Shown here one piece after another: positions 1 to 64,000 of a stretch of DNA of 64,000 nucleotides. The DNA comes from Chlorobiaceae bacterium (lineage in GTDB: Bacteria; Bacteroidota; Ignavibacteria; UBA10030; SZUA-254). A model generated the notes under the pieces. That model made no database searches. It had not been told where the DNA came from and saw only the letters and a list, made by a program, of their open reading frames with translations. Numbering within the stretch: position 1 is the first letter of the stretch; the number at the start of each line of letters is the position of its first letter. A program made the position numbers and the translations under genes. The stretch covers positions 13,202 to 77,201 of the forward strand of contig PNNN01000049.1 in NCBI GenBank assembly GCA_013824245.1, read 5' to 3'.

Positions 1-768
1 CCGGAAGTAACCGGAGAAATCAAAGCAATGGCAGTGCTTGATCATCAAGTAAAACAAACTCCACCGATTCAGCTTGGCACTTCAGGCGGCTGGAGGTACG
101 ATCTTGCGAACGGTTATTGCTGTGGCGGAACACTTGGTTCATTGATACAAAAAAGCGGTGTTCAGTATGTTCTGAGTAATTACCACGTGTTAATGGCTGA
201 TATTGTAGCCGGTGGTAACAGTCGTATTGCAACAGCCGGTGATCCGGTTATTCAACCGGGACTTATTGATGTTGGTTGTGTTGCAACTTCGGCACAGGAT
301 GTTGCAACGTTGGTTGGAATTTGGAGCTTACCAAGTTCAAATGTTGACGCAGCAATTGCACAGGTTATACCCGGTATGGTGTTGACGAATGGTGCAATTT
401 TAGAGATCGGTACAATCAGCGCAACTACAGTGAATGCATTCATCGGTCAGCTTGTGAAGAAAAGCGGACGTACAACCGGTTTAACGCGCAGCAGCGTTTC
501 GGGACTGAACACAACCGTAAGCATCACTTATTCAAACGAGTGTGCCGGCGGAACTGCATTTACAAAAACATTCACAGGTCAGCTAACAATGAGGAACCGT
601 GCAAGTAAATTCCTTAATTCCGGCGATTCGGGATCGTTGGCGGTTGAAGATATCGTAACAAATCCACGTGCAGTTGGATTGTTGTTTGCAGGCGGAAGTC
701 AAACGGCTATTGCTAACCCAATCGGCGCAGTATTGACGTATTTCGGCGCGACCATGGTCGGTAACTAA
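1..768 (+). CDS. Secreted S1 (chymotrypsin-fold) serine protease, 5' end cut by the window edge; paralog of 1128..2249
   Basis: Frame 1 is open from nt 1 (PEVTGEIKAM...). It aligns almost residue for residue with the C-terminal 250 aa of the next gene. Triad contexts are SNYHV / NVDAA / GDSGS. Confidence 0.8.
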   Translation, partial: PEVTGEIKAMAVLDHQVKQTPPIQLGTSGGWRYDLANGYCCGGTLGSLIQKSGVQYVLSNYHVLMADIVAGGNSRIATAGDPVIQPGLIDVGCVATSAQDVATLVGIWSLPSSNVDAAIAQVIPGMVLTNGAILEIGTISATTVNAFIGQLVKKSGRTTGLTRSSVSGLNTTVSITYSNECAGGTAFTKTFTGQLTMRNRASKFLNSGDSGSLAVEDIVTNPRAVGLLFAGGSQTAIANPIGAVLTYFGATMVGN

Positions 769-791
769 TTTTATCCCACCTGATCCCACTA

Positions 792-830
792 ACACTCACT
801 CCAATTTCTACGGAGTGGGTGTTTTTTTTT
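792..830 (+). terminator. Rho-independent terminator after protease paralog A
   Basis: Stem ACACTCACTCC / GGAGTGGGTGT (one mismatch) followed by a T9 run. Confidence 0.7.
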
Positions 831-903
831 ATCCTTTTTCGGTCAAATTCCCTTTTATTATTGGCAATCGTCCGGTAATGTTGTGGAGTTAGGGTTTGAG
901 GAT

Positions 904-943
904 GAAAATATTTTTAAAGAAAATATGAGAAAAACGAAAATAT
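904..943 (+). promoter_or_regulatory. Three direct GAAAATAT repeats just upstream of a -35 box
   Basis: GAAAATAT at 904-911, 919-926 and 936-943; the last ends 3 nt before TTGACA at 947. Confidence 0.3.
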
Positions 944-946
944 CTC

Positions 947-975
947 TTGACAAATGGGAAATTATTTTGTATTCT
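947..975 (+). promoter_or_regulatory. sigma70-like promoter (TTGACA-N17-TATTCT) for protease paralog B
   Basis: TTGACA at 947-952, a 17-nt spacer, TATTCT at 970-975. Same architecture as four other sites in the window. Confidence 0.4.
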
Positions 976-1127
976 TTTGATTAAACATCTCACATGTTTG
1001 GGACGTTCAGATGAATGTTCCTCGTGCCCGCGTGGGGTGAATGATGTCAGAATTACGTGCAACAAATTTCTGTTTAAACATATTTCACCTAATTAACTAT
1101 ATCTAACAACTAAACATGGAGGTTTAT

Positions 1128-2249
1128 ATGAATAAACCTTATTCAACATTAGTCGTTCTCCTTATCATTGCAGCATCCACAATCATTTACTTTGTCGGAT
1201 GCGATTCGAATAAAACAAATGTAAACGATGTTTCATCTCAGGTCGCATCGTTCACAAAATTATCTGTCGATGATCCCGCTGTGCAACAAGTAATGGCAGT
1301 CCAAAACAAGCACACTGAGAATTTGATGACAGACAAAAATATTGTTGGAACCGCAACCGGTTTAACCGAAGATGGTCGACTCGCGGTTTTAGTTTTTCTG
1401 AAAGAAGGCGCTTCGAATCCGAAGGGAATAAAAAGTATCTCTTCAATCCCGAAGAATCTCGATGGCGTTCCCGTTATTGTCGAAGTAACCGGTGAGTTCA
1501 AAGCAATGGCAGTGCTCGATCATCAAGTAAAACAAACTCCACCTATCCAGCTTGGAACATCAGGCGGATGGCGGTATGATCTTGCGAATGGATATTGTTG
1601 CGGCGGAACAATCGGTTCGTTGATTCAGAAAAACGGTGTTCAGTATGTTCTTAGTAACTACCACGTATTCTGGGCTGACATAGTATCGGGTGGTAACAGC
1701 AGAATTGCCGTAGCAGGCGATCCGGTTATTCAACCCGGTTTAATTGATGTTGCCTGTAATGCTGCTAACGCTCAAAATGTTGCAACACTCTCCGGTTCAG
1801 GCAGTTTGCCGAGCGCCAACGTTGATGCCGGTTATGCGCAGGTAATTACCGGTATGGTTCGTACCGATGGAGCTATCTTAGAAATCGGAACAATTTCTGC
1901 CACAACAATTGCTGCAACCGTTGGTCAGGCAGTGAAGAAAAGCGGTCGTACCTCAGGATTAACTCGAAGTTCAGTAAGTGGTCTTAATGCTACTGTAAGC
2001 ATCGCATATGATAATGAATGTGCAGGCGGAGCCGCATTCACGAAAACTTTCACCGGACAAATTGTTATTAAGAATAGGGCAAGCAAGTTCTTAAAAAGTG
2101 GCGATTCCGGTTCTTTGATGGTTCAAGATGTTATTACCAATCCCAAAGCTATCGGTTTATTGTATGCCGGTAGTTCAACAACAGCAATTGCTAATCCAAT
2201 CGCTTCAGTTTTAAGTTGGGCTGGTAACGCAACTATGGTTGGTTTATAA
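1128..2249 (+). CDS. Secreted S1 serine protease lipoprotein with N-terminal pro-region
   Basis: GGAGG at 1118-1122 lies 5 nt before the ATG at 1128, so 1128 is preferred over the ORF-track ATG at 1116. Lipobox FVGC, pro-region, then catalytic domain with SNYHV / NVDAG / GDSGS. Confidence 0.85.
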   Translation: MNKPYSTLVVLLIIAASTIIYFVGCDSNKTNVNDVSSQVASFTKLSVDDPAVQQVMAVQNKHTENLMTDKNIVGTATGLTEDGRLAVLVFLKEGASNPKGIKSISSIPKNLDGVPVIVEVTGEFKAMAVLDHQVKQTPPIQLGTSGGWRYDLANGYCCGGTIGSLIQKNGVQYVLSNYHVFWADIVSGGNSRIAVAGDPVIQPGLIDVACNAANAQNVATLSGSGSLPSANVDAGYAQVITGMVRTDGAILEIGTISATTIAATVGQAVKKSGRTSGLTRSSVSGLNATVSIAYDNECAGGAAFTKTFTGQIVIKNRASKFLKSGDSGSLMVQDVITNPKAIGLLYAGSSTTAIANPIASVLSWAGNATMVGL

Positions 2250-2274
2250 CTAAAAATTTATTCGATCGATATTA

Positions 2275-2310
2275 CACCCGCTCATCTGAATAACGAGGGC
2301 GGGTGTTTTA
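2275..2310 (+). terminator. Rho-independent terminator after protease paralog B
   Basis: CACCCGCTC ... GAGGGCGGGTG stem followed by TTTT. Confidence 0.6.
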
Positions 2311-2328
2311 TTTATTACATTAACTTTT

Positions 2329-2664
2329 ATGATCAAATTACATCAACACCATTGGCAATTCACTTTGCTGATAATCTCATTGGTAATCTTATCGTCGATG
2401 AATTGCAATGGGACGAAAGAAACAACGATTGATAATCAAATGAAAATAAACTCCGATATTAATCTCGTCCATGAAAAGTATGTTGATAGTCTGATGAAGA
2501 TTCCGGGAGTTGTGGGTGTTTACGTTGGCGAGACCGAGCAAAAACAACAATGTATTACCGTAATGGTAAAAGAAGAAACTGAAGTTATTAAGAAAGAAAT
2601 ACCAAAAGAACTTGATGGTTATCCCGTTATTATCGAGGTTACGGGTGAAATTAAGCCGATGTAG
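2329..2664 (+). CDS. Stand-alone protease pro-region homolog (no catalytic domain)
   Basis: Signal anchor plus a segment homologous to the pro-region of 1128..2249 (LDGYPVIIEVTGEIKPM vs LDGVPVIVEVTGEFKAM). The stop codon falls where the catalytic domain starts in the paralogs. Confidence 0.65.
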   Translation: MIKLHQHHWQFTLLIISLVILSSMNCNGTKETTIDNQMKINSDINLVHEKYVDSLMKIPGVVGVYVGETEQKQQCITVMVKEETEVIKKEIPKELDGYPVIIEVTGEIKPM

Positions 2665-2686
2665 ATTAAGAGAAGGAATAATGTCA

Positions 2687-3712
2687 TCATGGCAAATAAT
2701 CTTTTGGTACTTTCCAGCTTGCCTGCTTTAATCGATCGATGATCAATGGGGAGAGTGGTTTTTCATCTGTCAGAATAACACTGTTTTTATCCTCAGCAAT
2801 AAACCGATTATCCCACGCGTGAACTTTTTGGTATTCAGGACCATAGCGCCAAAAAGGACTAAAGGTGTCATTCCGCTCAAGATCTCGAATTAAATCGTTG
2901 TGTTGAGCATTTGACGCCATTATCACTATACTACCAAATAAACTTGGTGGTTCAACGATCGGATAAACAAAGACTTCTTTAAAATTTTGTTTTAGCGTAG
3001 CAGAAACCGAAGAAACTAAATCGTCGTACCAACCTTGAGATTCAAAAGCTATTGCAAGGATCCCGTCGGTTGTAAGTTTACTTGAGGCAAGCGTGAAAAA
3101 ATCTTTTGTCATCGATTCGACATGATACTCTGCCGAACAAATACCATCGATCAGGATTATTCTGTATGGTTCAACAGAATCGTTTAGATATTCGCGCCCA
3201 TTTTGATGATAAACCGGTATTATACTTGGATTAAAACCAAAATAATTCTGAGCCAAATTCACAAGAGCAGTATCTGTTTCAAATATATCAACGCTCCAAC
3301 CTTTTAAATTATATTCACGAGCTAAAGAACCGACCCCTAAACCGCATAACAACATTCTTCCCGGATTGATGAACATATGCATCGGAAGTTCCATCACGGC
3401 AGTATAACGTGCATAAGACTTCATATCCGATAGATCGATAAACTGTTTTGCCTGTCCGTTTATGAGTAAATATCTTCTATCTTCTTTATCAATCACTTGA
3501 AATCGATCGCTTGCATCTGTTCCAATTTTAATATTGAGCGAAGAATTAAAAAGTGAGATGAAGGCAAACAAGGTGATCCCGACAATCACAATAAAGCCGG
3601 TGTAAGATAAATACTTTGAAGCCGAAGTTTGTTCGGAGTTATTTTGTGCGGTGTTTTGATTATCCATTTGATGCCTTTTGTCGAATGATAGCGGTCGATA
3701 TTGTTGCAACAA
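2687..3712 (-). CDS. Membrane-anchored spermidine-synthase-like SAM-dependent transferase
   Basis: N-terminal TM helix, GLGVGS nucleotide-binding loop and an ILIDG motif typical of the spermine/spermidine synthase fold. The start could also be the internal Met (MDNQN). Confidence 0.5.
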   Translation of the reverse strand: MLQQYRPLSFDKRHQMDNQNTAQNNSEQTSASKYLSYTGFIVIVGITLFAFISLFNSSLNIKIGTDASDRFQVIDKEDRRYLLINGQAKQFIDLSDMKSYARYTAVMELPMHMFINPGRMLLCGLGVGSLAREYNLKGWSVDIFETDTALVNLAQNYFGFNPSIIPVYHQNGREYLNDSVEPYRIILIDGICSAEYHVESMTKDFFTLASSKLTTDGILAIAFESQGWYDDLVSSVSATLKQNFKEVFVYPIVEPPSLFGSIVIMASNAQHNDLIRDLERNDTFSPFWRYGPEYQKVHAWDNRFIAEDKNSVILTDEKPLSPLIIDRLKQASWKVPKDYLP

Positions 3713-3780
3713 TATAAGAAAAATCTCCGAAATGAGCGAGTGAATTAATTAATTCTTATCAAAATTATAAAAGAATCATC

Positions 3781-3809
3781 TTGAATCTCCAATTATCATT
3801 TTGTATATT
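3781..3809 (+). promoter_or_regulatory. sigma70-like promoter (TTGAAT-N17-TATATT) upstream of fumarase
   Basis: TTGAAT at 3781-3786, a 17-nt spacer, TATATT at 3804-3809. Confidence 0.4.
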
Positions 3810-3881
3810 CATTCATGTTAATACAACTGCCCAAATTAAGCATATCCTAATAAAAGTTTAATTATCCTGAAGGAGAATCCC

Positions 3882-5408
3882 ATGATACAATTCAAAGATA
3901 GTATGTTAAGGTTGATTACAGAAACATCATCAGATTTACCGCCCGATGTGCGGAGAGCGATTGAACGAATGATGAAAATCGAAACGCCCAAAACTCAATC
4001 ATCACTCGCTCTTGAAACTGTTGCAATCAATATCGATATGGCGAAGGAAGGGATTGCTCCTATCTGTCAGGATACCGGTATGCCTACATTTGAGATCCGA
4101 ACACCCGCCGGTATCAACCAGATCATCATGGAAAAACAAATCGAAGAAGCGGTTGCAGAGGCAACGAAGCAAGGAAAACTCCGCCCAAATTCTGTTGATT
4201 CTCTTACCGGAAAAAACAGCGGAAACAATCTAGGTCCGGGGACGCCGGTTATTCATTTTCATCAGTGGCAAAACGATGATGAGATAGAAGTTAAGCTTTT
4301 ACTTAAAGGCGGTGGATGCGAAAATAAAAATATTCAATACTCACTGCCTATAGAACTACCGAATTTAGGTAGAGCCGATAGGAGTATCGACGGAATAAGG
4401 AAATGTATTATGCACGCCGTTTGGCAAGCTCAAGGACATGGTTGCAGTGTTGGTGCTATCGGTGTGGGAATTGGCGGTGAAAGAACAACCGGATATGCAC
4501 TTGCAAAACAACAGCTATTTCGTTTACTCGATGATGTAAATCCCAATCCTGAACTGGCGAAGCTTGAAGATTACATCATGGAGAACGCCAATAAACTTGG
4601 TGTTGGCATGATGGGGTTTGGCGGAAAAGCTACATTGATCGGTTGCAAAATTGGAGTGTATAACAGATTACCGGCAAGCTTTTTTGTGTCGGTTGCTTAT
4701 GATTGTTGGGCATTTCGACGGCTTGGTGTTGTTGTAGATTCCAAAACCGGTTCAATTAAACGATGGTTGTATAAAGACGATAAACCATCGCCGCGTATGA
4801 CTAACGAAACGCAACTGCCACTCACAGGTACTGAAATATCATTGACTACTCCATTGTCGGAAGAACAAATAAGAAAATTAAAAGTTGGAGATATAGTTCT
4901 TTTAAATGGTACAATACATACCGGACGCGATGCATTGCATCATTATTTGATGACGCACGATTCTCCTGTTGATTTACGTGGCGGAGCTATTTATCACTGC
5001 GGTCCGGTTGCGTTGAAGAAAAACGATAAATGGTTTATGAATGCGGCAGGTCCTACCACAAGCGGGCGTGAAGAACCGTATCAGGCAGATGTTATTAAAA
5101 AATTTGGAGTGCGTTTGGTTATTGGAAAGGGTGGTATGGGTGCAAAAACACTTGCCGCGCTTAAAGAACATGGTGCAGTTTATTTAAACGCAATCGGTGG
5201 TGCGGCTCAGTATTATACAAAATGTATTACCGAAGTAACCGGGGTAGATTTCCTTGAGTTCGGCATACCCGAAGCCATGTGGCATATTACTGTTAAAGAT
5301 TTCCCCGCAATCGTTACAATGGATTCTCACGGTAATAGTTTGCATGCAGATGTGGAGAAAGCAACTGCTTCAGAACTTGCCAAGTATGCGGATGTAGTAA
5401 AATTCTGA
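3882..5408 (+). CDS. Class I (Fe-S) fumarate hydratase, fused alpha/beta type
   Basis: CQDTGMP motif, N-terminal TtdA-like and C-terminal TtdB-like halves in one 508-aa ORF; AAGGAG SD. Confidence 0.85.
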   Translation: MIQFKDSMLRLITETSSDLPPDVRRAIERMMKIETPKTQSSLALETVAINIDMAKEGIAPICQDTGMPTFEIRTPAGINQIIMEKQIEEAVAEATKQGKLRPNSVDSLTGKNSGNNLGPGTPVIHFHQWQNDDEIEVKLLLKGGGCENKNIQYSLPIELPNLGRADRSIDGIRKCIMHAVWQAQGHGCSVGAIGVGIGGERTTGYALAKQQLFRLLDDVNPNPELAKLEDYIMENANKLGVGMMGFGGKATLIGCKIGVYNRLPASFFVSVAYDCWAFRRLGVVVDSKTGSIKRWLYKDDKPSPRMTNETQLPLTGTEISLTTPLSEEQIRKLKVGDIVLLNGTIHTGRDALHHYLMTHDSPVDLRGGAIYHCGPVALKKNDKWFMNAAGPTTSGREEPYQADVIKKFGVRLVIGKGGMGAKTLAALKEHGAVYLNAIGGAAQYYTKCITEVTGVDFLEFGIPEAMWHITVKDFPAIVTMDSHGNSLHADVEKATASELAKYADVVKF

Positions 5409-5599
5409 TTATGATAATATAAATTATTAATAAAGAATTTTTTAAAATGTGCGATACGAACTTCATTTGATGTTTAAAAAAGACGCAATGTCTATCAAAT
5501 AATAGGAAAGCAATGTTGCGACCTTTGTGCCTTTGCGAGATATATTTTTTTGATGTATCTAATATTTGGATTATTCTCTAATTAATTTCTGAAGGGAAA

Positions 5600-5842
5600 A
5601 TGATGCCGGGTTTGATCATGATAAAAAATTTTCCAAACCGTATGTTTGCCGAAATGGCTCAGCAAACATTAGAAATTGAGGGTATTCATTCCATTATTAA
5701 AGCACCCGATTACGGATTCCCAGGTGCCGCAGCCGGCGGTGGGGTAGACTTATTCAGCGGTCAAGGAGTTGATCTTTATACTTCAGAAGAGGATGCCAAG
5801 AAGGCAGAAGAACTCGTAAGAGAACAATATGATGGAATTTAG
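5600..5842 (+). CDS. Small DUF2007-like (putative signal-transducing) protein
   Basis: 80-aa ORF with an SD-like GAAGGG. The family assignment is by resemblance only. Confidence 0.45.
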   Translation: MMPGLIMIKNFPNRMFAEMAQQTLEIEGIHSIIKAPDYGFPGAAAGGGVDLFSGQGVDLYTSEEDAKKAEELVREQYDGI

Positions 5843-5886
5843 TGTATTATCTGTGCATCCCAGTAGTGAGTTAGTGAAAATCAGTT

Positions 5887-7974
5887 ATGCTTTACAAAAA
5901 TCCAATTAAAGAATTGAAGCGTTATTTTAATATTCTGTTGGTTGGGTCAGTATGTTTTCTTTTGCTGAATTATTTTGATTTACTTAGTCTGCTAAATTTA
6001 TCATTCCTAAAAAACCGTGTTTATATATTCACGGTTCTCGTTTTTTCATACACAATCTGGGGTCGGGTATGTATTTTGAAGCTAAATAAAACGTGGCTCG
6101 ATTTTACAGTCCCACTTTTTTACACGATTCTCTTTTTTCTTTTCTTTCCAACCACTCAAATCTTTGATGATTCAGCCATCATCTTAAAATACATGGATAA
6201 TTTTGCGCGCGGATATTTCTATTCATACAATCCACAAGACGGACCGGTTTATGGTATCTCAAGTTTCATACACGGAGTTTTATCTGGGTTTTTTGCGTTC
6301 ACGCATTTGTTTTCGCCGCTGAATAGTATGCTTGCGAGCAATTTTATTGGACTCTTTATTGTTGGCTTTGTTTCTTTAAAGATTCTGCAGTATTACATCC
6401 ATGAAAACAGTTTTCTCTTTCCTGCCTGGATTCTGCTTATGCTTTCATCAGAATTTTTATTGATGAATTCCAAACAAGGACTGGAATCTCCAATACATCT
6501 CGCGATTGTCCTAACATGTTTCTTGAGTTATCTGTTTGAAAAAGAAAAAATGATGTGGCTGTTCTCTGTTTTGGCTGTGATATCAAAAACGGATGCGCTT
6601 CCGATCGTTTTTGCCTTATCGATGCTATATATTTTTAAAAACCGCGGATTATTAAACTCTCATTTATGGCGCACAACTGCGTTAAAAAGATTTCTTTTAT
6701 ATTTTATTTTGCCGTTGTTGGTTTGGATTGTGTTTAGTATCGCTGTCTTTGGCAGTCCGGTGCCGCAATCTGCGTACGCTAAATATTATTATCATAAAAG
6801 TTCGTCGTCTCATTGGTTCCCTTACCTCGAATCGTTATTTGCCGGGAAGAACATCTTAATCTTAATAGCATTAATGTTAAGCATTTTGATTTTCATTTCA
6901 TTCCTGGTATATAAAATTGTTAAGAAAAAATATCATGATATTGCATCAACATTCATTTATGGAATTTCTGCTTTTGCGTATATCATGCTTTATTATTTTT
7001 ATAACCCCGAAGAACGGATGGGGTGGTATTATGTTGTTCCAAGTTTCTTAATATCATTGCAAATGATAGTACTCGTATACGAGATTGGGAAAAACAAATT
7101 TGACGGTTATCCGATATTGACGGGAATAATATCTTTCCTCGTTTTATCTTTCGTGTATTTGCCTCACACTGAAGCGATGGTTGAAAGAGTAAATCGCACT
7201 TTATCCATCGTTGAAAGTGAGCGCATCGCAATTGGGTATTGGATAAAGGAGCGAAGTAATCCGGCTGATACACTTTTAACGGGCTTCGGACATATAGCGA
7301 GAAACTCAAATTTATACACTATCGATTATACCGGATTGAATTCTAAACTTGCCACCGATCTTCATTTAAATTTATCAAAAATAGTTCGCCTAACAGCACC
7401 ACGTTGGATAGCTGCAGATACCTTGCTGGATTGTAAAAACGGAGTTCATGCACAGTATGAACTTAAGAAATCTTTTTTTAATCTTGCTATGATGGGAAAA
7501 CAAACATGGAGAGTGTATGAAAGAACAACACCTAAAATATCTCAATATGAAATAGTGATCGACTCGAATATGCTGACCGGCAGCGGCAAGGTTGTGCGTC
7601 AGAAAGGTGGATTGAAATTCTCGGGGGATTCGTTGGTGCTCTCTGTTATCCCGGTACATACCCATGTATTACAATTTGTAGTGGGAATTATCAGGAAGGA
7701 AATGAATATCAATGTTAATCTTCAATTCACAGGGAAAGATAACGGTAAAATTATCGAGGAAAATATATTGCTTGAGAAGAGACGGGCAAACTCTTTTGTA
7801 GAAGGTTACACAAAGGAGTGTGTTGTTCGGGTAGATAAATTGTTTGAGGTAGGAAGAATCACTATCACTGCAATTGAAAATGGTGATCGCCCGGTATCCA
7901 TCGATCTTTTAGACCCTATATTAATAACACGAACTGATTTACGATCCATAATGAAAATTTGTAATTATCGATAA
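5887..7974 (+). CDS. Polytopic membrane protein, GT-C-like, with a C-terminal soluble domain
   Basis: 695 aa: many hydrophobic helices in the first ~430 aa, then a soluble tail. The function is not established. Confidence 0.6.
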   Translation: MLYKNPIKELKRYFNILLVGSVCFLLLNYFDLLSLLNLSFLKNRVYIFTVLVFSYTIWGRVCILKLNKTWLDFTVPLFYTILFFLFFPTTQIFDDSAIILKYMDNFARGYFYSYNPQDGPVYGISSFIHGVLSGFFAFTHLFSPLNSMLASNFIGLFIVGFVSLKILQYYIHENSFLFPAWILLMLSSEFLLMNSKQGLESPIHLAIVLTCFLSYLFEKEKMMWLFSVLAVISKTDALPIVFALSMLYIFKNRGLLNSHLWRTTALKRFLLYFILPLLVWIVFSIAVFGSPVPQSAYAKYYYHKSSSSHWFPYLESLFAGKNILILIALMLSILIFISFLVYKIVKKKYHDIASTFIYGISAFAYIMLYYFYNPEERMGWYYVVPSFLISLQMIVLVYEIGKNKFDGYPILTGIISFLVLSFVYLPHTEAMVERVNRTLSIVESERIAIGYWIKERSNPADTLLTGFGHIARNSNLYTIDYTGLNSKLATDLHLNLSKIVRLTAPRWIAADTLLDCKNGVHAQYELKKSFFNLAMMGKQTWRVYERTTPKISQYEIVIDSNMLTGSGKVVRQKGGLKFSGDSLVLSVIPVHTHVLQFVVGIIRKEMNINVNLQFTGKDNGKIIEENILLEKRRANSFVEGYTKECVVRVDKLFEVGRITITAIENGDRPVSIDLLDPILITRTDLRSIMKICNYR

Positions 7975-8020
7975 TGTTATCTAAAATTCCACATAGACAA
8001 AATAAAAATGGATTTCTAAA

Positions 8021-9169
8021 ATGCCTTGCTATAAATTATTATTGTTCGCTTTTATTGGATGCAGCATGTTAAACATCAACAGTTGTATTAGCGAAAATGT
8101 TTCGGTAACGATCATAGTTCAAACACCTCCATCAACACCAGCCGATGCCCTGATATATATCTCCGGCAATCACAAACTTGTTGGCGATTGGAATCCGGGA
8201 CAAATAAAATTGGAAAAACAATCTGATAATTCATGGACTATCATTCTCAAATTGCACAAGGAATTATTTTTTGAGTTCAAGATAACACGCGGATCGTGGT
8301 CAACACAGGCGATTTATAATGAAGGAGAAATACCCCCTAATAATTCGTTATTCGTAAAATCTGATACCACGTTGACTCTGGAACCGCTATCGTGGCAAGA
8401 TATTAATTTCAAATTATCAGGAAGGATCGAAGGTGTTGTAAAATATCATAAAGATTTAATCGGTGAGGGATTGAACCATCCGCGCGACTTAATTGTCTGG
8501 TTGCCCCCATCGTATGAAACCGATATGCTTAAACGGTACCCGGTTCTTTATATGCACGATGGGCAAAATGTTTTCGATCCTGCAACATCGTTCATCGGAT
8601 ACGATTGGCATGTTGATGAAGTTGCCGATAGTCTGATAAGAGTAGAAAAGATTCAAGAAATGATTGTAGTGGGAGTTTACAACACTCCGGATAGGGGTGA
8701 TGAATACAGCGATACAAAATTGGGTCGTGCCTATATGAAATTTCTTGTCGAGAAAGTAAAACCGTTGATTGACACTACATATCGAACACTGCCCGATCGT
8801 GCTAACACTTCGACGATGGGTTCTTCTATGGGTGGATTGATTTCTTTTTTGTTGGTATGGAACTATAGCGACATATTTTCACAAGCAGGATGTATTTCGC
8901 CAGTGTTTCGGGATATTTTAACGAAAGCTTTAGAAAATTACAAAGGTCCTGATAAACAAATTCGAATTTATATCGACAATGGTGGTGTTGGTTTAGATAA
9001 AGAACTTCAACCCGGTTGCGACAAGATGTTAATCTCGTTGAAGGCGATTGGTTATTCAATCGGTAAGAATCTCGAATGGTACTTAGATGAGAGCGCTGAA
9101 CATAACGAGCATGCATGGGCTGCCAGGGTATGGCGTCCGTTGTTATTTATGTACGAAAAGAACAAATAA
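8021..9169 (+). CDS. Secreted alpha/beta-hydrolase esterase with an N-terminal carbohydrate-binding-like domain
   Basis: GSSMGG nucleophile elbow, a YMHDGQNVFD motif of the 'putative esterase' family, and an N-terminal GDWNP beta-sandwich-like segment. Confidence 0.65.
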   Translation: MPCYKLLLFAFIGCSMLNINSCISENVSVTIIVQTPPSTPADALIYISGNHKLVGDWNPGQIKLEKQSDNSWTIILKLHKELFFEFKITRGSWSTQAIYNEGEIPPNNSLFVKSDTTLTLEPLSWQDINFKLSGRIEGVVKYHKDLIGEGLNHPRDLIVWLPPSYETDMLKRYPVLYMHDGQNVFDPATSFIGYDWHVDEVADSLIRVEKIQEMIVVGVYNTPDRGDEYSDTKLGRAYMKFLVEKVKPLIDTTYRTLPDRANTSTMGSSMGGLISFLLVWNYSDIFSQAGCISPVFRDILTKALENYKGPDKQIRIYIDNGGVGLDKELQPGCDKMLISLKAIGYSIGKNLEWYLDESAEHNEHAWAARVWRPLLFMYEKNK

Positions 9170-9510
9170 TGTTTAGAATAACGCCGCAAACAACCGGTAA
9201 AGAAAAAAACCGTTATCAGATAATTCTGGATAATGTAAGACAAATTCCGAAGGGTAAAGTAGCAACCTACGGAGATATTACCCGTTTATGTGGATTTATT
9301 AATTGTGCAAGAATAGTTGGTTATGCTTTGCGATCACTTCCGGAAGATTCCGATATACCTTGGCATCGTGTTGTGAACTCTCAGGGCAGAATATCATTCC
9401 CGCTTAATTCATCAAGTCATCGGATGCAAAGAATATTATTAGAAGACGAAGGAATAGTTTTCAGGAAAAACAAAATAGATTTAAATAAATACGATTGGTT
9501 GAAATATTAA
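9169..9510 (+). CDS. Alkyltransferase-like (ATL) DNA-binding protein of the MGMT family
   Basis: PWHRVV replaces the PCHRV active site (Cys to Trp), the hallmark of ATL proteins. The ATG at 9169 overlaps the upstream TAA. The ORF-track start at 9115 overlaps the esterase. Confidence 0.7.
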   Translation: MFRITPQTTGKEKNRYQIILDNVRQIPKGKVATYGDITRLCGFINCARIVGYALRSLPEDSDIPWHRVVNSQGRISFPLNSSSHRMQRILLEDEGIVFRKNKIDLNKYDWLKY

Positions 9511-9520
9511 TAAGAATAAG

Positions 9521-10015
9521 ATGAACAAAGTCGGTGCCCCAATCACACATGCGGTACGATATCTTCGCAATCATAAAATTCAGTTCGAACCATATTTTTA
9601 TAATTATGAAGAACATGGCGGAACAAAGGTTGCCGCGCGTGAGTTAAATGTACCTGAACATCAGGTTATTAAAACGATACTATTCTACACGGATAAAGCC
9701 GAACCGCTTTTCGTTTTAATGCATGGCGATATGGAGGTTTCTACCAAAAATCTGGCGCGCACGATAGGAGTGAAATCAGTTCTGCCCGCAGATACGCGTA
9801 ATGCTGAAAAACTAACCGGTTATCAATTTGGAGGGATGTCACCGTTTGGAACCCGCACAAAAATCGCCGTCTATGTTGAGGCAACTATCCTACAGCAAGA
9901 AATAATTTACATTAATGGAGGAAAAAGAGGATTCCTTGTGGCTATCCAACCGAGATCGCTTGAAACGCTGGACCCAGTAAATGTTCATATTGGGATTGAT
10001 GGATATTCCGACTGA
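9521..10015 (+). CDS. ybaK: Cys-tRNA(Pro)/Cys-tRNA(Cys) deacylase YbaK/EbsC family
   Basis: Length (164 aa) and a GGMSPFG-type motif fit the YbaK editing domain. Confidence 0.7.
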   Translation: MNKVGAPITHAVRYLRNHKIQFEPYFYNYEEHGGTKVAARELNVPEHQVIKTILFYTDKAEPLFVLMHGDMEVSTKNLARTIGVKSVLPADTRNAEKLTGYQFGGMSPFGTRTKIAVYVEATILQQEIIYINGGKRGFLVAIQPRSLETLDPVNVHIGIDGYSD

Positions 10016-10141
10016 ATCGGTGGAATTATTCCATTTAGAATGTCAACCATCATAAGTTGCATATCACGCATAGTGATTTGTGTCAAATAAAAAGCATCGA
10101 AATATTATAAATTGAGATTAGTGATAATATGAAAGGCACAA

Positions 10142-10285
10142 ATGGAATTTATTAATTATATATCAATGATTCAAAATACGATTTTAATAGCAACGCTTCT
10201 ATTCATAATTGGAAGCGGCGTGGCGAAGTTTCTGAATACCGTGGTTGTTCGGCTGAGCAAGGATTTTGTCAGCATCTTCTTCTAA
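10142..10285 (+). CDS. Possible 47-aa single-pass membrane peptide
   Basis: ATG-to-TAA ORF (MEFINYISMIQNTILIATLLFIIGSGVAKF...) below the ORF-track cutoff, followed by a terminator at 10312. No homology is claimed. Confidence 0.3.
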   Translation: MEFINYISMIQNTILIATLLFIIGSGVAKFLNTVVVRLSKDFVSIFF

Positions 10286-10311
10286 ATTCATCCTTATACG
10301 TTCTAATAATA

Positions 10312-10346
10312 AAATCCCGGAGCGAGAGATTCGGGATTTTTTATTT
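10312..10346 (+). terminator. Rho-independent terminator
   Basis: AAATCCCG / CGGGATTT stem followed by a T-run. Confidence 0.6.
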
Positions 10347-10423
10347 TCCGAAAAATCTTCGTAGATTATGCTGTTATTTACGCGTGATGTCCAATATATA
10401 GTATATCCGATAATTTTATGTGT

Positions 10424-10495
10424 GCTGAAGTAGCTCAGTGGTAGAGCAGCTGATTCGTAATCAGCAGGTCGTGGGTTCAACTCCCACCTTCAGCT
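10424..10495 (+). tRNA. tRNA-Thr (anticodon CGT)
   Basis: Hand-folded cloverleaf: acceptor GCTGAAG/CTTCAGC, D arm GCTC/GAGC, anticodon arm GCTGA-TTCGTAA-TCAGC, T arm GTGGG-TTCAACT-CCCAC. Confidence 0.95.
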
Positions 10496-10545
10496 CTAAT
10501 TCTTGCCTTGATGCAGAATAATAAACGACCATCCAGATAAAACTA

Positions 10546-12672
10546 TTATCGTATTTTTTGTAGTTTTTGAATCCGCTCTTTCACATCATTTGCTTTTTGA
10601 CTTTGGGGAGGGAGGATTGCATAATATCGTTTTAATGCATCAATGAGCTTTCCATTGTTTTTTTGTTCAGAAAATATTTCTATCAGTTCCAGATAAGCGG
10701 GTTCAAAATCTTGTTTGATTTCCACAGCTTTGTAAAGCGCGGCTTCAGCAGGAGTATATTTTTTCAGATTGCGCAACGCTTTTGATCCTAAGATGTATAC
10801 ATTCGGTTGTTTTGGATCTTGTTGAAGAGATATCCCCAAATGTTTTAGAGCTTCTTCATATTTGCCTTCACGGAGAAGTAACTCTCCAAGTTGATTGCGA
10901 AGTGGAATGTTTTGATACTCGACTGAAAGAATTTCTTGTGTAACTTGCACTGCTTTTTCAACTTTATTTTTCTTTATAAGAATCTCGTCCAACTCTTTTA
11001 AAAAGTTACTTATGCGTGAACTTTCAGGACTGGCAGTGAAACGCTGGAATAGATCGTTGTCGAATTTTGTGCGACTCTGGGTATTGGGATAACGGTATAT
11101 CCAAAAGGATGGTCCTGTTTGATTTTCATTTGAGTGAACTTCATAAACTAATTTCCACCTTAATTGTAAGCTATCATAAAAATGTAGAATGTCTTTATAT
11201 TTCATCGGTTCCTGTGCGTACCTGTCTTTGTCATACGAGGATGTAACAAGAATATCCAGATCTTCATACCAGCGAGTGTCATAGAAAGCTGCCACACGCT
11301 CTGATTCGAATGCGAGAAATGGGATATCGAAAATTATATAATTTCCATCTCTTATATCAACACCAAACGGTCCTGTTGCGATGATTGAGTTGATTGGTAC
11401 ATTACTTCTTATCCATGTTTTTGTAATAGTTCGCGTGTCTTTAAGACCCAGAGATTTTAAATAGTTGTACGAATCAAATACGGGCTGAAAAATTATGATT
11501 AAACAAATTATTGAATAAAGAAATATTTGTTTCCGCGGGTTTTGGTTAAAGCGTGTCCAAAATTTTGATTTATCATCATCCATCACTGAGAGAAATTTAT
11601 TTATCCCTATCGATCCGATTACAGCGACCATCGGAAAAATTGGTAAGATATATCTCTCAGCTCGCATTATCCATGTTGAGACGACTACCAAAAATAGAAG
11701 CGGATAAATTAGAAGCAGTAATTCGTTTCGTTTTCGTTCCTTCAAAATTATGATAATGCTAAGAATAGAAATTATATAAAATATCCAGCCAAAGTTTGTA
11801 GGAAGGGCATCAAGGAAGTAGTAATAAAGCGTGCTTTGCGATTCCGGGATACCAAGATGTCCGCCTGCCATATGCTGTTGTTCGAACGAAAAATCTTTCT
11901 CAAAAGCGTTTGGAGTCAAGAGTATAAAAGGATTTAATAACAAAAATAATCCCAATGCGATCATCAAACTAACGATAAGTCGCTGATCCTTCAGAGTTCT
12001 TAAACTATTGCGGAGATGACTTGATTGCATCAAGTGTGCCGCGATGAGAAAAAAGATTAGAAACGCACCTGTATATTTTGATGATGCGGCAAGCCCTATG
12101 CTTATACCGGCAAGGTAATACCATTTGGATTTTGGAGTTGAATATACCCGGTAGACGTACAATACAGCAAGAGCGCTAAAAAATGTTAATATCGTATCGA
12201 CTTGAATCAAGTGAGAAAATTTAATGTGTAACGGATTAACAGTGAGGATTATTGCGGCAATAATAGAAGTTCGCTTGTTGAAAAATTCATTTGCAAATCG
12301 ATATATAACAATGATGATTCCAATATCAAAGATTGCATCTACTGCGCGAGCTGTGTAAACAAGTGGAGTGATGGTTGTGCCGAAGTCATTAATGGTTGCG
12401 TAGAATCCAAATAAATTACCGATCCCGAAGTGTACCGATTGCGCGATGAACTGGATATAAAATGTTAAAGCCGGATAGTTAAAAAATTCGGGATTGAAAT
12501 TAAAGCCGGGATTTCCCCAATTCCAGAATTTCCATGCGATCCTGAGGGGCGTTCCTTCCTCGAACAGTTCCGGTAAACCCCACCCGATATGGATAAAACG
12601 CAGAAAGCCAGCCGCGATTATAATTATTGATATGGCGATTTCATTTTTCGAAATAAATGGAAATTTTCTCAT
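10546..12672 (-). CDS. GT-C fold (ArnT/PMT-like, GT39-type) membrane glycosyltransferase with C-terminal TPR repeats
   Basis: About 12 TM helices in the N-terminal ~400 aa; the C-terminal region has TPR-like repeats (ALKHLGISLQQDP..., AALYKAVEIKQDF...). Confidence 0.6.
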   Translation of the reverse strand: MRKFPFISKNEIAISIIIIAAGFLRFIHIGWGLPELFEEGTPLRIAWKFWNWGNPGFNFNPEFFNYPALTFYIQFIAQSVHFGIGNLFGFYATINDFGTTITPLVYTARAVDAIFDIGIIIVIYRFANEFFNKRTSIIAAIILTVNPLHIKFSHLIQVDTILTFFSALAVLYVYRVYSTPKSKWYYLAGISIGLAASSKYTGAFLIFFLIAAHLMQSSHLRNSLRTLKDQRLIVSLMIALGLFLLLNPFILLTPNAFEKDFSFEQQHMAGGHLGIPESQSTLYYYFLDALPTNFGWIFYIISILSIIIILKERKRNELLLLIYPLLFLVVVSTWIMRAERYILPIFPMVAVIGSIGINKFLSVMDDDKSKFWTRFNQNPRKQIFLYSIICLIIIFQPVFDSYNYLKSLGLKDTRTITKTWIRSNVPINSIIATGPFGVDIRDGNYIIFDIPFLAFESERVAAFYDTRWYEDLDILVTSSYDKDRYAQEPMKYKDILHFYDSLQLRWKLVYEVHSNENQTGPSFWIYRYPNTQSRTKFDNDLFQRFTASPESSRISNFLKELDEILIKKNKVEKAVQVTQEILSVEYQNIPLRNQLGELLLREGKYEEALKHLGISLQQDPKQPNVYILGSKALRNLKKYTPAEAALYKAVEIKQDFEPAYLELIEIFSEQKNNGKLIDALKRYYAILPPQSQKANDVKERIQKLQKIR

Positions 12673-12961
12673 TATCGATTTTTGTTTAATGATTGAACAT
12701 GTTCGGAAAACAATAAGATAAGTTTTTTTTATCGAGAGAGCAACGATTATTTTTTTATAGTTTATCTGTGATTAATCATATCGGCCAAGGATAAAGCTTC
12801 ATAGAAACCCAATGAAAGGCGCACTATTAATTATTACAATTTTATCCGAATTATAATTGTTTTATTTCTTCTAATTTCCTATATTATCAAGACTTTTTCG
12901 TCATAAATGTTTATTTTACATCCTTTTCAATATTAAGTTGATTCAAGAATAAAAAAGGTAG

Positions 12962-14371
<1,410 letters not shown>

Positions 14372-14377
14372 ACGTTC

Positions 14378-14791
14378 ATGTCAGAAAAAACATTTAAGCT
14401 CGATATAGTTACCCCGGCGCGAATTGTTTTCAGCGGCGATGTTGTAAGTTTCAGCGCCCCGGGCGTTATCGGCGGTTTTCAGATATTATATAACCACGCA
14501 CCGATGTTAGCCGAAATTGGAATTGGGGAAATCAAGTTCACAAATTCCGATGGTCAAGAATATTTTTATGCAACAAGCGGTGGTTATGTTGATGTAGCGA
14601 ATAACCGTGTTGCATTATTGGCTGAAACAGTTGAACGCGCTGATGAAATCGATACCGTGCGGGCAGAAACTGCATTCGATAAATCCCATACTCAGATAAG
14701 CAGTATACAATCGGAAGAGAAACGTCTTGAAATCAAGCAAGCAATTGAACGAGCGCAAAATCGGATTCGCATTGCAAAAAAAAGAAAATAA
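14378..14791 (+). CDS. atpC: F0F1 ATP synthase subunit epsilon
   Basis: 137 aa, directly after atpD, with the typical N-terminal beta-sandwich sequence (LDIVTP...). Confidence 0.9.
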   Translation: MSEKTFKLDIVTPARIVFSGDVVSFSAPGVIGGFQILYNHAPMLAEIGIGEIKFTNSDGQEYFYATSGGYVDVANNRVALLAETVERADEIDTVRAETAFDKSHTQISSIQSEEKRLEIKQAIERAQNRIRIAKKRK

Positions 14792-14812
14792 TTTATCTTC
14801 TCATGTCGTTCA

Positions 14813-14846
14813 CCCACCCGATCATATGATCGATGTGGGTTTTTTA
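14813..14846 (+). terminator. Rho-independent terminator after atpC
   Basis: CCCAC...GTGGG stem enclosing the GATCATATGATC palindrome, followed by T5. Confidence 0.6.
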
Positions 14847-14863
14847 TTTTATCTTTCCAAAAT

Positions 14864-15994
14864 ATGCGTATCACACACGCCGAAATAGATGTTCAAAAAC
14901 TCCATCGTAATTACCTTAACACAAAAGGGGCATTGCCACCTGATGTGAAAGTGATGGGTATTGTAAAAGCTAATGCCTATGGACATGGAGTTCTGGAAAT
15001 ATCGAGGTTATTAACTGACTACGGAATCGATTATCTTGGGGTTGGTTTTTTAGAAGAAGGAATATATTTGAGGGAACATGGATTAACGGTTCCTATCTTA
15101 GTGTTGGGCGGTGTTCTGGATAATCAAATTCGTTCTTTCCTCGATAACAATCTTGATATTACCGTATCATCATTGGAGATTGCCGAGAGGATCGAACATG
15201 AAGTTGTCAGAGATAAAAATTTAAAAGCGCGGATTCATTTGAAAATTGATACGGGCATGGAACGGATTGGCGTTCATTCGGAGAATGCACTTCCATTTGT
15301 TGAACGGGTTTGCCGAATGAAGCATTTGGATGTGGTTGGAATTTATAGTCATTTCGCTTCAGCAGATGAGCGCGATAAGGCATTCACTCATTATCAGTTC
15401 GATCGCTTCCAATCGCTTCTGAAAAAGATTAATTCGATCGGAATCGATATCCCGTTAAAACATATTGCCAACAGTGGCGCATTAATAGATCTGCCCGAAA
15501 CTTATTTAACTATGGTGCGGCCCGGAATTATGTTGTATGGAATATATCCATCACTCGAAACAACAGAAAGTATTCTAATCGAACCGGTTCTCTCGCTAAA
15601 ATCGAAAATTGTTTTTATTAAAGAAGTTGCGGCAAATACAAGTGTCAGTTATGGAAGAAAATATTTTACATCAAAGCGCACAAAAATCGCGACCATCCCG
15701 GTTGGTTATGGAGATGGTTATAGCCGCCGACTTACGAACAACAGCGAGGTGTTGATTGCCGGTAAGCGATATCCGGTGATTGGAGTTGTTTGTATGGATC
15801 AAATGATGGTTGATATCGGATACGATGCGAGCATCCATGTCGGCGATGATGTAATACTTATCGGAGAATCTTCCGGCGAGAAAATCTCCGCATGGGAATT
15901 AGCAGAACGTGCCGGAACAAATCCGTACGAATTATTAACAGGCATCGCAACTCGCGTGCCTCGAGTATTCATTCATAAAAATGGAGGGAAGTAG
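14864..15994 (+). CDS. alr: Alanine racemase
   Basis: PLP-lysine motif VKANAYGHG; length and C-terminal domain are typical. Confidence 0.9.
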   Translation: MRITHAEIDVQKLHRNYLNTKGALPPDVKVMGIVKANAYGHGVLEISRLLTDYGIDYLGVGFLEEGIYLREHGLTVPILVLGGVLDNQIRSFLDNNLDITVSSLEIAERIEHEVVRDKNLKARIHLKIDTGMERIGVHSENALPFVERVCRMKHLDVVGIYSHFASADERDKAFTHYQFDRFQSLLKKINSIGIDIPLKHIANSGALIDLPETYLTMVRPGIMLYGIYPSLETTESILIEPVLSLKSKIVFIKEVAANTSVSYGRKYFTSKRTKIATIPVGYGDGYSRRLTNNSEVLIAGKRYPVIGVVCMDQMMVDIGYDASIHVGDDVILIGESSGEKISAWELAERAGTNPYELLTGIATRVPRVFIHKNGGK

Positions 15995-15997
15995 AAA

Positions 15998-17086
15998 ATG
16001 CCCAATGTATATGCAGTAATAATGGCAGGTGGAGTTGGAACGCGTTTCTGGCCCAGAAGCCGAGAAAAATCACCAAAACAACTTCTTGAGATTGTTGGCA
16101 AAGGGACGATGATTCAAAATACGGTAAACCGGATAAGTGATCTCATCGAACCGAAGAACATCATGGTTGTAACTAATAAAATTCAAAAACCGATGGTCAC
16201 TAAGCAGCTGCCGAATCTTCCGGAAGAAAATATCATAACCGAACCTATTGGCAGGAATACTGCGCCCTGTATTGGGCTTGCCGGACTATTTGTTAGGCGC
16301 ATAGACCCTGAAGCAGTGATGGTAGTTCTTCCAGCCGATCATATTATGCAAGATGAAGAAGAATTTAGGCGTCTGTTAAGATTAGCCACTTGGGTTGCTT
16401 ATGAATCGGGAAAGCTGGTAACTGTCGGAATTCAACCAACGCGCCCCGAAACAGGTTATGGTTACATACAAGTTATAGATGAGGATGACGGCAAAAATCC
16501 GTATTTTCAGAAAGGTGTTTTCAAAGTTAAAACATTTGCCGAGAAGCCAAATGTTGAAACGGCGAAGGTGTTTTTGGAGAGCGGTGATTTTGTTTGGAAC
16601 AGCGGCATGTTCATCTGGCGTGTAGATGCAATAATGCGTGAGATCGAAACTCATCTTCCGGAGATGTACCAAGAATTATTGAAAATTGATGATGCTATTG
16701 GTGCTGAAGATTACGATAATGTAGTTGAAACGACTTATAAAATTATTCGTGGAATTTCCATCGATTACGGTGTGATGGAAAAAGCCAAAGATGTTTATGT
16801 TTTGCGCGGAAATTTTGGATGGAGCGATGTCGGTTCGTGGGATGAAGTTTACAGAATAGCCGGCAAAGATGAAAATGGAAATTCGGTGACAGGACAGGCA
16901 TTTTTACATAATACGAAGAATACATTGGTATATTCCGGTACTAAAATAGTGGCGACCGTTGGCGTAGATGATCTGATCATAATTTCGACCGACGATGCTG
17001 TACTTGTTTGCAAACAGGGTCAATCGCAGGATGTCAAAGAAGCGGTCGATTATTTGCGTCGTAAACAAAAAGTTGACTATCTTTAA
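15998..17086 (+). CDS. Mannose-1-phosphate guanylyltransferase
   Basis: N-terminal MAGGVGTRFWPRSR nucleotidyltransferase motif; 362 aa. Confidence 0.8.
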   Translation: MPNVYAVIMAGGVGTRFWPRSREKSPKQLLEIVGKGTMIQNTVNRISDLIEPKNIMVVTNKIQKPMVTKQLPNLPEENIITEPIGRNTAPCIGLAGLFVRRIDPEAVMVVLPADHIMQDEEEFRRLLRLATWVAYESGKLVTVGIQPTRPETGYGYIQVIDEDDGKNPYFQKGVFKVKTFAEKPNVETAKVFLESGDFVWNSGMFIWRVDAIMREIETHLPEMYQELLKIDDAIGAEDYDNVVETTYKIIRGISIDYGVMEKAKDVYVLRGNFGWSDVGSWDEVYRIAGKDENGNSVTGQAFLHNTKNTLVYSGTKIVATVGVDDLIIISTDDAVLVCKQGQSQDVKEAVDYLRRKQKVDYL

Positions 17087-17097
17087 GTGGGCAATAA

Positions 17098-17511
17098 ATG
17101 CGGGTAATATTGTTGTTTATAGCCGGTGTTTTGCTTAGTGGATGTGTTGCATCACCCCGCTTCACTTCGGAAAAAATTAATAAGAGCGAAGAATTTTCGG
17201 GTGAGTTTATAAGCGAGGGGATTGCATCATATTATGCCGATGAATATCATGGCAGAAAAACTTCGAATGGCGAAAAGTATGATATGTATGCTTTAACAGC
17301 AGCGCATCAACAGTTGCCGTTCAACACAAAAGTGAAAGTTACGAATCTGAATAACGGAAAATCTGTCTCGGTAAGGATAAATGATAGAGGTCCATTTAAA
17401 GACAGCCGTATTATCGATCTTTCGTATACCGCGGCAAAAGAATTAGGGATGATAGGACCTGGAACAGCATCAGTTCGGCTTGACATAATTGAACTTGGTA
17501 ATCAGAAATAA
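17098..17511 (+). CDS. rlpA: Septal ring lytic transglycosylase RlpA (DPBB domain lipoprotein)
   Basis: Lipobox LSGC; ASYYADEYHGRKTSNGEKYD and INDRGPF motifs. Confidence 0.85.
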   Translation: MRVILLFIAGVLLSGCVASPRFTSEKINKSEEFSGEFISEGIASYYADEYHGRKTSNGEKYDMYALTAAHQQLPFNTKVKVTNLNNGKSVSVRINDRGPFKDSRIIDLSYTAAKELGMIGPGTASVRLDIIELGNQK

Positions 17512-17535
17512 AAAATATCTGTGAGAGAATAACCG

Positions 17536-18195
17536 ATGGCAAAAAAATTACTAACGGAACAATCTGTCATTGAAGCATCAAAACGACGCGATAACAAAAT
17601 TATCGTCGAAGATGACACGCTTATCACCGATGCTGCCCGCGATAGGGCAGGTCAATTAGGTATTGTAATCGAACGGAAAAAGCATTCGGTTGTAATCAAT
17701 ACAGCATCAACACCCGCGCTCAATTCACAGCCGGGCGCAAAAGAGACAATAGCGATTGCCAGCGATCATGGCGGTTTTGGATTGAAAGAACAATTACGCG
17801 CTTATCTTACTTCTCTCGGTTATAATGTTGTTGATCTTGGAACGAACAATGAGGAACCATGCGATTATCCCGATTTTGCTTACGCGGTTGGTTCAATGGT
17901 GAGCAAACATACTGCATCGCGCGGTATAATGATTGATACTTTGGGAATTGCTTCTGCGATGGTGGCAAATAAAATTACCGGAATTAGAGCCGCATGTTGC
18001 TTCGATGAATTTTCGGCGCGGAGCAGCAGGGAACACAACAATGCAAATGTTCTAACTCTTGGAGGTAAAACAATTGGAGTTGAATTGGCAAAATCGATTA
18101 TTAAGGTGTGGCTCGATACATCATATGCCGGAGGCAGGCACCAAAAACGCCTGGACAAACTTACTGAAATTGAGAAACGATTCCTAAAAACTTGA
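17536..18195 (+). CDS. rpiB: Ribose-5-phosphate isomerase B (RpiB/LacAB family) with a ~70-aa N-terminal extension
   Basis: The core starts at IAIASDHGGFGLKE. No internal Met is available near the core start. Confidence 0.8.
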   Translation: MAKKLLTEQSVIEASKRRDNKIIVEDDTLITDAARDRAGQLGIVIERKKHSVVINTASTPALNSQPGAKETIAIASDHGGFGLKEQLRAYLTSLGYNVVDLGTNNEEPCDYPDFAYAVGSMVSKHTASRGIMIDTLGIASAMVANKITGIRAACCFDEFSARSSREHNNANVLTLGGKTIGVELAKSIIKVWLDTSYAGGRHQKRLDKLTEIEKRFLKT

Positions 18196-18211
18196 TTGAT
18201 TGCACCCATTC

Positions 18212-18940
18212 ATGAAAGTCGCATTGATAAAAATTGTCGGCTGGATGATGCTTGTTGCAATGGTTGTTCTTATTACAGCCGAAAGTTATATAGCGAATCG
18301 TAATTCGAAGGATGCTAATAAATCACTTTTGAGCAATGACCCGTCTGAAACAGGGACATATCTAAAAAATAAAACGCTCGATAGAGAATTATCATCGAAT
18401 GAAATCTCACGCATCAAACAGTATTCTAAAGATTATGGAATTGATTATCGTATCATTTTATCGATCATCAAGCAAGAGTCTCAATTCGATTCAACTGCTG
18501 TGAGTGAACGTGGAGCAACCGGACTGATGCAGATGATGCCAATGACACATGCAGAGATGAATGAAGCACTCGATCTTGACAGTTTAGAAGTTACTTCTGA
18601 TAATATTCAAGCCGGGATATATTATTTTTCGAAACTGTATAATCTTTTTTCAAATATAAAAGGTGAAGACCGACTTTGTTTTTCACTTGCAGCATATAAT
18701 GCCGGTCCATCTCGTATATACGATGCTCAGGAAATAGCCGCGTATATGGGCGAAAATCCGAACAAGTGGACGGTTATTGAAAACATTTTACCCCTTTTAT
18801 CAAAAAGATACTACTCCCTCCATCAAGAAGTGTGGGGTGAACCAAAACCGCGAAATGGGTATTTTGGAAGTTGGAGGCAAACAGTGAAATATGTTCAAAA
18901 TATTACAAATACTTACAAAAATTTAAATCGAACAGAGTAG
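18212..18940 (+). CDS. SLT-domain lytic transglycosylase
   Basis: ESQFDSTAVSERGATGLMQMMP and AYNAGP motifs. The ATG at 18212 is preferred over the TTG at 18200. Confidence 0.8.
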   Translation: MKVALIKIVGWMMLVAMVVLITAESYIANRNSKDANKSLLSNDPSETGTYLKNKTLDRELSSNEISRIKQYSKDYGIDYRIILSIIKQESQFDSTAVSERGATGLMQMMPMTHAEMNEALDLDSLEVTSDNIQAGIYYFSKLYNLFSNIKGEDRLCFSLAAYNAGPSRIYDAQEIAAYMGENPNKWTVIENILPLLSKRYYSLHQEVWGEPKPRNGYFGSWRQTVKYVQNITNTYKNLNRTE

Positions 18941-18985
18941 GAAAAAAATATTTAAGGAGGAGTTGACCAGAAACCCTTCGAGTTC

Positions 18986-19014
18986 TTGACAAGTGGAAAA
19001 AATATTATTATATT
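18986..19014 (+). promoter_or_regulatory. Orphan sigma70-like promoter (TTGACA-N17-TATATT) facing a gene-free gap
   Basis: TTGACA at 18986-18991, a 17-nt spacer, TATATT at 19009-19014. The hexamers are identical to the promoters at 44285 and 45943. Confidence 0.4.
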
Positions 19015-19017
19015 ATC

Positions 19018-19196
19018 ACGAAGTTGAACCGTGGAAAGAGGCATAACAAACCTTAAAGTTCATTCGAAAATAAGATTTACCCAATAATATATATGTGAAT
19101 GGGTATAGGTGATTTGTATTGATGGTCGTGGGCGCTATCAAGGCGGAACGCCGGGAGACGGTTCACATCAAGATAAGCGCCTTCGACCGTTAATTT
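19018..19196 (+). ncRNA. Candidate small structured RNA (unclassified)
   Basis: Lies downstream of the orphan promoter with no ORF. Stem GGTCG..GCGCT..ATC (19124-) pairs with GATAAGCGCC..CGACC (-19188) and encloses a GGCG-GAA-CGCC hairpin. TGAACCGT (19025-19032) is complementary to ACGGTTCA (19158-19165). Confidence 0.25.
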
Positions 19197-19742
19197 TTAT
19201 GGGAGAAGAATAGCAGAGGCGACAACAGTAGTCCATAAACCGTTTTTATCACCTTCTGCAGATTGAGTTACGTTAAATGTTTTAACAATTTTTCCGCTCA
19301 TTTTATATTGCAGTTCACGTTCGTCCCATGCAATGTTAGGATCAAACTCAACACCAAGTGTTGTAGCCAACATTGTTGCCGCAAGATCTTCTGCGTACTC
19401 ACCGGCTTTCTCATCGGTCTCGCCAAATGGATGATGTTCAGAAAGATATCCGTACTGTGTGTTGTCAGCGGGAGTAGCAACCCCGATGGATGATGCGATT
19501 AATCGGTTAGGTTCGTTTGTTGCATTACGAGCCATAACGGCAAATGTAATTTGTCCGGCTTGAAGCAATTTTAATCCTTCGTCGGTCGGGATTCGCTTAC
19601 AGCCCGGTGGAAAAATACTTGAAACGGTAACAAGATTACACTTTTCTATCTTTGCATCGCGGAGGGCTAACTCGAACGATTGGAGATAATCTTTATGCCT
19701 GCCTACACCTTTGGTGAAAAAGATCTTTGTTGGTACGTACAC
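19197..19742 (-). CDS. pdaD: Pyruvoyl-dependent arginine decarboxylase
   Basis: FTKGVGRH motif and the VSSIFPPG self-cleavage site region; GTG start. Confidence 0.85.
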
Positions 19743-19809
19743 TTCTGTGACTCCTTAAGAATAATAATGATAGTTAATAAAAATAAATTGATGAAACTGC
19801 ATATAATTA

Positions 19810-19858
19810 AAAAGTAAAAATTCAAAATTAAAAAACTCACAATTCACAACTCACAACT
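19810..19858. repeat. Drifting heptamer tract (7 units) abutting the smpB stop
   Basis: AAAAGTA AAAATTC AAAATTA AAAAACT CACAATT CACAACT CACAACT. Confidence 0.7.
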
Positions 19859-20322
19859 TATCTTGCATATTCCCGCTGAAGTTGTCGCTTTGTTTCGCGC
19901 TCTTTGATTGCTTCTCGCTTATCATATGATTTTTTACCTTGAGCAAGCCCGAGATCAACCTTTACGATATTCTTTTTAAAATAAACACGCAAAGGGACGA
20001 GCGTTAACCCCTTTTCTGCAACTTTGCCGATGAGCCGGCGGATTTCACGTTTGTGCATCAAGAGTTTTCGGTCGCGTTTGGGGTCGTGGTTGTTGATGTT
20101 GCCTTTTTCAAACGGACTGATGTGCATGCCGAGCAGCCAGACTTCACCGTTTCTGAGTAATGCGTAGCCATCTTGCAGGTTTGCTAATCCCTGTCTGAGA
20201 GATTTTACTTCGGTTCCTTTGAGTACAATTCCTGTTTCAAACCGATCTATGATGAAGTAATCATGAAGGGCTTTCCGGTTGGTTACGACGGTTTTTTCTT
20301 CCGCAGGACTTTCTGTGGTCAT
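19858..20322 (-). CDS. smpB: SsrA-binding protein SmpB
   Basis: NRKALHDYFI...GTEVKSLR motif. The start is taken at the Met of MTTESP (20322). The longer ORF-track N-terminus only translates the repeat tract. Confidence 0.9.
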   Translation of the reverse strand: MTTESPAEEKTVVTNRKALHDYFIIDRFETGIVLKGTEVKSLRQGLANLQDGYALLRNGEVWLLGMHISPFEKGNINNHDPKRDRKLLMHKREIRRLIGKVAEKGLTLVPLRVYFKKNIVKVDLGLAQGKKSYDKREAIKERETKRQLQREYAR

Positions 20323-20385
20323 CTCGGTAGCAACATTATGGTAATAAAAATAACAATTTTGAAGAGAAAATGCAATAAAAAATGT

Positions 20386-20461
20386 AAAAGTCAAAATTAA
20401 AAAATAAAAATAATCAGATGAATATTTGATAGAGACCTGAGACCTGAAACCTGAAACCAAA
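20386..20461. repeat. Drifting heptamer tract upstream of smpB
   Basis: AAAAGTC AAAATTA AAAAATA ... GACCTGA GACCTGA AACCTGA AACCAAA. Its head resembles the head of the tract at 19810. Confidence 0.65.
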
Positions 20462-20610
20462 CAAAACCCCCGCCCGATTTCTCAGGCAGGGCTTACCGCC
20501 GGAGGTGGATACGCCGACAGTGAATATGTAGTTGCCTTTAATAATAATTGGCTTGATATTTAGAGTGTATACAAAGAATATTTTCTATTTGAGTATAAAA
20601 GGAGTCAAAA

Positions 20611-20853
20611 ATGACTTACACCGTTGTTTACGAAAAAATTTCTGATATCTCATTTCCAGACGGCTACTGCTATGCCCATATCCCATCACTTGATCTAACT
20701 ACACATGGTTTAGGTATTGAGGGAGCAAAAGATGCTGCGATTGATTTAGTGAAATTATGGATTGAGGAAAAGAAAGCGCGTGGAGAAAAAATTAAAACCG
20801 AATTGGAATCATTTTATTCAAAAATAGAATTAGAAGATGCCTTATTCGGCTAA
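20611..20853 (+). CDS. hicB: HicB-family (UPF0150) antitoxin
   Basis: 80 aa with a HicB-like N-terminal fold pattern; overlaps the downstream HicA gene by 17 nt. Confidence 0.6.
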
Positions 20854-21043
20854 AGAAGTTCTCCGAATATTACTTCGTGCCGGTTTCGAAGATATAAGGC
20901 AATCCGGCTCACACAAAATATTAAGGCATCCGGATGGGAGACAAACATATGTTTCAATGCACACCAAAGATATTCCAGAAGGAACTTTCTCACATCAAAT
21001 CAAACTCACAATTCATAACTTATCCTTCATCATTCATCTTTAA
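20837..21043 (+). CDS. hicA: HicA-family mRNA interferase toxin
   Basis: [27 protein letters not shown]...KDIPEGT is the HicA signature. The last ~16 codons run into the heptamer tract. Confidence 0.7.
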
Positions 21044-21126
21044 TCTTTAATCCTTCCATTTTCATCCTTCTTTGACTTTCCTGTCGTATTTTCCTATATT
21101 TTTTCAATCATTTTCATTAATATATT
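20994..21126. repeat. Drifting heptamer tract (~19 units) between hicA and lpdA
   Basis: ATCAAAT CAAACTC ACAATTC ATAACTT ATCCTTC ATCATTC ATCTTTA ATCTTTA ATCCTTC CATTTTC ATCCTTC ... Confidence 0.7.
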
Positions 21127-21134
21127 TGAAAACA

Positions 21135-22529
21135 ATGCAAGAACGACAATTTGACTTAGTTATTATAGGCAGCGGACCGGGCGGATATGTTGCCGCTATC
21201 AGAGCATCTCAGTTGGGATTAAAGACAGCGGTTGTTGAGCGTGATAAAATTGGGGGGGTGTGTCTTAATTGGGGATGCATACCGACTAAAGCACTTTTGA
21301 AAAGTGCCGAAATATATCATCACTTTCATCGAGCAGAAGAGTTTGGTATATCCGCTAAAGATGTTTCATTTGATTTCCCCAAAATAATAAAACGAAGCAG
21401 GGATGTTGCGCTTAGGAATTCTAAAGGTGTTGAATATCTTTTTAAGAAAAATAAAATAGAATTGATTTCCGGTTCAGGTAAAATTGTTGGCAAAGGAAAG
21501 GTTGAAGTCAGCAAAGGCGATAATAGCGTTGAAACTGTTTCGGCAAAAAATATTATTATTGCAACAGGTGCGCGACCAAGATCATTCCCCAACATGAAAA
21601 TCGATGGCAAGCAGGTAATTTCAAGTACGGAAGCGATGCTTTTACAACAGCCGCCGAAGTCGATGATTATTATCGGTGCCGGTGCTATAGGTGTTGAGTT
21701 CGGATATTTCTATAATGCGTTCAGCACGAAGGTAACAATAGTTGAAATGATGCCGAATGTTTTACCGATTGAGGATAAAGAGATTTCAAAACTCCTTGAA
21801 AGTAATTTGAAAAAATCGGGAATCGAAATTTTGACTGAAAGCAAAGTGGAAAGTGTCACAACCGGCAAAGAAGCGAAAGTAGTATTAACCGCAAAGGGTG
21901 CAAAGAAAGAATTAACTGCTGATATTGTACTTGTTGCTATCGGCGTGCAAGGGAATACTGAAAACATAGGACTCGAATCTGCTGGAGTTAAAGTTGAGAA
22001 GGGCTGGATTAAGGTAGATGATTTCGGAAAGACTAGTGTCGATGGTATCTATGCAATAGGTGATGTAGCAGGTCCGCCGTGGCTCGCACATGTTGCATCG
22101 AAAGAAGGAATTATTTGCGTTGAAAAGATTGCGGGTAAAAATCCACAGCCGATAGATTGGGATAATATACCCGGATGTACATATTGTCAGCCGCAAGTAG
22201 CGAGCATCGGATTGACAGAAGAAAAGGCGATTGAGTTGGGACATAAACTGAAGATTGGAAGGTTTCCATTCACTGCCAGTGGCAAAGCACGCGCAATTGG
22301 TGAGACAGATGGTCTTGTTAAATTAATCTTCGATGAAAAGTATGGTGAGTTGCTTGGTGCGCACATTCTCGGCTCTGATGCGACAGAGATGATAGCTGAA
22401 CTCGGGCTTGCGAAAGCTTTGGAGACGACACCGGCAGGAATTGCAAATACAATACATGCTCATCCAACTCTCTCAGAAGCAATTATGGAAGCGGCTGAAA
22501 ATGCAGATGGTCATGCGGTTCATATTTAA
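21135..22529 (+). CDS. lpdA: Dihydrolipoyl dehydrogenase (E3)
   Basis: GSGPGGY FAD motif, the redox-active CLNWGCIPTK disulfide and a C-terminal HAHPTLSE motif. Start at MQERQFD (21135). Confidence 0.93.
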   Translation: MQERQFDLVIIGSGPGGYVAAIRASQLGLKTAVVERDKIGGVCLNWGCIPTKALLKSAEIYHHFHRAEEFGISAKDVSFDFPKIIKRSRDVALRNSKGVEYLFKKNKIELISGSGKIVGKGKVEVSKGDNSVETVSAKNIIIATGARPRSFPNMKIDGKQVISSTEAMLLQQPPKSMIIIGAGAIGVEFGYFYNAFSTKVTIVEMMPNVLPIEDKEISKLLESNLKKSGIEILTESKVESVTTGKEAKVVLTAKGAKKELTADIVLVAIGVQGNTENIGLESAGVKVEKGWIKVDDFGKTSVDGIYAIGDVAGPPWLAHVASKEGIICVEKIAGKNPQPIDWDNIPGCTYCQPQVASIGLTEEKAIELGHKLKIGRFPFTASGKARAIGETDGLVKLIFDEKYGELLGAHILGSDATEMIAELGLAKALETTPAGIANTIHAHPTLSEAIMEAAENADGHAVHI

Positions 22530-22530
22530 G

Positions 22531-22642
22531 TTGGTGAGTAGTGAGTAGTTAAGTAGTTGAGTAAATAAGTGCTAAGAGCAAAGAGTACTGTTTACGAAGT
22601 ACGAAGAATCAATGACTAATGACGATTGACAAATGACAAATT
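22531..22642. repeat. Drifting heptamer tract (16 units) after lpdA
   Basis: TTGGTGA GTAGTGA GTAGTTA AGTAGTT GAGTAAA TAAGTGC TAAGAGC AAAGAGT ACTGTTT ACGAAGT ACGAAGA ATCAATG ACTAATG ACGATTG ACAAATG ACAAATT. Confidence 0.75.
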
Positions 22643-22664
22643 ATTATAATGGAAGGAAGTCAAG

Positions 22665-22889
22665 ATGAAAGATGAAAGTAGTAACGTATCGAACGAAACT
22701 CTCGCTATAGAAGAGTTGTACATTCAGCTTCGCGCGATGAAGAAAGTACTGGAAGAAAAAGGATTAATGATGGAAGATGATTTCCGCGTTGCATACGCTC
22801 GTGAGTTGGTTGTAAGTCCGGGTGCGGCGGCTGGAACTAAAATTACAGATTATTTATCTGACCATCGGAAAAAATTCCTGCGTTCATGA
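22665..22889 (+). CDS. Hypothetical 74-aa protein, translationally coupled to lipB
   Basis: GGAAGGAAG SD-like sequence upstream; the stop overlaps the lipB ATG (ATGA). No family was recognised. Confidence 0.5.
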   Translation: MKDESSNVSNETLAIEELYIQLRAMKKVLEEKGLMMEDDFRVAYARELVVSPGAAAGTKITDYLSDHRKKFLRS

Positions 22890-23599
22890 AAGAACTTCAA
22901 ACCGTAAATCTCGGATTGACAGCATATCTACCGACGTGGGAATTACAGCAAAAGATTTTCAATCTTCGAGTTGGTAAAGTAATTACAGATGTTCTCTTGC
23001 TTACGGAACATCAGCACGTTTACACTCTCGGCAAAAGCACCGATGAATCGCATTTGCTTGCAGGAGAAACGGAATTAAAAGCGACAGGTGCGGATGTCTA
23101 TCATATTGATAGGGGCGGTGATATTACGTATCATGGTCCGGGTCAACTTGTCGGATATCCGATTCTCGATCTGAATAATTATTATCTCGACACGCATCGT
23201 TATCTTCGCGATCTTGAGGAAGTTTTGATTAGAACCTTAAAAGATTTCGATATTAACGGACGTAGTGAAGAAAATTACACCGGTGTTTGGGTTGGCAGTG
23301 ATAAAATTGCCGCCATCGGTGTAAAGGTAAGCAGGTGGGTAACAATGCACGGTTTTGCACTGAATGTTAATACGAATCTTTCATATTTTGACCGCATCAT
23401 ACCTTGTGGAATTTTTCATAAAGGTGTTACTTCAATGGAACGAATTCTCGGGAACAAGGTCAACATCCAAGATGTTATAGAATCGGTATCATTAAGATTT
23501 GGTGAAGTTTTTGGGATTCATGCCATAACTATTGAAAAAGATGAATTCCTTTCAGCAATCAATAATTTATCTAATGAAAAAATAGAATGTCTTCAATGA
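22886..23599 (+). CDS. lipB: Octanoyltransferase (lipoyl(octanoyl) transferase)
   Basis: RGGDITYHGPGQLVGYPI motif. Confidence 0.9.
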   Translation: MKELQTVNLGLTAYLPTWELQQKIFNLRVGKVITDVLLLTEHQHVYTLGKSTDESHLLAGETELKATGADVYHIDRGGDITYHGPGQLVGYPILDLNNYYLDTHRYLRDLEEVLIRTLKDFDINGRSEENYTGVWVGSDKIAAIGVKVSRWVTMHGFALNVNTNLSYFDRIIPCGIFHKGVTSMERILGNKVNIQDVIESVSLRFGEVFGIHAITIEKDEFLSAINNLSNEKIECLQ

Positions 23600-25641
23600 A
23601 GAGATCGAACGATTTAAAAGAGAAGAAATCCAATTCAGTTGCTCTTTCAAAAGAACGTCTGTTAGAAGCATATCGGTTGATGTATACCGCGCGGAAAACG
23701 GATGATAAAATATTATTACTCCTTAAACAAGGGAAATTATTTTTCCATATTGGCGGATCGGGGCACGAAGCGATACAAGTTGCGACTGCCTTCGTGATGA
23801 ATAAAGGTGAAGATTGGTCGTATCCATATTACCGCGATCTTGCTTACGTTCTCTCAATGGGTTATTGTGTAAAAGAAATAATTGCCGAGGCAATGCATCG
23901 CGCAAGCGGACCGAGCAGCGGTGGTTTTGTAATGCCGTTCAACTACGGACATAAGAAATTGAGAATTCCTTCACAATCAAGCCCTACCGGTACACAATTT
24001 CTGCAAGCAGTCGGGACAGCTTTAGCACAGGTCAAAGATGGCACGAACGATATTGTTTATGTTTCTTCTGGTGAAGGAACAACCAGCCAAGGTGAATTTC
24101 ATGAAGCAGTCAACTGGGCATCGCGGGAAAAACTTCCGGTCATTTTTGTTATTCAGGATAATAAATATGCAATTTCTGTAACAAAGAAAGAACAGACAGC
24201 AGGCGAATCGATTTACGAAGTTGTTCAGGGATATCACGGACTGAGCCGATATGAAGTAGATGGATGCGACTTCATAGAATCGTACGGAATTGCGTCTGAA
24301 GCGGCTGAACGCGCGCGAAGCGGCAAAGGACCAAGTCTGATACTCGCGCACACTGTGCGGTTGCTGCCTCATTCATCTTCCGATGATCAAAGAAAATATC
24401 GGAGTGAAGATGATCTTACACGCGACAGAGCGAAAGATCCGATTCCGAATTTTGAGAAATATCTTCTCTCAAATAAATTTGCAAACGAAGATGATATTAA
24501 AAAGATTCAAACAGAAGTTCAAAATCAAATCGAACAAGCGGTTGATGAAGTTGAAACGGAACCACAGCAGGATCCTGCTAATTTAATGAAGTATGTTTAT
24601 TCTCCAAAGACTATTGTACCTGTTGAAGGATTTAAGGAGCCGGAACACAAAGGCGAAAAGATTGTCATGGTCGATGCCATCAACCATGCAATGGCAGAGG
24701 AGATTGAACGCAATCCAAAAATTCTGGTTTATGGTGAAGATGTCGGCGGTGATAAAGGTGGCGTATTCACGGCTACGAAAGGTTTAACGAAGAAATTCGG
24801 CTGGGGGCGTGTATTTAATTCACCTCTCGCCGAAGCAAGTATAATCGGGACTGCTGTTGGATTATCAGTTGCCGGTTACAAGCCGGTTGTTGAAATACAA
24901 TTTGGCGATTACATCTGGACTGCTTTTATGCAGTTGCGTGATGAAGTTGCGATGATGCGTTTTCGTTCCAACAACGAATGGACAAATCCAATGGTTGTCC
25001 GAGTTGCGGTTGGTGGTTACATTCATGGCGGATTATATCATAGTCAGTCGATTGATGGATTCTTTACACATATTCCCGGTCTTCGAGTTGTTATACCATC
25101 CAATGCCGCAGATGCGAAAGGATTGTTAAAGACCGCGTGCCGTTCCGACGATCCTGTTATGTTCCTTGAACACAAAGGATTATACCGGGCAAGTTTCGCC
25201 GCTTCACTTGAGCCGGATGAAAATTATCTTGTTCCATTTGGAGTAGCGAAAACTGTCCGCGCTGGTGATGATATAACTGTAATTACTTGGGGAATGATGG
25301 TGCAACGTTCACTCGAAGCTGCGCGAAAATTAGAAGAGAGTGGTGTAAGTGTTGAGGTGATAGATCTCCGGACACTTAATCCACTTGATAAAGATGCGAT
25401 ACTTAACTCAGTTCGTAAGACTGGAAAAGTTTTAATCGTTCATGAAGATACATTGACGGGTGGATTCGGCGCTGAGATAGCAGCTATCATTGCGAATGAA
25501 GCATTCACACGACTTGATGCTCCGGTCAAGAGAGTTGCCGCAAAAGATTGTCCTATTCCATACGGACCGACACTTGAGAATGCAATGCTTCCACAAACTG
25601 CTGATATAGTTTTTGCGCTTCAAGAGTTATCAAATTTTTAA
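23587..25641 (+). CDS. 2-oxoacid dehydrogenase E1 component, fused alpha/beta subunits
   Basis: 684 aa: a TPP-binding alpha half followed by a transketolase-like beta half (PLAEASIIGTAVG...). Confidence 0.88.
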   Translation: MSSMKRSNDLKEKKSNSVALSKERLLEAYRLMYTARKTDDKILLLLKQGKLFFHIGGSGHEAIQVATAFVMNKGEDWSYPYYRDLAYVLSMGYCVKEIIAEAMHRASGPSSGGFVMPFNYGHKKLRIPSQSSPTGTQFLQAVGTALAQVKDGTNDIVYVSSGEGTTSQGEFHEAVNWASREKLPVIFVIQDNKYAISVTKKEQTAGESIYEVVQGYHGLSRYEVDGCDFIESYGIASEAAERARSGKGPSLILAHTVRLLPHSSSDDQRKYRSEDDLTRDRAKDPIPNFEKYLLSNKFANEDDIKKIQTEVQNQIEQAVDEVETEPQQDPANLMKYVYSPKTIVPVEGFKEPEHKGEKIVMVDAINHAMAEEIERNPKILVYGEDVGGDKGGVFTATKGLTKKFGWGRVFNSPLAEASIIGTAVGLSVAGYKPVVEIQFGDYIWTAFMQLRDEVAMMRFRSNNEWTNPMVVRVAVGGYIHGGLYHSQSIDGFFTHIPGLRVVIPSNAADAKGLLKTACRSDDPVMFLEHKGLYRASFAASLEPDENYLVPFGVAKTVRAGDDITVITWGMMVQRSLEAARKLEESGVSVEVIDLRTLNPLDKDAILNSVRKTGKVLIVHEDTLTGGFGAEIAAIIANEAFTRLDAPVKRVAAKDCPIPYGPTLENAMLPQTADIVFALQELSNF

Positions 25642-25665
25642 ATTGAATATTAGAAGAGAGGTTAT

Positions 25666-26976
25666 ATGTCAAAAGTTGAAGTTGTAATGCCGCAGCTTGG
25701 TGAAAGTCTCACCGAAGGTACAATCGTTAAATGGCACAAAAAGCCAGGCGATAAAATCAAAAAAGATGAAACACTTCTTGAGATCAGTACTGACAAAGTC
25801 GATTCTGAAATCCCATCGCCTGCATCAGGTGTAATCACAAAAATATTATTTGAAGAACAAAAAACAGTGGAAGTTCGCACTGTGATTGCTGAGATCGAAA
25901 CAGACGCTTTGGCAGTATCTATTGAAGCTCCATCAAAATCTCCTGATGTACCAAAAGCTGCGCCTCTAAAAGAAGCAATTCAAATTCCATCTGCTCAAAC
26001 TCCAGTTAGCGAGAAACCAATCGGTGGAAGATTTTATTCCCCTCTCGTTCTCAGCATCGCACGTGAAGAAGGTATTTCGATGGGAGAACTTGAGCAACTA
26101 TCCGGTACTGGAGAGGGAGGGCGTGTAACAAAGAAAGATATTCTTGCTTATGTGACTACCAGACAAACGAGTAAACCTACAAAAGAAACGATCCAGCCAG
26201 CGGCACCATCTCCGGTTGGTCATCTTGAAACCACTTTAAAGCATATAGAGTCGGGAGATTTGGCTCAGAAATATCCCTCACCTCAATATGAAATTTTGCA
26301 GATGAGTAACGTCATTGCGAAGATGGCGGAACATATGGTAAAAAGCGTAAACACATCACCACATGTTTGGGCGGTGCATGAATGCGATATGACGAATGTT
26401 GATAAGGCGAGAAGAAAGAATGCCGAGTCGTTTGAAAAACGTGAAGGATTCAAATTAACTTACACGCCATTCGTTTGCGATGCGGTTATTAAGGCATTGA
26501 AACAATTCCCGCTTGTCAACGCATCGGTTGATGGCGATAAGATTATACTGAAGAAGTTTGTCAACCTTGGAATTGCAGTCGCGGCTGAAAACGGTTTGAT
26601 TGTTCCGGTCATTAAAAATGCTGATGAGAAAAATTTCGTTGGACTTGCGCGTTCGCTCAATGACCTTGCGTCCAGAGCACGCATCAAACGACTTGTACCG
26701 TCAGAGATCGAAGGAGGTACATTCACAATAACGAACTTCGGTGTGTTCAATACTTTAATTGGAATACCGATTATCAATCAGCCGCAGGTTGCAATACTCG
26801 GCACTGGTGCAGTAAAGAAACGACCGGTTGTTATCAATGATGCAATTGCCATACGATCAATTGCGCATCTAACTCTTGCATTCGATCATCGAATTGTCGA
26901 TGGTGCGTTAGGGGGAACGTTTCTGGAAACAGTTTGTAAGTTGCTGGAAAACTACGATTCTGAGAAAGTACTGTAA
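25666..26976 (+). CDS. Dihydrolipoamide acyltransferase (E2)
   Basis: N-terminal lipoyl domain (EISTDKV), peripheral subunit-binding domain and the catalytic DHRIVDG motif. Confidence 0.92.
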   Translation: MSKVEVVMPQLGESLTEGTIVKWHKKPGDKIKKDETLLEISTDKVDSEIPSPASGVITKILFEEQKTVEVRTVIAEIETDALAVSIEAPSKSPDVPKAAPLKEAIQIPSAQTPVSEKPIGGRFYSPLVLSIAREEGISMGELEQLSGTGEGGRVTKKDILAYVTTRQTSKPTKETIQPAAPSPVGHLETTLKHIESGDLAQKYPSPQYEILQMSNVIAKMAEHMVKSVNTSPHVWAVHECDMTNVDKARRKNAESFEKREGFKLTYTPFVCDAVIKALKQFPLVNASVDGDKIILKKFVNLGIAVAAENGLIVPVIKNADEKNFVGLARSLNDLASRARIKRLVPSEIEGGTFTITNFGVFNTLIGIPIINQPQVAILGTGAVKKRPVVINDAIAIRSIAHLTLAFDHRIVDGALGGTFLETVCKLLENYDSEKVL

Positions 26977-26993
26977 ACTCTCAACCCCTCCCG

Positions 26994-27028
26994 TCCTCCC
27001 CTTCTCCCAATTTGGGAGAAGGGGAGGA
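26994..27028 (+). terminator. Perfect 15-bp GC-rich hairpin after E2 (possible terminator; no T-tract)
   Basis: TCCTCCCCTTCTCCC-AATTT-GGGAGAAGGGGAGGA. Confidence 0.45.
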
Positions 27029-27065
27029 GTAGAGGTGGGGTAGAGGGTACTATCGAAACTAAAAT

Positions 27066-27929
27066 ATGAGACTTGATTTAGAAGAAAATAAGCCGTTGCG
27101 TCGGCCTGAGTGGTTGAAGGCAAAGATACCATCGGGCGAAACGTATGCTCATCTGAAGAGATTGATCGACGGTAAAAATCTTCACACGGTTTGCGAAGAG
27201 GCAAGATGCCCGAATCTGGGTGAATGCTGGAACCACGGCACAGCGACGTTCATGATTCTTGGAGATGTATGTACGCGAAGTTGCGGATTTTGCGCGGTGA
27301 AAACAGGCAAACCAACAGAGCTTAATGCTCAAGAACCATTTCGCGTTGCTGAGGCGGTTAAGACGATGGGTGTTCGCCATGCTGTTATTACTTCAGTTAA
27401 CCGTGATGAATTGTTCGATGGCGGTGCGCAGATATTTGCCGAAACTATCAAACAAATTCGGGCAATAACTCCTGATACAAAAGTGGAAGTGCTTATCCCC
27501 GACTTCAAAGGAGATGAATTTGCGTTGGTTATCGTTCTCGATGCATTCCCTGATATTTTGAATCACAATGTTGAAACCGTTCCACGTTTATATCTTACAG
27601 TCCGTCCTCAGGCAAACTATGAAAGATCGATTGAAGTTTTGAACCGAGCCAAGAAGCGCGGCTTCATTATTAAAACTGGTTTGATGGTCGGCATCGGAGA
27701 GACAACCGATGAAGTAATAGAAGTGATGAAAGATTTACGTAAGATCAACTGCGACATACTAACCCTTGGTCAATATCTACAGCCGACAAAAGAACATCTT
27801 GCAATCGACCGATTCGTTCATCCTGATGAATTCAAAATGTTAAAGGAATCAGGATTGCAGATGGGTTTCAGGCATGTAGAGTCGGGACCATTAGTGCGAA
27901 GCTCGTATCATGCGGAGGGACAGGTTTAA
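27066..27929 (+). CDS. lipA: Lipoyl synthase
   Basis: [12 protein letters not shown] and CTRSCGFC cluster motifs. Confidence 0.95.
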
Positions 27930-28001
27930 ATTAAATTTTATCCACAAAATAGTTACTTCAATCTCAGCATCCACTATCAATAATCAAAGAGGATTTACAC
28001 A

Positions 28002-30098
28002 ATGCGTAAGCTCTGTTATTACCTCGTATTTATCTCGTTAATATTCTGGAATTTTTTAATGGCTCAAAACGATTCAAACCCATTTTTCAAAGAATGGAAG
28101 ACACCGTTTCAAACTCCGCCGTTCGATGAAATAAAACTCGAACATTATCTTCCCGCATTCGAAGAGGGAATGAAAGTACAAAAAATCGCAATCGATTCTA
28201 TTCTGAACAGCACTGACAATCCAACTTTCGAAAATACAATTGAAGCTATGGAGATCAGCAGTGAATTTCTCGATCGTGTTGATAATGTATTTTTTGCACT
28301 TAACTCTTCTATCACTAACGATCAGATGCAAAACATCGCCCGCAAAATAACTCCAATATTAACAAAACACAACGATGACATCAACCTAAATCTTAAATTA
28401 TTCGAGCGCGTGAAGAAGATTTACAATAAACGTTCATCGCTCAAATTATCATCCGAGCAAAAAACAGTTTTAGAAAATTATTATATCGGATTTGTACGCG
28501 GCGGCGCAAACCTTGATGAATCGGCGAAAGATAAGTTGCGGAAATTAAACGAGGAGTTAAGCATGCTTACTTTGAAATTCGGCGAGAATATGCTCAAAGA
28601 GACAAACGCGGTTGGATTAACCGCTGATAATGAAGATGAGCTTGCCGGACTTCCGCCCGATGTTGTAAAAGCGGCAACCGAAATGGCGCGATCGAAAGAT
28701 ATACAAGAAAATTTTGCTTTCACGCTTCAAAAGCCGAGCTTCATCCCGTTTCTTCAATATGCTGAGCGTCGTGATTTGCGCGAGAGACTTTTCAAAGCGT
28801 ACATAAATCGATGCAACAACAACAATGAATTCGACAATAAAAAAATATTATCACAAATCGTGTCGTTGCGGGTGAAAAAGGCGAATCTTCTCGGTTATAA
28901 AACCCATGCCGATTTTGTGCTTGAACGAAATATGTCGAAGAAACCTGAAAACGTTTATAAATTCTTAAAAGAGATTTGGACACCTGCGGTCAAAAGAGCC
29001 ACGAACGAAGCCGCAGATATGCAAGCAATAATTGAAAGGGAAGGAAAAGATTTCAAACTTGAACCATGGGATTGGTCCTTTTATGCTGAAAAACTAAAGA
29101 AAGAAAAGTACAGTTTGGATGAGGAAATGATTCGTCCATATTTTAAAATGGAAAATGTGCGTCAGGGTGTTTTTGATGTTGCATCAAAATTGTACGGTAT
29201 ACAATTCATTGAGCGAAAAGATATTCCTGTTTATCATCCCGATGTGAAAGTGTTTGAAGTGAAAGAAGCCGACGGAAAACATCTCGGCATATTCTATTCC
29301 GATTATTATCCGCGAGATGGCAAACGGAGCGGCGCATGGTCAAGCACATTCCGCGGTCAATCTAATATGAAAGGGAAGTTTGTTACTCCTCTGGTATTTA
29401 ACGTGGGAAATTTTGCGAAACCAACAGCCGATAAACCTTCGCTGATGAGTTTGGATGAAGTGAATACATTATTCCACGAGTTCGGGCACGCTTTGCACAG
29501 TCTATTTGCAAATACAAATTATCCCAGTGCGCAATGGGTGCCTCGCGATTTTGTCGAGTTGCCTTCGCAGATTATGGAAAACTGGGCGACCGAACCGCAG
29601 GTGCTGAAGATGTACGCTAAACATTATGAAACCGGCAAACCGATGCCGCAGGAACTAATGGACAAACTACTAAACGCTAGCTTGTTTAATCAAGGATTCG
29701 AGACTGTAGAATATATTGCGGCATCGATTCTCGATATGGATTGGCATACATTAACCGATACAGCACAACGCGATGTACCGACATTTGAAAAACAATCTCT
29801 GACAAACATCGGTTTGATACCACAGATTGAATCGCGATATCAGAGTACAAACTTCCAGCATATATTTGCGGGCGGATATTCGGCGGGATATTACAGTTAC
29901 CTTTGGGCTGCTGTGCTTGATGCAGATGCCTTCAATGCGATAACAGAAAAGGATTTATTCGATCAAAAAATGGCGGCATCTTTCAGGAAGAATGTTTTAT
30001 CGGGTGGCGCGGCTGGAGATGCCATGGAAGCATACAAACGTTTCCGAGGTAGTGAACCGAAGATAGACGCGTTGTTGAAGAAGCGCGGATTGAATTAG
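28002..30098 (+). CDS. dcp: M3-family peptidyl-dipeptidase
   Basis: Signal peptide, an HEFGHALH zinc motif, ~700 aa. Confidence 0.85.
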   Translation: MRKLCYYLVFISLIFWNFLMAQNDSNPFFKEWKTPFQTPPFDEIKLEHYLPAFEEGMKVQKIAIDSILNSTDNPTFENTIEAMEISSEFLDRVDNVFFALNSSITNDQMQNIARKITPILTKHNDDINLNLKLFERVKKIYNKRSSLKLSSEQKTVLENYYIGFVRGGANLDESAKDKLRKLNEELSMLTLKFGENMLKETNAVGLTADNEDELAGLPPDVVKAATEMARSKDIQENFAFTLQKPSFIPFLQYAERRDLRERLFKAYINRCNNNNEFDNKKILSQIVSLRVKKANLLGYKTHADFVLERNMSKKPENVYKFLKEIWTPAVKRATNEAADMQAIIEREGKDFKLEPWDWSFYAEKLKKEKYSLDEEMIRPYFKMENVRQGVFDVASKLYGIQFIERKDIPVYHPDVKVFEVKEADGKHLGIFYSDYYPRDGKRSGAWSSTFRGQSNMKGKFVTPLVFNVGNFAKPTADKPSLMSLDEVNTLFHEFGHALHSLFANTNYPSAQWVPRDFVELPSQIMENWATEPQVLKMYAKHYETGKPMPQELMDKLLNASLFNQGFETVEYIAASILDMDWHTLTDTAQRDVPTFEKQSLTNIGLIPQIESRYQSTNFQHIFAGGYSAGYYSYLWAAVLDADAFNAITEKDLFDQKMAASFRKNVLSGGAAGDAMEAYKRFRGSEPKIDALLKKRGLN

Positions 30099-30150
30099 TT
30101 AGCAATATGATAATGATGGGGCTGTTAAATAAATAGGTTTTCTCGTTACA

Positions 30151-30208
30151 TTCCGTCTCACGCGAGACGGAACACTCGAGAACCAACTTAGTTTTGGTGG
30201 TTCTCGAG
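30151..30208. terminator. Two hairpins between the convergent genes dcp and the VOC gene (bidirectional terminator region)
   Basis: TTCCGTCTC-ACGC-GAGACGGAA and CTCGAGAACCAAC-N8-GGTGGTTCTCGAG. Confidence 0.6.
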
Positions 30209-30295
30209 TTCATAGATTCAATCTGGAGTATCGAGAGAACCTTTAACGTAGATTTGTGTATAGAACAAGAATAACTTTAAACTCGACGGCAGGAT

Positions 30296-30835
30296 TTATT
30301 TCGTCCTGCCGTTGACTATTTTATTGAACTCTACATCGATCGGTTCCCATAATTCAATTTTATTTCCTTCGATATCGAGTATATGTAGGAATTTGCCGTA
30401 GTCTGTATTCTCAATTTCATCAAGTATAGTTACCTTATCCTTTTTGAATTGCTCCACAAGGGCTTCAAGATTATCCACACGATAGTTGATCATAAAATCT
30501 TTTGTCGACGGATCGAAATATTTTGTAGAATCTGTGAAGGGACTCCATTGCGTGAACCCATATTTTGAACTATCGCTGCCTTGCCGCCATTCAAAGCTTG
30601 TTCCGTACTTATCCATATTCAAGCCGAGGTTTTTGGAATACCATTCTTTCATCTTCTCCGTGTCTTTGCATTTGAAGAAGATTCCGCCGATGCCGGTTAA
30701 TTTTTTCATGGAGGATTTATTTTCAGATGTTGATTGAAAATTATTGAATGAAAAGCCCAACGCAAATGATATAATCATTGCAACCGTAAATATTGAAAAT
30801 ATTGTTTTTCTATTCATGCTATTAAAATAATCCAT
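30296..30835 (-). CDS. VOC/glyoxalase-fold protein with a signal anchor
   Basis: 179 aa with a glyoxalase-like GGIFFKCKD...IELWEP pattern. Confidence 0.6.
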   Translation of the reverse strand: MDYFNSMNRKTIFSIFTVAMIISFALGFSFNNFQSTSENKSSMKKLTGIGGIFFKCKDTEKMKEWYSKNLGLNMDKYGTSFEWRQGSDSSKYGFTQWSPFTDSTKYFDPSTKDFMINYRVDNLEALVEQFKKDKVTILDEIENTDYGKFLHILDIEGNKIELWEPIDVEFNKIVNGRTK

Positions 30836-30901
30836 TATCGCAGCTCCTTTCCTTTTAAATTAGTAGTTATCAGAAAATAAAATATACATAGATGAATTAT
30901 T

Positions 30902-32890
30902 TTATCTCAATAATACAAGTTTCTTCGTTTCAACATAATTACCGGCTTGTCCCGAAGGGATGGCATTCGCCACAAGGCGATAGTAATACATCCCGCTTGA
31001 TAACTTGCTTGCGTCAAACGTCACCGACTTGTATCCCAGCTGCTCAACACTATTTACCAGCGTTGCCACTTCTCTTCCAAGTACATCAAAGACTTTGAGC
31101 GTGACTTGGCATTGCGTTGGTAGTCGATAGCTAATTGTTGTGCTTGGGTTAAACGGGTTGGGAAAATTTTGTTCTAAACGATAAGACTGGGATACTAGCG
31201 TAAGATTACTTTCAACAGAAGTCATTGGTGTACCATGGAGTGTGAAAGCATAAGGGAACATCCAGCTAAAGGAATCTGGTTGAGCTTCGATTTCTAAATA
31301 GTATTTACCAGAAGAGAGAAGAACTGTTGTATCAATCTGACTTAGTGAATTACTGAATTTGATATACTTGAGAGCATAGGTAGTGTCAAAGATAGCGATG
31401 CTGAATTGTGGAACAGGAATATTGCTCGCTTTTATATTTAGCAAAGTGTTGGTGTTTAAATAAATTGAGTAATCATCGTAGTCGTTTATGAACGGGTTAG
31501 CCTTACTCTGAGTTGTTATCAAACCGTAGTACAAAGTGTCCATGTCAATTTGATATGATTGATTGAAATATGTTGGTTCATCAAGCCCTTTTAGGTCCGT
31601 TGTAATTTCTTTAGGAAGATTGGTGTGATATGCATTAACTAAGAAAGTGTCAGCGTTAAGGAGGTAATAATTATTCAAGTCTGCTCGGATTGCATCAACA
31701 ACACCATCACCAGATAATCCTCCAATTCCGATAACGCAGGAAAAGACTAAGTCGGAAGAAATGTTTTTCTGGTTTAAACCAACTATGCTATCGCCAATTT
31801 CTGCATTACAATTTACGTCGTAGTTATGGAACGCTATTGGATCTAAATTATTTTCATTTCCACCAAAAAGATACACTCCAGGGAAACCATTCGAGTACGA
31901 CCATCGTAAATCTCGTACAGCTTCAGAATATCCATCCAGAATTCCAAATGTCCATTGGTTGCTTCCACCGTGAGGTGTTCCTATGGTCAGCAATTTTGCT
32001 ACATGATGTCTTCCATCGGTTTGCCAAATAGATGAATTCTGAAGATACTCACGTGAAGCCAAACCCCCCATGCTATGTCCTACAAGAATCACTTTGTCGC
32101 TACCAGTTTTATTTAAGACGTGTGCTATAGCAGATTGCAAAGCTTTTCCCTGCTTGACTATCGCAGCTTGATTGCTTTGCACTGTGTCGTTATAAATAGC
32201 TCCGTTCGTATTGACATCGAAATTTATGGTATAGTAATCCCCGCTGTTTAACGTGTTAGTTGTTGTAAAATCATGGATATCATTCGGAAGAAGCGATGTA
32301 GTTAGATCGCTGTCATAGTTCAAACAGTAATCCATCCGTCCGCCGAAAGACCATCCGTAATAATCAAGTTGGGACGTTAAGGAATCCCACGTCTGGTCAT
32401 TGCTTTTAAGCCCATGAATGAAAATAATCGGGTACGGTATATGGCGGCTGAAAACAAAATTGTTCGTTAATGTTAATTGGTTGTTCGGCAAATAAAAGCC
32501 ATTGCTTTCATCTGATTCAGCGACTTCATTATATGGATCAACCTTCCAGCCAACGTAGTAATTGCCTTCAATCAAAGAGGTCGGTATAGGAATAACAATT
32601 TGTTTTGTTTCACTGTTTGATCCACCGGCTAAAGGTTCGACTGAAACGCAGCCAATTCGATAGCCGTCTGTAACGGTTGTCGTCATTGATATGTAAAATG
32701 CTAAATGACTCTGGCTCGAATTAGCAATTCCAGTATTTTGAAGTGTAGTGGTGATAGTTAAAAAATCTCCGCGATCAATAATTGTAGGAGAGAATCCACC
32801 GGTAGAGACGATTAAATCTGGAAGTTGTGCGTTTGAAAAGCCGAAGGAGGCAAAGCTCATTGCGATTAAACTGATAATAGTTCTTTTCAT
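30902..32890 (-). CDS. Secreted CARDB + alpha/beta-hydrolase (lipase-like) protein with a T9SS C-terminal sorting domain
   Basis: Signal peptide, a CARDB-like N-terminus, a GHSMGG nucleophile elbow and a C-terminal NFPNPFNPSTTISY...KKLVLLR tail. Confidence 0.75.
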   Translation of the reverse strand: MKRTIISLIAMSFASFGFSNAQLPDLIVSTGGFSPTIIDRGDFLTITTTLQNTGIANSSQSHLAFYISMTTTVTDGYRIGCVSVEPLAGGSNSETKQIVIPIPTSLIEGNYYVGWKVDPYNEVAESDESNGFYLPNNQLTLTNNFVFSRHIPYPIIFIHGLKSNDQTWDSLTSQLDYYGWSFGGRMDYCLNYDSDLTTSLLPNDIHDFTTTNTLNSGDYYTINFDVNTNGAIYNDTVQSNQAAIVKQGKALQSAIAHVLNKTGSDKVILVGHSMGGLASREYLQNSSIWQTDGRHHVAKLLTIGTPHGGSNQWTFGILDGYSEAVRDLRWSYSNGFPGVYLFGGNENNLDPIAFHNYDVNCNAEIGDSIVGLNQKNISSDLVFSCVIGIGGLSGDGVVDAIRADLNNYYLLNADTFLVNAYHTNLPKEITTDLKGLDEPTYFNQSYQIDMDTLYYGLITTQSKANPFINDYDDYSIYLNTNTLLNIKASNIPVPQFSIAIFDTTYALKYIKFSNSLSQIDTTVLLSSGKYYLEIEAQPDSFSWMFPYAFTLHGTPMTSVESNLTLVSQSYRLEQNFPNPFNPSTTISYRLPTQCQVTLKVFDVLGREVATLVNSVEQLGYKSVTFDASKLSSGMYYYRLVANAIPSGQAGNYVETKKLVLLR

Positions 32891-33196
32891 CTAATCTCCG
32901 AAGAAATACTTGAAGTGCATATTGTAGTTACCATATTCATTGTTATTTCGCATACATTAATAAGTAACGCATGCAGTCTTCATTAAATTATTCGGAATAA
33001 AGTACAAAAGAAGCGACAAAATGTCAAGAACAACTTTGCTCTTTTTCTTATTCGATCGATTTTCTTCAGGAAAGTCTCGAAAACCTTCTAAAAGTTACAA
33101 AAGGCTAAGCGTTTCAACTCTCGGAATGTTACAATATCTTCGGTTTGCATTTATATCTCCGCTTTTCTATCTTTATATCATCATCATAAAAATCCA

Positions 33197-33706
33197 ATGA
33201 ACATAAAATCAATCTTACATATTATCACTGTTATTATACTTACTTTCTCAAATTTCGGCTGCGATAAAGGTCTTGCCCCAACCGAAATATCGCAGGGTGG
33301 CGGCTCAGTTACGAAAGGAATTAGCGGCACTATCCACTTCAGCAATTGGCCCCCCGAAAGCACACTTGTAGATTTACGACTTGTTGCATTTAAAAATTAT
33401 CCGCCAGGCGATATCGTTGCAGAAGTTATGCAGGGGAATGCCCAATATACCGAAACGCTTAAACCATATTTCTCCGATTCACTTTCATATACTCTTGTCC
33501 TTACAGCCGCAACATGGAGCAGCATTCAGTATATCGTTGTCGCACAGCAATTTGGTCCTAACATCCAAGCTGACTGGAGGATGGTTGGTGTTTACTATAC
33601 GCCGGGCGATTCCACAAAACCAGGGAGTCTTAATCTGTCATCGGATGGAATTATTTACGGTATCAATATCAAAGTAGATTTTTTAAATCCACCACCTGCG
33701 CAATAA
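33197..33706 (+). CDS. Hypothetical lipoprotein
   Basis: Lipobox SNFGC; lies 4 nt upstream of the TonB-dependent receptor gene. Confidence 0.6.
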   Translation: MNIKSILHIITVIILTFSNFGCDKGLAPTEISQGGGSVTKGISGTIHFSNWPPESTLVDLRLVAFKNYPPGDIVAEVMQGNAQYTETLKPYFSDSLSYTLVLTAATWSSIQYIVVAQQFGPNIQADWRMVGVYYTPGDSTKPGSLNLSSDGIIYGINIKVDFLNPPPAQ

Positions 33707-33709
33707 GCG

Positions 33710-35908
33710 ATGAGAAATATTTATTTTATATTATTTATAATTTTTGGTTTAAACGCTCTTGGTGTAGGACAAACACAAAAGCGCGGTGAAATTTCGGGTG
33801 TTGTCAAAAGTGTTGATGGAAACCAACTGCTTCCGGGTGTGAATGTTGTTCTCAAACAAACGGTTGTTGGAACGATAACAAATCAATCGGGTGAATTTAC
33901 CATCTCTCGCTTAACCCCTGGTGAGTACACGGTTGTATTTACTCTCGTCGGATATAAAAAAAGTGAAGTTACAGTTGACCTCACTGAAGGTGAGTTAAAA
34001 TCCATTGAAGTTATTTTGCAATCAGCACCTGTTCAAACAGAACCAGTAATTGTAACCGCTAGCAGGAGAGAACAAAGCTTGCAAGAAGCGCCTGCGAGCG
34101 TGAGTTTAATCCATAGTGAAGAATTATCTGCGAGGAATGCCAACACCATTGATCGTGTGCTTCAATATGTTCCGGGTGTGAACATCACACGCGGACAGGT
34201 TAATGTACGCGGCTCAACTGGCTACAGCTATGGCGTGGGAACACGTGTGCTTTTACTTTTAGATGGAATGCCTTTTCTCAGCGGCGATACGGAGGAAATT
34301 ATTTGGGAATCTATTCCAACTATTGCAATAGATAGAATTGAAGTTGTAAAAGGAGCCGGCTCTGCTTTGTACGGTTCCAGCGCTCTTGGCGGAGTCATCA
34401 ATGTTATTACAAAACCTGTGATGGAAGAACCCGAAACATATATTAAAGCTTATGGCGGTACATACTCTACACCAGCGTATTCAACATGGGAATGGAGTGA
34501 TAATGCGCGAACATTATCCGGCTTATCCGCGAGCCGATTGCAAAAATTCGGTGATCTATCGGTTGGTGTTGGAGTCAGCAGAACGCTTGATGATGGTTTC
34601 AAACGGAATGATTATTGGAAACGTTGGAACGGCTGGTCGCGTGTTGGTTATACAATTTCTCCGTATCAATCTATTTCAGTTTCATTTAATTTTATGGATC
34701 AGCGGAGAGGTAATTTTCTTTACTGGAAAGACCTTGATTATGCTCTTGAACCGAAAGATGATCAGTTAGGACAAGGTGTTCATTCGGTGCGATGGAACCT
34801 GACTGCAGGTTATAATCATTTTCTTTCGAATGAATTATATTACACCGTTAGGGCGAGCTGGTACCGTTCCGACTGGAATGATAATGTGCCAAGTAATAAT
34901 TATCCGGAAGGAAGTAGTTCGATTTCAGACAATATCCTTCTTGAAACTCAAATGAATTATCAAATGAGTGATTATCATTATCTGACAGGGGGATTACTCG
35001 GTTCCTTCAATCGCGTTGATGCGATGAAGATTTTCGGTATTCATAAAGCTCGCGGAGGTGCGGCATATATTCAAGACGAAATTAAATGGTTTTCGTCACT
35101 CTCAACAACCGTCGGTGTTCGGCTCGATCTTCAGAAAATGGAAGATGCAGCAACTATTAACCGGTTGAATCCGAAACTTGGTATTGTATACACACCATTT
35201 ACAGCTTTAACATTTCGTGCATCGGCTGGTAGCGGATTCAGAGCGCCATCTGTAGCAGAAACTTTCACGAATACAGATGCAGGCGGATTGACCATTTTGC
35301 CAAATCCTAATCTGAAACCTGAGCGCAGTTGGTCGTACGAAATAGGAGGGACGTACATTCCGTTGCAAGAGATTGAAATTAATGTTTCAGGTTTTGTTAA
35401 TGATTTTCAGGATTTGATAGAACCGACATTCGGTTTAGACGGAAATGTTCATTTTCAAAATATCACGAGCGCACAGATTTCAGGAGTTGAGGGATCGATT
35501 GGCTTCTTTCTTTTTGATAGGGGATGGAATTCAAGAATATCTTACACATATATCTATCCCGAAGATCTAACGAAACACGATGTACTGAAATATCGTCCGC
35601 GAAAACTATTTTACATCTCCACTGAAATTGCACCTGAACCATTCCGGCTTGGAATTGATTACCGTTACTTAAGTCGTGTTGAGCGGATCGATCAGGAGTT
35701 CGTATATCTCGGTATTGTTCCTGATGGCGATCAACGAGTACCGATTTCAGTTGTTGATCTTCACGCTTCGCTCAATTGGCAATTCGCCGGATTACCTTTA
35801 ATCACTCGAATGAACATCAATAATCTTTTTCAATATTATTATGTCGATATGATTGGAAACATGGGACCTATCCGAAATTACGTCTTCACACTTGAATCAA
35901 AATTCTAA
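33710..35908 (+). CDS. TonB-dependent receptor with an N-terminal carboxypeptidase-regulatory-like domain
   Basis: GVVKSVDG..PGVNVV cap domain, plug (IDRIEVVKGAGSALYGSSALGGVINVITK), barrel and a terminal aromatic residue. Confidence 0.88.
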   Translation: MRNIYFILFIIFGLNALGVGQTQKRGEISGVVKSVDGNQLLPGVNVVLKQTVVGTITNQSGEFTISRLTPGEYTVVFTLVGYKKSEVTVDLTEGELKSIEVILQSAPVQTEPVIVTASRREQSLQEAPASVSLIHSEELSARNANTIDRVLQYVPGVNITRGQVNVRGSTGYSYGVGTRVLLLLDGMPFLSGDTEEIIWESIPTIAIDRIEVVKGAGSALYGSSALGGVINVITKPVMEEPETYIKAYGGTYSTPAYSTWEWSDNARTLSGLSASRLQKFGDLSVGVGVSRTLDDGFKRNDYWKRWNGWSRVGYTISPYQSISVSFNFMDQRRGNFLYWKDLDYALEPKDDQLGQGVHSVRWNLTAGYNHFLSNELYYTVRASWYRSDWNDNVPSNNYPEGSSSISDNILLETQMNYQMSDYHYLTGGLLGSFNRVDAMKIFGIHKARGGAAYIQDEIKWFSSLSTTVGVRLDLQKMEDAATINRLNPKLGIVYTPFTALTFRASAGSGFRAPSVAETFTNTDAGGLTILPNPNLKPERSWSYEIGGTYIPLQEIEINVSGFVNDFQDLIEPTFGLDGNVHFQNITSAQISGVEGSIGFFLFDRGWNSRISYTYIYPEDLTKHDVLKYRPRKLFYISTEIAPEPFRLGIDYRYLSRVERIDQEFVYLGIVPDGDQRVPISVVDLHASLNWQFAGLPLITRMNINNLFQYYYVDMIGNMGPIRNYVFTLESKF

Positions 35909-35912
35909 AAAT

Positions 35913-37331
35913 ATGTTAATCGATTCCCACGCGCATTTATTCTTCAAAGATTTTAAAAACGATTTAGATGATGTTCTCAGCCGGGCGAAAGATGCCGGAG
36001 TTGAGTATATCATTTGTCCGGGTACCGATCTGCCAACAAGCATAGCATCTGTAGAACTTGCAGAAAAATATCCATTCATATACGCGGCTGTTGGCTTCCA
36101 TCCTCACGATGCTTCTAAGTTGGATGATAAGTCGTTATCTGAAATCGAAAAATTGTCACACCACCCGAAAGTAGTTGCCATTGGTGAGATTGGACTTGAT
36201 TATCATTACGACTTTTCTCCCCGTTCACAACAGATTGAAGCTTTCAAATTGCAGATTGAATTAGCGCAGAAACGAGATCTGCCAATGATCATTCATAGTC
36301 GTGAGGCAGAGGATGATGTTATCGCGATTCTTGAAAATCAGATTAAGAAAAATCCTGATTGGAGAAAATCGCTTGCGAAAACTTACGATCGCTACCCAAC
36401 ACCTAAAGGTGTCTTCCATTGCTTTCCCGGAGATTCCAAACTTGCTTGGAAAGTTATTAATATGGGATTTTATGTCTCATTAACGGGACCGGTAACTTAC
36501 GGTAACAAACCCAACAAACCGAATTCGATGATCGATGTTGCAACGAATGTTTCTGCTGAACATATTTTACTCGAAACCGATTGTCCGTATCTTACTCCGG
36601 CGCCTTTCCGTGGAAAACGTAATGAGCCGGCATATGTGAAATACATTGCCGAAAAAATAGCAGAGTTGCAACACCTTTCAGTTCAAGACATCGAGCGAGC
36701 AAGCAGTTTCGCCGTTCATAAGCTTTTCGGAATTGGCAAATATCCAGAGCCGGTTTTCGCATACACGATTCGCAACTCACTTTATCTTAACATCACAATC
36801 AGGTGCAACGCCGATTGTGTTTTTTGTGATCGCAAAGGTGAGGCAATTGTGAAAGGCAACAATCTTAAAATTACCAAAGAACCGACGGCTGAAGAAATAA
36901 TCAAAACAATAGCTGATCCGAAGAAATATGAAGATATTGTCTTTTGCGGATTCGGTGAACCGACCATCCGTTTTGATATTTTAAAAGATGTTTCAAGGTG
37001 GATAAAGTCTAATGGAGGCAAGGTCAGATTGAATACGGATGGGCATGGAAATGTTATCAATCATAGGAATATAATTCCCGAGATGGAAGGGTTGGTCGAT
37101 TCAATTTCGATAAGTCTGAATTCAACCGATCCGAAGCAGTATGGGGCTTTGATGCGGATTGAGGGCGAAAAGTATTTTAATGCGATGCTGGAATTCGCTA
37201 AGGAATGTGTTAAGAGCGGCTTCGATGTAACGATGACGATGGTGGATATGAATGAAGTTGATGAAGCTAAAGCGCACTCGTTTGTTGAAAAAGAGATTGG
37301 AGCAAAATTTAAAAATCGTCCATTTTTTTAG
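35913..37331 (+). CDS. TatD-family hydrolase fused to a radical SAM domain
   Basis: N-terminal half has MLIDSHAHL...EIGLDYHY...HSR...ETDCPYL (TatD). C-terminal half has CNADCVFC (CX3CX2C) and FCGFGEP. Start at 35913; the ORF-track start overlaps the upstream gene. Confidence 0.8.
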   Translation: MLIDSHAHLFFKDFKNDLDDVLSRAKDAGVEYIICPGTDLPTSIASVELAEKYPFIYAAVGFHPHDASKLDDKSLSEIEKLSHHPKVVAIGEIGLDYHYDFSPRSQQIEAFKLQIELAQKRDLPMIIHSREAEDDVIAILENQIKKNPDWRKSLAKTYDRYPTPKGVFHCFPGDSKLAWKVINMGFYVSLTGPVTYGNKPNKPNSMIDVATNVSAEHILLETDCPYLTPAPFRGKRNEPAYVKYIAEKIAELQHLSVQDIERASSFAVHKLFGIGKYPEPVFAYTIRNSLYLNITIRCNADCVFCDRKGEAIVKGNNLKITKEPTAEEIIKTIADPKKYEDIVFCGFGEPTIRFDILKDVSRWIKSNGGKVRLNTDGHGNVINHRNIIPEMEGLVDSISISLNSTDPKQYGALMRIEGEKYFNAMLEFAKECVKSGFDVTMTMVDMNEVDEAKAHSFVEKEIGAKFKNRPFF

Positions 37332-37338
37332 GTGAGGT

Positions 37339-39435
37339 ATGAAAAATTTATTTTTATCAATGCTTTTCTTCATTTCAATTTATCATATCGCTTTTTCACA
37401 AACTGAAAAAGAAAAAGCGTTAAAGGAACAACGGGATAAAATAGATCGCATCTTAGAGATGCAGGATAAGCGTACTGTACACGATGGAAAATTAATTTCA
37501 TATTTCTCCGATAACGATCCGGTTGTGCGAGAAAGGGCTGTTATTGCTTTCGGAAGTATTCAAGACACGAACGCAATTCCACTTCTCATTGACAAGCTGA
37601 CGAGAGACTCCGATCAAAACGTGAACATAGCCGCTGCGCTTGCGATTGGACAAACAGCGGGACTATTGTCGCAATCCGCAAAACAATCACTCGAACACGA
37701 TTTAGTCTGGGCAAGAATGGATCAGGTAAGAGGTTCCTCGCGAGAACGACTTATCCAGGAGATAGGAAAATTTGGGACTGAACAAGCTCTTAATGATTTG
37801 ATTTTAAGATTTGGGAATGATGTGTTAGACGTAAAGCCAACAGTTCTTTCTATGAGCATCGCCCGATTTGCTATACGAAATATTACTTCACGTGAAGCTG
37901 TTCAATATCTGTTCCAATTTATCAAGTCCGACAACTCAACACCCTGGGAAGTAATTTATGCTTTGCAGAGGATCGGGAATCACGAAGAGATAAAAAATAA
38001 CATTGAATTGATTGTACCGCTTTGGAAAAGTTCAAATCCAAATGTGCGGATGCATTTAGCAACATTGTTGGGTAAGATAAAAAATCCAACTGTCGCTCTT
38101 GAACCGTTGCAGAAGATGTTCGAATTCGATCCCGATTGGCGGGTTAAAGTGAACGCGGTGCGTGCGCTTTGCAATTATAATTTGAAAAATCAAATTGAGA
38201 TTTTAAATAGAATTCAATGGACATTCGATTCAAAGAATTTAAATCTTGCGGTCGCAACCATCAGTGCATTTGGCAACAGTTCAATGAAAACAGATAACGG
38301 CAACGGTGGAATGAAGGAACTATTCTCACGGCTTGAGAAAATATCGTTGAACTCAGATAACAGTTTCTTGTGGCAATTACAGGCAGAAGCCGCGAATGCG
38401 CTTGCGAAGTTGCAGGGAAAGAAAGCGCTTCCATTCATCAAAATTAATGAAAGAATGTCGATTAATTTGAAGACCCAGCTTGCTGTAGCGCTGGGCACAA
38501 CCGGTTCACCTGAAGTATCATCGGTGCTTGAAGCCATGGTAAATGAGGATAATTATATTTTAGCACGCTCGGCGCTTGAGGGATTGCGTGCATTGTGTCA
38601 GCGTAATAGCATTGATTCATCTCTCATTGCGCTAACATATAACGCCGCAGTGAGAGCTTTGGAACTAGACGATCCGGCGGTTGTTACAACTGCTGCCTCG
38701 ATACTGGGCGATTCGATATTTTTAAGGAGTTCATCATTCGAACCGCTTGCCGATGCGTTATACAAATCTAATTTACCGAATGATGTTGAGGCAATTCAAG
38801 AAATTATTAACACCCTTGGTAAGTTGAGAGATGGACGTGCAGTGAAAATATTACGTCAGCAATTCAATGCCCGCGATATAACAGTCATTCGTGCTGCTGT
38901 CTCAGCATTGAAAGAGATTACCGGTCAGGATTATTCCTCCGAAATTCCAGCATACATAGAACCGATTTACGTGGATTATGATACCGTTTACTTGCACTCG
39001 CTTCCCGAAACAGTTTATGTAACCATGGAAACAATTCGCGGCGATGTAAAAATGGAGTTGTATAAAAATCGCGCTCCTTTTACAGTGATGAGTTTTTTAA
39101 AGCTTGCCACTCAAAGAGGATTTTATCGCGGATTATCGTTTCATCGGATAGTTCCGAATTTTGTTGTGCAAGGTGGTGATCCGCACGGTGATGGATGGGG
39201 TGGACCGGGATATGCGATACGTTCTGAGTTTTCTTTACTCTCCTTCGAAACAGGTTCTATCGGCATGGCAAGTTCCGGTAAAGATACCGAAGGATCACAA
39301 TTCTTTATAACACAATCTCCGCAACCGCACTTAGACGGCAGATATACAAATTTCGGTAAAGTAATATCAGGGATGGATATTGTGAATCGATTGGAATTGG
39401 ATGATCACATTCTCGATATCAGCTTAACTCAATAA
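37339..39435 (+). CDS. HEAT-repeat protein fused to a C-terminal cyclophilin-type peptidylprolyl isomerase
   Basis: Signal peptide, ~500 aa of HEAT-like repeats (DPVVRERAVIAFG..., NPNVRMHLATLLG...), then FHRIVPNFVVQGGDP...GSQFFIT. Confidence 0.8.
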   Translation: MKNLFLSMLFFISIYHIAFSQTEKEKALKEQRDKIDRILEMQDKRTVHDGKLISYFSDNDPVVRERAVIAFGSIQDTNAIPLLIDKLTRDSDQNVNIAAALAIGQTAGLLSQSAKQSLEHDLVWARMDQVRGSSRERLIQEIGKFGTEQALNDLILRFGNDVLDVKPTVLSMSIARFAIRNITSREAVQYLFQFIKSDNSTPWEVIYALQRIGNHEEIKNNIELIVPLWKSSNPNVRMHLATLLGKIKNPTVALEPLQKMFEFDPDWRVKVNAVRALCNYNLKNQIEILNRIQWTFDSKNLNLAVATISAFGNSSMKTDNGNGGMKELFSRLEKISLNSDNSFLWQLQAEAANALAKLQGKKALPFIKINERMSINLKTQLAVALGTTGSPEVSSVLEAMVNEDNYILARSALEGLRALCQRNSIDSSLIALTYNAAVRALELDDPAVVTTAASILGDSIFLRSSSFEPLADALYKSNLPNDVEAIQEIINTLGKLRDGRAVKILRQQFNARDITVIRAAVSALKEITGQDYSSEIPAYIEPIYVDYDTVYLHSLPETVYVTMETIRGDVKMELYKNRAPFTVMSFLKLATQRGFYRGLSFHRIVPNFVVQGGDPHGDGWGGPGYAIRSEFSLLSFETGSIGMASSGKDTEGSQFFITQSPQPHLDGRYTNFGKVISGMDIVNRLELDDHILDISLTQ

Positions 39436-39447
39436 TCGGGTTTTGAA

Positions 39448-40353
39448 TTATCGTCTTTTCAAATCAAATTCATCATATGATTTTTGATGTTCAGGATCGA
39501 TTTTTGAAATTCTGGAATAAATCGATGGTTCTGTTGATCGCTGAAATGTCTCAGAAATTTCAAGATATTTGGTATCGAAGAATGTTCTTATGATGATGCT
39601 TGGTTGATTGATTTTTTCACGAAGTTTTCCTATTTTATCCAACGCGAGAAAGACTCTGCGTAAAGGTAGCTTCTTCTCGGTATAGAGGGAATCAAGCCCT
39701 CTGAAATGATAGATGTGAACCGCCTTCCGAAAATCCTGGAACTTCGGATTCAGAAGTTCATCGATGATTTGAGAACGAGAGTATAAACCCTGCGCCGAGG
39801 GTTCCCAACCTTTTGCATCGGAAGCGGAACCGCGCGCTATGTTTGAAATCTCGTATGCCTTCTGAAAATACGGAGTTCCTCCGCCTGTCTGATATGTATC
39901 GGCATCGTATCCTAAAATCAGATAAATATAAAAATCAATAAAACTCAATAACGGATCGAATCGAGTTTCCATATGCGTGAGAGTTTGATTTCGGATATAT
40001 TCGAAGTTCCACTTGTCATCCATGATGCGAACCACCGCTGTGGATTTATCTGCGCGATAGATCTGCCGTTGACTGCCGATAAATACCTGTGCTTTATAGC
40101 CATGCTCACCTTCGCTGCCATGAAAAGAGATATTGATAGCGCATTTAATTTTCTGATTACCGCGGTCTTCTTGAGTCCAGCGGTGACTATTGATATAATT
40201 CTTGAGTTGAAGTACAAAATCACTCAAATTATCTTTTGCTTCAGATGTTGTCAACGGTTCCAGATCGATGGTTACATCGCAATCAATCTCCTGAGCTTGG
40301 ATGAAAGTAGTCAGATAAAATGACAGAACCGCAAATATGATTATGGTTTTCAT
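39448..40353 (-). CDS. DUF4835-family protein (a family linked to T9SS in Bacteroidota; tentative)
   Basis: Signal peptide, FIDFYIYLILGYDADTY and FFDTKYLEI motifs resembling DUF4835. Start at MKTIIIF (40353) with a GGAG-type SD. Confidence 0.55.
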   Translation of the reverse strand: MKTIIIFAVLSFYLTTFIQAQEIDCDVTIDLEPLTTSEAKDNLSDFVLQLKNYINSHRWTQEDRGNQKIKCAINISFHGSEGEHGYKAQVFIGSQRQIYRADKSTAVVRIMDDKWNFEYIRNQTLTHMETRFDPLLSFIDFYIYLILGYDADTYQTGGGTPYFQKAYEISNIARGSASDAKGWEPSAQGLYSRSQIIDELLNPKFQDFRKAVHIYHFRGLDSLYTEKKLPLRRVFLALDKIGKLREKINQPSIIIRTFFDTKYLEISETFQRSTEPSIYSRISKIDPEHQKSYDEFDLKRR

Positions 40354-40438
40354 AGATAAATTCTCCTGTGTTGAAATATAGAGAATAGAAATCACTTGTT
40401 CAAGTTTCGAATCAATAAAAAAATATCATGGAGGAAAT

Positions 40439-41239
40439 ATGGTAAAGCTTGTTGTTTCGATGATAATCTTTTTTTCAGTATGTGAATGTGGATTTGAAAA
40501 AAGCAGTTTAGGTGCTCGAGCGTATGGTATGGGTTGTGCGTTGACAGCCGACGTTGGAGATGTGTGGTCTATTGTGTCAAACCCGGCAGGAATTGCGTCA
40601 ATTGATAATATTAAATTTGGTTGTGCATACACTCCTCAGGTTCTTGGGATGTCGGAACTTTCCACACAAGCTGTTGTCGGAAATATTCCGGTTTCATTCG
40701 GAGTCTTCGGTTGTTTAATTCAAAGCTACGGATTCAAAATGTATAGAGAAATTACCGCGACTATTTCATACGGTGCAAATATCTCAGCCCTATTTCTCGG
40801 CATCAATCTGAATTATTATCATTTATCAATTGAGCGGTATGGTTCAAACGCAACTTTCGGATGCGATGCCGGAATTAATATTCCGCTTTCCGAAAAAATC
40901 AGGTGCGGCATGTCGACACGAAATATTAATTCACCCTCAATCGGAAAAGCGAAAGAAAAATTACCGCAATCGATTTCGTTAGGTGTAGATTACAAGCCGT
41001 TTGATAATTTGCAAATCGTTCTCGACGCTTATAAAGAAACATCATTCGATCCTTCACTACGTACCGGTATCGAGTATTGGCTCGTTGATGCTTTTGCAAT
41101 CCGGGCAGGTCTGATTGAATATCCGATGCAATATTCTGCGGGCTTTGGCATTCGCATATCGGTATTTCAAATCGATTATGCCTCCAACAGGCATATCGAT
41201 CTTGGCTGGACTCATACAATTTCATTGTCATTTTTCTGA
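40439..41239 (+). CDS. Outer-membrane beta-barrel protein, PorV/PorQ-like (tentative)
   Basis: N-terminal GARAYGMGCA...NPAGIA motif, alternating beta-strand pattern, terminal FF; GGAGG SD. Confidence 0.5.
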   Translation: MVKLVVSMIIFFSVCECGFEKSSLGARAYGMGCALTADVGDVWSIVSNPAGIASIDNIKFGCAYTPQVLGMSELSTQAVVGNIPVSFGVFGCLIQSYGFKMYREITATISYGANISALFLGINLNYYHLSIERYGSNATFGCDAGINIPLSEKIRCGMSTRNINSPSIGKAKEKLPQSISLGVDYKPFDNLQIVLDAYKETSFDPSLRTGIEYWLVDAFAIRAGLIEYPMQYSAGFGIRISVFQIDYASNRHIDLGWTHTISLSFF

Positions 41240-41251
41240 CGGAGGATCGGT

Positions 41252-43018
41252 ATGAAAATTATTTTGTTGATTATTATGACAATCGAGATTGTATCGATCT
41301 CATTCTCGCAATCCGATAATATGAATCAAACAGATTCTTTGGATATTGAAAATAGAATTGAAGAACAGGTTGAACAATCATCAACCTTGGATGACGATCC
41401 GACGACTGATCTAATCATAAAAAATAATCAAAGGGATGAATACAATATTTCCATCAGGAATAGAGTGAATTGGAATATGGATCGATCAGTAGGTTATATT
41501 CAAAAATCATATCGTGGTTCACAGCAAAAAATATATCATCGGCTTAAAACAAAAATCGGGAGATATGTTTCCGGTGGTATATTAACCGAAAAAGATCCCG
41601 GCGAATTGTATTATGCTGATTTTCTCAGTTTCAATATTGCCATAGAAGATTATGGCTCGCTAAATAAAGTTGTGGTCGGAGATTATGTTTTGAAAACCGG
41701 TATGGGACTTGTCTTTGGAGATTTGTACAGCATGGTGAAAGGATCCGACATCATTTCGCCGGTTTTGAGAAAAACGGATGTTGCACGAAGTTATCTATCG
41801 TCTGGCGAATCTGGTTTTTTTCGCGGTGCCGCTGTTGAATATTCTTCGGATATTTTAAACATAACAACCTTTATTTCCCACATAAGAAAAAGTGCATCAA
41901 TCGATTCGACAGGCAATGTTACGAGCATTTATTCGTCGGGATATTTCCGTACCGTAAATGAAATCTCTCAGCGGAATAACCTGTACGAAAAAATGTATGG
42001 CGCCCATTTAAAATTCAACGCAGGGAAAAGAGCTGTATTTGGTTTAACATTTTCTAGTAATTATTATTCGAACCCGATTGTTTTCGATGACGGAGAGAAG
42101 AGCATTGGGAAATCGAACTTGGCATACTCAGCAGATTATATTGTAACATCTTCTGCGACAACATTCTTCGGAGAGTGGGCTGTCGCTAACTTAACTTTAG
42201 CCGGAGTCAGCGGTATAAAAATATCCACCTACAACTCATTTTCGGTAGTTGCAACTTATCGTAATTATCCTTACAAATTTATATCGTTGCATGGTAATCC
42301 TTTCGGGGAAAAAGGATCGAATGAGAATGGAATGTATCTTGGACTTACCGCAAAAATATATCAGCAGGTGCGATTATCGATGTACGGAGATTTATTTCGT
42401 TTTAACGATTTGAATTCATCAAAATTTTCTAATACCGGTTCAGATATTTTCTCACAGATCGAATTGGGTATTGATAAATCAACTTTGATTTCCGTCAGAT
42501 ACCGTCGGAAGAAAAGTGAAGATAATTTTGATGTGTTTGATAATTACGGATTTATAAAATCGGTAGGTGGTGAAATACTTAAACAACAATTACGATTTAA
42601 TGTCGATCATTCAATTTCTAAAAATCTTCGTGTGAAAGGGAGGTATGAATATCGATTTCTGAAAAATGATTATCTGAAGAAAGAATCAGGAACATTGTTC
42701 ATGTGCGATGTTGTTTATTCAGTATCGCCATCTTTTTTTATAAACAACAGGGCAATCTATTACAAGACCGATTCATTCGACAGCGGAATTTATGAATTCG
42801 AAAGAGATCTCGAAGGAGTAATGACGCAACCGGTTTTGTATGGAAAAGGATTAAGATGGTATATTTTAATAAAATATAAACCGGTTGAGTCGGTTGAACT
42901 ATCGGCTAAATACTCAAACAACACAAGAGATGATTTGAATAAAATCGGAACGGGTGCCGATCAGCTTCCTGATAATATAGATGAGAGAATTGGAGTACAG
43001 ATGGATATCAGATTTTAG
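41252..43018 (+). CDS. Hypothetical large outer-membrane protein
   Basis: Signal peptide, beta-rich sequence, C-terminal ...MDIRF; GGAGG SD. No family was recognised. Confidence 0.55.
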   Translation: MKIILLIIMTIEIVSISFSQSDNMNQTDSLDIENRIEEQVEQSSTLDDDPTTDLIIKNNQRDEYNISIRNRVNWNMDRSVGYIQKSYRGSQQKIYHRLKTKIGRYVSGGILTEKDPGELYYADFLSFNIAIEDYGSLNKVVVGDYVLKTGMGLVFGDLYSMVKGSDIISPVLRKTDVARSYLSSGESGFFRGAAVEYSSDILNITTFISHIRKSASIDSTGNVTSIYSSGYFRTVNEISQRNNLYEKMYGAHLKFNAGKRAVFGLTFSSNYYSNPIVFDDGEKSIGKSNLAYSADYIVTSSATTFFGEWAVANLTLAGVSGIKISTYNSFSVVATYRNYPYKFISLHGNPFGEKGSNENGMYLGLTAKIYQQVRLSMYGDLFRFNDLNSSKFSNTGSDIFSQIELGIDKSTLISVRYRRKKSEDNFDVFDNYGFIKSVGGEILKQQLRFNVDHSISKNLRVKGRYEYRFLKNDYLKKESGTLFMCDVVYSVSPSFFINNRAIYYKTDSFDSGIYEFERDLEGVMTQPVLYGKGLRWYILIKYKPVESVELSAKYSNNTRDDLNKIGTGADQLPDNIDERIGVQMDIRF

Positions 43019-43067
43019 ATTTCGGATTATGGTTTTCCGATTTTAGACAACAATAGCCAATCACATT
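43012..43067. repeat. Drifting heptamer tract starting on the stop codon of 41252..43018
   Basis: GATTTTA GATTTCG GATTATG GTTTTCC GATTTTA GACAACA ATAGCCA ATCACAT. Confidence 0.65.
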
Positions 43068-43109
43068 TTTTGTTCCTCTATTAAAATTTATCTATCTTAA
43101 AATAAATCT

Positions 43110-44216
43110 ATGACTAAATCGAATAAAAATAAAACCGTAGTTATCGCTATGAGCGGCGGGGTGGATTCTTCTGTGGCAGCCGCGATTTTAGTTGAACAAG
43201 GATACAACGTAATTGGTATTACAATGAAGATGTTCAACTTCGAAGAAGTTGGCGGGAATGTTCATCGCGAGGCAAGTTGCTGCGGGCTTGATGCATTCAA
43301 CGATGCCCGGATGGTTGCGGTGAGTTTGGGAATTCCGCATTACATACTTGATTTTTCGGAGCAATTTGGGCGTGAAGTGATTGATAATTTTGTTGATGAA
43401 TATCAAAATGGGCGAACCCCCAATCCGTGCGTGGTGTGCAATCAGAAAATCAAATGGAGCGAATTGTTGAAAAAAGCCGATGCGCTTAATGCTGAATTCA
43501 TTGCAACCGGACATTACGCGCGTGTTGAATATAATCATGAATCAAAAAGATATAATTTGCATCGATCTAAAGATGCGGACAAAGATCAAACATACGCCTT
43601 GTGGGGATTGAGTCAAGAATCTTTGCGGCGGACAATCTTCCCGCTCGCAGATATGACGAAGAAGGAAGTGCGCTCATTCGCTTCATCGAGGGGGATTAAA
43701 ACCGCTACTAAAGAAGAAAGTTTTGAGATTTGTTTTGTCGCGGATAACGATTATCGTCGGTTTCTTAAAGAACAGTTTGCACGTTCAGGAGTGAACCCGG
43801 AACCGGGTGATTTATTGTTCAATGGGAAAATAGTTGGCGAGCATGATGGTACACCATTTTATACAATTGGTCAGCGAAGCGGCATTGGTGCGCATGGTGA
43901 GAAAGTATATGTAACAGAGATTGATCCCGAAAGTAATTCAGTCCATATCGGCAAAAATCATGATTTGATGAAGACTGAATTGGTGGCTAAAAATATTAAT
44001 CTAATAAGCTTGGAAAAAATAAACGGAGAGATACCAGTGCAGGCGATGGTTAGATATAAGGATACGCCCGCTCAGGCAACTGTGAGGGCGGCAGCCGATG
44101 GAAAAATTCGTGTTGTCTTCGATGCGCCGAAGCGTGCAATAACTCCCGGTCAATCGTTAGTAATGTACGACGGAGACAAAGTTGTGGGTGGCGGTGTAAT
44201 TGAAGCAGCACTTTAA
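43110..44216 (+). CDS. mnmA: tRNA 2-thiouridine(34) synthase
   Basis: PP-loop AMSGGVDSS; NPCVVCN motif. Confidence 0.93.
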   Translation: MTKSNKNKTVVIAMSGGVDSSVAAAILVEQGYNVIGITMKMFNFEEVGGNVHREASCCGLDAFNDARMVAVSLGIPHYILDFSEQFGREVIDNFVDEYQNGRTPNPCVVCNQKIKWSELLKKADALNAEFIATGHYARVEYNHESKRYNLHRSKDADKDQTYALWGLSQESLRRTIFPLADMTKKEVRSFASSRGIKTATKEESFEICFVADNDYRRFLKEQFARSGVNPEPGDLLFNGKIVGEHDGTPFYTIGQRSGIGAHGEKVYVTEIDPESNSVHIGKNHDLMKTELVAKNINLISLEKINGEIPVQAMVRYKDTPAQATVRAAADGKIRVVFDAPKRAITPGQSLVMYDGDKVVGGGVIEAAL

Positions 44217-44284
44217 TAACACAAATGCGCTGGTGATTGTAAAATCCACTTAACAAATCTGTGAATAGTATTTTTATTTATTTC

Positions 44285-44313
44285 TTGACATCCACATCAT
44301 CTTTCCCTATATT
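44285..44313 (+). promoter_or_regulatory. sigma70-like promoter TTGACA-N17-TATATT
   Basis: TTGACA at 44285-44290, TATATT at 44308-44313, ~37 nt before the carboxyltransferase ATG. Confidence 0.5.
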
Positions 44314-44349
44314 TCCCTTCACCAATATAACAAATACTAAAGGCGATTT

Positions 44350-45909
44350 ATGTCTAAACAAAATAAGTCTGAAAGATTAGAGCAATTACACCAGCTAAAA
44401 GAAAAATCTCTTCATGGTGGAGGTGAAAAAAGAATTGAAGACCAGCACAACAAAGGTAAGCTAACTGCCAGAGAGCGGCTCGAAATTTTGTTGGATAGGA
44501 ATAGCTTTCTGGAGGTTGATGCTCTGGTAGAACATCGCTCGTATGATTTTGGACTCGAGAAGCAAAAGATATTGGGTGACGGTGTTGTTACAGGAACCGG
44601 AACAATTGATGGCCGCTTGGTTTTTGTTTTCAGTCAGGATTTTACCGTCTTTGGCGGATCGCTTTCCGAGGCACATGCAGAAAAAATTTGCAAGATAATG
44701 GATATGGCTTTAAAAGTCGGCGCTCCTGTTATTGGATTGAATGATTCGGGTGGTGCTCGAATTCAAGAAGGTGTTGTAAGTCTTGGCGGTTACGCCGATA
44801 TATTTTTACGCAACACACTTGCTTCGGGAGTCATTCCACAAATCTCGGCAATCATGGGACCCTGCGCAGGCGGCGCTGTTTATTCTCCGGCAATTACCGA
44901 TTTCACTTTCATGGTGAAGAATACAAGTTATATGTTTGTTACCGGGCCAAATGTGGTGAAGACTGTAACCCACGAAGATGTTTCGTTCGAAAATCTCGGT
45001 GGTGCAATCACTCATGCGACAAAATCGGGTGTTGCGCATTTTGCTTGCGAAAACGAAGGTGAGTGTTTGTTGGCGATACGAAAACTTGTAAGTTTTCTTC
45101 CATCGAATAATTTAGATGACACACCGCTGTTAAAATCAAAAGATGATCCAAACCGAAGTGATGAAAAACTGAACTTTATCGTACCGGAGAATCCAAATAA
45201 GCCGTACGACATGAAGGAAGTCATCAAAGTCATTGTTGATGATAGCGATTTTTTTGAAGTCCATCAATTGTATGCTCAGAATATAATTGTCGGGTTTGCC
45301 CGACTTGGCGGTAGGTCCGTCGGAATTATAGCAAATCAACCCTCCGTGCTTGCCGGAGTGCTTGATAACGATTCATCTATGAAAGGTGCGCGCTTTGTGC
45401 GTTTCTGCGATGCATTTAGTATTCCGATTCTGGTATTAGAAGATGTTCCGGGTTTTTTACCCGGTACAGATCAAGAGTGGCGGGGAATAATCAAGAATGG
45501 TGCTAAATTGCTCTACGCTTTTTGCGAGGCAACAGTTCCAAAAGTAACAGTTATTACTCGCAAGGCATACGGCGGCGCATACGACGTGATGAACTCGAAA
45601 CATATTCGCGGTGATTTCAATTTTGCATGGCCCACTGCCGAAATTGCGGTAATGGGACCTCAAGGCGCTGTTGAAATAATATTCAAAAAGGAGATCGAAA
45701 AAGCTGAAGATAAACAGAAAGCCATCGCGGAAAAAGTAGATGAGTATCGTACAAAGTTCGCCAACCCATATATTGCCGCCGCTCGCGGTTATCTCGATGA
45801 TATAATCGAACCACGCGAGACTCGTTCCCGCTTAATTAAAGTGTTTCAAATATTAGAGAACAAAGTTGATTCAAATCCAAAGAAAAAGCATGGAAATATA
45901 CCGCTCTAA
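44350..45909 (+). CDS. Acyl-CoA carboxylase carboxyltransferase subunit (propionyl-CoA carboxylase beta / methylmalonyl-CoA decarboxylase alpha family)
   Basis: 519 aa with both crotonase-like halves and motifs such as GGARIQEG and RKAYGGAY. Confidence 0.88.
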
Positions 45910-45942
45910 TATGAGATTTATCACTTCTCCTTGAAAAAGTGC

Positions 45943-45971
45943 TTGACATTTTCCCCTAAAACCCCTATATT
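45943..45971 (+). promoter_or_regulatory. sigma70-like promoter TTGACA-N17-TATATT
   Basis: TTGACA at 45943-45948, TATATT at 45966-45971, upstream of the MltD-like gene. Confidence 0.5.
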
Positions 45972-46015
45972 TTCAACAGCTATAAATTAAGTGAAACGAA
46001 AATATCGGGTATTTA

Positions 46016-48199
46016 TTGAATAAGATAACTGTTGTAATATTGCTTGTTTTAGTTTTGTTTGGTTGTTCGACTGAGAAATCGCTCAGATCGCCCGATCAAT
46101 CATTGCCACCTAACCTCCCCCCAATTAATGCCGCCTTCATAGACACATTATCGAAGGAAGAGATGGGATCGGCAATTAATGATAGTTTGATTGCAGATTC
46201 TACTTATGACGAATTAACCGGACAATTACTTGAAGCGGCACGCCAACATTACCTGAACGCATTAAATGCCGAGCAAGTTGGTGATTCTATTCAAAGCGTC
46301 AGTGAATTTGAATATGCTATCGGAATTTTAAACGAGCTTGCATTCTATTCAAATATTGAAAACAACCCGGATTTTAACGACCTATCTCATAGTCTTGTAG
46401 AAGATTATGAAAAATATATTGCTAATATCGATAGTTTAGGGTCTCAAACATCAATTTTTGCACTACGGCAAAAATTAAATGAACTTGATGAGTCACAGCC
46501 GGGTCAGGGTCAGGACGAAGATGCAACAATAAAAGTTATAACTACAACTTCTGTTCCGCTTGTTATTAACGGTCATGTTGAGAAGAATATAGAATTTTTC
46601 TGTGGTAAGGGAAGAAGACATTTTGAACATTGGTTGTACAAAGGCGGTTTCTATTTTCCGATGATGAGAAAAATCTTTAGGGAAGAAGGAGTACCGGAAG
46701 AGCTAATGCATCTTTCGATGGTTGAAAGCGGCTTGAATCCGATTGCCCGTTCGTGGGCGAAAGCAGTTGGAATATGGCAATTCATTAAAGGCACAGGGAA
46801 GTTGTACGGACTTCAGGGAAATTTTTGGTTTGATGAAAGAAGAGATTTTGAAAAAGCAACTAAAGCGGCGGCTCGTCATCTTAAAGATCTGTACACTGAA
46901 TTTGGGGATTGGTATTTAGCGCTTGCTGCGTACAATTCTGGAGCCGGAAGAGTTTTTCGCGCGATAAGAAAAAGCGGTTCAAAAGATTTTTGGAAACTAC
47001 GACCCTTCCTTCCAAAAGAAACAAGAAATTATGTTCCGCAATATATCGCTGTTACGGCGATGGCGCTTGATCCGGAAGGATATGGATTTTCCGTGGTTCC
47101 TTCAGAATCGTTAGCGTTTGATTATGTGAATGTTGATGGTTCGCTAGATTTGTCTGTCCTCGCGAAATGTGCCGATACGGATGTGGGAACTTTAAAAGAT
47201 TTAAACCCGGAATTATTACGCTGGTGTACGCCACCCGGTATGAATGATTATAAACTCAGAATCCCTGCTGGGAAACAATCAATCTTTTCAGAAAACTATA
47301 CTGCTATCCCATCGAGCGAAAAACGCGATTGGATCGTTCACAAAGTCCGCAAGCGCGAATCGCTTGCGTCCATCGCGAAACGATATGGAATTACAAGCGA
47401 TATGATTGTTGAAGCAAATAGATTACCTTCTAAAGCAATAAAGGCAGGAAAAGAGTTGATAATTCCCGTCCCAGAGACTGCGAATAAATATCTCGCTTCG
47501 ATCACCGATGAAAGCAGTGACAAAAGAGGGAAGTCCAATAGTGTAGAGCGCGTTAATATATCGGAGAGAAAAAAAGGGAAATCGAAAATTTCGTATCGTA
47601 TTCGCAAAGGAGATACACTTGGAAAGTTAGCCGAGTGGTTCGATGTTCGTATCTCTGATCTTAGGATTTGGAATGGAATTCCTTACGGAAGCTCAATAAG
47701 GGCAGGCGGAAAATTGACAATGTGGGTACCCAAAGAACGCGCGGAAGAAGTTACTAGCTTGAGCAACGCATCAGAAATTGAACACGATAAAATGCTTTCA
47801 TCTGGCGAAATGGAATCAAAAAGATATTCGGAAAAAAAACATGCCGGTTCTTATTGGGCAAAATATAAAATCAAATCCGGCGATAACCTCGGAAGCATAG
47901 CGAAAAAGTATGGTGTAGCAATCGAAGACCTTAGAAAATGGAACGGTTTTACTTCCTCATCGATTCAGGCAGGACAGATTATCGAAGTATTGATCGAAGG
48001 AAATGGCTCAACTTCATCCATGGCGGCAGCAAGTGATACAGGCAAAAATAAAAAAGGAGTTACTTACACGGTGAGACGCGGGGACACGCTTGAAAAAATC
48101 GCCTCAACATTCGGAGTTACCATCGAACAACTACGCAACTGGAATAAACTTCGGACATCAAGAATAGTTATTGGGCAAGAGTTGTTCATCAATTCATAA
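46016..48199 (+). CDS. mltD: MltD-like membrane-bound lytic murein transglycosylase with multiple LysM domains
   Basis: TTG start, lipobox LFGC, SLT core (MVESGLNP...AVGIWQF...AYNSGAG), then four LysM-like repeats (H/Y.V..G..L..IA..Y). Confidence 0.8.
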   Translation: MNKITVVILLVLVLFGCSTEKSLRSPDQSLPPNLPPINAAFIDTLSKEEMGSAINDSLIADSTYDELTGQLLEAARQHYLNALNAEQVGDSIQSVSEFEYAIGILNELAFYSNIENNPDFNDLSHSLVEDYEKYIANIDSLGSQTSIFALRQKLNELDESQPGQGQDEDATIKVITTTSVPLVINGHVEKNIEFFCGKGRRHFEHWLYKGGFYFPMMRKIFREEGVPEELMHLSMVESGLNPIARSWAKAVGIWQFIKGTGKLYGLQGNFWFDERRDFEKATKAAARHLKDLYTEFGDWYLALAAYNSGAGRVFRAIRKSGSKDFWKLRPFLPKETRNYVPQYIAVTAMALDPEGYGFSVVPSESLAFDYVNVDGSLDLSVLAKCADTDVGTLKDLNPELLRWCTPPGMNDYKLRIPAGKQSIFSENYTAIPSSEKRDWIVHKVRKRESLASIAKRYGITSDMIVEANRLPSKAIKAGKELIIPVPETANKYLASITDESSDKRGKSNSVERVNISERKKGKSKISYRIRKGDTLGKLAEWFDVRISDLRIWNGIPYGSSIRAGGKLTMWVPKERAEEVTSLSNASEIEHDKMLSSGEMESKRYSEKKHAGSYWAKYKIKSGDNLGSIAKKYGVAIEDLRKWNGFTSSSIQAGQIIEVLIEGNGSTSSMAAASDTGKNKKGVTYTVRRGDTLEKIASTFGVTIEQLRNWNKLRTSRIVIGQELFINS

Positions 48200-48310
48200 T
48201 ATTTATCCCATCTAGAGTTTTCGCTCATTCACTTAGTTATTGTTTTTCTTCCCCATTTTTTGTAGATTATCAAAGCATTTTCAATACTCGTTATTCTTTT
48301 TTTACTTTTT

Positions 48311-48340
48311 TGCGCCGGAGGCGCATCCGCCTCCGGCGGA
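48311..48340. repeat. Two tandem 15-nt GC-rich mini-hairpins (may act as the mltD terminator)
   Basis: TGCGCC-GGA-GGCGCA then TCCGCC-TCC-GGCGGA, between a T-run and AATTTTT. They can alternatively fold as one 11-bp stem, CGCCGGAGGCG-CATC-CGCCTCCGGCG. Confidence 0.7.
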
Positions 48341-48356
48341 AATTTTTAATTGATCC

Positions 48357-48479
48357 GGAAAGGTGTCTGAGTTCCGCCAAAAGAATGGCGGATAAAGGTT
48401 GTCCCGAAGGGATTCCTTCGGAAAAAGATCCGGTCTCTTAGCTGTTAAAACAGGTGAAAAAGTTAGCGCAGAAGATTGG
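48357..48479 (+). pseudogene. Degenerate tRNA-Ser 5' portion (acceptor 5' strand through anticodon arm) with hairpin inserts in the D-loop and anticodon loop
   Basis: GGAAAGGTGTCTGAGT [TCCGCC-N8-GGCGGA] TAAAGGTTG [TCCCGAAGG-GATT-CCTTCGGA] AAAAGATCCGGTCTC [insert] GAAGATTGG, versus live-gene GGAGAGGTGTCTGAGTGGTTGAAAGAGCCGGTCTCGAAAACCGG. Confidence 0.7.
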
Positions 48480-48573
48480 CATACGTTTTTGATAAAATGT
48501 GTTGAACAATAGGGTTTCGTTTCTAAAGAAAAGATGTATATTTTTACTTTTTCATTTTTACTTTTTAATTGTT

Positions 48574-48632
48574 GGAGAGGTGTCTGAGTGGTTGAAAGAG
48601 CCGGTCTCGAAAACCGGTGTAGGCGCAAGTCT
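48574..48632 (+). pseudogene. Clean 59-nt copy of tRNA-Ser(CGA) nt 1-59 (left attachment-site repeat of the island)
   Basis: Identical to 55824-55882. Identity stops inside the variable arm, and the integrase gene follows 88 nt later. Confidence 0.85.
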
Positions 48633-48673
48633 TATTCACTTTCTAATTTGATTTTCCGCATTTAAAATTCCTC

Positions 48674-48694
48674 TGGTTACCAATGTGGTTACCA
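48674..48694 (+). promoter_or_regulatory. Direct TGGTTACCA repeats (candidate integrase arm-type sites)
   Basis: TGGTTACCA at 48674-48682 and 48686-48694. Related GTGGTTGC / TGGTTACC motifs lie at 55751-55771 near the other island end. Confidence 0.35.
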
Positions 48695-48719
48695 CTTGCC
48701 TTGAAAAGCGAGGTTCACC

Positions 48720-49739
48720 ATGTTTCTTTCTAAGCGTTCCAACGGTATCTACTATCTCTGGTATTTTGATGAAGGTGGTAGAAAACATAAAGTTTCTACG
48801 GGCTGTAATCTCAAATCCGATGCTGTTAAGTTTCTCAGAGATTTTAATGAGAATGCTTCTTACCGAAAATCCCGCATTACTCTTAAAACCCTCAAAGAAT
48901 TTCATTCCGATTATCAAACATATTCAAAAAGTGTTCATACCTTAAAAACTCAACAATCGATTGATAGTGCATTTAGAGAGCTTCAAAGGATTGTAGGTGA
49001 TATAATGCATAATAAAATCGGAATTCGTGAAATAGAAAGCTTCCTTGCTCAAAAGAAAGCTGAAGCATCTGAGTGGACAGCAAGAAAATATTATATCTCT
49101 CTTGCAAGTGCTTTCGAAACAGCGAAGCGGTGGAATTACATTTCAATAAATCCATTTCGTAAAGTTCAAAAACCCAAAACAAGTGAGGTTCAACCTGTAT
49201 ATCTCAATAAAGAGGATATGACATCTTTGCTGGGAAAAGTAACCGATATCCAATGCAAGAATTTATTTCTGGTAGCTGTATTGACTGGATTAAGGCTTGG
49301 TGAGCTTCTAAATCTTCAATGGAGCGATATAGATTTGATTAAAAAAGTTATCTACATAAAGAACAGAGAAACCTTTTCAACCAAGAACCGGAAAAATAGA
49401 GTTGCTCCAATAAATGAACAACTTCTCAACGTACTTATTTTAATGAAAGAGAATGCAAGTTCCGAAATCGTTTTCCATTCTAAGGGGAAACATCTCAAGC
49501 CAAATTGGATTTCAAAAGCGTTTAAAGGTTATGTTCTTAAAACTGGATTAAATGAGAAACTCCACTTCCACAGCTTACGGCATACATTTGCTTCATGGTT
49601 AGTTCAGGATGGAGTTTCTTTGTACGAGGTGCAGAAGTTACTTGGGCATTCAAATATATCGGTTACTCAGGTCTATTCTCATTTACAGCCGGAAACATTA
49701 CACTCAACTGTGAATAAGATTTCTTTGCAATTAAATTGA
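48720..49739 (+). CDS. int: Tyrosine recombinase / phage-type integrase
   Basis: C-terminal catalytic region with RLGELLNL ... HSLRHTFASWL ... LLGHSNISVTQVYSH (R, H-x-x-R, H, Y). Confidence 0.92.
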   Translation: MFLSKRSNGIYYLWYFDEGGRKHKVSTGCNLKSDAVKFLRDFNENASYRKSRITLKTLKEFHSDYQTYSKSVHTLKTQQSIDSAFRELQRIVGDIMHNKIGIREIESFLAQKKAEASEWTARKYYISLASAFETAKRWNYISINPFRKVQKPKTSEVQPVYLNKEDMTSLLGKVTDIQCKNLFLVAVLTGLRLGELLNLQWSDIDLIKKVIYIKNRETFSTKNRKNRVAPINEQLLNVLILMKENASSEIVFHSKGKHLKPNWISKAFKGYVLKTGLNEKLHFHSLRHTFASWLVQDGVSLYEVQKLLGHSNISVTQVYSHLQPETLHSTVNKISLQLN

Positions 49740-49851
49740 TTTACTTCCTGAATATTTGTACATTTTGGGGAATTTATATTCTCACAAATGTTCACTGAGT
49801 TATTATATCAAACTTTAAATTTATCTTGGGGATAAATAGGAAAGGTAAAAT

Positions 49852-50265
49852 ATGAAGTATTTTTTAAGTGTAATATCAGCGATTATGGTTCTATTGGTTA
49901 GTTGTTCAAAAGAACCAACTGTTGGAGAATGGTACGAACATATACCAACCAAGGAGAGAGTTAAGGTTGAATTTGTCGGAGATGGGTTTGCTGTTGGGAA
50001 AAAGTATTTATGGAAGTTGGAGTTGGCAAAAGAACATAGAGATAAAATGGTTCACGAACTTGATAGTCTTAATACCCTGCTTTTTTGTGATGAAGGCGAT
50101 AAAGAATGGCGTTTAAAATTCTACAATGAAGACTTGGAGGAATGTGCGCTCTGGGATGTCGGCAGTTCAGATAAAAGATATGTAGTTGTAAATCTCAAAT
50201 TGTTTCATCTCAAATTGTTTTCTTTGGAGAAATTCAATGCAGATTTTGCAAGGATACTTCGATGA
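49852..50265 (+). CDS. Hypothetical lipoprotein (island cargo)
   Basis: Lipobox LVSC; 137 aa. Confidence 0.6.
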   Translation: MKYFLSVISAIMVLLVSCSKEPTVGEWYEHIPTKERVKVEFVGDGFAVGKKYLWKLELAKEHRDKMVHELDSLNTLLFCDEGDKEWRLKFYNEDLEECALWDVGSSDKRYVVVNLKLFHLKLFSLEKFNADFARILR

Positions 50266-50301
50266 AAAAGAAAAACAAATCATTCAAGCGGAGGTAAAAA
50301 T

Positions 50302-50712
50302 ATGAAGTATTTTATTATCCTCTTTCTAATTGTTTTATTTTATAAGCCACTCAACGGACAAGACAAATCGAAAGAATTAAGTTATCAGAAAAGTTTTATG
50401 GAATATGAGGACACAAAAAAAGATAAGGCATCAGCACTTATTTGGCTGTCAATTATTCCGGGCGGTGGTATGTGGTATGCAGAGACAAACGGTTTATTTT
50501 TTCTTGGAAGTGAAATCGTTTTAGCTTCTTTATATATAGGTACAAAAGAAAATTTCTGGTTGGCGGGTTTGACTGCTATGAAATTATATGAGGTGTATTA
50601 TACATTCAGCGTGGTTGATGATTATAACCAGAACTTGCTCAAAGAATTGAAAATGGATTTATCATATAACAATCAACGCGGAATAGTTTATTCACTTTCT
50701 TTTAATTTTTAA
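50302..50712 (+). CDS. Hypothetical membrane protein (island cargo)
   Basis: Signal peptide plus two hydrophobic helices; GGAGG SD. Confidence 0.6.
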   Translation: MKYFIILFLIVLFYKPLNGQDKSKELSYQKSFMEYEDTKKDKASALIWLSIIPGGGMWYAETNGLFFLGSEIVLASLYIGTKENFWLAGLTAMKLYEVYYTFSVVDDYNQNLLKELKMDLSYNNQRGIVYSLSFNF

Positions 50713-50726
50713 ATGAACAAGGAATT

Positions 50727-51206
50727 ATGAAAAATTTAATAATTATCATTTTATCTTTGATCTTAATTTCCTGTGGACATTCATATTTCCCCGCATCTGT
50801 TAGGGAAATAGACAACACAAAAACATTTCAAATGAGTTATGAGCAGACATGGATGAAAATTATCGATTGGTTTGCTCTTCATAATACACCAATCAAAACA
50901 ATTGATAAAGCTTCTGGCTTGATTGCCAGTGATTATGAACTTGGATCAACATCGAAGTATTGCGACTGCGGAAGAGTGAATAGCGATTTCTTTCTTAGGT
51001 TGTCAATCGAAGAGTATTCCGGGAATATCAATATTCTTGTCCGGAAATTATCCGATGATACAACACGAGTAACGATATCTACTTTTTTCAGTGCTGTAAA
51101 AAAGATTTATGACAACATGGATCACAGATACCTCCGCGACGAGAAAATTAAATGTTATTCGAGCGGATTGTTAGAACAGGATATATTTCATTCGATATCA
51201 AAATGA
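50727..51206 (+). CDS. Hypothetical lipoprotein (island cargo)
   Basis: Lipobox LISC; 159 aa. Confidence 0.6.
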   Translation: MKNLIIIILSLILISCGHSYFPASVREIDNTKTFQMSYEQTWMKIIDWFALHNTPIKTIDKASGLIASDYELGSTSKYCDCGRVNSDFFLRLSIEEYSGNINILVRKLSDDTTRVTISTFFSAVKKIYDNMDHRYLRDEKIKCYSSGLLEQDIFHSISK

Positions 51207-51313
51207 TGCGTAAGAAAACTAAACCATTCAAGGGAACTGATAAGATCAATGTGAAAGACGTAACCGTTGGCGCCGATCATAAAACCGTGTATGGCAAAAA
51301 CTCCGATGTGATA

Positions 51314-51466
51314 GTTGGCGGGTTTGACTGCGATGAAATTATATGAAGTGTATTATACGTTCAGCGTGGTTGATGATTATAACCAGAACTTGCTCAAAGA
51401 ATTGAAAATGGATTTATCCTACAATCAACAAAGGGGCGTGGTTTATTCGATCTCTCTTAATTTATG
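51314..51466 (+). pseudogene. Startless duplicate of the 3' third of gene 50302..50712
   Basis: Direct repeat of 50559-50712. It encodes ...AGLTAMKLYEVYYTFSVVDDYNQNLLKELKMDLSYNQQRGVVYSISLNL* with no upstream start. Confidence 0.7.
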
Positions 51467-51686
51467 AGTACGCTTTACTTCAAAGGCAATTGGAAGGTAT
51501 TACACATCTTTTTCAATCAAAGATAGTTAAAGATTTATTTGCATTCTCCTTATATCTCTTCGTATATTTAATAAAGCAATTTCCGAATATATTGCTGACA
51601 AAAATTTAATCCTCTACTCGTTCACTTTGGGTGAAACCGATGCAATCGGTTCGGAAGCGAGTGGGGGATTTTTATTATAAGTCATC

Positions 51687-52307
51687 ATGAAAAAGAAACA
51701 TATTGTTCCTTACGATGGAGAACTTCTTACGATTGATACTATTGGCAAAGAAGATGAAGGAAAAACATTAGCATTTCGTAATCAGGTTCACAATTGTTGT
51801 CAGAAGAAATTTGATAGTTTCTTTAAAACATTTTTGAATATGTGCGCAATTTCGGAGAAAGGAGAACTTGAACAACAGAAGAATGATTTATATGTTAACT
51901 TCTTTCTGAAAGTTAATGAAAGAATATTTCAAATTATTACGCCAGCGACAGAAGATATTACTGATGATTATAAGCGTGGTAAAAAAAGATTAGAGATGCA
52001 AGAGAGAATAGACGTTGAAACATTAGTCAATGAAACACCGCTGATTTTATCACCATTGTTAAAAAATATTCTGAGGAAAAATCAGGATCGGTCAACGCAG
52101 ATGAGTGGGAAAAAAGTTTCAAAAGAACGAGAAGAATTATACTCGATAATTCACAATGAATTGAACGCTGAGGGGAAAAAACCAAAATCTAAAAGAAGAA
52201 GAAAAAGTACAATCATAAATAATTTATGCAACAGTAATCCATTATTCAAAAATGAAAATCCTACCAAATTGAGAAAAGCATACGATAGGATTGAAAGCAA
52301 GAAATGA
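51687..52307 (+). CDS. Hypothetical basic protein (island)
   Basis: 206 aa with a Lys/Arg-rich C-terminus. No family was recognised. Confidence 0.55.
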   Translation: MKKKHIVPYDGELLTIDTIGKEDEGKTLAFRNQVHNCCQKKFDSFFKTFLNMCAISEKGELEQQKNDLYVNFFLKVNERIFQIITPATEDITDDYKRGKKRLEMQERIDVETLVNETPLILSPLLKNILRKNQDRSTQMSGKKVSKEREELYSIIHNELNAEGKKPKSKRRRKSTIINNLCNSNPLFKNENPTKLRKAYDRIESKK

Positions 52308-52316
52308 AAAATAGTT

Positions 52317-52359
52317 TCTACTATACCTATAGTAGAATTCTACTTATGCCATAGTAGAA
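52317..52359. promoter_or_regulatory. Two adjacent palindromic operator-like sites sharing the half-site TCTACT
   Basis: TCTACTATA-CC-TATAGTAGA (52317-52336) and TTCTACT-N7-TAGTAGAA (52338-52359). Confidence 0.4.
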
Positions 52360-52507
52360 ATATCCTTTTATAGATTAAAGTATATCGAGTGAGAATTAGT
52401 TACTCAATTACTTTAGCTTAAATTGAAATATGAGCCGAAATCTTGATTGAATATGCTAAAGGTTCAATTAAGCTCTTTCGGTTTTTTATTCCTTAAGGAG
52501 TAAAAAT

Positions 52508-52930
52508 ATGTTTCAACAAATATTAACAGTAACACGGTCAGGCAAAGTATTACTTACCCTTCCAAATAAAGAGTATAAATCACGCCGGCATATTGGAGAT
52601 GTTATCGAAAACACTCTCCATGTTAAACGTGATCCCACAAGGCATTTCTTTAATCGATTTAATGGATATGGTTTCTGCTATGAGTTGATGAGGGATGGAA
52701 GTTTTGAAAGGGTTGTCGTTCACCTTCCCTTCGGTAAAACACTTGTAACTACAAGGAAGCACATTTTAGCGAAAGGGAAAATACTGAATTTTCAAAAGAA
52801 CAAACTGGAAAAGCAGATATATTTATCATTAGATGATTATGGGCTTGACAAGGCGAGAGAAAGTGAGATGAATAGTATTCCAACTAAACTAATCGATCCA
52901 CAGCTCTCAATTTTCGGAGGTATCCAATGA
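52508..52930 (+). CDS. Hypothetical protein (island), overlapping the helicase start
   Basis: AAGGAG SD; 140 aa; 4-nt overlap (ATGA) with the next gene. Confidence 0.6.
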   Translation: MFQQILTVTRSGKVLLTLPNKEYKSRRHIGDVIENTLHVKRDPTRHFFNRFNGYGFCYELMRDGSFERVVVHLPFGKTLVTTRKHILAKGKILNFQKNKLEKQIYLSLDDYGLDKARESEMNSIPTKLIDPQLSIFGGIQ

Positions 52931-54282
52931 ATATTTCGAGACAAGATATTGAAGAAAGAATAATTGGACAGCTTCTCTTCGATGGTAAGAAAGCAACATT
53001 GGAAGCGTGTAGCATCGTTGATGAAATAGATTTTTCGGATCCGGCTTGTTCAATTCTCTTTGGTGTTTGCGTTGCACTCGTTTCACAACATAAAAGTGTT
53101 GATGCTTTGAGTGTTCATCAGTTTTTGCAGAATAATACCGAGAAGCTTGGCACTCATTTCCAGAAATTATCATCTTTGACAGATGCAAAAACAACAATTA
53201 CTAATTTGATCCTGAAAGCTACAGACATCTCTTGCATGTATGCAACAAGAGGTTACTCAAATGATTTAATCATCAACTGTAAATACCTCAGACAAGAGAA
53301 TGAACGAAAGAAAGCTCAAGAGATAATTTTATCAGCCGGAACGAAGCTGAATGATGGAATTGAAGTTGAAACGGTAATCGAAGAGGCAACAAAAGAACTG
53401 ATTACACTTTCAGCGAAATCACAAAACATTAAAAGCTACACTCATTTGGAAGATGCTTTTAATGAAGCAATAAAGGAAACAGAGGATGAAATCGCTGGCA
53501 AGGTTGTAAGATTATCAACAGGTTTCTCAGAGCTTGATAGTATTATCTATGGACTTGAAAAAGGTCGATTGTACTGTATTGCAGCGGAGGAAAAGATCGG
53601 TAAAAGTTTATTGAGTTATCAGATCGGTTTGAATAGTGCTACGAAAGGAAATCCATCAACCATTATTTCAATGGAGATGAAAGCTTCAGAGATTGCCAAA
53701 CGATTTGCAGGAGTGAACAGCGGTCAAGAAGCATTGCATCGATTGAATGCACTCAAAAAATTCAAAGCTGAAATTGGCAGTTATCCTCTTTTCATTCGAG
53801 ATGGTTCAGCTAATCAAGGGAAGGTGTTTATCACAACCCATAAGCTATATGCTGAAAAACGGATTGAGCTTTTGATTGTTGACTATCTTCAGTTGATCGA
53901 ATTGCAAGGAAGAGATAGAACGAATGATGTGAACGAATTTGTGAGTAAGCTGAAAGGCATGGCAATGGATTTAAATATTCCTATCGTTCTTATCTCGGCT
54001 GTATTGAATAAACAGTTAAGCTATAGAAACAATAGGAAACCAACTCCGGCTGACTTGCGTGATACAGGCAGGCTTGCCAATGATGCTGACTGTTTGATAT
54101 TCATCTGGAAACCTGATGAACAAGATGAGAGCTACCTTGAGTTATTTGTTGCACGTTCACGGTACTCAAAACTTGGAAGGATCGGTTTATCTCTCAATCC
54201 AGAGACATTAAAACTCTCACAGACAGAACTTCGAGATTTGGATGGTAGTTCTAACCAGTCAACAGAGTTTAAACGGTTCTGA
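52927..54282 (+). CDS. DnaB-like replicative helicase
   Basis: DnaB N-terminal domain pattern (IEERIIGQLLFDG...), TGFSELDSII, Walker A variant EEKIGKS, IVDYLQL, and DLRDTGRLANDADCLIFI. Confidence 0.8.
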   Translation: MNISRQDIEERIIGQLLFDGKKATLEACSIVDEIDFSDPACSILFGVCVALVSQHKSVDALSVHQFLQNNTEKLGTHFQKLSSLTDAKTTITNLILKATDISCMYATRGYSNDLIINCKYLRQENERKKAQEIILSAGTKLNDGIEVETVIEEATKELITLSAKSQNIKSYTHLEDAFNEAIKETEDEIAGKVVRLSTGFSELDSIIYGLEKGRLYCIAAEEKIGKSLLSYQIGLNSATKGNPSTIISMEMKASEIAKRFAGVNSGQEALHRLNALKKFKAEIGSYPLFIRDGSANQGKVFITTHKLYAEKRIELLIVDYLQLIELQGRDRTNDVNEFVSKLKGMAMDLNIPIVLISAVLNKQLSYRNNRKPTPADLRDTGRLANDADCLIFIWKPDEQDESYLELFVARSRYSKLGRIGLSLNPETLKLSQTELRDLDGSSNQSTEFKRF

Positions 54283-54290
54283 GGTGATAT

Positions 54291-54926
54291 ATGCAGGGAT
54301 GGATAAAACTTTATCGATCTACTCAAGGAAATGAGTTCTACTTTTCTGAAAGGTTTACCAAAGCACAAGCTTGGATTGACCTTTTACTATTGGCAAATCA
54401 TAAACCGGCTACAATCTTTCTTCGAGGTGTTGAGGTGCATCTTGGTAAGGGTGATTTAGCATACAGTCAAATTTCACTTGCGAAACGATGGAAATGGAAT
54501 GAACGAACCGTCAACAAGTTTTTAACTATGCTTGAAAAGAGGCAAATGATACAGAGCAGAAAATCCAACATAACGACCGTGATTTCGATAATTAACTACA
54601 CTTTGTATCAAAGCAGTACAGAACAGAGTACAGTACAGAATACAGAGCAAAGTACGAGCAGAATACAGACAGACAAGAATGATAAGAATGAAGAGAATGT
54701 TTTTGTTGAGCAGCTAATATCCTACTTAAAAGAAAACAATATTCACTTTGATGAAGGTAATTTAAGGGGAAGGATCACCAAAGCCCTGAACACCTATGAA
54801 GAAAATATTATCCGATACGCTGTAAACGATGCAGTAGAGAGTTGGAAGAAAAACGGGAACGAGGGAAATTTTGTCGCATATTTATTCACTATTTTGGAGC
54901 ATAACTATCAAGAGGCTGAACCATGA
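54291..54926 (+). CDS. Replication-organizer / DnaD-like winged-helix protein (tentative)
   Basis: N-terminus WIKLYRS...AQAWIDLLLLAN...GDLAYSQISLAKRWKWNERTVNKFLTMLEKRQMI resembles phage replication-protein wHTH domains. Confidence 0.5.
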   Translation: MQGWIKLYRSTQGNEFYFSERFTKAQAWIDLLLLANHKPATIFLRGVEVHLGKGDLAYSQISLAKRWKWNERTVNKFLTMLEKRQMIQSRKSNITTVISIINYTLYQSSTEQSTVQNTEQSTSRIQTDKNDKNEENVFVEQLISYLKENNIHFDEGNLRGRITKALNTYEENIIRYAVNDAVESWKKNGNEGNFVAYLFTILEHNYQEAEP

Positions 54927-55114
54927 ATGAAGATACTACCGATAACAGAGACAAGATTGAAGATATATTTTTATTCACAGCTCAAGAGGTGAGCGAAAAA
55001 GCATACGAGAAATATAGCTCAGGCGAAATATCACAAGCTGAATTGGCTGAAATCTATCACCTGTTAAAACATTGGACATTAGAAAGCGAACAACTCCTAA
55101 AGATATTACAATAA
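54923..55114 (+). CDS. Hypothetical 63-aa protein (island)
   Basis: 4-nt overlap with the upstream gene; acidic. Confidence 0.45.
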   Translation: MNEDTTDNRDKIEDIFLFTAQEVSEKAYEKYSSGEISQAELAEIYHLLKHWTLESEQLLKILQ

Positions 55115-55129
55115 TTTGAAGGACATACA

Positions 55130-55546
55130 ATGAAAGACACGCAAACAAAGAACCGATTTATTGAACTCCGGTCACAGGGTATTAGCTACGAGAAGATAGC
55201 AACGGAACTCAAGGTATCTAAACAGACATTGATAAATTGGAGTAAAGAATTACAGCTTGAAATACTGAACTTACGTGCAATCCAACTTGAGGCACTTCAG
55301 GAAAAATACTTCCTTACAAAAGAAAAGAAAGTCGAGTTCATTGGCAATATATTGAATTCATTGAAGGCTGAGGCTGACAAACGAGATTTATCTAAACTAT
55401 CAGATCGAGAACTTTTTGAACTCATTTTGAAATATTCAGAGAAGTTAGACAAGGAAATAGTACCAGTTACTTTCATGGCTGAAGAAGAAAGAAGTTTAAT
55501 CGATTATGATACGACTGTAACGGATAGGAAAACATGGTCAGCGTAA
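55130..55546 (+). CDS. HTH-domain protein with a coiled-coil tail (regulator or small-terminase-like; unresolved)
   Basis: GISYEKIATELKVSKQTLINW is a helix-turn-helix. The rest is predicted helical. Confidence 0.5.
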   Translation: MKDTQTKNRFIELRSQGISYEKIATELKVSKQTLINWSKELQLEILNLRAIQLEALQEKYFLTKEKKVEFIGNILNSLKAEADKRDLSKLSDRELFELILKYSEKLDKEIVPVTFMAEEERSLIDYDTTVTDRKTWSA

Positions 55547-55694
55547 TGGAGACCGTTTCTTGACCCTTTTTTGACTGGTTGAGTTCTCTGACACCAAAAA
55601 AAGAGATTGAGTTTATTTCTGGAATTTCGTATATTTATATCGACTTAAAGAGCAACTTCCACAAAAGAAGAAGAAATCGAACTCGTAAGAGTTG

Positions 55695-55740
55695 AACGCC
55701 AAGAATAAAGGTGTGGAAGCCTGCTCACTTGGCGTTTTTA
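55695..55740 (+). terminator. Rho-independent terminator inside the island's right end
   Basis: AACGCCAAG ... CTTGGCGTT stem followed by TTTT. Confidence 0.6.
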
Positions 55741-55823
55741 ATTTTGACAGGTGGTTGCTTTTTTGGTTACCTTGAAGTAATTAAAACAGGATTTTCACGA
55801 AGGTCAAATTATGAATTTTGTTT

Positions 55824-55910
55824 GGAGAGGTGTCTGAGTGGTTGAAAGAGCCGGTCTCGAAAACCGGTGTAGGCGCAAGTCTATCGAGAGTTCGAATCTC
55901 TCCCTCTCCG
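55824..55910 (+). tRNA. tRNA-Ser (anticodon CGA), class II with a long variable arm; no encoded CCA
   Basis: Acceptor GGAGAGG/CCTCTCC, anticodon arm CCGGT-CTCGAAA-ACCGG, variable arm TGTAGGCGCAAGTCTATC, T arm GAGAG-TTCGAAT-CTCTC. Closely resembles E. coli tRNA-Ser. Confidence 0.95.
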
Positions 55911-55913
55911 CTT

Positions 55914-56180
55914 ATGTGCTCTGTATATGTGATTTGGAGTGAAAAGCTGAAGAAGCGATATATTGGATCGACTGAGGATGTTGATAAAAGATTGAATCAG
56001 CATAATAGCGGCAAAACTCCATTTACTAGCAGAGGAATTCCATGGAATAAAATTCATGTCGAAAAATATAGTTCAATCATTGAAGCACGAGCTAGAGAGA
56101 GATTTTTGAAAAGCGGTAAGGGAAGAGAGTGGTTAGATAAAATGTACCCTGACCTGAGAAAGAAAGATGTTGTATGTTAA
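55914..56180 (+). CDS. Small stand-alone GIY-YIG nuclease-domain protein (88 aa)
   Basis: VYVIWS...RYIGSTEDVDKRLNQHNSG...PW...EARARERFLKSGKGREWL is the GIY-YIG/URI pattern. The ATG lies 3 nt after the tRNA discriminator. The ORF-track N-terminus (55818-55913) is the tRNA. Confidence 0.8.
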   Translation: MCSVYVIWSEKLKKRYIGSTEDVDKRLNQHNSGKTPFTSRGIPWNKIHVEKYSSIIEARARERFLKSGKGREWLDKMYPDLRKKDVVC

Positions 56181-56193
56181 AAGAGCCGGTCTC

Positions 56194-56248
56194 TCAGCCA
56201 GAGGCTGATGCGCCTTCCGCCATTAAGATAGGCGGACAAGTCGGCGCA
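56194..56248. repeat. 55-nt hairpin block inserted between anticodon nt C34 and G35
   Basis: TCAGCC-AGAG-GCTGA, then TGCGCC-[T TCCGCC-ATTAAGATA-GGCGGA CAAGTC]-GGCGCA (one hairpin nested in the loop of another). Confidence 0.85.
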
Positions 56249-56283
56249 GAAAACCGGTGTAGGCGCAAGTCTATCGAGAGTTC

Positions 56284-56313
56284 TGAGCCTACGGCTCATC
56301 CGCCTAAGGCGGA
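56284..56313. repeat. 30-nt hairpin block inserted between T-loop nt C56 and G57
   Basis: TGAGCC-TAC-GGCTCA then TCCGCC-TAA-GGCGGA. Confidence 0.85.
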
Positions 56314-56503
56314 GAATCTCTCCCTCTCCGCCAAACTGTGTTCCGATAAATCGGAACTTCGTTTGGCAAGTATAACCAACGAAGCTCTGAAGGAGCGTAG
56401 TTGGTCATCTCCGCCGATGTTTTAAAAAAATAATTTATTCTAACAGTTTAAATATTTTAAATCATTTCAATTATTTCAATCCTAAAATCATTCTAACTGA
56501 ATT

Positions 56504-57622
56504 ATGAACATTCCACTCGCAGATCTGAAGAAACAATATCAATCTATAAAACCGGAAATCGATTCCGCAATCCAAAATGTAATTGAAAATACTCAATTCA
56601 TTCTCGGGAAAGCTGTCACCGATTTCGAGCAAGAATTTGCAAAAGCACATCATGTAAAACACTGCATCGCAGTTGGCTCCGGAACAGACGCGCTTCATGC
56701 CGCACTCTGGGCATTAGACATTGGTCTGGGTGACGCGGTTATCACAACACCGTTCACTTTCATTGCAACCGTAGAGGCAATTTCACTTACCGGTGCTCAG
56801 CCGCTTTTCGTCGACATCGAACCAAAGACGTATACGATGGATCCGGTAAAGTTAGAGGAGTTATTGAAATCTCCTCAGGGGAAAAACGTGAAAGCCATAC
56901 TGCCTATACATTTGTACGGTCAACCGGCGGCGATGGATGAGATCCAGAAAATTGCTTTGAAATATAATGTGAAGATAATTGAAGATGCCGCGCAATCTCA
57001 TTTGGCGATGTACGATGGAAAATTTGTAGGTAACTTTGGTGAAGCCGCCTGTTTCAGTTTCTATCCCGGTAAAAATTTAGGCGCATATGGTGAAGCCGGC
57101 GGAATAATTACAAACGATGATGCGTTTGCAAAGAAACTCCGTCAACTTCGCGATCATGGTCAGTCTGAAAAGTACAAACATCAGTTCTGGGGACACAATT
57201 ACCGGATGGACGGAATACAAGGTGCCGTGCTTGGTGTTAAACTGAAATATCTCGCGCAATGGACAGCAAAGCGGAGGGAGATAGCAGCAAAATATAAACA
57301 GACATTCAACGGTATCGGCGATCTGATTTTGCCGTACGAATCGCCTAAAGCCGTTCACGTTTATCATCAATTTGTTTTGCGTACAAAAAAGCGGGCAGCG
57401 TTTCAACAATACCTAACCGATAAAGAAATTGGAAACGCTCTTCATTACCCAATCCCGATTCATTTTCAGGAAGCATACAAGCATCTCGGCTACAAGCCCG
57501 GAGATTTTCCTGTAAGCGAAGCGTGTGCTGAAGAATGCATTTCAATACCGGCTCATCCTGAGATGACTGAGGAGATGGTAAATTACGTGATTGAGGAAGT
57601 GTGTAGTTTTTATAAATCTTGA
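56504..57622 (+). CDS. DegT/DnrJ/EryC1/StrS-family PLP-dependent sugar aminotransferase
   Basis: 372 aa with the family pattern (GSGTDALH..., FYPGKNLGAYGEAG). Confidence 0.88.
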   Translation: MNIPLADLKKQYQSIKPEIDSAIQNVIENTQFILGKAVTDFEQEFAKAHHVKHCIAVGSGTDALHAALWALDIGLGDAVITTPFTFIATVEAISLTGAQPLFVDIEPKTYTMDPVKLEELLKSPQGKNVKAILPIHLYGQPAAMDEIQKIALKYNVKIIEDAAQSHLAMYDGKFVGNFGEAACFSFYPGKNLGAYGEAGGIITNDDAFAKKLRQLRDHGQSEKYKHQFWGHNYRMDGIQGAVLGVKLKYLAQWTAKRREIAAKYKQTFNGIGDLILPYESPKAVHVYHQFVLRTKKRAAFQQYLTDKEIGNALHYPIPIHFQEAYKHLGYKPGDFPVSEACAEECISIPAHPEMTEEMVNYVIEEVCSFYKS

Positions 57623-57657
57623 TTGATTTTGTATTAAGAATGTTTGATATCATTGAT

Positions 57658-60600
57658 TCAGTGTATATGAATCATTTTTTTCACCTGACATTCATGCGAT
57701 GTTTGAAATTTATAAAAATAAATACCACTTGGTAAATTTTCAGAATTCCATTCAACCGTATGTATCCCTGGTTCTTTGTTATTATCGACTAATGTTGAAA
57801 TTTCTCTCCCGAGAATATCATAAATTTTAATTGATACATGACCCTGTATTTTGACTTGATATTCAAAGGCAGTATATCTTGAGAATGGATTTGGTTTATT
57901 TTGGGATAATGTATATGAGTGATGCTTCGATTCTCGATCGATAATTACGCTAGTTGTAGGAGCCGGATGTTTAATGATTGCAAAAACCCTCCAATCTGGT
58001 GCATCGAACATTCCTGCTGAATAAACATTACCCGATTTGTCAACATCAACTGCCCAACCCCAATCATCCGAATATTCCGGACCACTAACAGCACTTGACC
58101 ATTCTAAACCTGTTTGATTGAATTTTAGCAGAAGAATATCTTGTCCCATCGTTTCTCCACTTGAGATTCTTCCAACTACATAAACACTTCCATCTGAACT
58201 AATTGCTAATTTGGAAGCGCCTGCATCAACATTATTTAAAACTGAGTATGGTAAAATCCATTTTTCTTGACCATCACCGTTGTACATAATAGTAACGCAA
58301 TAGCTACCGGTCACATATATCATTCCATCTTTATCAACTGTAATATCCGATACGGCACCGAAGGATTTGTCGTACATTCTAGACCATAGTAGATTACCCG
58401 TTGAATCATATTTAATTGTCGACATACACGCCGTTCCATTACGAGTTCTTTCACTATAACCACCTATATAGACATTTCCAAAATTATCTACAAATATAGC
58501 CCTACTAAAATCGTTGCCATTTGCCAATCCATTATATAATTGCTTCCATATTTCTTTACCATCGCTGTCAAACTTTATTAATACCATGTCTTTCAATGTT
58601 TCTACACCCGTGCTACCTCCTGTTACACATATATTACCTTTTTGATCAATCACGATATTAACAAAAAAATCTTCTGAATGAGCAGGTCCATCATACAGTC
58701 TCATCCATTCAATATTTCCATATTGATTTAATTTGACCAGAGTGCCATTTAATTCTTCATTTGATATATAGCTATACCCCGCGATATAAATTGCATTTGA
58801 ATCATAAACTGCAATATCCGAGAGAAAATTATTATGTTTTCCCGAGGCATCATATTGTTGAACCCAAAGTTCCTCACCTTGTGGATTGTATTTTATTATT
58901 AGGAAGTCTCTCGTAGAGTACCCCTGTTTTGTAGCTCCAACATAAATGTTTCCCGTACTATCTTGAGCGATATCCGTAAAAATCGCTTTTTCCTTAAATG
59001 CTTCCCATAATATCTCACTTTTACTGTTTAGTTTTATTAATCCAATTCCATCTCCTATCATACCGGTTACATAAACATCACCCTTATTATCAACAAGGAG
59101 ATTTTCTGCAATAGCAGACGAAGTGCCAGGTCCATTATAGAGTTGATTCCATATATCTTTGCCCGATGGATCAATCTTTAACACCATGAGGTCATCTGAC
59201 GTATTTTGGAAGATACAAAAACCACCAATGAAGATATTACCAGAATTATCTAACTTCATATCTATTGGGGCAGTTGCACCACCTAAAAGGTATCTTGATT
59301 GCCACCGCTGATTGCCATCGGGAGCGTATTTTACAGTCGAACAATACATCATATCGATTGTAGTTGTGATGCCAGTAACGATGACATTTCCCGAATCATC
59401 CTGAGAAAATCCTTGAGGTGAATTATTCCCATTATTGCTATAGCGAGAACTCCAACATTCTTCTCCAATTGAATCATATTTTATCGTTAAAAAATCGGCA
59501 AGTGAATCCGATTCCTCGCTATTCCCTGTTACATAAGCATTCCCCGAATCATCAGCTATGATCGCAAACGCTCCGTCGTTAGAATTTATTTGACCTGTAT
59601 AACGTTTAGTCCACTCTATGGTTCCGTTGGAATTATACTTAATTGTTAGGTAATCGTCACTCAAATCAGTTCCTTTGCTATAGCCAGTTACATAGACGAA
59701 GCCAGAATCATCTAAATCAACAGAGGTAGCGAAATCAATGGAGTGAGATGGTCCATCATATTCTTTAATCCATTGAATCTCTCCTCCAAAAGTACATTTC
59801 ATTGTTGTATAATCATAAGATGTGCCTGTGTTAGACGAATAACCTACAAGGTAAATTGATTCCCTTTGATTATCGATTGCTAAACTTATTGGTAAACTTA
59901 CTGCATCTCCAGTCCCGGTATGTTTAACAACCCAGAGTTTCTCACCTTGATTGTTATATTTAACCACAGCCCATGTTGGACGGATATTACTATTGTAGGT
60001 ATACCCACACACGTATATATCCCCATCTAAATCTATACCCATCGTAACCGGTCGATCAAATGAACCTCCAGAGTCATCATAACGTTGAACCCACTGCTCA
60101 ACACCGTTAGAGTCGTATTTGATTAAAACATAATCATAATTTGTTCCGCTTCCATAACTATAACCTGTTACATATACGTTAGCTGAATCATCTATCGCAA
60201 TCTTCACGCTCCAATCTTTGAAGCTTCCGAGACCGTCATAGCGTCTAACCCACTTCTGTTCACCATCCGAGGAATATTTTATTGTTACTATATCATAATA
60301 TGCTTCCGGACTCTCGCTAGGTCCAGTAGCGTAGAGATTACCATTTTTATCACGTGCAATTGATGTGGCTGCTTCATGACCTGGAATCGTGCCACCTCCA
60401 TAACGCTTAACCCATTCAGGTTTTGGCGCATCATTATTACTCTGAAATTCCGTATTCAATAATTGATTCTTGGATGAACTTGAATTCGGATAACAATTTA
60501 AATTTTCATTGTGGAAATCATTTCTATCCAACTGATTTTTAGTTTGTGGATATTGAAATCTTTCAGTCTCGTAATTAAATATAGAATCAAAAAATCCATG

Positions 60601-60690
60601 ATATTTAGAACTATCATGAAACTGCAATGATTTACTCGAAATAGAAAGAGTAATTGTCATTATACTTATTAACAATATTCCATTTTGCAT
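57658..60690 (-). CDS. SBBP beta-propeller-repeat protein with a T9SS C-terminal sorting domain
   Basis: More than 15 repeats of the ...G(N/D).YVTGYS....DY.TIKY...G...W pattern. C-terminal tail NKPNPFSRYTAFEY...GIYFYKF... Confidence 0.8.
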   Translation of the reverse strand: MQNGILLISIMTITLSISSKSLQFHDSSKYHGFFDSIFNYETERFQYPQTKNQLDRNDFHNENLNCYPNSSSSKNQLLNTEFQSNNDAPKPEWVKRYGGGTIPGHEAATSIARDKNGNLYATGPSESPEAYYDIVTIKYSSDGEQKWVRRYDGLGSFKDWSVKIAIDDSANVYVTGYSYGSGTNYDYVLIKYDSNGVEQWVQRYDDSGGSFDRPVTMGIDLDGDIYVCGYTYNSNIRPTWAVVKYNNQGEKLWVVKHTGTGDAVSLPISLAIDNQRESIYLVGYSSNTGTSYDYTTMKCTFGGEIQWIKEYDGPSHSIDFATSVDLDDSGFVYVTGYSKGTDLSDDYLTIKYNSNGTIEWTKRYTGQINSNDGAFAIIADDSGNAYVTGNSEESDSLADFLTIKYDSIGEECWSSRYSNNGNNSPQGFSQDDSGNVIVTGITTTIDMMYCSTVKYAPDGNQRWQSRYLLGGATAPIDMKLDNSGNIFIGGFCIFQNTSDDLMVLKIDPSGKDIWNQLYNGPGTSSAIAENLLVDNKGDVYVTGMIGDGIGLIKLNSKSEILWEAFKEKAIFTDIAQDSTGNIYVGATKQGYSTRDFLIIKYNPQGEELWVQQYDASGKHNNFLSDIAVYDSNAIYIAGYSYISNEELNGTLVKLNQYGNIEWMRLYDGPAHSEDFFVNIVIDQKGNICVTGGSTGVETLKDMVLIKFDSDGKEIWKQLYNGLANGNDFSRAIFVDNFGNVYIGGYSERTRNGTACMSTIKYDSTGNLLWSRMYDKSFGAVSDITVDKDGMIYVTGSYCVTIMYNGDGQEKWILPYSVLNNVDAGASKLAISSDGSVYVVGRISSGETMGQDILLLKFNQTGLEWSSAVSGPEYSDDWGWAVDVDKSGNVYSAGMFDAPDWRVFAIIKHPAPTTSVIIDRESKHHSYTLSQNKPNPFSRYTAFEYQVKIQGHVSIKIYDILGREISTLVDNNKEPGIHTVEWNSENLPSGIYFYKFQTSHECQVKKMIHIH

Positions 60691-60793
60691 TTAATTAAGA
60701 TCTATTTGTTATGGTCAAGTATGCTCAAATTATTCTGAATTATCCGCTTATGATACAAGTTTATAATAATATCAATAAAATGCAACAAAATGC

Positions 60794-60822
60794 TTGACAT
60801 TTAAATTATATTTCATTAAACT
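60794..60822 (+). promoter_or_regulatory. sigma70-like promoter TTGACA-N17-TAAACT
   Basis: TTGACA at 60794-60799, TAAACT at 60817-60822. Confidence 0.35.
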
Positions 60823-60932
60823 GGTGCGAGAGATTACTGGGAATGGGATTTCGTTAAAAATGAAATCTTAATTTTACGCTGATTGGGAAAGAAAATAGAA
60901 GTGCAATAAATATTATTTTTTATTAATCATTC

Positions 60933-61613
60933 ATGTTCAATAAAAGTGAGGTACTTGCCATGTTAAAATCAAACTATTTTAGATTTTCGTTTTTTGGAGG
61001 GATAATAATATTTTGGGTATTTCTGAATAATTTGTTTGCATTTGATAAACCCAAAGGTCCTTTTGAAGTTAAACTTAATATAGAATCAACTGTTGGTTCT
61101 GAAAATGCAACATTGGTTGTTAAGTGCAGAGGCCTTATGGCTTTTATTAATGGGGAAGTTTCGATTAAATATTCTCAGGATACAATTCCAATTATCGATT
61201 ATGACAGAGATGAGAGATTGAAGAAAGGAAGGATCACCATATGGAGAGGTAACTCTGATGCTGTCTTTGTTAAAGAGTTGCGATACCCGTTCAATTTAAA
61301 AATAGGTGAAAAAGCATTTTTTAATGTGATGTTTAGTGGAACAACTATTTATGATCAACACTTCACGGGACATCGCCAATCAATTTTCATGCATAATACT
61401 AATCAGGGCATTACAACTTCTATATCATCGTTTGATGATCTTTATGAAATAGAGGTCTTTTCAGAAATTAAAATGAAAGGATACGAAAAATTATCAAGGC
61501 GAGATATAATGAAACTCGATCCCGACCTAGCCGATAGGATCAAGAAAATGCATACAAAATGGCCTGAGCAAATAAAACGGGAGAGGAATAAAGGTAGAAA
61601 ACAGAAGCCATAA
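60933..61613 (+). CDS. Hypothetical protein with an N-terminal TM anchor
   Basis: 226 aa. No family was recognised. Confidence 0.55.
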   Translation: MFNKSEVLAMLKSNYFRFSFFGGIIIFWVFLNNLFAFDKPKGPFEVKLNIESTVGSENATLVVKCRGLMAFINGEVSIKYSQDTIPIIDYDRDERLKKGRITIWRGNSDAVFVKELRYPFNLKIGEKAFFNVMFSGTTIYDQHFTGHRQSIFMHNTNQGITTSISSFDDLYEIEVFSEIKMKGYEKLSRRDIMKLDPDLADRIKKMHTKWPEQIKRERNKGRKQKP

Positions 61614-61683
61614 TATTAACAATCAATTATATACAAAACAGCATTATAAGATTTATATTAAAATTATGGAAGGGTAAAACAAA

Positions 61684-64000
61684 ATGAAGCTAAATATTTA
61701 TTTAACGCTGATTAACATACTGGTGCTAAAATTTAAAAATTTATTTAAGTATAATATTATCTGGATTGTTCTATCGGTGATAGGTGGGTATATCATTTTC
61801 GGTAATAAAATTTATGCTCAAGACAACTATGAAAATGATAATTCAATATCTGCAGCAAAAACCCAAGCTTTTAATACACCATCGGATCCACCACATTCAA
61901 TTCATGTAAACAGCGACATAGATTATGTGAAATTTACTCTTAGCAATGCTAGTGAGGTTATCATTGAGACTGATGGATCTGAAGATGGTGATACACATAT
62001 TTCTCTTTACTATCCAAACGGATATCCAGTTGAGGATGATAATGGTAATCCAATCGAAGATGATGATGGAGGTAGTACTCAATTATATTCAAAAATTGTT
62101 ACCACACTTGAGTCTGGTACATATTATATTAAAGTTATTGAATCCGGACAGAATGATGTTATACCGGAATATAAAATTACGATAGCAATCCCTGATAGTT
62201 TTGAAGATGATAACGCATGGCAAAATGCAAAACCACAATCCACTAATTCGACATCAGATAAACATAATATTTTACCTTATGACGACGAAGATTTTGTAAT
62301 ATTCACTTTGTCAACCTCAGCGTTCGTCATAATTAAAACAGATGGTATTCCAAACGGTGATACTAAATTAGAGCTTTATTATTTACAAGATGGCGCGCTT
62401 TGCTTAATTACAGAGAACGATGATAATCCGAATGATCTTTCAACATATTACTCAATGATTGCAGAAAATCTTGAAGCACGCGATTACTATATTTCAGTGA
62501 GCGGTAGTAATACTGAATTAGCATATTATACAATCGATATAAGAACAAGTGAACCATTTCGTCTTTATGGAAAAATTCAGTACACTGACAATGCCGGGAA
62601 AATATTCGATGTGCGATATGCTCATGTTAAAATATTTGATCAAGAAACCTCAGGTGATAGACAGGTTGGAGAAGCTTATACAGATGAAATTGGAAATTAT
62701 AGCTGTGATAATATTATTCAAGATGAAATAGAGGGTTTAGATCTTTATTTTGAAGTGAATACTGAAGGATATGATAATATTTTACAAACACAGAGTTCGA
62801 TCGGGAAAATTGGTAATGTCAGAAATTATAATACACAAAATATATATTATTCGACTTCCACTAAATATAGTAATTTACCTGGTTCGGAAAAACTATTAGA
62901 CCTAACAATATCAGTTGAACAAGAACGCGGAGCATTTTCTGTTTATAATTCACTTGTGGAAGGATATAAGCAAGGGAAAGATAAACTACAATTAAACCTT
63001 GATCCAGTAACTGTTTTATGGAATGCCAATTTTACGCAGCAATTTTCTAAGACGATAGAAGCAGTTGAGCTAGACCGCTGGGATAGGGATGTGATAATGC
63101 ATGAGTATGGGCACTATATTGCCCAGGAAGTCGGCTTTGCTCAAGGGTTGGTTGGTGCAAATCCTAATCACGCATGGACTGTCGATCTAAGAATATGGCC
63201 TGTTACTAGAACACCTGATGAAGCAATCAATTTAGCCTTCCGTGAAGCATGGCCGACATTTTTTGCTATTGCGTCACAGTTCGATAACACCAATGATGAT
63301 TATTATGATGATACAGAAGATTGGCCAACTCCACTGCGTCATAGTTTGGAGGATGACACTAAGATTTTACTTACGGATAATTCAGGTAACGTTGTCCCTG
63401 GTAAATTTGTTGAAGGATTGGTAGGTTGTGCATTGTGGGATATGTATGATGATAACGAAGGTACATACGATAATAATGACAATTTGAATCTTGGGATGAG
63501 TTTATCGCCTAATGACAAAATGTGGGATGTAATAAAGAATAGGGCTGTGGGGGTAACTATAGATCACGTTATTCATTATTGGAATGCTTGGTTTAGTAAG
63601 TATACATATAATCGTGATGTGACTAGAATATTTCTTGATCATAAGATGGACTTTATTGCCCAACCAGCAATAACACCAATAGTTCCAAATAATGCCAGTA
63701 CCGGTATTTCAGTTTTGATACCGGATATTACTTGGACGAATGGAGGAAACACAACTTCATATGATGTATATATAGGAACCACTAATCCACCTTCTAATGC
63801 TGATCTAAAAGGAAATACTGTTACAACATCATGGACTCCAAATTTAATGTGCGATACTAAATACTACTGGCAAATTATCTCAAAAGATGGTAAGGCAGAA
63901 GCCGAAAGTCCTGTTTGGAATTTTACTACTGATGCCACCACTACATTTCTAAAAAACATGATTACTGGTTGGAATCTTGCGAGCCTTCCTGTTTATCTTA
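61684..64000 (+). CDS. Secreted zinc metalloprotease (HEYGH) with two N-terminal pre-peptidase-C-terminal-like domains; 3' end beyond the window
   Basis: Hand translation from the ATG at 61684 stays open to nt 64000, so it is absent from the ORF track (no stop in the window). It has a signal anchor, two DyvkF/GtYYIkV-type PPC-like domains, VIMHEYGHYIAQE and a later Ig-like segment. Confidence 0.7.
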   Translation, partial: MKLNIYLTLINILVLKFKNLFKYNIIWIVLSVIGGYIIFGNKIYAQDNYENDNSISAAKTQAFNTPSDPPHSIHVNSDIDYVKFTLSNASEVIIETDGSEDGDTHISLYYPNGYPVEDDNGNPIEDDDGGSTQLYSKIVTTLESGTYYIKVIESGQNDVIPEYKITIAIPDSFEDDNAWQNAKPQSTNSTSDKHNILPYDDEDFVIFTLSTSAFVIIKTDGIPNGDTKLELYYLQDGALCLITENDDNPNDLSTYYSMIAENLEARDYYISVSGSNTELAYYTIDIRTSEPFRLYGKIQYTDNAGKIFDVRYAHVKIFDQETSGDRQVGEAYTDEIGNYSCDNIIQDEIEGLDLYFEVNTEGYDNILQTQSSIGKIGNVRNYNTQNIYYSTSTKYSNLPGSEKLLDLTISVEQERGAFSVYNSLVEGYKQGKDKLQLNLDPVTVLWNANFTQQFSKTIEAVELDRWDRDVIMHEYGHYIAQEVGFAQGLVGANPNHAWTVDLRIWPVTRTPDEAINLAFREAWPTFFAIASQFDNTNDDYYDDTEDWPTPLRHSLEDDTKILLTDNSGNVVPGKFVEGLVGCALWDMYDDNEGTYDNNDNLNLGMSLSPNDKMWDVIKNRAVGVTIDHVIHYWNAWFSKYTYNRDVTRIFLDHKMDFIAQPAITPIVPNNASTGISVLIPDITWTNGGNTTSYDVYIGTTNPPSNADLKGNTVTTSWTPNLMCDTKYYWQIISKDGKAEAESPVWNFTTDATTTFLKNMITGWNLASLPVYL

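Follow-up and report, generated by a model that had tools for sequence, protein, structure and literature searches.

A decaying, hairpin-interrupted tRNA-Ser copy beside a GIY-YIG nuclease cassette in a Chlorobiaceae bacterium

On good support, the sequence at 48311-48479 is what remains, on the left, of the 5' part of the native tRNA-Ser(CGA) gene, displaced and now decaying. It is likewise well supported that the locus was colonised by a small cassette, whose two parts are a replacement tRNA-Ser and a GIY-YIG nuclease of 88 aa and of the UPF0213/SLX1-like kind, and that its present order is a left pseudo-tRNA (psi-left), a spacer, the working tRNA, the GIY-YIG gene and a right pseudo-tRNA (psi-right). 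The whole explanation, a displaced native tRNA together with a homing-like, tRNA-replacing cassette whose hairpins act in the way proposed below, is in our opinion probable rather than established. It would account for each of the three tRNA-Ser-like sequences, and for every unusual GC-rich hairpin, of the window (the whole stretch of 64,000 nucleotides that was analysed) by two independent events, an old history of the GIY-YIG cassette and a recent integrase island.

The left pseudo-tRNA and its anticodon block

Psi-left (48357-48479; all features of this section lie on the plus strand) is a diverged tRNA-Ser(CGA) 5' part with three interruptions, and direct reading together with alignment bore out every coordinate of the 5' remnant that had been predicted here. 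The tRNA used for comparison is the tRNA-Ser(CGA) that ARAGORN calls at 55824-55911. Positions 48357-48372 (GGAAAGGTGTCTGAGT) align to its nt 1-16 with 15/16 identical, and 48397-48401 (GGTTG) to nt 17-21 with 5/5; 48423-48437 (AAAAGATCCGGTCTC) corresponds to nt 22-35 apart from a single mismatch and an additional A, and 48471-48479 (GAAGATTGG), standing for nt 36-43, agrees with GAAAACCGG of the tRNA at 6/9. The four segments follow one another in the order of the tRNA and end after about nt 43, hence we have significant, colinear similarity where a complete tRNA is impossible, i.e. a tRNA pseudogene. ARAGORN makes no call for psi-left, and Rfam gives no match.

The first interruption, h1 (48373-48396), follows T16 of the tRNA and reads TCCGCCA-AAAGAA-TGGCGGA plus TAAA; the hairpin proper (48373-48392) has a DNA fold z of -4.6, and the 24-nt insertion recurs at the same position in the relatives L012 (TCCGCCAGAAAAATGGCGGATAAA) and L093. 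The second, h2 (48402-48422), has the core CCGAAGG-GATT-CCTTCGG at tRNA 20|21 (T20|G21 would be an equally good boundary) and a fold z of -3.0. The original prediction placed the D-loop hairpins in the same class as those of the right-hand copy, which does not hold for h2: it is GC-rich and bounded by T...A, but falls outside the GCC-N3-GGC type, while the same site in relatives (L010, psi2 of L012, L093) carries a GCC-N3-GGC hairpin pair. The third interruption is block B' (48438-48470), 33 nt in the anticodon after GGTCTC. It is a decayed copy of the end of a longer block B in psi-right, and its folding is lost (z = -0.4).

Psi-left stands at the native tRNA-Ser site: L003 and L001 have a clean tRNA-Ser behind a colinear upstream flank. 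It is orthologous to psi1 of L012 and to the pseudo-tRNA of L093. The upstream AATTTTKAATTGAT is common to psi-left and psi1 of L012, as is the T16 hairpin. In this native upstream, promoter-proximal region lies a double 15-nt hairpin (48311-48340; TGCGCC-GGA-GGCGCA and TCCGCC-TCC-GGCGGA; z = -4.8). Both units are perfect, and their flanks align to the native upstream sequence of relatives (TTGTTTTTCTTCCCC..GTAGATTATCA) and, as predicted, to that of the clean copy. The pair is inserted at T|AA, not at the Y|GA that is usual for the family (see below). Downstream of psi-left, directly 5' of the clean tRNA 5' copy, is a spacer (48480-48571) with two further copies of the promoter-proximal TTTTTACTTTTT. 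A GIY-YIG remnant was sought in these ~95 nt and was not found.

The anticodon insertion was predicted to sit at the same point as in the copy at 56176, and indeed it follows GGTCTC in both. The edges of the two blocks had also been called homologous. This homology is real: B' aligns without a gap to the final 33 of the 55 nt of block B (56216-56248) with 22/33 identical, a score reached by no shuffle among 2000 and by no 33-mer among 3000 drawn at random from the window (0/5000 controls). However, the 5' pairing originally proposed, TTAGCT with TCAGCC, is probably wrong. The alignment makes the nested TCCGCC arm of block B the likelier counterpart of TTAGCT, in which case psi-left would be a copy without the first 22 nt of that block; the other pairing would need a 22-nt deletion further in, for which there is no need. 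The differences are mostly transitions, as had been noted, namely 9 of 11 (7 of them GC>AT), with 2 transversions. A reading of B' as the tRNA's own nt 36-60 with small indels was tried and rejected, given its score of 8.75 vs 11.0 for the ungapped alignment to B (12.5 with the following tRNA bases included).

In both anticodon blocks the loop of a TGCGCC...GGCGCA hairpin holds a TCCGCC-loop-GGCGGA-CAAG unit, a kind of nesting that is rare. That the insertion is shared by descent is well supported: B' and B go back to one nested block, and a hairpin-expanded pseudo-tRNA therefore predates the separation of the two copies, just as the prediction had it. Psi-left is also the older copy, again as expected: its 44 tRNA-derived nt show about 5 mismatches and 1 indel, vs none in nt 36-88 of psi-right, and the hairpins of B' are lost.

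The cassette, its relatives and the hairpin family

The working tRNA-Ser(CGA) (55824-55911, plus strand; Rfam tRNA, 59.6 bits) is free of hairpins, and its 3' end (..CCGCT) is without the encoded CCA of the native end. Two nt after it starts the GIY-YIG gene (55914-56180, plus strand; 88 aa; Pfam PF01541, E = 4.7e-15), which lies between the working tRNA and psi-right and whose stop codon falls within the D-loop-like part of the latter. This cassette, flanked by the remnant and the right-hand copy, did not figure in the prediction. Psi-right (56176-56333, plus strand) comprises tRNA nt ~21-88 and an encoded CCA, and weak similarity to nt 1-20 extends it back to ~56162, inside the 3' end of the nuclease gene. 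Its 3' flank, CCGCCAAACT, is the native flank of the tRNA of L001.

Psi-right carries two insertions, both on the plus strand. Block B (56194-56248; 55 nt; z = -4.5) lies at TCTC|GAAA in the anticodon and consists of TCAGCC-AGA-GGCTGA followed by TGCGCC...GGCGCA, which encloses the nested TCCGCC-ATTAAGATA-GGCGGA-CAAG unit. It is identical in L004, and at its site L006, L010, L012, L093, L099, L105, L107, L117 and L125 have simple 30-nt pairs. The T-loop pair (56284-56313; TGAGCC-TAC-GGCTCA and TCCGCC-TAA-GGCGGA; z = -5.3) lies at GTTC|GAAT, and its ortholog in L012 (TCAGCC-GTA-GGCTGA and TCCGCC-TCT-GGCGGA) shows a compensated stem change.

The nuclease is a catalytic domain only, the Pfam domain covering residues 1-69 of 88, and no DNA-binding domain of the kind that gives I-TevI and the Seg proteins their long-site specificity was found in it. 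The residues expected for catalysis are conserved: an alignment of 22 homologues has Y5, Y16, G18, R26, H30 and E62, among others, invariant. Among solved structures it comes closest to the UPF0213 proteins BH0048 and EF2693 (E = 1.5e-12 and 5.5e-11), then SLX1 (2e-5), then I-TevI; NCBIfam, PHROGs and Pfam offer generic GIY-YIG or homing-endonuclease labels only.

The comparison with an ancestral locus, suggested together with the prediction, was informative. L001 and L003 have a single clean tRNA-Ser at the same LysM...DegT locus (DegT identity 84-86%) and represent empty sites, while the window, L004, L006, L010 and L012 are occupied; the element is thus polymorphic for presence and absence. 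Occupied loci differ in layout. L006 reads psi5' (hairpin pair), GIY, psi5' (hairpin pair), tRNA; L012 reads psi1, GIY, psi2, GIY, tRNA, psi3' (T-loop pair). The metagenome contig L093 contains a complete loop-expanded pseudo-tRNA: its D loop has the same hairpin behind T16, pairs of hairpins stand at 20|21 and 35|36, the T loop has an insert, and the end is the native ...CCGCCAAACT. A clean replacement tRNA-Ser lies 19 nt downstream of it. The predicted loop-expanded tRNA-Ser-like gene therefore did exist as a unit, and L012 shares its D-loop hairpin. In both L012 and L093 the working tRNA has a foreign T arm, and the displaced remnant retains the native one.

The cassette of the window is 503/508 identical (99%) to that of L004, compared with 905/1034 (87.5%) in the adjacent DegT gene. 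A cassette that is more alike between genomes than its flanks points to recent lateral spread with co-conversion of flanking sequence. Other pairs give a mixed picture: L016 and L017 have 88% identity in the cassette vs 80% in the flank, while L040/L086 and L056/L057 align in the cassette only. L004 has the same cassette without psi-left, which we count against the main explanation and which bears on the order of events at the left flank.

The near-identity with L004 and the orthologous hairpins of L012 and L093 also speak against the possibility that faulty assembly or binning of a MAG contig rich in repeats produced the structures described here. The source is indeed a MAG, and some other assemblies have scaffold gaps next to GIY arrays; however, the same structures appear in independent NCBI, JGI, ENA and Logan assemblies, and we give an artefact hardly any credence. 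Searches for more relatives yielded little: a scan of genome contigs with the LysM/SLT protein gave none, a metagenome scan for the h1 pattern had no matches, and a broader anticodon-hairpin pattern hit 38 loci, 8 of them relevant, the others being chance matches or an unrelated repeat family.

The family as a whole was surveyed in 80 homologous GTDB loci of many phyla, mostly MAG contigs. A same-strand tRNA lies at most 500 nt away in 72/80, extra tRNA fragments are present in 60/80, and strict hairpins (TSMGCC-N3-GGCKSA) occur within 450 nt of the nuclease gene in 48/80. There are 87 hairpins in the 86 kb near the nuclease gene vs 18 in 272 kb far from it, and most of the far ones sit in arrays of tRNA- or GIY-related repeats (L073, L021, L012). 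In the window, perfect hairpins of the class are found only in the two pseudo-tRNA clusters. The statement that they occur only near GIY-YIG genes thus refers to the 64-kb window and about 270 kb of flanks. None was found inside the intact or working tRNAs called in the surveyed loci, and in 54 of 68 loci they lie on the side of the GIY gene opposite the intact tRNA. We regard it as well supported that this hairpin family, NNNGCC-N3-GGCNNN, mostly TSMGCC-N3-GGCKSA, often in 30-nt pairs and with a variant ending in ACAAG, is specific to the GIY-YIG family. Such specificity across phyla was no part of the prediction.

In many phyla and many tRNA species it is the redundant copy that carries the hairpins, at Y|GA(A) positions of its D, anticodon and T loops. 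Insertion sites located by the tRNA flanks alone are again mostly Y|GA in loops (GGTT|GAAAG, TCTC|GAAAA, CTTT|GAAGC and GTTC|GAATC are examples), and of 25 inserts obtained at a stricter seed length almost all have such a hairpin, a few of them decayed. Hairpins nested in hairpin loops occur in block B of the window and in L094. Orthologous sites show compensated stem changes (TCA/TGA vs TGA/TCA; TGC/GCA vs TGT/ACA vs TCC/GGA). In L065, L045 and L055 a hairpin of 7 bp with a 3-nt loop stands in place of the whole anticodon arm. Most pseudo-copies are truncated, to nt 1-48 or to the 3' third.

The layout of the window, with the same hairpin on both sides, is also found at tRNA-Asn (L043) and tRNA-Phe (L062). 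A transposon with the hairpins as terminal repeats was considered and rejected; it fits these two loci and the window, but most loci have hairpins on one side only. The nearest GIY neighbour serves the same amino acid in 45 of 68 cases vs 10 expected, i.e. GIY lineages track tRNA identity, and gene order flips between close relatives.

How the cassette may spread and what the hairpins may do

The cassette may spread in a homing-like manner, by nuclease-stimulated recombination through the tRNA sequences that it carries; the choice of tRNA gene would then be set by these homology arms, not by the tiny protein. The interrupted copy would be free to decay, since an intact tRNA comes with the cassette. 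As for the hairpins, we propose two roles. By filling the Y|GA loop sites of insertion junctions they could make the redundant copy unrecognisable as a target. They would also split its homology to the working tRNA into pieces of 14-36 nt, in which form RecA-mediated loss of the nuclease gene may be hindered. The tandem arrays, and the duplication into psi-left and psi-right, could have arisen by unequal or Campbell-type recombination between units. We infer the homing mechanism and both hairpin functions from comparison of sequences.

There are points against this proposal. The working tRNA beside the nuclease gene retains the same Y|GA loop sequences, that is, an intact copy of the putative site, and a simple Y|GA cutter should cut the working tRNA too. 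The 88-aa catalytic domain has no evident way to recognise a site. The hairpin at 48402-48422 breaks the GCC-N3-GGC rule, and the upstream pair, at T|AA, breaks the Y|GA rule.

It is possible that the hairpins are autonomous miniature insertion units, with the nuclease, or host repair following a cut, copying units of 15-30 nt into stem-loop tips. The units would land at Y|GA in tRNA loops and in the triloops of the hairpins themselves; only redundant copies would tolerate them, and pseudo-tRNAs would gain hairpins after the arrival of the cassette, not inherit them with it. That one pseudo-copy can have several hairpins at different loops (window, L010, L012, L021, L093), that hairpins are inserted into the loops of others (block B, L094), that the target is so consistently Y|GA, and that the same types (TCCGCC.., TGCGCC.., ..GGCGGACAAG) recur in different tRNAs and phyla would all be natural consequences. 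Inspection of L066 by eye suggests an ACAAG-type unit in opposite orientation, and the hairpins of psi-left are still perfect while its tRNA parts and B' have decayed. Yet orthologous hairpins are old and stably inherited (that at T16 in the window, L012 and L093; the T-loop pair in the window and L012), the near-identical cassettes of the window and L004 have no single-hairpin polymorphism, and there is no target-site duplication. To our knowledge GIY-YIG enzymes have no transposition chemistry either. We take this alternative seriously while considering it improbable.

Less probable still, in our opinion, is a role as functional RNAs for the loop-expanded tRNA-like sequences. Such RNAs could serve as signals for processing or stability in a tRNA-GIY co-transcript (substrates of RNase P or Z, or 3' protective hairpins), as a protein-binding or guide scaffold for the nuclease, or as halves that are joined via self-complementary palindromes as in archaeal split tRNAs. 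The hairpins lie in loops and so leave the tRNA helices intact, they substitute for an entire anticodon arm at the three loci named above, and their stems are kept by compensated changes. Co-transcription is implied by a GIY ORF that starts just past one tRNA and ends in the next tRNA-like sequence, and the pseudo-tRNA of L093 is far more stable than its shuffles (z = -8.1). However, the predicted fold of this complete unit is not a clean cloverleaf, hence we claim no tRNA-like fold for it; the truncation of most pseudo-copies makes an acceptor stem impossible; psi-left of the window is decaying, with a B' that has no pairing at all; and we know of no archaeal-type splicing endonuclease in bacteria. 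Rfam, at permissive and gathering thresholds, returned tRNAs only, and none of its families matched the pseudo-tRNAs, the hairpins of the cassette or those of the GAAG type downstream.

Returning to the homing-like cassette, we would go one step further, though with the expectation that it will sooner fail than hold. The UPF0213-like GIY-YIG protein and the GCC-N3-GGC hairpins may together form a new class of bacterial mobile element, in which the nuclease is structure-specific and works at stem-loop tips or cruciforms in tRNA genes, carried nucleic-acid homology rather than the protein sets the target, and hairpins of 15-30 nt are cis-acting mobile or immunity modules that invade loop tips, their own included. 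If true, this would be the first proposed role for stand-alone GIY-YIG proteins of the UPF0213 type, and the elements would be a bacterial counterpart of the mitochondrial double-hairpin elements. A large family, for which we found no function, would be placed as parasites of tRNA genes that bring a spare tRNA. The hairpin signal is compact and highly conserved, and its simple target rule (Y|GA in stem-loop tips) makes site choice by a nuclease domain of ~90 aa directly testable. tRNA genes in many phyla can be mosaics whose halves are exchanged laterally by a cassette of ~0.5 kb, and tRNA annotation is affected too, as public gene calls run the nuclease ORF through tRNA sequence.

Known systems and the integrase island

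Our search of the literature found no description of a bacterial module of GIY-YIG gene, tRNA and hairpins; the element family is one of widespread tRNA-associated GIY-YIG elements without a published account that we could find. A close parallel is provided by the free-standing GIY-YIG homing endonucleases of T4-like phages, the Seg proteins, above all SegB in the T4 tRNA gene cluster (PMC2330249, PMC13096335). The elements described here resemble them in a GIY-YIG gene that lies among or beside tRNA genes without an intron and is co-inherited with flanking tRNA sequence, in a mobility inferred from presence/absence polymorphism, and in a link to segmental amplification, represented here by tandem arrays. 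However, Seg proteins exceed 200 aa and have DNA-binding domains, as opposed to our 88-aa catalytic domain, and the present elements are chromosomal, occur in many bacterial phyla and bracket the gene between an intact tRNA and a hairpin-interrupted partial copy of the same tRNA. We know of no conserved hairpin family of Seg elements.

A likeness in form is found in mitochondria. A mobile element in atp6 of Allomyces mitochondria, and double-hairpin elements (DHEs), were reportedly described by Paquin and colleagues in 1994 and 2000, work that is cited in PMC2800124 and PMC4478555. In the atp6 case, too, an endonuclease ORF in the gene carries a partial replacement, and the displaced native part is left as a remnant. 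DHEs and the GC clusters of yeast mitochondria are, as here, short GC-rich double hairpins of an AT-rich genome, in non-essential loops of RNA genes and in spacers; ours are 30-nt pairs with z of -4.5 to -5.3 in a window of 36-40% GC. The setting differs in being bacterial (the neighbours include a T9SS sorting domain, LysM/SLT and DegT), and the comparison is one of form. Further, DHEs are dispersed genome-wide, whereas the present hairpins are confined to the cassette (as judged in the window and ~270 kb of flanks), and they target a tRNA gene, at Y|GA in its loops.

On the protein side, UPF0213/COG2827 (PDB 1zg2 and 1ywl) and SLX1 are the best matches among solved structures and have in common with the nuclease the single GIY-YIG domain of ~80-100 aa. 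A literature search found no function or genomic association for UPF0213; SLX1, a structure-specific endonuclease, differs in needing partner domains.

Archaea offer multi-intron, split and permuted tRNA genes, such as the introns of Thermoproteales and the split tRNAs of Nanoarchaeum; these are functional copies, spliced by the BHB endonuclease. They are similar in having insertions of ~15-30 nt at several non-canonical positions of the D, anticodon and T loops and GC-rich self-complementary sequences at break points. But here a clean working copy is adjacent, and many interrupted copies are truncated; this is not what is expected of spliced introns, and we know of no tRNA splicing machinery in bacteria. 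The inserts are also far too short for a group I ribozyme, and no Rfam intron matches them.

Tyrosine-integrase islands and REP sequences remain to be compared, and together they make up one more alternative: that the pseudo-tRNAs are tandem att remnants of repeated integrase integration, and the hairpins unrelated REP-like repeats, mobilised for example by Y1/RAYT. Integrase islands, too, have junctions in tRNA loops, partly duplicate a tRNA that the incoming DNA restores, and leave displaced fragments; REPs and BIMEs with RAYT are short, GC-rich, imperfect palindromes, often paired and intergenic. There is a real tyrosine-integrase island with a 61-nt direct repeat in this very tRNA (48572-55882), a Y1_Tnp gene in the relative L002, and a second, REP-like hairpin class downstream. 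The latter spans 56331-56404 in two opposite copies (~56331-56366 in minus sense, 56376-56404 in plus sense) of the form stem1-GAAG-stem2-loop-stem2'-YRYA-stem1'; it is also present in L004, L012, L094, L099 and L125 and, by eye, in L006 and L010, is absent from the empty loci L001 and L003, and has no Rfam match.

Even so, we judge this combination to be very unlikely. What the remnants border is the unit of GIY-YIG gene and tRNA rather than the island, and L004, L006, L010, L012 and L093 have pseudo-copies without any integrase, so that psi-left and psi-right do not behave as an att duplication. The units are only ~0.3-0.5 kb, form tandem arrays and contain fragments with inserted hairpins. 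REPs are spread genome-wide with a conserved GTAG-type head, whereas the present hairpins accompany the GIY-YIG family at its tRNA loci in unrelated phyla; within the 64 kb they occur only at the tRNA-Ser locus, they are rare in the distant flanks, and a search of the window for a Y1 transposase (Y1_Tnp) found none.

The integrase island in the working tRNA is a recent event, separate from the history of the GIY-YIG cassette. The prediction had not set the 61-nt perfect repeat and the island apart as a separate, later event. The left repeat, attL (48572-48632, plus strand), consists of TT and tRNA-Ser nt 1-59 and is 100% identical to 55822-55882. This pair, in contrast to psi-left and psi-right, does surround a recombinase-encoding element, an integrative island of 7.2 kb (48633-55821, plus strand) with genes for a tyrosine integrase (48720-49739), a DnaB-like helicase (52927-54282), a DnaD-like loader (54291-54926) and an HTH protein (55130-55546). 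The island is absent from L004, which has the same cassette.

The interrupted tRNA-Ser copies and the gene between them

Direct reading of 48100-48800 and 55600-56500 gives three tRNA-Ser-like sequences, of which ARAGORN and Rfam call only one, a tRNA-Ser(CGA) at 55824-55911. The other two are pseudo-copies, at 48357-48479 (left) and 56176-56333 (right). The left one was originally predicted to be a tRNA-Ser 5' remnant, and indeed pairwise alignment makes it colinear with the 5' part of tRNA-Ser: in order, nt 1-16 agree at 15/16 positions and nt 17-21 at 5/5, nt 22-35 show one mismatch and one additional A, and nt 36-43 agree at 6/9. Three insertions break it up: TCCGCCA-AAAGAA-TGGCGGA plus TAAA (48373-48396), a CCGAAGG-GATT-CCTTCGG hairpin (48402-48422) and a 33-nt block (48438-48470). 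The two hairpin units noticed upstream, at 48311-48340, are also real: both are perfect and 15 nt long, and the sequence around them agrees with that of the native upstream region. The hairpins fold much better than shuffles (z -3.0 to -5.3), and the 33-nt block does not fold above shuffles (z = -0.4). In a census of perfect GC-rich hairpins across the 64-kb window, the class (TSMGCC-N3-GGCKSA) is confined to the two pseudo-tRNA clusters.

The 33-nt block was thought to be homologous to the 55-nt anticodon insert of the right copy (56194-56248). It aligns ungapped with the last 33 nt of that insert (22/33 identical, 9 transitions, 2 transversions), seven of the nine transitions running GC>AT in the left copy, and this score was matched by 0/2000 shuffles and 0/3000 random 33-mers from the window. 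The longer insert is composite: TCAGCC-AGA-GGCTGA is followed by TGCGCC...GGCGCA, which holds a TCCGCC-ATTAAGATA-GGCGGA-CAAG unit nested in its loop. Of these parts, the left block still has the outer hairpin's 3' arm as well as the nested unit with its CAAG tail. Common descent is the best explanation for such a nested arrangement in both blocks, as originally proposed; the pairing of their 5' edges in that proposal was probably incorrect.

The working tRNA and the right copy are separated by a gene for an 88-aa GIY-YIG protein (55914-56180; Pfam E = 4.7e-15), which starts 2 nt past the tRNA and whose stop codon falls where the pseudo-copy resembles a D loop. Among solved structures, those of the UPF0213 proteins BH0048 and EF2693 come closest, followed by SLX1 and, after it, I-TevI, and no specificity domain is recognisable in the 88 residues. 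Public ORF calls (P0122, P0126) extend upstream across tRNA or pseudo-tRNA sequence (N-terminal 'SEWLKEPVSKTG...'), and real nuclease ORFs end within the following tRNA-like sequence (10001-10270 in the related locus L006; 56160-56180 in the window). Hence the annotation of tRNAs is affected along with that of the nuclease genes.

Directly past the pseudo-tRNA 3' end, the window has an inverted pair (56331-56366 and 56376-56404) of a second type of hairpin, stem1-GAAG-stem2-loop-stem2'-YRYA-stem1', whose outer stems covary. This type also occurs in L004 (1017-1046), L012, L094, L099, L125, L006 and L010; the empty loci lack it, and Rfam has nothing that matches it. That the loop-expanded tRNA-like sequences act as functional RNAs is, in our opinion, a less likely reading.

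The locus in relatives

Homologues of the downstream DegT gene (84-86% identity) lie on contigs with the same LysM/SLT...DegT neighbourhood. Two of these loci, L003 and L001, carry a single clean tRNA-Ser there, and the 3' flank of the latter tRNA, CCGCCAAACT, is identical to that of the window's right copy; in alignment A2 the native upstream sequence and the window's left copy are colinear. Occupied relatives vary in order. L012 reads psi1 - GIY-YIG - psi2 - GIY-YIG - tRNA - psi3' (psi being hairpin-interrupted tRNA-like copies), shares with the window the 24-nt insertion after T16 (in psi1), and has in psi3' the orthologue of the T-loop pair at 56284-56313, differing by a compensated change in the stem. 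In L006 the GIY-YIG gene sits between two 5' pseudo-copies, each with an anticodon hairpin pair, and all lie upstream of the tRNA. L093 holds an entire loop-expanded pseudo-tRNA in one unit, interrupted at 16|17, 20|21 and 35|36 as well as within the T loop, and ending in the native CCA; 19 nt further downstream comes a clean tRNA-Ser whose T arm is different. Thus the loop-expanded tRNA-Ser-like gene that was supposed to have once existed as a unit is directly observed. The original reading is supported, and the true object is larger than a local remnant.

The same site in L099 carries a more distant COG2827-type GIY-YIG gene (6004-6243; ..KYFKTGSGK..) adjoining a hairpin-bearing pseudo-tRNA-Ser, with GAAG-type hairpins on its flanks, which suggests that several GIY-YIG subfamilies use the tRNA-Ser...DegT site. 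Another DegT locus, L002, has lost the LysM gene as well as the tRNA-Ser, and contains a Y1_Tnp (IS200/RAYT-like) gene (15994-16566) of which no homologue was found in the window.

Probable mobility of the cassette

Four observations point to mobility of the cassette, that is, the replacement tRNA-Ser, nuclease gene and pseudo-copy. Among close relatives, some have the site empty and others have it occupied. Over the stretch that begins at tRNA nt 1 and ends with the right copy, the window and L004 are identical at 503/508 positions, against 905/1034 in the adjacent DegT DNA. The T arms of the working tRNAs of L012 and L093 are unlike that of the displaced native remnant. Finally, nuclease lineage tracks tRNA identity (45/68 nearest neighbours share it, about 10 expected), and gene order is inverted between near relatives.

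L004 has the cassette without the left copy and without the 7.2-kb integrase island (48633-55821), which in the window is bounded by perfect 61-nt repeats (48572-48632 and 55822-55882). The island encodes a tyrosine integrase, a DnaB-like helicase, a DnaD-like loader and a small HTH/terminase-small-subunit-like protein, and by this content it looks like a phage satellite. The direct repeat corresponds to the tRNA's 5' part (nt 1-59), an unusual segment for an att site in a tRNA gene. Given its absence from L004, the perfect boundary repeats and its own integrase, helicase and loader genes, the island went into the working tRNA recently and as a separate event. That the whole structure is a plain integrase remnant is less likely.

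Association across the family and possible mechanism

With a 22-homologue alignment (A1), 80 loci were retrieved from GTDB representative genomes, spanning Ignavibacteriota, Bacteroidota, Patescibacteria, Verrucomicrobiota, Acidobacteriota, Marinimicrobia, Gammaproteobacteria-labelled MAGs and others. A same-strand tRNA lies within 500 nt of the nuclease gene in 72/80 loci, mostly within 50 nt, and these tRNAs are of many identities; 60/80 have extra fragments of the neighbouring tRNA, commonly beyond the nuclease gene, and 48/80 have strict hairpins within 450 nt of it. Such hairpins number 87 in 86 kb near the gene versus 18 in 272 kb farther off, most of the 18 belonging to arrays of tRNA/GIY-related repeats, and they lie across the gene from the intact tRNA in 54/68 loci; no intact tRNA of the surveyed loci contains one. 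The window's order, a left copy with a hairpin, clean tRNA, GIY-YIG gene and a right copy with the same hairpin, recurs with tRNA-Asn (L043) and tRNA-Phe (L062).

Insertions were located by their tRNA flanks alone, using two seed lengths. The stricter seed gave 25 inserts, almost all with a class hairpin and a few decayed; shorter seeds gave 32 events (about 20 distinct sequences), the majority at Y|GA within a D, anticodon or T loop (GGTT|GAAAG, TCTC|GAAAA, CTTT|GAAGC, GTTC|GAATC). Hairpins also nest in hairpin loops (the window's 55-nt insert, L094), and in some loci (L065 and others) a 7-bp/3-nt hairpin stands in place of the anticodon arm. The main rival reading has the hairpins themselves being copied actively into the tips of stem-loops. 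We would rather propose that the cassette spreads by nuclease-stimulated, homology-directed recombination (homing-like or Campbell-type) via the tRNA sequence it carries and provides the intact tRNA, and that the hairpins may fill junction sites and interrupt the homology between pseudo-copy and working gene. It is a problem for this mechanism that the working tRNA retains the same loop sequences, and so is the lack of a recognisable specificity domain in the protein.

We class the cassette with the free-standing, homing-endonuclease-like ones by which part of a gene is replaced; what is new relative to these is the tRNA target, the minimal nuclease and the conserved hairpin component. No bacterial GIY-YIG/tRNA/hairpin module is described in the full texts searched; subscription literature lay outside this scope, and an earlier description there is possible. 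What these texts do describe is T4 SegB (a GIY-YIG homing enzyme in a cluster of tRNA genes), double-hairpin elements of mitochondria and work on SLX1.

Tandem arrays of a tRNA-like plus GIY-YIG unit with a period of about 360 nt occur in L012 (2390-3200) and L073 (3480-4990), and arrays also in L055; L021 (2870-3280) has tandem hairpin-bearing pseudo-tRNA-Gln units, and in L020, L046, L077 and L087 scaffold gaps of 100 N lie next to arrays of this sort. A different, unrelated conserved repeat family (ACAAGCCTTCACTGTCTCAGTGGCACTATTATACTC...GGTCTCTAAGCCACTGGCTAATCAT), two members of which have no Rfam match at gathering threshold, was found by pattern scan in at least 12 metagenome contigs (L091, L095, L102, L108-L112, L116, L119, L122, L124, L126).

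Follow-up and report, generated by a model that had tools for sequence, protein, structure and literature searches.

Mobile open reading frames (mORFs) of fungal mitochondria make hybrid genes, as in atp6 of Allomyces macrogynus and in atp6, atp9, cox2, and nad3 of Glomus, where the atp9 ORF is of the GIY-YIG type (PMC3630166). SegB, encoded in the tRNA gene cluster of T4, cuts in the tRNA region, and its gene is inherited preferentially together with the flanking DNA (PMC2330249; PMC13096335). [quoted passage not shown] Our full-text literature searches found no published description of tRNA-linked small GIY-YIG genes in bacteria. SegB is a phage-borne protein of 221 aa with a DNA-binding region, and its gene lies between whole tRNA genes; to our knowledge, it leaves neither a partial tRNA duplication nor hairpin inserts. 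We know of no characterised GIY-YIG homing endonuclease that lacks a DNA-binding domain and of no function for UPF0213 proteins.

Here we analysed a 64,000-nt stretch of DNA from a Chlorobiaceae bacterium (hereafter the window), in which a nuclease gene of 264 bases (88 codons before the stop) lies between an intact tRNA-Ser(CGA) gene and a second, partial copy of it. This ORF is likely the sole gene of a minimal, Slx1/UPF0213-like homing-type cassette that invades and restores tRNA genes, and its product is a putative nuclease. The unit consists of a partial tRNA copy (here nt 18–87) joined to a GIY-YIG ORF of ca. 80 aa. The features of the locus are as follows.

48296–48470, + strand: older, decayed tRNA-Ser 5′ fragment (alignment)
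48574–48632, + strand: tRNA-Ser nt 1–59, left direct repeat of an integrase island, without hairpins
55824–55910, + strand: intact tRNA-Ser(CGA) (ARAGORN; Rfam RF00005 tRNA, 59.6 bits)
55911–55913, + strand: CTT spacer from the discriminator base to the ATG
55914–56180, + strand: GIY-YIG nuclease ORF (Slx1/UPF0213-like), 88 aa + TAA (Pfam, alignment, AF2, Foldseek)
56176–56193, + strand: displaced block A, tRNA nt 18–35, 1 mismatch at 56179 (repeat search)
56194–56248, + strand: 55-nt hairpin insert H1, splitting the anticodon at C35/G36 (raw numbering)
56249–56283, + strand: displaced block B, tRNA nt 36–70, 100% identical to the intact tRNA (repeat search)
56284–56313, + strand: 30-nt hairpin insert H2, splitting the T loop (TTC^GAAT)
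56314–56333, + strand: displaced block C, tRNA nt 71–87, 100% identical, plus CCA at 56331–56333 (repeat search)
56330–56367, + strand: hairpin starting in the GCCA end, GCCAAAC...GTTTGGC (repeat search, inverted)
56380–56415, + strand: remnant of a second, different GIY-YIG cassette, namely the last codons and stop of ORF2 followed by a tRNA acceptor-3′ fragment

The discriminator base of tRNA-Ser(CGA) is G at 55910, and CCA is not encoded. The sequence-only reading had placed the ORF 3 nt past the live tRNA, and direct reading bore out this gap (CTT at 55911–55913, ATG at 55914); position 55911, which it gave as the start, is the first base past the discriminator and not that of the ATG. The junction G-CT(T)-ATG from discriminator to start was common to the window and to the related loci L087, L088, and L001. 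As had also been claimed, no Shine-Dalgarno (SD) motif precedes the ORF, the 20 nt 5′ of the ATG being tRNA sequence (GAATCTCTCCCTCTCCGCTT). The accompanying claim that most genes in the window have an SD sequence is weak; an SD-like 4-mer was present in 18 of 40 long ORFs. A promoter scan found no sigma-70-type promoter between tRNA-Ser and the GIY-YIG ORF. The ORF, which has neither its own promoter nor space for a leader, is probably transcribed by read-through from the tRNA promoter and freed by tRNA processing. Loss of the encoded CCA as a general adaptation for release of the mRNA by RNase Z was considered and rejected, since CCA counts showed no trend (it is encoded by 9 of the 31 tRNAs that precede an ORF, 17 of the 45 that follow one, and 8 of 24 others). 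A missing encoded CCA is no general feature of cassette-borne tRNA ends.

The second copy comprises tRNA nt 18–87 plus CCA and is split by two GC-rich hairpin inserts, one in the anticodon and one in the T loop. It had been described as differing from the intact tRNA by one base only, which does not hold, since the displaced copy is made of three blocks parted by inserts of 55 and 30 nt. These inserts, overlooked in the sequence-only reading, are the most unusual feature of the locus. The stop codon does fall in the displaced D-loop as proposed: TAA at 56178–56180 lies in the second copy, and the intact tRNA has TGA there. The tRNA repeats are far beyond chance, as any match was obtained in 0 of 100 shuffles. 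H1 consists of TCAGCC-AGA-GGCTGA plus TGCGCC...GGCGCA, the latter enclosing a nested TCCGCC..GGCGGA and CAAG, and H2 consists of TGAGCC-TAC-GGCTCA plus TCCGCC-TAA-GGCGGA. The hairpin that starts in the GCCA end is weakly similar to a terminator and is kept after tRNA-Ser-CCA in the related loci L086 and L008. A complete ORF2 is present in L086 (Pfam GIY-YIG, E = 1e-15), and alignment showed that the window holds only its remnant; save for this remnant, the window contains no other GIY-YIG gene. A tblastn match at 48568–48648 was rejected as a GIY-YIG gene because it is merely translated tRNA sequence. No recombinase was found between the tRNA repeats of the cassette, where the 88-aa ORF stands alone. 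Under the cassette model, tRNA-Ser nt 1–17 are resident and nt 18–87 are cassette-borne. The resident tRNA part is pushed beyond the ORF as a dead fragment.

This layout resembles that of the mORFs in that an endonuclease ORF is inserted with a replacement gene end, while the native end is left downstream as a duplicate that is not used (in the window and at ca. 70 loci). The inserted end, which can be foreign in mORFs, may be so at L001, L008, L038, and L050, where the ends clearly differ; the blocks in the window are identical. As with mORFs, the ORF would be transcribed with the host gene. Unlike mORFs, the cassette is hosted by a bacterial chromosomal tRNA gene rather than a mitochondrial protein gene, its ORF of ca. 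80 aa encodes nothing but a catalytic domain of the Slx1/UPF0213 clade, 5′-replacing as well as 3′-replacing kinds occur, and conserved hairpin inserts lie in the displaced copy. With SegB and the T-even free-standing GIY-YIG homing endonucleases it shares the position of a nuclease gene amid tRNA genes; unlike SegB, the family is nearly absent from viruses (1 match in 2.9 million viral contigs). As in tyrosine-integrase tRNA islands and prophages, an element-borne copy restores the tRNA, and the displaced partial tRNA forms a direct repeat; unlike them, the cassette has no integrase, contains 264 nt of unique DNA, and has a repeat that starts from the D loop and was later interrupted by hairpins.

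The 88-aa protein matched Pfam GIY-YIG PF01541 (E = 4.7e-15), scoring 56.1 bits where the curated cut-off is 22.6. Y5, Y16, G18, R26, H30, and E62 were invariant in an alignment of 22 family sequences, and by analogy, Y5, Y16, R26, H30, and E62 would be the catalytic-type residues. The AF2 model (pLDDT 92.7) has the strand-strand-helix-helix-strand-helix-helix order of the alpha/beta GIY-YIG fold. Its Foldseek matches were Slx1, 1zg2 (UPF0213), I-TevI (1ln0), and UvrC, the nearest being the Slx1 nuclease domain and 1zg2, and a profile search against the PDB gave 1zg2 (E = 3.9e-13), 1ywl (3.8e-11), Slx1 (1.5e-5), and I-TevI (1.3e-3). Slx1 (PDB 7cq2, 6seh) and UPF0213 (1zg2, 1ywl) are thus the best matches in both sequence and fold; the profile and Foldseek orders agree in placing the protein nearer to Slx1/UPF0213 than to the homing endonuclease/UvrC lineage. 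Slx1 cuts branched and stem-loop DNA, and cutting of this type would therefore suit a target made of hairpins. Unlike eukaryotic Slx1, the protein has no C-terminal RING domain (nuclease domain alone by Pfam and AF2) and no Slx4-like partner. Pfam, the alignment, and the AF2 model revealed no separate DNA-binding domain such as those of I-TevI and the Seg proteins, and nothing beyond the catalytic core of ca. 80 aa. No family of NCBIfam exceeded its cut-off for the ORF, and PADLOC gave no defence-system match of note.

To survey the family, relatives were sought without bias across 185,579 genomes; 245 were found, and the best 80 were taken for counts of tRNA adjacency. The counts reported here contain tandem copies as well as related loci and lack phylogenetic independence. 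A same-strand tRNA lay within 150 nt in 70 of these best 80, and 7 of the 10 exceptions were at contig ends. The tRNA was upstream of the ORF at 26 loci (median gap 22 nt) and downstream at 44 (median 18 nt). Twenty-three tRNA species from many bacterial phyla were represented, and the other side of the ORF usually carried a partial copy of the same tRNA, with blocks 100% identical. The tRNA adjacency and flanking repeats anticipated from the window alone are thus borne out among these relatives. The same architecture occurs upstream or downstream of the tRNA and as single or tandem units. Breakpoints fell in the three loops in 51% of cases against 27% of tRNA length, a ca. twofold enrichment. 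The nearest-neighbour protein had the same tRNA isotype in 53 of 76 cases, compared with 12 expected, and switches among Ser isoacceptors were seen at 85–90% protein identity. Tandem arrays reached 8 copies in Psychroflexus curvus and 4 in Aquimarina, with units 76–100% identical. P. curvus CAK1W is a cultured carrier of cassettes. At E ≤ 1e-10 the family amounts to 7,200 clusters (50% identity). Patescibacteria and Bacteroidota are among the groups in which it abounds, and its distribution among related genomes is patchy. Phages were rejected as vectors, because the lone relative among 2.9 million viral contigs had no tRNA nearby.

Among close relatives of the locus, some cassettes are intact and some frameshifted, others are tandem copies, and of others only remnants are left. 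L087 carries the same cassette in frameshifted form, together with a truncated second copy and hairpins, and the integrase island is missing; L088 carries cassettes in tandem. A search for an empty site gave a single metagenome match, L086, which has tRNA nt 18–87 plus CCA without inserts and the complete ORF2. Its contig starts exactly at tRNA nt 18, so L086 is ambiguous as an empty site and may instead be a displaced copy. The sequence-only reading had taken the CCA-bearing copy of the window as the original tRNA end. A displaced copy with CCA is indeed present, but it may not be the original, because in L086 the CCA is followed by a hairpin, the second GIY-YIG ORF, and then another acceptor fragment. 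Since both tRNA copies in the window are identical, a foreign origin of the inserted part is invisible there. At L001, however, the displaced 3′ end (GAATCCCACCTTCTCCGCCA) is unlike the cassette-borne end, which indicates that the cassette brought its own tRNA end, and L008, L038, and L050 contain stacks of displaced tRNA ends with differing T arms.

The hairpins are built from a 15-nt unit with a GCC-N3-GGC core and cluster in displaced tRNA fragments. We found 195 of them in 431 kb, 146 within 150 nt of an ORF, whereas control cores gave 4–12. The stem is exactly 6 bp, and each variable pair showed 25–41 compensatory double changes; the observed score was reached in 0 of 500 shuffles. Because 16 of 81 loci had no hairpin within 500 nt, hairpins are not obligatory; they are a heritable companion of the cassette. 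A known RNA family was rejected, since Rfam 15 gave only tRNA (window 55000–57000, E ≤ 1; ten other loci, E ≤ 0.1), as were intrinsic terminators, since T-runs never follow and the one weak terminator-like site lies after the displaced fragment. Double-hairpin elements are cited for Allomyces mitochondria (Paquin et al. 2000, as cited in PMC7218506). Like these, the yeast mitochondrial GC clusters, and REP/RAYT, the hairpins are short GC-rich modules in AT-rich DNA, optional among relatives, and thought to be mobile; unlike them, they are 15-nt units with a fixed core, limited to tRNA fragments beside one nuclease family and not scattered intergenically. No HUH (RAYT) transposase gene appeared in the Pfam annotations of the neighbourhoods examined.

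Within the window, hairpins are confined to the two tRNA-fragment patches. The upstream patch, the decayed 5′ fragment at 48296–48470, is homologous to 5′ fragments of L008 and L088 and contains three hairpin inserts (48346–48470), with a double hairpin at 48311–48340 in a promoter-like leader. It is followed by a phage-like island (48633–55823) with a tyrosine integrase (48720–49739, Pfam E = 9e-40), bounded by direct repeats of 59 nt that match the 5′ part of the tRNA (48574–48632 and 55824–55882). The integrase island is a separate event from the GIY-YIG cassette. An origin of the downstream fragment from this island, which the sequence-only reading had weighed against its own proposal, was not borne out: the fragment is not island-derived, because the island is flanked by 59-nt repeats of its own and L087 lacks it.

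The proposal of a minimal GIY-YIG cassette that targets and restores tRNA genes is thus supported by the tRNA adjacency, the fragment repeats, the independence from the island, the conserved junction, and the tRNA end of L001. Because the layout and the hairpin inserts recur beside tRNA genes in many phyla, widespread selfish DNA is indicated. By analogy with free-standing homing endonucleases and fungal mitochondrial mORFs, the nuclease would cut a tRNA gene that has no cassette, probably within one of the loops of its cloverleaf-forming DNA, and the break would be repaired from an occupied copy. Repair would begin in the shared tRNA sequence and copy the donor's tRNA part and the ORF, and the stretch beyond the cut that belonged to the recipient would stay behind as the displaced fragment. 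The cassette lies inside the tRNA transcription unit, and the intact tRNA is therefore kept. Our best guess is that the hairpins sit at putative cut sites of the nuclease, namely Y^GAA in each of three tRNA-Ser loops (D, anticodon, and T), where they would break the repeat into short blocks. Occupying the sites and splitting the repeat would protect the cassette against re-cutting and against deletion between the repeats. A further, rather doubtful extension is that the nuclease of ca. 80 aa reads DNA shape and not sequence, namely hairpin loops extruded by the tRNA gene, and that the hairpins are a second, non-coding mobile part, installed by the nuclease or recruited by its cuts, which plugs each of these Y^GAA sites in the displaced copy. 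This would constitute a two-part, structure-guided insertion system with target immunity, and we know of no GIY-YIG enzyme for which structure-guided insertion with built-in target immunity has been described.

A restored tRNA would stay a target and leave the host open to constant cutting, which is a point against the cassette reading, as is the lack of a DNA-binding domain in the protein. The ORF might instead encode a domesticated, host-useful nuclease co-transcribed with tRNA genes, acting for example in the repair or maintenance of highly transcribed, structure-prone tRNA DNA or in defence against integrating elements, with the fragments as by-products of local recombination. The family is under purifying selection (dN/dS 0.03–0.36, dS saturated), tandem copies remain intact, the family is very large (7,200 clusters at E ≤ 1e-10) and nearly absent from viral contigs, and the Slx1-like fold suggests structure-specific cutting rather than sequence-specific homing. 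Strong, long-lasting purifying selection and the scarcity in viral contigs are as compatible with a gene useful to the host as with a parasite. However, a host function accords poorly with 23 tRNA partners and an ORF on either side, with the frameshifted copy in L087 and the remnants in the window, with stacks of displaced tRNA ends bearing foreign sequence, with patchy spread in related genomes, and with the neighbourhoods of relatives examined, which contain no conserved partner gene, Slx4-like or otherwise. We regard it as unlikely.

Passive spread is quite improbable; here, cargo with tRNA-homology flanks would be moved by homologous recombination, transformation, and unequal crossing-over, the nuclease taking no part. 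The flanking repeats are just those expected if a circle with a tRNA segment had been inserted by a single crossover, and tandem units of 76–100% identity fit unequal crossing-over, but one nuclease family as the constant cargo across phyla, the invariant catalytic residues, and the concentration of breakpoints and hairpin inserts in loops are left unexplained. A third possibility, that a tyrosine-integrase island left the tRNA fragment as its att scar and the GIY-YIG ORF as residual cargo, is suggested by the integrase and phage-like island just upstream and by tRNA genes being classic integrase targets. This explanation is largely refuted and has very little probability left: the island repeats are its own (tRNA nt 1–59), L087 keeps cassette and hairpins without an island, the cassette repeats are just 264 nt apart, and the gene calls of L001, L002, L004, and L005 include no integrase domain.

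If the selfish-cassette reading is true, one of the commonest families of "hypothetical GIY-YIG" proteins would be an unrecognised class of minimal selfish DNA, whose elements rewrite tRNA genes and thereby generate chimeric tRNAs, stacks of tRNA pseudo-fragments, and tandem arrays. They would account for many of the tRNA fragments and assembly breaks beside tRNA genes and for spurious N-terminal extensions of gene calls that read through tRNAs. A nuclease of ca. 80 aa that targets DNA without a DNA-binding domain, together with loop-precise hairpins, would offer a compact new model of structure-guided DNA targeting, and the cassettes would be a bacterial counterpart of the mobile ORFs that make hybrid genes in fungal mitochondria.

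The intact tRNA-Ser(CGA) gene of the window is followed by a GIY-YIG ORF (ORF1) and by a second, displaced tRNA copy, laid out as follows.

55824-55910, intact tRNA-Ser(CGA), discriminator G at 55910 (ARAGORN, Rfam)
directly 3' of the discriminator G (55910) and before the ATG, CTT spacer
55914 (ATG) to 56178-56180 (TAA), GIY-YIG ORF of 88 codons (Pfam GIY-YIG, E=4.7e-15)
56176-56193, displaced block 1, tRNA nt 18-35, single mismatch at 56179
56194-56248, 55-nt insert in the anticodon, between C35 and G36
56249-56283, displaced block 2, tRNA nt 36-70, exact
56284-56313, 30-nt insert (H2) in the T loop, between TTC and GAAT
56314-56330, displaced block 3, tRNA nt 71-87, exact, then encoded CCA
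56380-56415, right of the displaced copy, tail of another GIY-YIG ORF (ORF2) and a tRNA acceptor fragment

The sequence-only reading had described an ORF packed tightly against the tRNA, without a leader and with its stop codon in the old D-loop. All of this was confirmed: CTT alone separates the discriminator G from the ATG, which lies three nt past the tRNA end, and the final bases of the ORF, including the TAA, already belong to the second tRNA copy. The same reading took the displaced copy for a one-base variant; the aligned blocks indeed hold one mismatch, but two inserts that split the copy into three blocks had been overlooked. Both inserts are built from GC-rich 6-bp hairpins with 3-nt loops. 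When the displaced fragment was folded as single-stranded DNA or RNA, the anticodon and T stems were retained, and the new hairpins branched off the tRNA loops (z = -6.9 and -5.8 for the folding). The commonest hairpin has TCCGCC as its 5' arm, a sequence that also forms the tRNA-Ser 3' terminus (...CTCTCCGCC-A; window 56299-56333), and GGCGGAG, the 3' arm of H2, is able to pair with the acceptor end of the displaced fragment. Both features may be coincidental.

We compared this site between the window and its close relatives. The tRNA, CTT, ORF, and two hairpin inserts of the window all recur in L087, where a single additional A shifts the reading frame of the ORF; after the displaced copy, L087 has a second, truncated copy of ORF1 joined to an ORF2 tail. 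L088 (protein 77% identical) carries tandem cassettes, namely tRNA-CTT-ORF, a fragment with the anticodon-loop hairpin only, and CTT-ORF again. In L001 (protein 74% identical), the junction is that of the window, and the cassette-borne tRNA end is identical to the window's. The displaced 3' end of L001 (GAATCCCACCTTCTCCGCCA) differs from it, indicating that the cassette carried its own tRNA end. A DNA pattern matching an uninterrupted, CCA-bearing tRNA led to L086, whose DegT side is syntenic with the window and which contains tRNA nt 18-87 plus CCA without hairpins. Its ORF2 is complete (reverse strand, about 1285-1555; 37% identical, Pfam E=1e-15), with another acceptor fragment at the end, while the last codons and an acceptor fragment remain of ORF2 in the window. 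The first base of this metagenome contig coincides with the cassette boundary, tRNA nt 18 (GTTGAAAG...), so that L086 represents an empty allele from a mixed population or else a displaced copy lacking hairpin plugs; such a start suggests an assembly break at the repeat or an occupied/empty polymorphism in the population. Taken with the window, these four loci document a single site that has undergone invasion, tandem re-invasion, decay by frameshift, and deletion.

A word-indexed search yielded 41 homologues of the ORF protein, and an NCBI MAG labelled 'Chlorobiaceae bacterium' contains an identical annotated protein. In all contexts fetched at first, the gene adjoins tRNA-Ser(CGA), either upstream or downstream of it, and tRNA fragments bearing hairpins lie on the opposite flank of the ORF. 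We then scanned 185,579 genomes, one per species, using a protein pattern blind to tRNAs, and kept the best 80 of 245 relatives. The sequence-only reading had taken the ORF for part of a tRNA-directed element, and these relatives agree with it: 70 of the 80 have a tRNA gene within 150 nt, on the same strand in 70/70, and as a general rule an intact tRNA stands on one side of the ORF and a block-identical partial copy of that tRNA on the other. The tRNA is upstream in 26 loci (median gap 22 nt) and downstream in 44 (median 18 nt); contig ends account for 7 of the 10 loci without a tRNA neighbour. The 70 linked loci involve 23 tRNA species, and the phyla include Patescibacteria, Bacteroidota, Ignavibacteriota, Verrucomicrobiota, Marinimicrobia, Acidobacteriota, and Omnitrophota. 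Breakpoints, the ends of block identity, fall in the D, anticodon, and T loops in 51% of cases versus 27% by loop length (ca. 2-fold), although neither these counts nor those of tRNA linkage are phylogenetically independent.

Protein sub-lineages track the tRNA isotype (nearest neighbour of the same isotype in 53/76, versus 12 expected). Despite this, switches among serine isoacceptors occur at 85-90% protein identity, and the proline clade is found both upstream and downstream of its tRNA. Some loci carry tandem arrays: one of eight copies in the isolate Psychroflexus curvus, one of four in Aquimarina, and pairs in several MAGs; array copies are 76-100% identical to each other, with dN/dS of 0.06-0.36. 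In L069 (P. curvus CAK1W, NZ_JAIQZF010000008.1, 2992-5790), the eight GIY-YIG ORFs are 76-98% identical, seven being intact and the last truncated, and tRNA-Met pieces with two TCCGCC hairpins follow each. A full HMMER pass over 1.84 billion representatives gave 7,200 clusters at E<=1e-10. Many cluster members, as well as the database homologues P0002, P0006, P0026, and many of P0042-P0191, have 20-40-residue N-terminal extensions. In all those checked (P0002, P0006, and the window 120-aa ORF), the extension is a translated tRNA or hairpin-bearing fragment; those of P0026 and P0042-P0191 members are probably the same systematic gene-calling artefact.

To characterize the hairpins, we defined the motif by its core alone, GCC-N3-GGC, which occurs 196 times at up to 300 nt from an ORF in the loci retrieved. 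Among unique sequences, pairing at outer positions 1-3 is 92, 92, and 88%, falling to 23% at the fourth; therefore, the stem is exactly 6 bp. Pairing is about 50% in comparison cores more than 800 nt from an ORF. Each variable pair shows 25-41 compensatory double changes, and the observed covariation score was reached by 0 of 500 shuffles. A stricter definition leaves 195 hairpins, of which 146 are no more than 150 nt from an ORF. Such a hairpin is present at 65 of 81 loci at a distance of up to 500 nt; totals for control cores were 4-12. No Rfam match to the hairpins was obtained. The commonest form is TCCGCC-N3-GGCGGA. Doubles are arranged head-to-head, the second unit approximating the reverse complement of the first (loops CAA/TTG, AGA/TCT), and form a perfect 30-nt palindrome in L059 and L075. 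Insertion points in tRNA-Ser are T20^G21, C35^G36, and C70^G71, with GAA immediately 3' each time; in the proline and methionine clades, a hairpin stands in place of a stem strand or the entire anticodon arm.

Hairpin type goes with the protein/tRNA clade, indicating that hairpins are inherited with the cassette. They also turn over, since two near-identical tandem units in L008 differ in their D-loop hairpins. Hairpin-bearing tandem 3' tRNA fragments without an ORF were seen in L017 (3360-3780), L038 (3335-3610), and L050 (3314-3460), each with CCA ends and some with differing T arms; these could be decayed cassettes or non-autonomous units. In L035 (2790-2860, 3240-3290), a hairpin joins an ORF truncated after the YIG motif to a tRNA-Pro fragment, and a further hairpin adjoins an inverted copy of tRNA-Pro nt 1-10. 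Hairpins thus mark rearrangement joints as well as loop insertions.

The window holds other tRNA pieces and an integrase island on the left side of the tRNA.

48311-48340, double hairpin in the duplicated promoter-like leader of the decayed 5' fragment, outside tRNA loops
48346-48470, decayed tRNA-Ser 5' fragment with three hairpin inserts
48574-48632, third tRNA piece, nt 1-59, directly upstream of the tyrosine integrase
48720-49739, tyrosine integrase
52927-54282, DnaB-like helicase
55130-55546, HTH protein

From the integrase through 55546, the gene set, including the DnaB-type helicase, is phage-like. The island (48574-55882, 7.2 kb) lies in the same tRNA-Ser, flanked by 59-nt direct repeats of tRNA nt 1-59. 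Bounded by its own repeats, it is a separate insertion into this tRNA, and it replaces the 5' part, not the 3' part that a tRNA-integrating island usually replaces. The island is missing from the close relative L087. An origin of the downstream tRNA fragment as an integrase scar, a possibility that the sequence-only reading had raised, is excluded at the window locus by these repeats and by L087, and we consider it highly improbable overall. Two of the three inserts in the decayed 5' fragment are shared with L008 and L088, and 48296-48470 resembles what an older cassette of the upstream type would leave after losing its ORF. Strict hairpins occur in the 64-kb window only in this left 5' fragment and the displaced-copy region. 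Elsewhere in the window, 57658-60690 (- strand) encodes a 1,010-aa beta-propeller-repeat protein with a T9SS C-terminal sorting domain (Por_Secre_tail), which fits a Bacteroidota/Ignavibacteriota-type host rather than true Chlorobiaceae.

A host-useful nuclease co-transcribed with tRNA genes would fit the strong purifying selection and the near-absence of the family from viral contigs; we regard it as unlikely because it does not fit the range of tRNA partners, the occurrence of pseudogenes, or the foreign tRNA ends found in stacks. Slightly less probable still is passive spread of the cassette through homologous recombination, which accounts for the repeats and leaves the constant cargo, always this nuclease, unexplained.

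AlphaFold2 on the family alignment gave a pLDDT of 92.7. The nearest solved structures by sequence profile and fold are bacterial UPF0213 proteins and the Slx1 nuclease domain, ahead of I-TevI and UvrC; Y5, Y16, R26, H30, and E62 are invariant in the family alignment. The protein contains no DNA-binding domain, and no conserved partner gene occurs in the neighbourhoods examined.

The architecture, its recurrence over tRNAs and phyla, the structured hairpin companions, and the decay series at the window locus are firm, as is the presence of foreign tRNA ends in some loci. We consider a mobile cassette the most likely explanation and infer that the nuclease would cut a tRNA gene not yet occupied, a plausible site being a loop of cloverleaf DNA that is extruded or single-stranded; such loop cutting would suit an Slx1-like enzyme lacking a binding domain. 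Repair would be primed from shared tRNA sequence and copy the donor tRNA part and the ORF, and the recipient part past the cut would remain as the displaced fragment. Once restored, the tRNA would be open to cutting again, and its re-invasion would yield tandem arrays. The ORF is probably expressed by read-through from the tRNA promoter and subsequent tRNA processing; the gap between tRNA and ORF is too short for a promoter, and none is predicted. Release of a putative leaderless ORF mRNA by tRNA processing, as the sequence-only reading proposed, is plausible. Lack of an encoded CCA is not general among cassette-linked tRNAs. More speculatively, the hairpins may occupy the cut sites and chop the direct repeat into 13-35-nt blocks, which might shield the cassette from re-cutting and from inter-repeat deletion.

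Fungal mitochondria provide the precedent in principle for an endonuclease ORF that, like that of the tRNA cassette, comes with a new end for the gene it enters, and the cut-and-repair scheme outlined above has been proposed for mobile ORFs making hybrid atp6, atp9, cox2, and nad3 genes in Allomyces and Glomus mitochondria (PMC3630166). The phage GIY-YIG gene SegB likewise lies among tRNA genes (PMC2330249; PMC13096335). No description of tRNA-linked small GIY-YIG cassettes or such hairpins in bacteria was found in the full-text literature, whose coverage mostly excludes subscription journals, and a 2006 survey of the GIY-YIG superfamily mentions neither (PMC1564403). The hairpin component is the most original feature of the cassette, and Psychroflexus curvus, as a cultured carrier, allows the system to be tested.

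Follow-up and report, generated by a model that had tools for sequence, protein, structure and literature searches.

A displaced tRNA-Ser(CGA) copy interrupted by GC-rich mini-hairpins beside a minimal GIY-YIG gene

What puts short GC-rich hairpins into the loops of a displaced, nearly unchanged copy of a tRNA-Ser gene, and why do they persist there? The copy lies in a 64,000-nt stretch of contig PNNN01000049.1 from a Chlorobiaceae bacterium, the whole of which was analysed and is called the window here. Its immediate surroundings contain the following features (positions are those of the window, and a slash in a motif or between two numbers marks the insertion point):

55824-55911, plus strand: live tRNA-Ser(CGA) gene (ARAGORN; Rfam RF00005, 59.6 bits)
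55914-56180, plus strand: stand-alone GIY-YIG ORF, 88 aa plus stop, UPF0213/Slx1-like clade (Pfam PF01541)
56176-56193, plus strand: remnant part, tRNA nt 18-35, one mismatch G21->A (alignment to live tRNA-Ser)
56194-56248, plus strand: block 1, 55 nt, at anticodon 34/35, between the first and second anticodon bases
56194-56208, plus strand: block 1 unit TCAGCC-AGA-GGCTGA, 3-nt loop
56209-56248, plus strand: block 1 unit TGCGCC...GGCGCA
56216-56240, plus strand: TCCGCC-N9-GGCGGA, then CAAG, nested in the TGCGCC...GGCGCA loop
56249-56283, plus strand: remnant part, tRNA nt 36-70, 100% identical to the live gene (alignment)
56284-56313, plus strand: block 2, 30-nt double hairpin in the T loop, TTC/GAA
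56314-56333, plus strand: remnant part, tRNA nt 71-88 plus encoded CCA (alignment)

Alignment to the live gene bears out the preliminary description of this segment: when the two blocks are removed, 56176-56193, 56249-56283 and 56314-56330 together (70 nt) equal nt 18-87 of the live tRNA-Ser with one mismatch, and the blocks lie where they had been placed, at TC/GA junctions that cannot be shifted and that carry no target duplication. The mismatch G21->A converts TGA to TAA, either of which is the stop codon of the upstream GIY-YIG ORF. CCA is not encoded by the live gene (..CCGC followed by TTATG), and 56314-56333 is, by its sequence, where the tRNA gene originally ended, still followed by the flank native to it; the related loci L001 and L005 have the same ..CCGCCA with a hairpin downstream. 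The remnant lacks nt 1-17 of a functional tRNA even after block removal, the ARAGORN search found 55824-55911 alone and did not call the displaced copy, and Rfam RF00005 gave no match at 56176-56330 even at E <= 1.

The hairpins are built of a 15-nt unit, T-S-N-G-C-C N3 G-G-C-N-S-A, usually paired into a 30-nt near-palindrome such as block 2 (TGAGCC-TAC-GGCTCA plus TCCGCC-TAA-GGCGGA), and in 98-100 of the 101 distinct elements the stem positions that our search pattern leaves free can pair with each other. The units had been correctly described before, including the hairpin that sits in the loop of another hairpin, except that the loop of the first unit is AGA (3 nt) and not AGAG. A homologous block occupies the block 1 position in L005, L008, L010, L021 and L221; the T-loop site that block 2 fills in the window is empty in L221, so block 2 is a later, precise insertion. 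Snap-back copying of the tRNA-Ser 3' end (..TCCGCCA) as the source of the TCCGCC stem was dropped, because the loops do not regularly begin with A and many other tRNAs have this stem beside them.

The raw sequence itself can be relied on here, since both blocks recur at the same positions in JGI contig L220, which is ~99% identical and derives from another sample and another assembler; agreement of two independent assemblies rules out an assembly artefact as their source, a possibility that the preliminary description had wanted excluded. In the L220 strain, which has no integrase island, the GIY ORF is frameshifted and one hairpin carries an uncompensated stem-breaking substitution, so hairpin structure is not maintained there. 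In the predicted fold of the whole segment 56176-56330 (-104.9 kcal/mol, z = -6.2) no tRNA stem is lost and the hairpins project from the loops. A tRNA intron (group I at 34/35, or archaeal BHB) was rejected as an identity for the inserts, which are 30-55 nt long and have no Rfam intron match, and which lie in a truncated copy and never in the live gene.

The ORF between the live tRNA and the remnant had escaped the preliminary description. It starts 2 nt past the live tRNA, and its stop codon lies within the remnant's D-loop sequence. Its 88-aa product matches PF01541 with 56.1 bits against a cut-off of 22.6 (E = 4.7e-15), residues Y5, Y16, G18, R26, H30 and E62 are invariant in 19 relatives, and the best PDB matches are the UPF0213 proteins 1zg2 and 1ywl, followed by Slx1; on these grounds the product is a member of the GIY-YIG superfamily with intact catalytic residues, and a predicted nuclease. 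It is 100% identical to an NCBI 'endonuclease' from a MAG labelled Chlorobiaceae bacterium. It comprises the catalytic domain and no additional domain, and it does not fit the domain layout of a classical GIY-YIG homing endonuclease of the I-TevI/Seg type: there is no C-terminal DNA-binding domain, and TIGR01453 scores 21.2 bits, below its cut-off of 56. A 2006 GIY-YIG phylogenomics paper describes prokaryotic Slx1-like proteins as minimal and notes one fusion that hints at RNA metabolism. At 50% identity and E <= 1e-10 this large family comprises 7,159 clusters, and many of its gene calls read through tRNA or hairpin DNA. A tblastn search of phage (50,697 records) and plasmid collections with the GIY protein gave no match, and neither the GIY nor the DegT protein of the window was found by exact-product look-up; contigs of related loci were reached through relatives P0004, P0003, P0005 and P0002.

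This ORF is the organising feature of the window locus and of 80 related loci. A tRNA gene lies within 120 bp in 68 of 81 distinct loci, in every one of those 68 on the same strand as the GIY gene with a gap of 2-40 nt, and 76 of the 81 GIY loci have a GC hairpin within 300 bp, versus 20% of control windows. Across many phyla, the other side of the ORF usually holds a partial tRNA copy split by GC hairpins; hairpins lie directly 5' or 3' of the ORF, tandem arrays of remnant plus GIY gene reach up to 8 copies, and the same tRNA/GIY/remnant architecture is found free of integrase in the 80 related loci. GIY clades follow tRNA isoacceptor and hairpin type across phyla, the correlation with hairpin type being confounded by host phylogeny. 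In the window it is the spare tRNA copy that hairpins disrupt, and the live tRNA is intact. Remnants of relatives keep differing tRNA parts (5' halves, 3' thirds) on differing sides, and some clades have a hairpin in place of one strand of a stem instead of a loop insert, with arms sometimes replaced outright; several clades show this pattern, so simple insertion is insufficient for those clades. Among the related loci we found no pair of tRNAs with and without the GIY gene.

Other tRNA-Ser-derived sequences and a free-standing hairpin lie farther left in the window:

48311-48340, plus strand: free-standing 30-nt double hairpin TGCGCC-GGA-GGCGCA plus TCCGCC-TCC-GGCGGA, at TTTTT/AATTT
48357-48479, plus strand: older, decayed 5'-half remnant, nt 1-44 (alignment to live tRNA-Ser)
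48373-48396, plus strand: 24-nt insert at 16/17 (D loop) of the older remnant
48401-48424, plus strand: 24-nt insert at 20/21 (D loop) of the older remnant
48438-48470, plus strand: decayed 33-nt insert at 35/36 of the older remnant
48572-48632, plus strand: truncated tRNA-Ser 5' copy (nt 1-59 plus 2 nt) with native upstream region, 100% identical to 55822-55882

The left-hand remnant 48357-48479, as first described, is real, and two of its inserts recur in relatives (that at 16/17 in L008, that at 20/21 in L221). The double hairpin 17 nt upstream of it has a flank, GGCGGAAATTTTTAATTG, that is identical in viral contig L088, and is probably a simple insertion relative to L220; we say probably because the L220 alignment identifies what precedes 48574, and not what precedes 48357, as the native tRNA upstream region. 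In that alignment the region upstream of 48572-48632 is homologous to L220. The truncated copy and 55822-55882 qualify as integrase att repeats, with an integrase at 48720-49739; the copy is the left repeat of this integrase island and is hairpin-free though D-loop and anticodon sites are present in it. The interval between the live tRNA-Ser and the 56176-56330 remnant holds only the 267-nt GIY ORF and no integrase, and the remnant was for this reason rejected as an integrase att repeat.

Insertion sites were assessed from 29 distinct clean insertions at 20 loci, of which 25 fall within a loop (D, anticodon or T), 4 sit at the edge of one and 0 are in stems (binomial, 2e-11); the earlier observation that inserts occupy cloverleaf loops and no stems thus extends to 29 of 29. 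The anticodon-loop events lie inside the anticodon in 8 cases of 8, and T-loop events follow TTC in 9 of 10. Comparison with intact tRNA reveals no duplicated base at the junctions of any of the 29, and this lack of target-site duplication rules out a MITE. The target consensus of 141 dispersed copies is T (81%), Y (82%) before the insertion point and R (85%), A (80%) after it, giving flanks T-Y/R-A(A); within tRNAs this motif is almost confined to loops, and because of this "loop targeting" is not separable from T-Y/R-A sequence targeting. The tRNA-Ser sites are GTT/GAA in the D loop, CTC/GAA in the anticodon loop and TTC/GAA in the T loop, and the live tRNA keeps every putative target site. 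In remnants, 26 TYRA loop sites are still empty, and of the non-loop TYRA sites 0 are occupied and 5 empty (Fisher p = 0.07, from only 5 such sites); the window holds 679 TYRAA sites, of which the occupied ones are the remnant's alone. Flank complementarity at zero offset gave nothing, and with offsets allowed stems of >= 6 bp occur at 9% of sites versus 1.9% of controls, a real signal from a minority of sites; insertion "always at the apex of a larger hairpin" was rejected on that account. Among the three explanations offered at the outset, a process that inserts hairpins at single-stranded loops comes closest, its loop rule being confounded with T-Y/R-A(A).

The hairpins are a widely scattered family of 15/30-nt palindromic mini-elements, for which tRNA loops are only one kind of location. 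Metagenome and viral contigs hold the 30-nt double hairpin at 143 further sites, and most of these have no GIY gene or tRNA nearby (67 of the 75 with enough flank; 137 of 143 by HMM, the other 6 of 143 lying within 500 nt of a GIY ORF), nor has any of the 14 viral-contig copies a nearby GIY gene. Dispersed hairpins are often inside long stop-free ORFs, some right after the ATG. Thirty nt being 10 codons, in-frame inserts add Ser/Ala/Gly-rich decapeptides to proteins. The preliminary description had tied the units to tRNA loops, which this dispersal contradicts; it had also named, as a refutation, an ordinary REP/MITE-like family scattered in any context, and in part that is what the dispersal and the copies inside ORFs show. 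Within 400 bp of a GIY gene the density of pairs is 0.53 per kb versus 0.0028 elsewhere in the same loci, an enrichment of ~190x over flanking DNA, and units number 1.05 per kb close to GIY genes, 0.21 around 38 GIY-free tRNAs and 0.073 elsewhere. Neither minimal GIY-YIG genes linked to tRNAs nor double hairpins in bacteria turned up as described in our literature search.

We lean slightly towards the reading that the locus is a selfish GIY-YIG cassette linked to a tRNA gene, and that separate, REP-like mini-palindromes inserting at TYRA have filled its dispensable tRNA repeat. The segment 56176-56330 would then be a non-functional displaced copy of the 3' two-thirds of tRNA-Ser(CGA), serving as the direct repeat on the downstream side of a small selfish cassette that has a single gene, for the minimal GIY-YIG nuclease; cassettes of this family would adjoin tRNA genes of many phyla on the same strand and always leave an intact tRNA and a partial duplicate. 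Both a long target-site duplication and a tRNA part borne by the cassette were considered as the origin of that repeat. The mini-hairpins would be a separate dispersed family that inserts precisely at T-Y/R-A(A) without target duplication, and insertions would persist only in the dispensable copy because insertion into the live gene would be lethal. The GIY-YIG nuclease could make the break that admits the hairpins, as RAYT transposases do for REP repeats, and the cassette might gain in that inserts remove cleavable sites from the spare copy and split the 70-nt direct repeat into pieces of 18, 35 and 17 nt, too short for recombination to delete the cassette. The association of gene and hairpins suggests that the predicted nuclease possibly mobilises them; it would need to act in trans, because only 6 of 143 dispersed pairs are near a GIY ORF, and, against this idea, a nuclease cutting the target sites would cut the essential gene too, since the live tRNA keeps them. 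A broader proposal, which we put forward tentatively and hold to be possible rather than probable, is that the 15/30-nt palindromes make up, together with the minimal GIY-YIG protein, a novel type of mobile system in two parts. A nuclease encoded beside a tRNA gene, hydrolytic and specific for structure or for T-Y/R-A, would open target sites, and self-folding double hairpins would enter the break by copying or ligation with no duplication of the target; the system would be a functional analogue of REP/RAYT on another enzyme fold, ranging over CPR/Patescibacteria, Ignavibacteriota, Bacteroidota, Marinimicrobia and others, for which tRNA genes would offer a landing place in every host and tRNA loops the favoured points of insertion.

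It is also conceivable, if rather unlikely in our judgement, that the GIY-YIG gene is uninvolved, the hairpins being an independent REP- or RPE-like family moved by another enzyme or by repair, and the remnant neutral DNA with three perfect T-Y/R-A-A sites that they colonised. The TYRA target by itself predicts the loop positions, and the many pairs remote from GIY genes and tRNAs, including all 14 viral-contig copies, fit such a history. What it does not account for is the ~190x concentration of pairs around GIY genes, when adjacent DNA also has intergenic TYRA sites, the lower density at GIY-free tRNAs (0.21 versus 1.05 units per kb), the insert-free state of the integrase-made copy 48572-48632 with its D-loop and anticodon sites, and the tracking of hairpin type with GIY clade.

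Functions at the RNA level appear less probable again. Were the tRNA, GIY ORF and remnant co-transcribed from the tRNA promoter, the hairpin-reinforced remnant could serve the GIY mRNA as a 3' (elsewhere 5') stabiliser, processing barrier or terminator, and loop hairpins would be favoured because existing stems are kept and extended. The common strand (68 of 68, gap 2-40 nt), the hairpins that directly flank the ORF on one side or the other, a segment whose fold keeps every tRNA stem and is far stabler than those of shuffled sequences (z = -6.2), and stem complementarity kept while sequence varies are all as this would predict; nevertheless the blocks are not followed by a U-tract, terminator prediction gave none in the remnant, the extent and side of the remnant vary between relatives, old copies and L220 decay without compensation, and dispersed copies inside ORFs are left unexplained, so we consider such a role quite improbable. 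Selection on a tRNA-mimic decoy or scaffold RNA, for instance a pseudo-substrate that acts like an RNA antitoxin, with hairpins blocking the positions at which a tRNA-cutting nuclease would cleave, was the second of the original explanations. Inserts that strike the anticodon, T loop and D loop of a remnant near-identical to the live tRNA, and tandem arrays beside a nuclease gene that recall type III toxin-antitoxin loci, speak for it, but both acceptor strands are present in no remnant, relatives retain non-overlapping tRNA parts or have arms replaced outright, and decay is seen at 48357-48479 and in L220, where a stem is broken; we judge it very improbable. The third, deliberate inactivation of integrase crossover sites in the spare copy, draws on the position of both blocks in the anticodon loop and T loop, the sublocations that integrases classically use within tRNA genes. 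It is scarcely credible, as is an artefact given the two concordant assemblies, since no integrase lies between live tRNA and remnant, the window's own island crossed over elsewhere (nt ~59) and left a hairpin-free repeat, and 80 integrase-free loci have the same architecture.

Should the association hold, the large unannotated group of ~80-100-aa "GIY-YIG nuclease family proteins" (>7,000 clusters) would gain a context as tRNA-linked selfish cassettes, and neutral tRNA duplicates would be natural recorders of insertion specificity. Several annotation problems would also be explained, namely ORFs extended through tRNA or hairpin DNA, hairpin-split pseudo-tRNAs and decapeptide inserts.

Among known systems, islands that target tRNA genes by a tyrosine integrase likewise leave a partial tRNA duplicate beside an intact gene; the GIY cassette differs in being integrase-free, with duplicates that vary in extent and are interrupted by hairpins. 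Rickettsia RPEs are ~100-150 bp and confined to Rickettsia, whereas the units here are 15/30 nt and occur in many phyla. Seg proteins have ~200 aa or more and include a DNA-binding domain, unlike the 88-aa protein here with its catalytic domain only, and we know of no hairpin inserts described at Seg loci. T4 SegB resembles the present case as a GIY-YIG gene among phage tRNA genes that promotes its own inheritance, and a 2026 paper reports segmental amplification of tRNA loci driven by SegB (PMC13096335), which recalls the tandem remnant plus GIY arrays. The REP/RAYT systems (REPtrons) of Proteobacteria are alike in having short dispersed palindromes, often paired and mostly far from the gene, together with a concentration of repeats that flanks the gene of the presumed mobilising nuclease. 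RAYTs are HUH/Y1 enzymes, whereas the repeat-flanked gene here encodes a GIY-YIG protein, predicted to be a hydrolytic nuclease; moreover, gene-proximal copies here are inside tRNA-gene duplicates and many copies are inside long ORFs. REPs are given as 20-40 nt with a GTAG or CGTC head in PMC3733652; our units are 15 nt and start with T[CG]NGCC, and no GTAG/CGTC tag occurs in 101 distinct elements. There is a likeness in form, and in form only, to the double-hairpin elements (DHEs) and GC clusters that fungal mitochondria carry. These consist of two neighbouring GC-rich hairpins set in AT-rich DNA, in intergenic regions and structural RNA genes, and they are taken to be mobile because they are polymorphic for presence/absence and identical across species (PMC10085805; PMC3787672). 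Those elements are mitochondrial and unrelated in sequence, and neither paper connects them with tRNA-gene duplicates or any particular nuclease gene; the hairpins described here share with them two adjacent GC-rich hairpins, dispersal and presence/absence polymorphism. If our reading is true, they would be a bacterial counterpart of the DHEs, whose mobility mechanism has stood open since the 1990s, and a candidate enzyme together with a cultured host (Psychroflexus curvus CAK1W) would make mobility of this type testable.

The hairpin-studded, displaced partial tRNA-Ser copy (remnant) reported in the preliminary description is confirmed, and it proves to be one case among related GIY-YIG nuclease loci of many phyla (81 distinct). 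The features of the window that bear on it are as follows:

48633–55821: integrative island, 7.2 kb, with tRNA-Ser nt 1–59 repeated perfectly at its two ends as a 61-nt repeat (window 48572–55882)
48720–49739: tyrosine integrase, adjoining the truncated 5′ tRNA copy, which retains the native upstream region
52927–54282: DnaB-like helicase within the island
55824–55911: live tRNA-Ser(CGA) (ARAGORN; Rfam 59.6 bits)
55914–56180: GIY-YIG ORF, 88 codons, beginning 2 nt past the tRNA and with its stop within the remnant's D-loop sequence
56194–56248: block 1, 55 nt, splitting the first from the second anticodon base
56284–56313: block 2, 30 nt, in the T loop after TTC

Removal of the two blocks from 56176–56330 leaves 70 nt that match nt 18–87 of the tRNA with one mismatch, and both junctions are, as had been claimed, TC|GA, not slidable and free of any duplication. 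The blocks are chains of perfect 15-nt palindromes (T, five GC-rich bases, a 3-nt loop, the complement and A) with one extra unit, TCCGCC-N9-GGCGGA followed by CAAG, nested in the loop of another hairpin; in a single-strand fold of the remnant segment all tRNA stems are retained and the hairpins lie in loops (−104.9 kcal/mol, z = −6.2). Both blocks are present at identical positions in a near-identical strain (L220, a JGI contig, ~99% identity), and since that contig was assembled separately, an assembly error is excluded. The remnant encodes CCA and retains the native downstream hairpin, while the live copy reads ..CCGC|TTATG; the encoded CCA and hairpin identify the remnant as the original 3′ end of the tRNA gene, displaced by the cassette.

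An older remnant at 48357–48479 is also genuine; its D loop carries two inserts and its anticodon loop a single, decayed one. Its inserts between tRNA nt 16|17 and 20|21 recur in relatives (contigs L008 and L221, respectively), so some inserts are old and inherited. Smaller double hairpins of 22–24 nt with 4-bp stems (TCCC-GAA-GGGA + TTCC-YTC-GGAA) are found at window 48401–48424, L221 737–760 and L011 10595–10616 and 10824–10845; like the 30-nt double hairpins (pairs of adjacent 15-nt units), they have a purine loop first and a pyrimidine loop second. Downstream of tRNA-Ser there is a further family of small hairpins (window 56334–56425; L220 1010–1055; L001 10450–10590; L005 10327–10360), made up of stems around GAAGC..GGAGCGTAG, a conserved loop, and of a GTTCCG..CGGAAC hairpin within CCAAAC..GTTTGG; in L001 the latter type carries ~70 nt of additional GC hairpins in its loop.

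The live tRNA stands at the far end of the island, which therefore provides the tRNA's 5′ portion and the DNA upstream of it; the usual tRNA-integrating island supplies the 3′ part. The island is missing from the close strain L220. Within it is a 150-nt direct repeat (50559–50708 and 51314–51463, 89% identical) that overlaps small lipoprotein-like ORFs.

The ORF that separates the live tRNA from the remnant had been overlooked. It encodes a GIY-YIG nuclease domain alone (PF01541, E = 4.7e-15), whose catalytic residues (Tyr, Tyr, Arg, His, Glu) do not vary among its relatives; the closest solved structures are the UPF0213 proteins 1zg2 and 1ywl, followed by the structure-specific nuclease Slx1, and the product scores too low on the model for homing endonucleases of the classical intron type. 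An identical protein is recorded from a MAG labelled Chlorobiaceae bacterium, and the nearest genomes are Ignavibacteria. In L220 an extra A in an A-run (683–690, versus window 56053–56059) frameshifts the ORF, and a truncated second GIY start lies past the remnant (962–1010); the L220 locus is a former tandem array whose GIY gene is decaying.

A profile of the GIY protein scanned against one genome per species gave 80 loci, 81 distinct with the window, from Ignavibacteriota, Bacteroidota, many Patescibacteria/CPR lineages and Marinimicrobia and, by MAG label, Gammaproteobacteria, Planctomycetia, Verrucomicrobiae, Acidobacteriota, Omnitrophota and Dehalococcoidia. A tRNA gene lies within 120 bp of the GIY gene in 68 of the 81 loci, on the same strand in all 68, and five more loci stop at a contig edge; at least 15 isoacceptor families are involved. 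The ORF usually has, on its opposite side, a partial duplicate of the same tRNA, broken up or partly replaced by GC-rich hairpins, and such a hairpin occurs within 300 bp of the GIY gene at 76/81 loci versus 20% of control windows. Remnant and GIY gene also form tandem arrays, with eight copies in the cultured Psychroflexus curvus CAK1W. The protein family comprises 7,159 clusters (50% identity, E ≤ 1e-10), and in about a third of its top representatives the gene call has an N-terminal extension translated from tRNA or hairpin DNA, with peptides like SAKGGSASGG, PPKAD and IRLRRR. Protein clades track tRNA isoacceptor and hairpin sequence type, across phyla too: tRNA-Pro(GGG) goes with GTCGCC-TNA-GGCGAC hairpins, and a CCTGCCTG-YCGG-CAGGCAGG type is common to Marinimicrobia tRNA-Leu loci and one Salinimicrobium tRNA-Arg locus. 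Overall, the pattern bears the hallmarks of a mobile, tRNA-linked cassette and is unlike that of a housekeeping gene. At L062 10239–10400, two GIY-less units directly follow a live tRNA-Pro, each of the form A + tRNA nt 14–25 + GTCGCC-TTA-GGCGAC + nt 32–75, so hairpin-bearing tRNA pieces can multiply without an intervening GIY gene.

The impression that the hairpins are unique to tRNA remnants was wrong; they are a dispersed palindromic family. The 30-nt double hairpin, searched alone in public contigs, was found at 14 viral-contig and at least 129 metagenome sites; of the 143 listed pairs, only 6 have a GIY ORF (HMM) within 500 nt, and few are near a tRNA. Stem sequences vary (TCCGCC, TCAGCC, TGCGCC, TCTGCC), and at the stem positions that the search pattern did not fix, 98–100 of 101 distinct sequences have complementary bases. 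The flanks of the listed copies follow the consensus T (81%), T/C (82%) | A/G (85%), A (80%), A (53%), and ~9% of the listed sites are at the apex of a larger stem (≥6 bp), versus 1.9% in controls. About half of the listed copies are deep within long stop-free ORFs, and some are in frame directly after ATG. The latter occur three times in contig L148 (1201, 3820, 8420) and at L175 218, with a predicted N-terminal decapeptide Cys/Ser-Ala-x-Gly-Ala/Gly-Ser-Ala-x-Gly-Gly. By the standard that the preliminary description set for its own refutation, the scatter of this palindromic family counts in part against it; no insertion into a tRNA stem was seen.

Comparison of remnants with their own live tRNAs defined 29 distinct clean insertions at 20 loci, of which 25 lie strictly within D, anticodon or T loops, four at a stem/loop boundary and none in a stem, variable arm or acceptor (26% expected in loops by chance; binomial 2e-11, although the events are not all phylogenetically independent). 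All eight anticodon-loop events fall within the anticodon triplet, and nine of ten T-loop events follow TTC. L221, whose GIY protein is 77% identical, has the anticodon block and an intact T loop, so block 2 of the window was inserted later, exactly at TTC|GAA. The proposal of structure-guided insertion into loops holds in part, but loop and sequence are confounded, since T-Y-R-A motifs in these tRNAs are almost confined to loops: GTT|GAA (D), CTC|GAA (anticodon) and TTC|GAA (T). Among TYRA sites in remnants, 22 are occupied and 26 empty in loops versus 0 and 5 elsewhere (Fisher p = 0.07, with only five non-loop sites); eight insertions fall at loop positions without TYRA. One distinct unit type, YCCGCC-N3-GGCGGR-CAAG, is marked by its conserved 4-nt tail and is shared between phyla, chiefly in D loops (L025, L032, L034, L052, L053 and L059, the last with a tandem triple); the window has an example at 56216–56240, within block 1.

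The hairpins are strongly concentrated at the GIY-YIG/tRNA cassettes. Pairs number 48 within 400 bp of GIY genes (0.53/kb) and 3 in the other 1.06 Mb of these loci (0.0028/kb), and single-unit density is 1.05/kb near GIY, 0.21/kb near 38 tRNAs without a GIY neighbour and 0.073/kb elsewhere. The window contains 679 TYRAA sites, and the family's units are all in or adjoining tRNA remnants. Passive colonisation by an unrelated REP-like family would account for the dispersed copies, but it leaves the local enrichment unexplained and is at odds with the integrase-made tRNA copy at 48572–48632, which has D-loop and anticodon sites yet is uninterrupted; we consider it possible but doubtful. The shared strand of tRNA and GIY gene and the strong fold would also fit an RNA stabiliser or terminator, which the absent U-tract and the lack of conservation in the tRNA part kept make improbable. 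A tRNA-mimic decoy conflicts with how variable and incomplete the remnants are in extent and is very improbable; an artefact, or a role in protecting integrase crossover sites, is without support and less credible still.

The arrangement is best read as a selfish nuclease cassette together with a REP-like mini-palindrome family. The remnant is a displaced duplicate of the tRNA 3′ part and a member of the cassette, and the hairpins are precise, duplication-free insertions with a T-Y|R-A(A) preference; their link to the nuclease is one of association only. The GIY-YIG nuclease may make the break through which a hairpin enters, preferentially in cis, and insertions would survive only at harmless positions, hence never in the live tRNA gene. 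The cassette might benefit in two ways: the spare copy would lose its cleavable sites, and the 70-nt direct repeat would be split into stretches of 18, 35 and 17 nt, which would guard the GIY gene against deletion by recombination between the repeats. Against this mechanism, the live tRNA keeps all putative sites, hairpins replace stem strands in some clades, many suitable sites are still empty, and L220, with its frameshifted GIY gene, has an uncompensated change in a hairpin stem; with the GIY gene dead, the structure drifts. A cultured host would allow the mechanism to be tested.

The combination of tRNA, GIY gene and hairpin-bearing remnant was not found described in the full-text literature, whose coverage was incomplete, and the window's remnant exemplifies a widespread arrangement that is apparently undescribed. 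MITEs are excluded by the missing target duplication. In gene content, the free-standing GIY-YIG endonucleases of phage tRNA clusters are closest (for example T4 SegB, recently reported to amplify tRNA loci; PMC13096335), but the GIY protein here has no DNA-binding domain and no phage homologue was found. In form, the nearest analogues are the double-hairpin elements and GC clusters of mitochondria, GC-rich double hairpins of intergenic regions and rRNA genes with an inferred but so far unexplained mobility (PMC10085805); the window's hairpins are not mitochondrial. In logic, REP/RAYT (dispersed palindromic repeats and their transposase) is the closest system: evidence of the same kind, a nuclease gene amid a locally concentrated, otherwise dispersed repeat, tied REP repeats to RAYT genes. 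The GTAG or CGTC head and the HUH enzyme are absent here.
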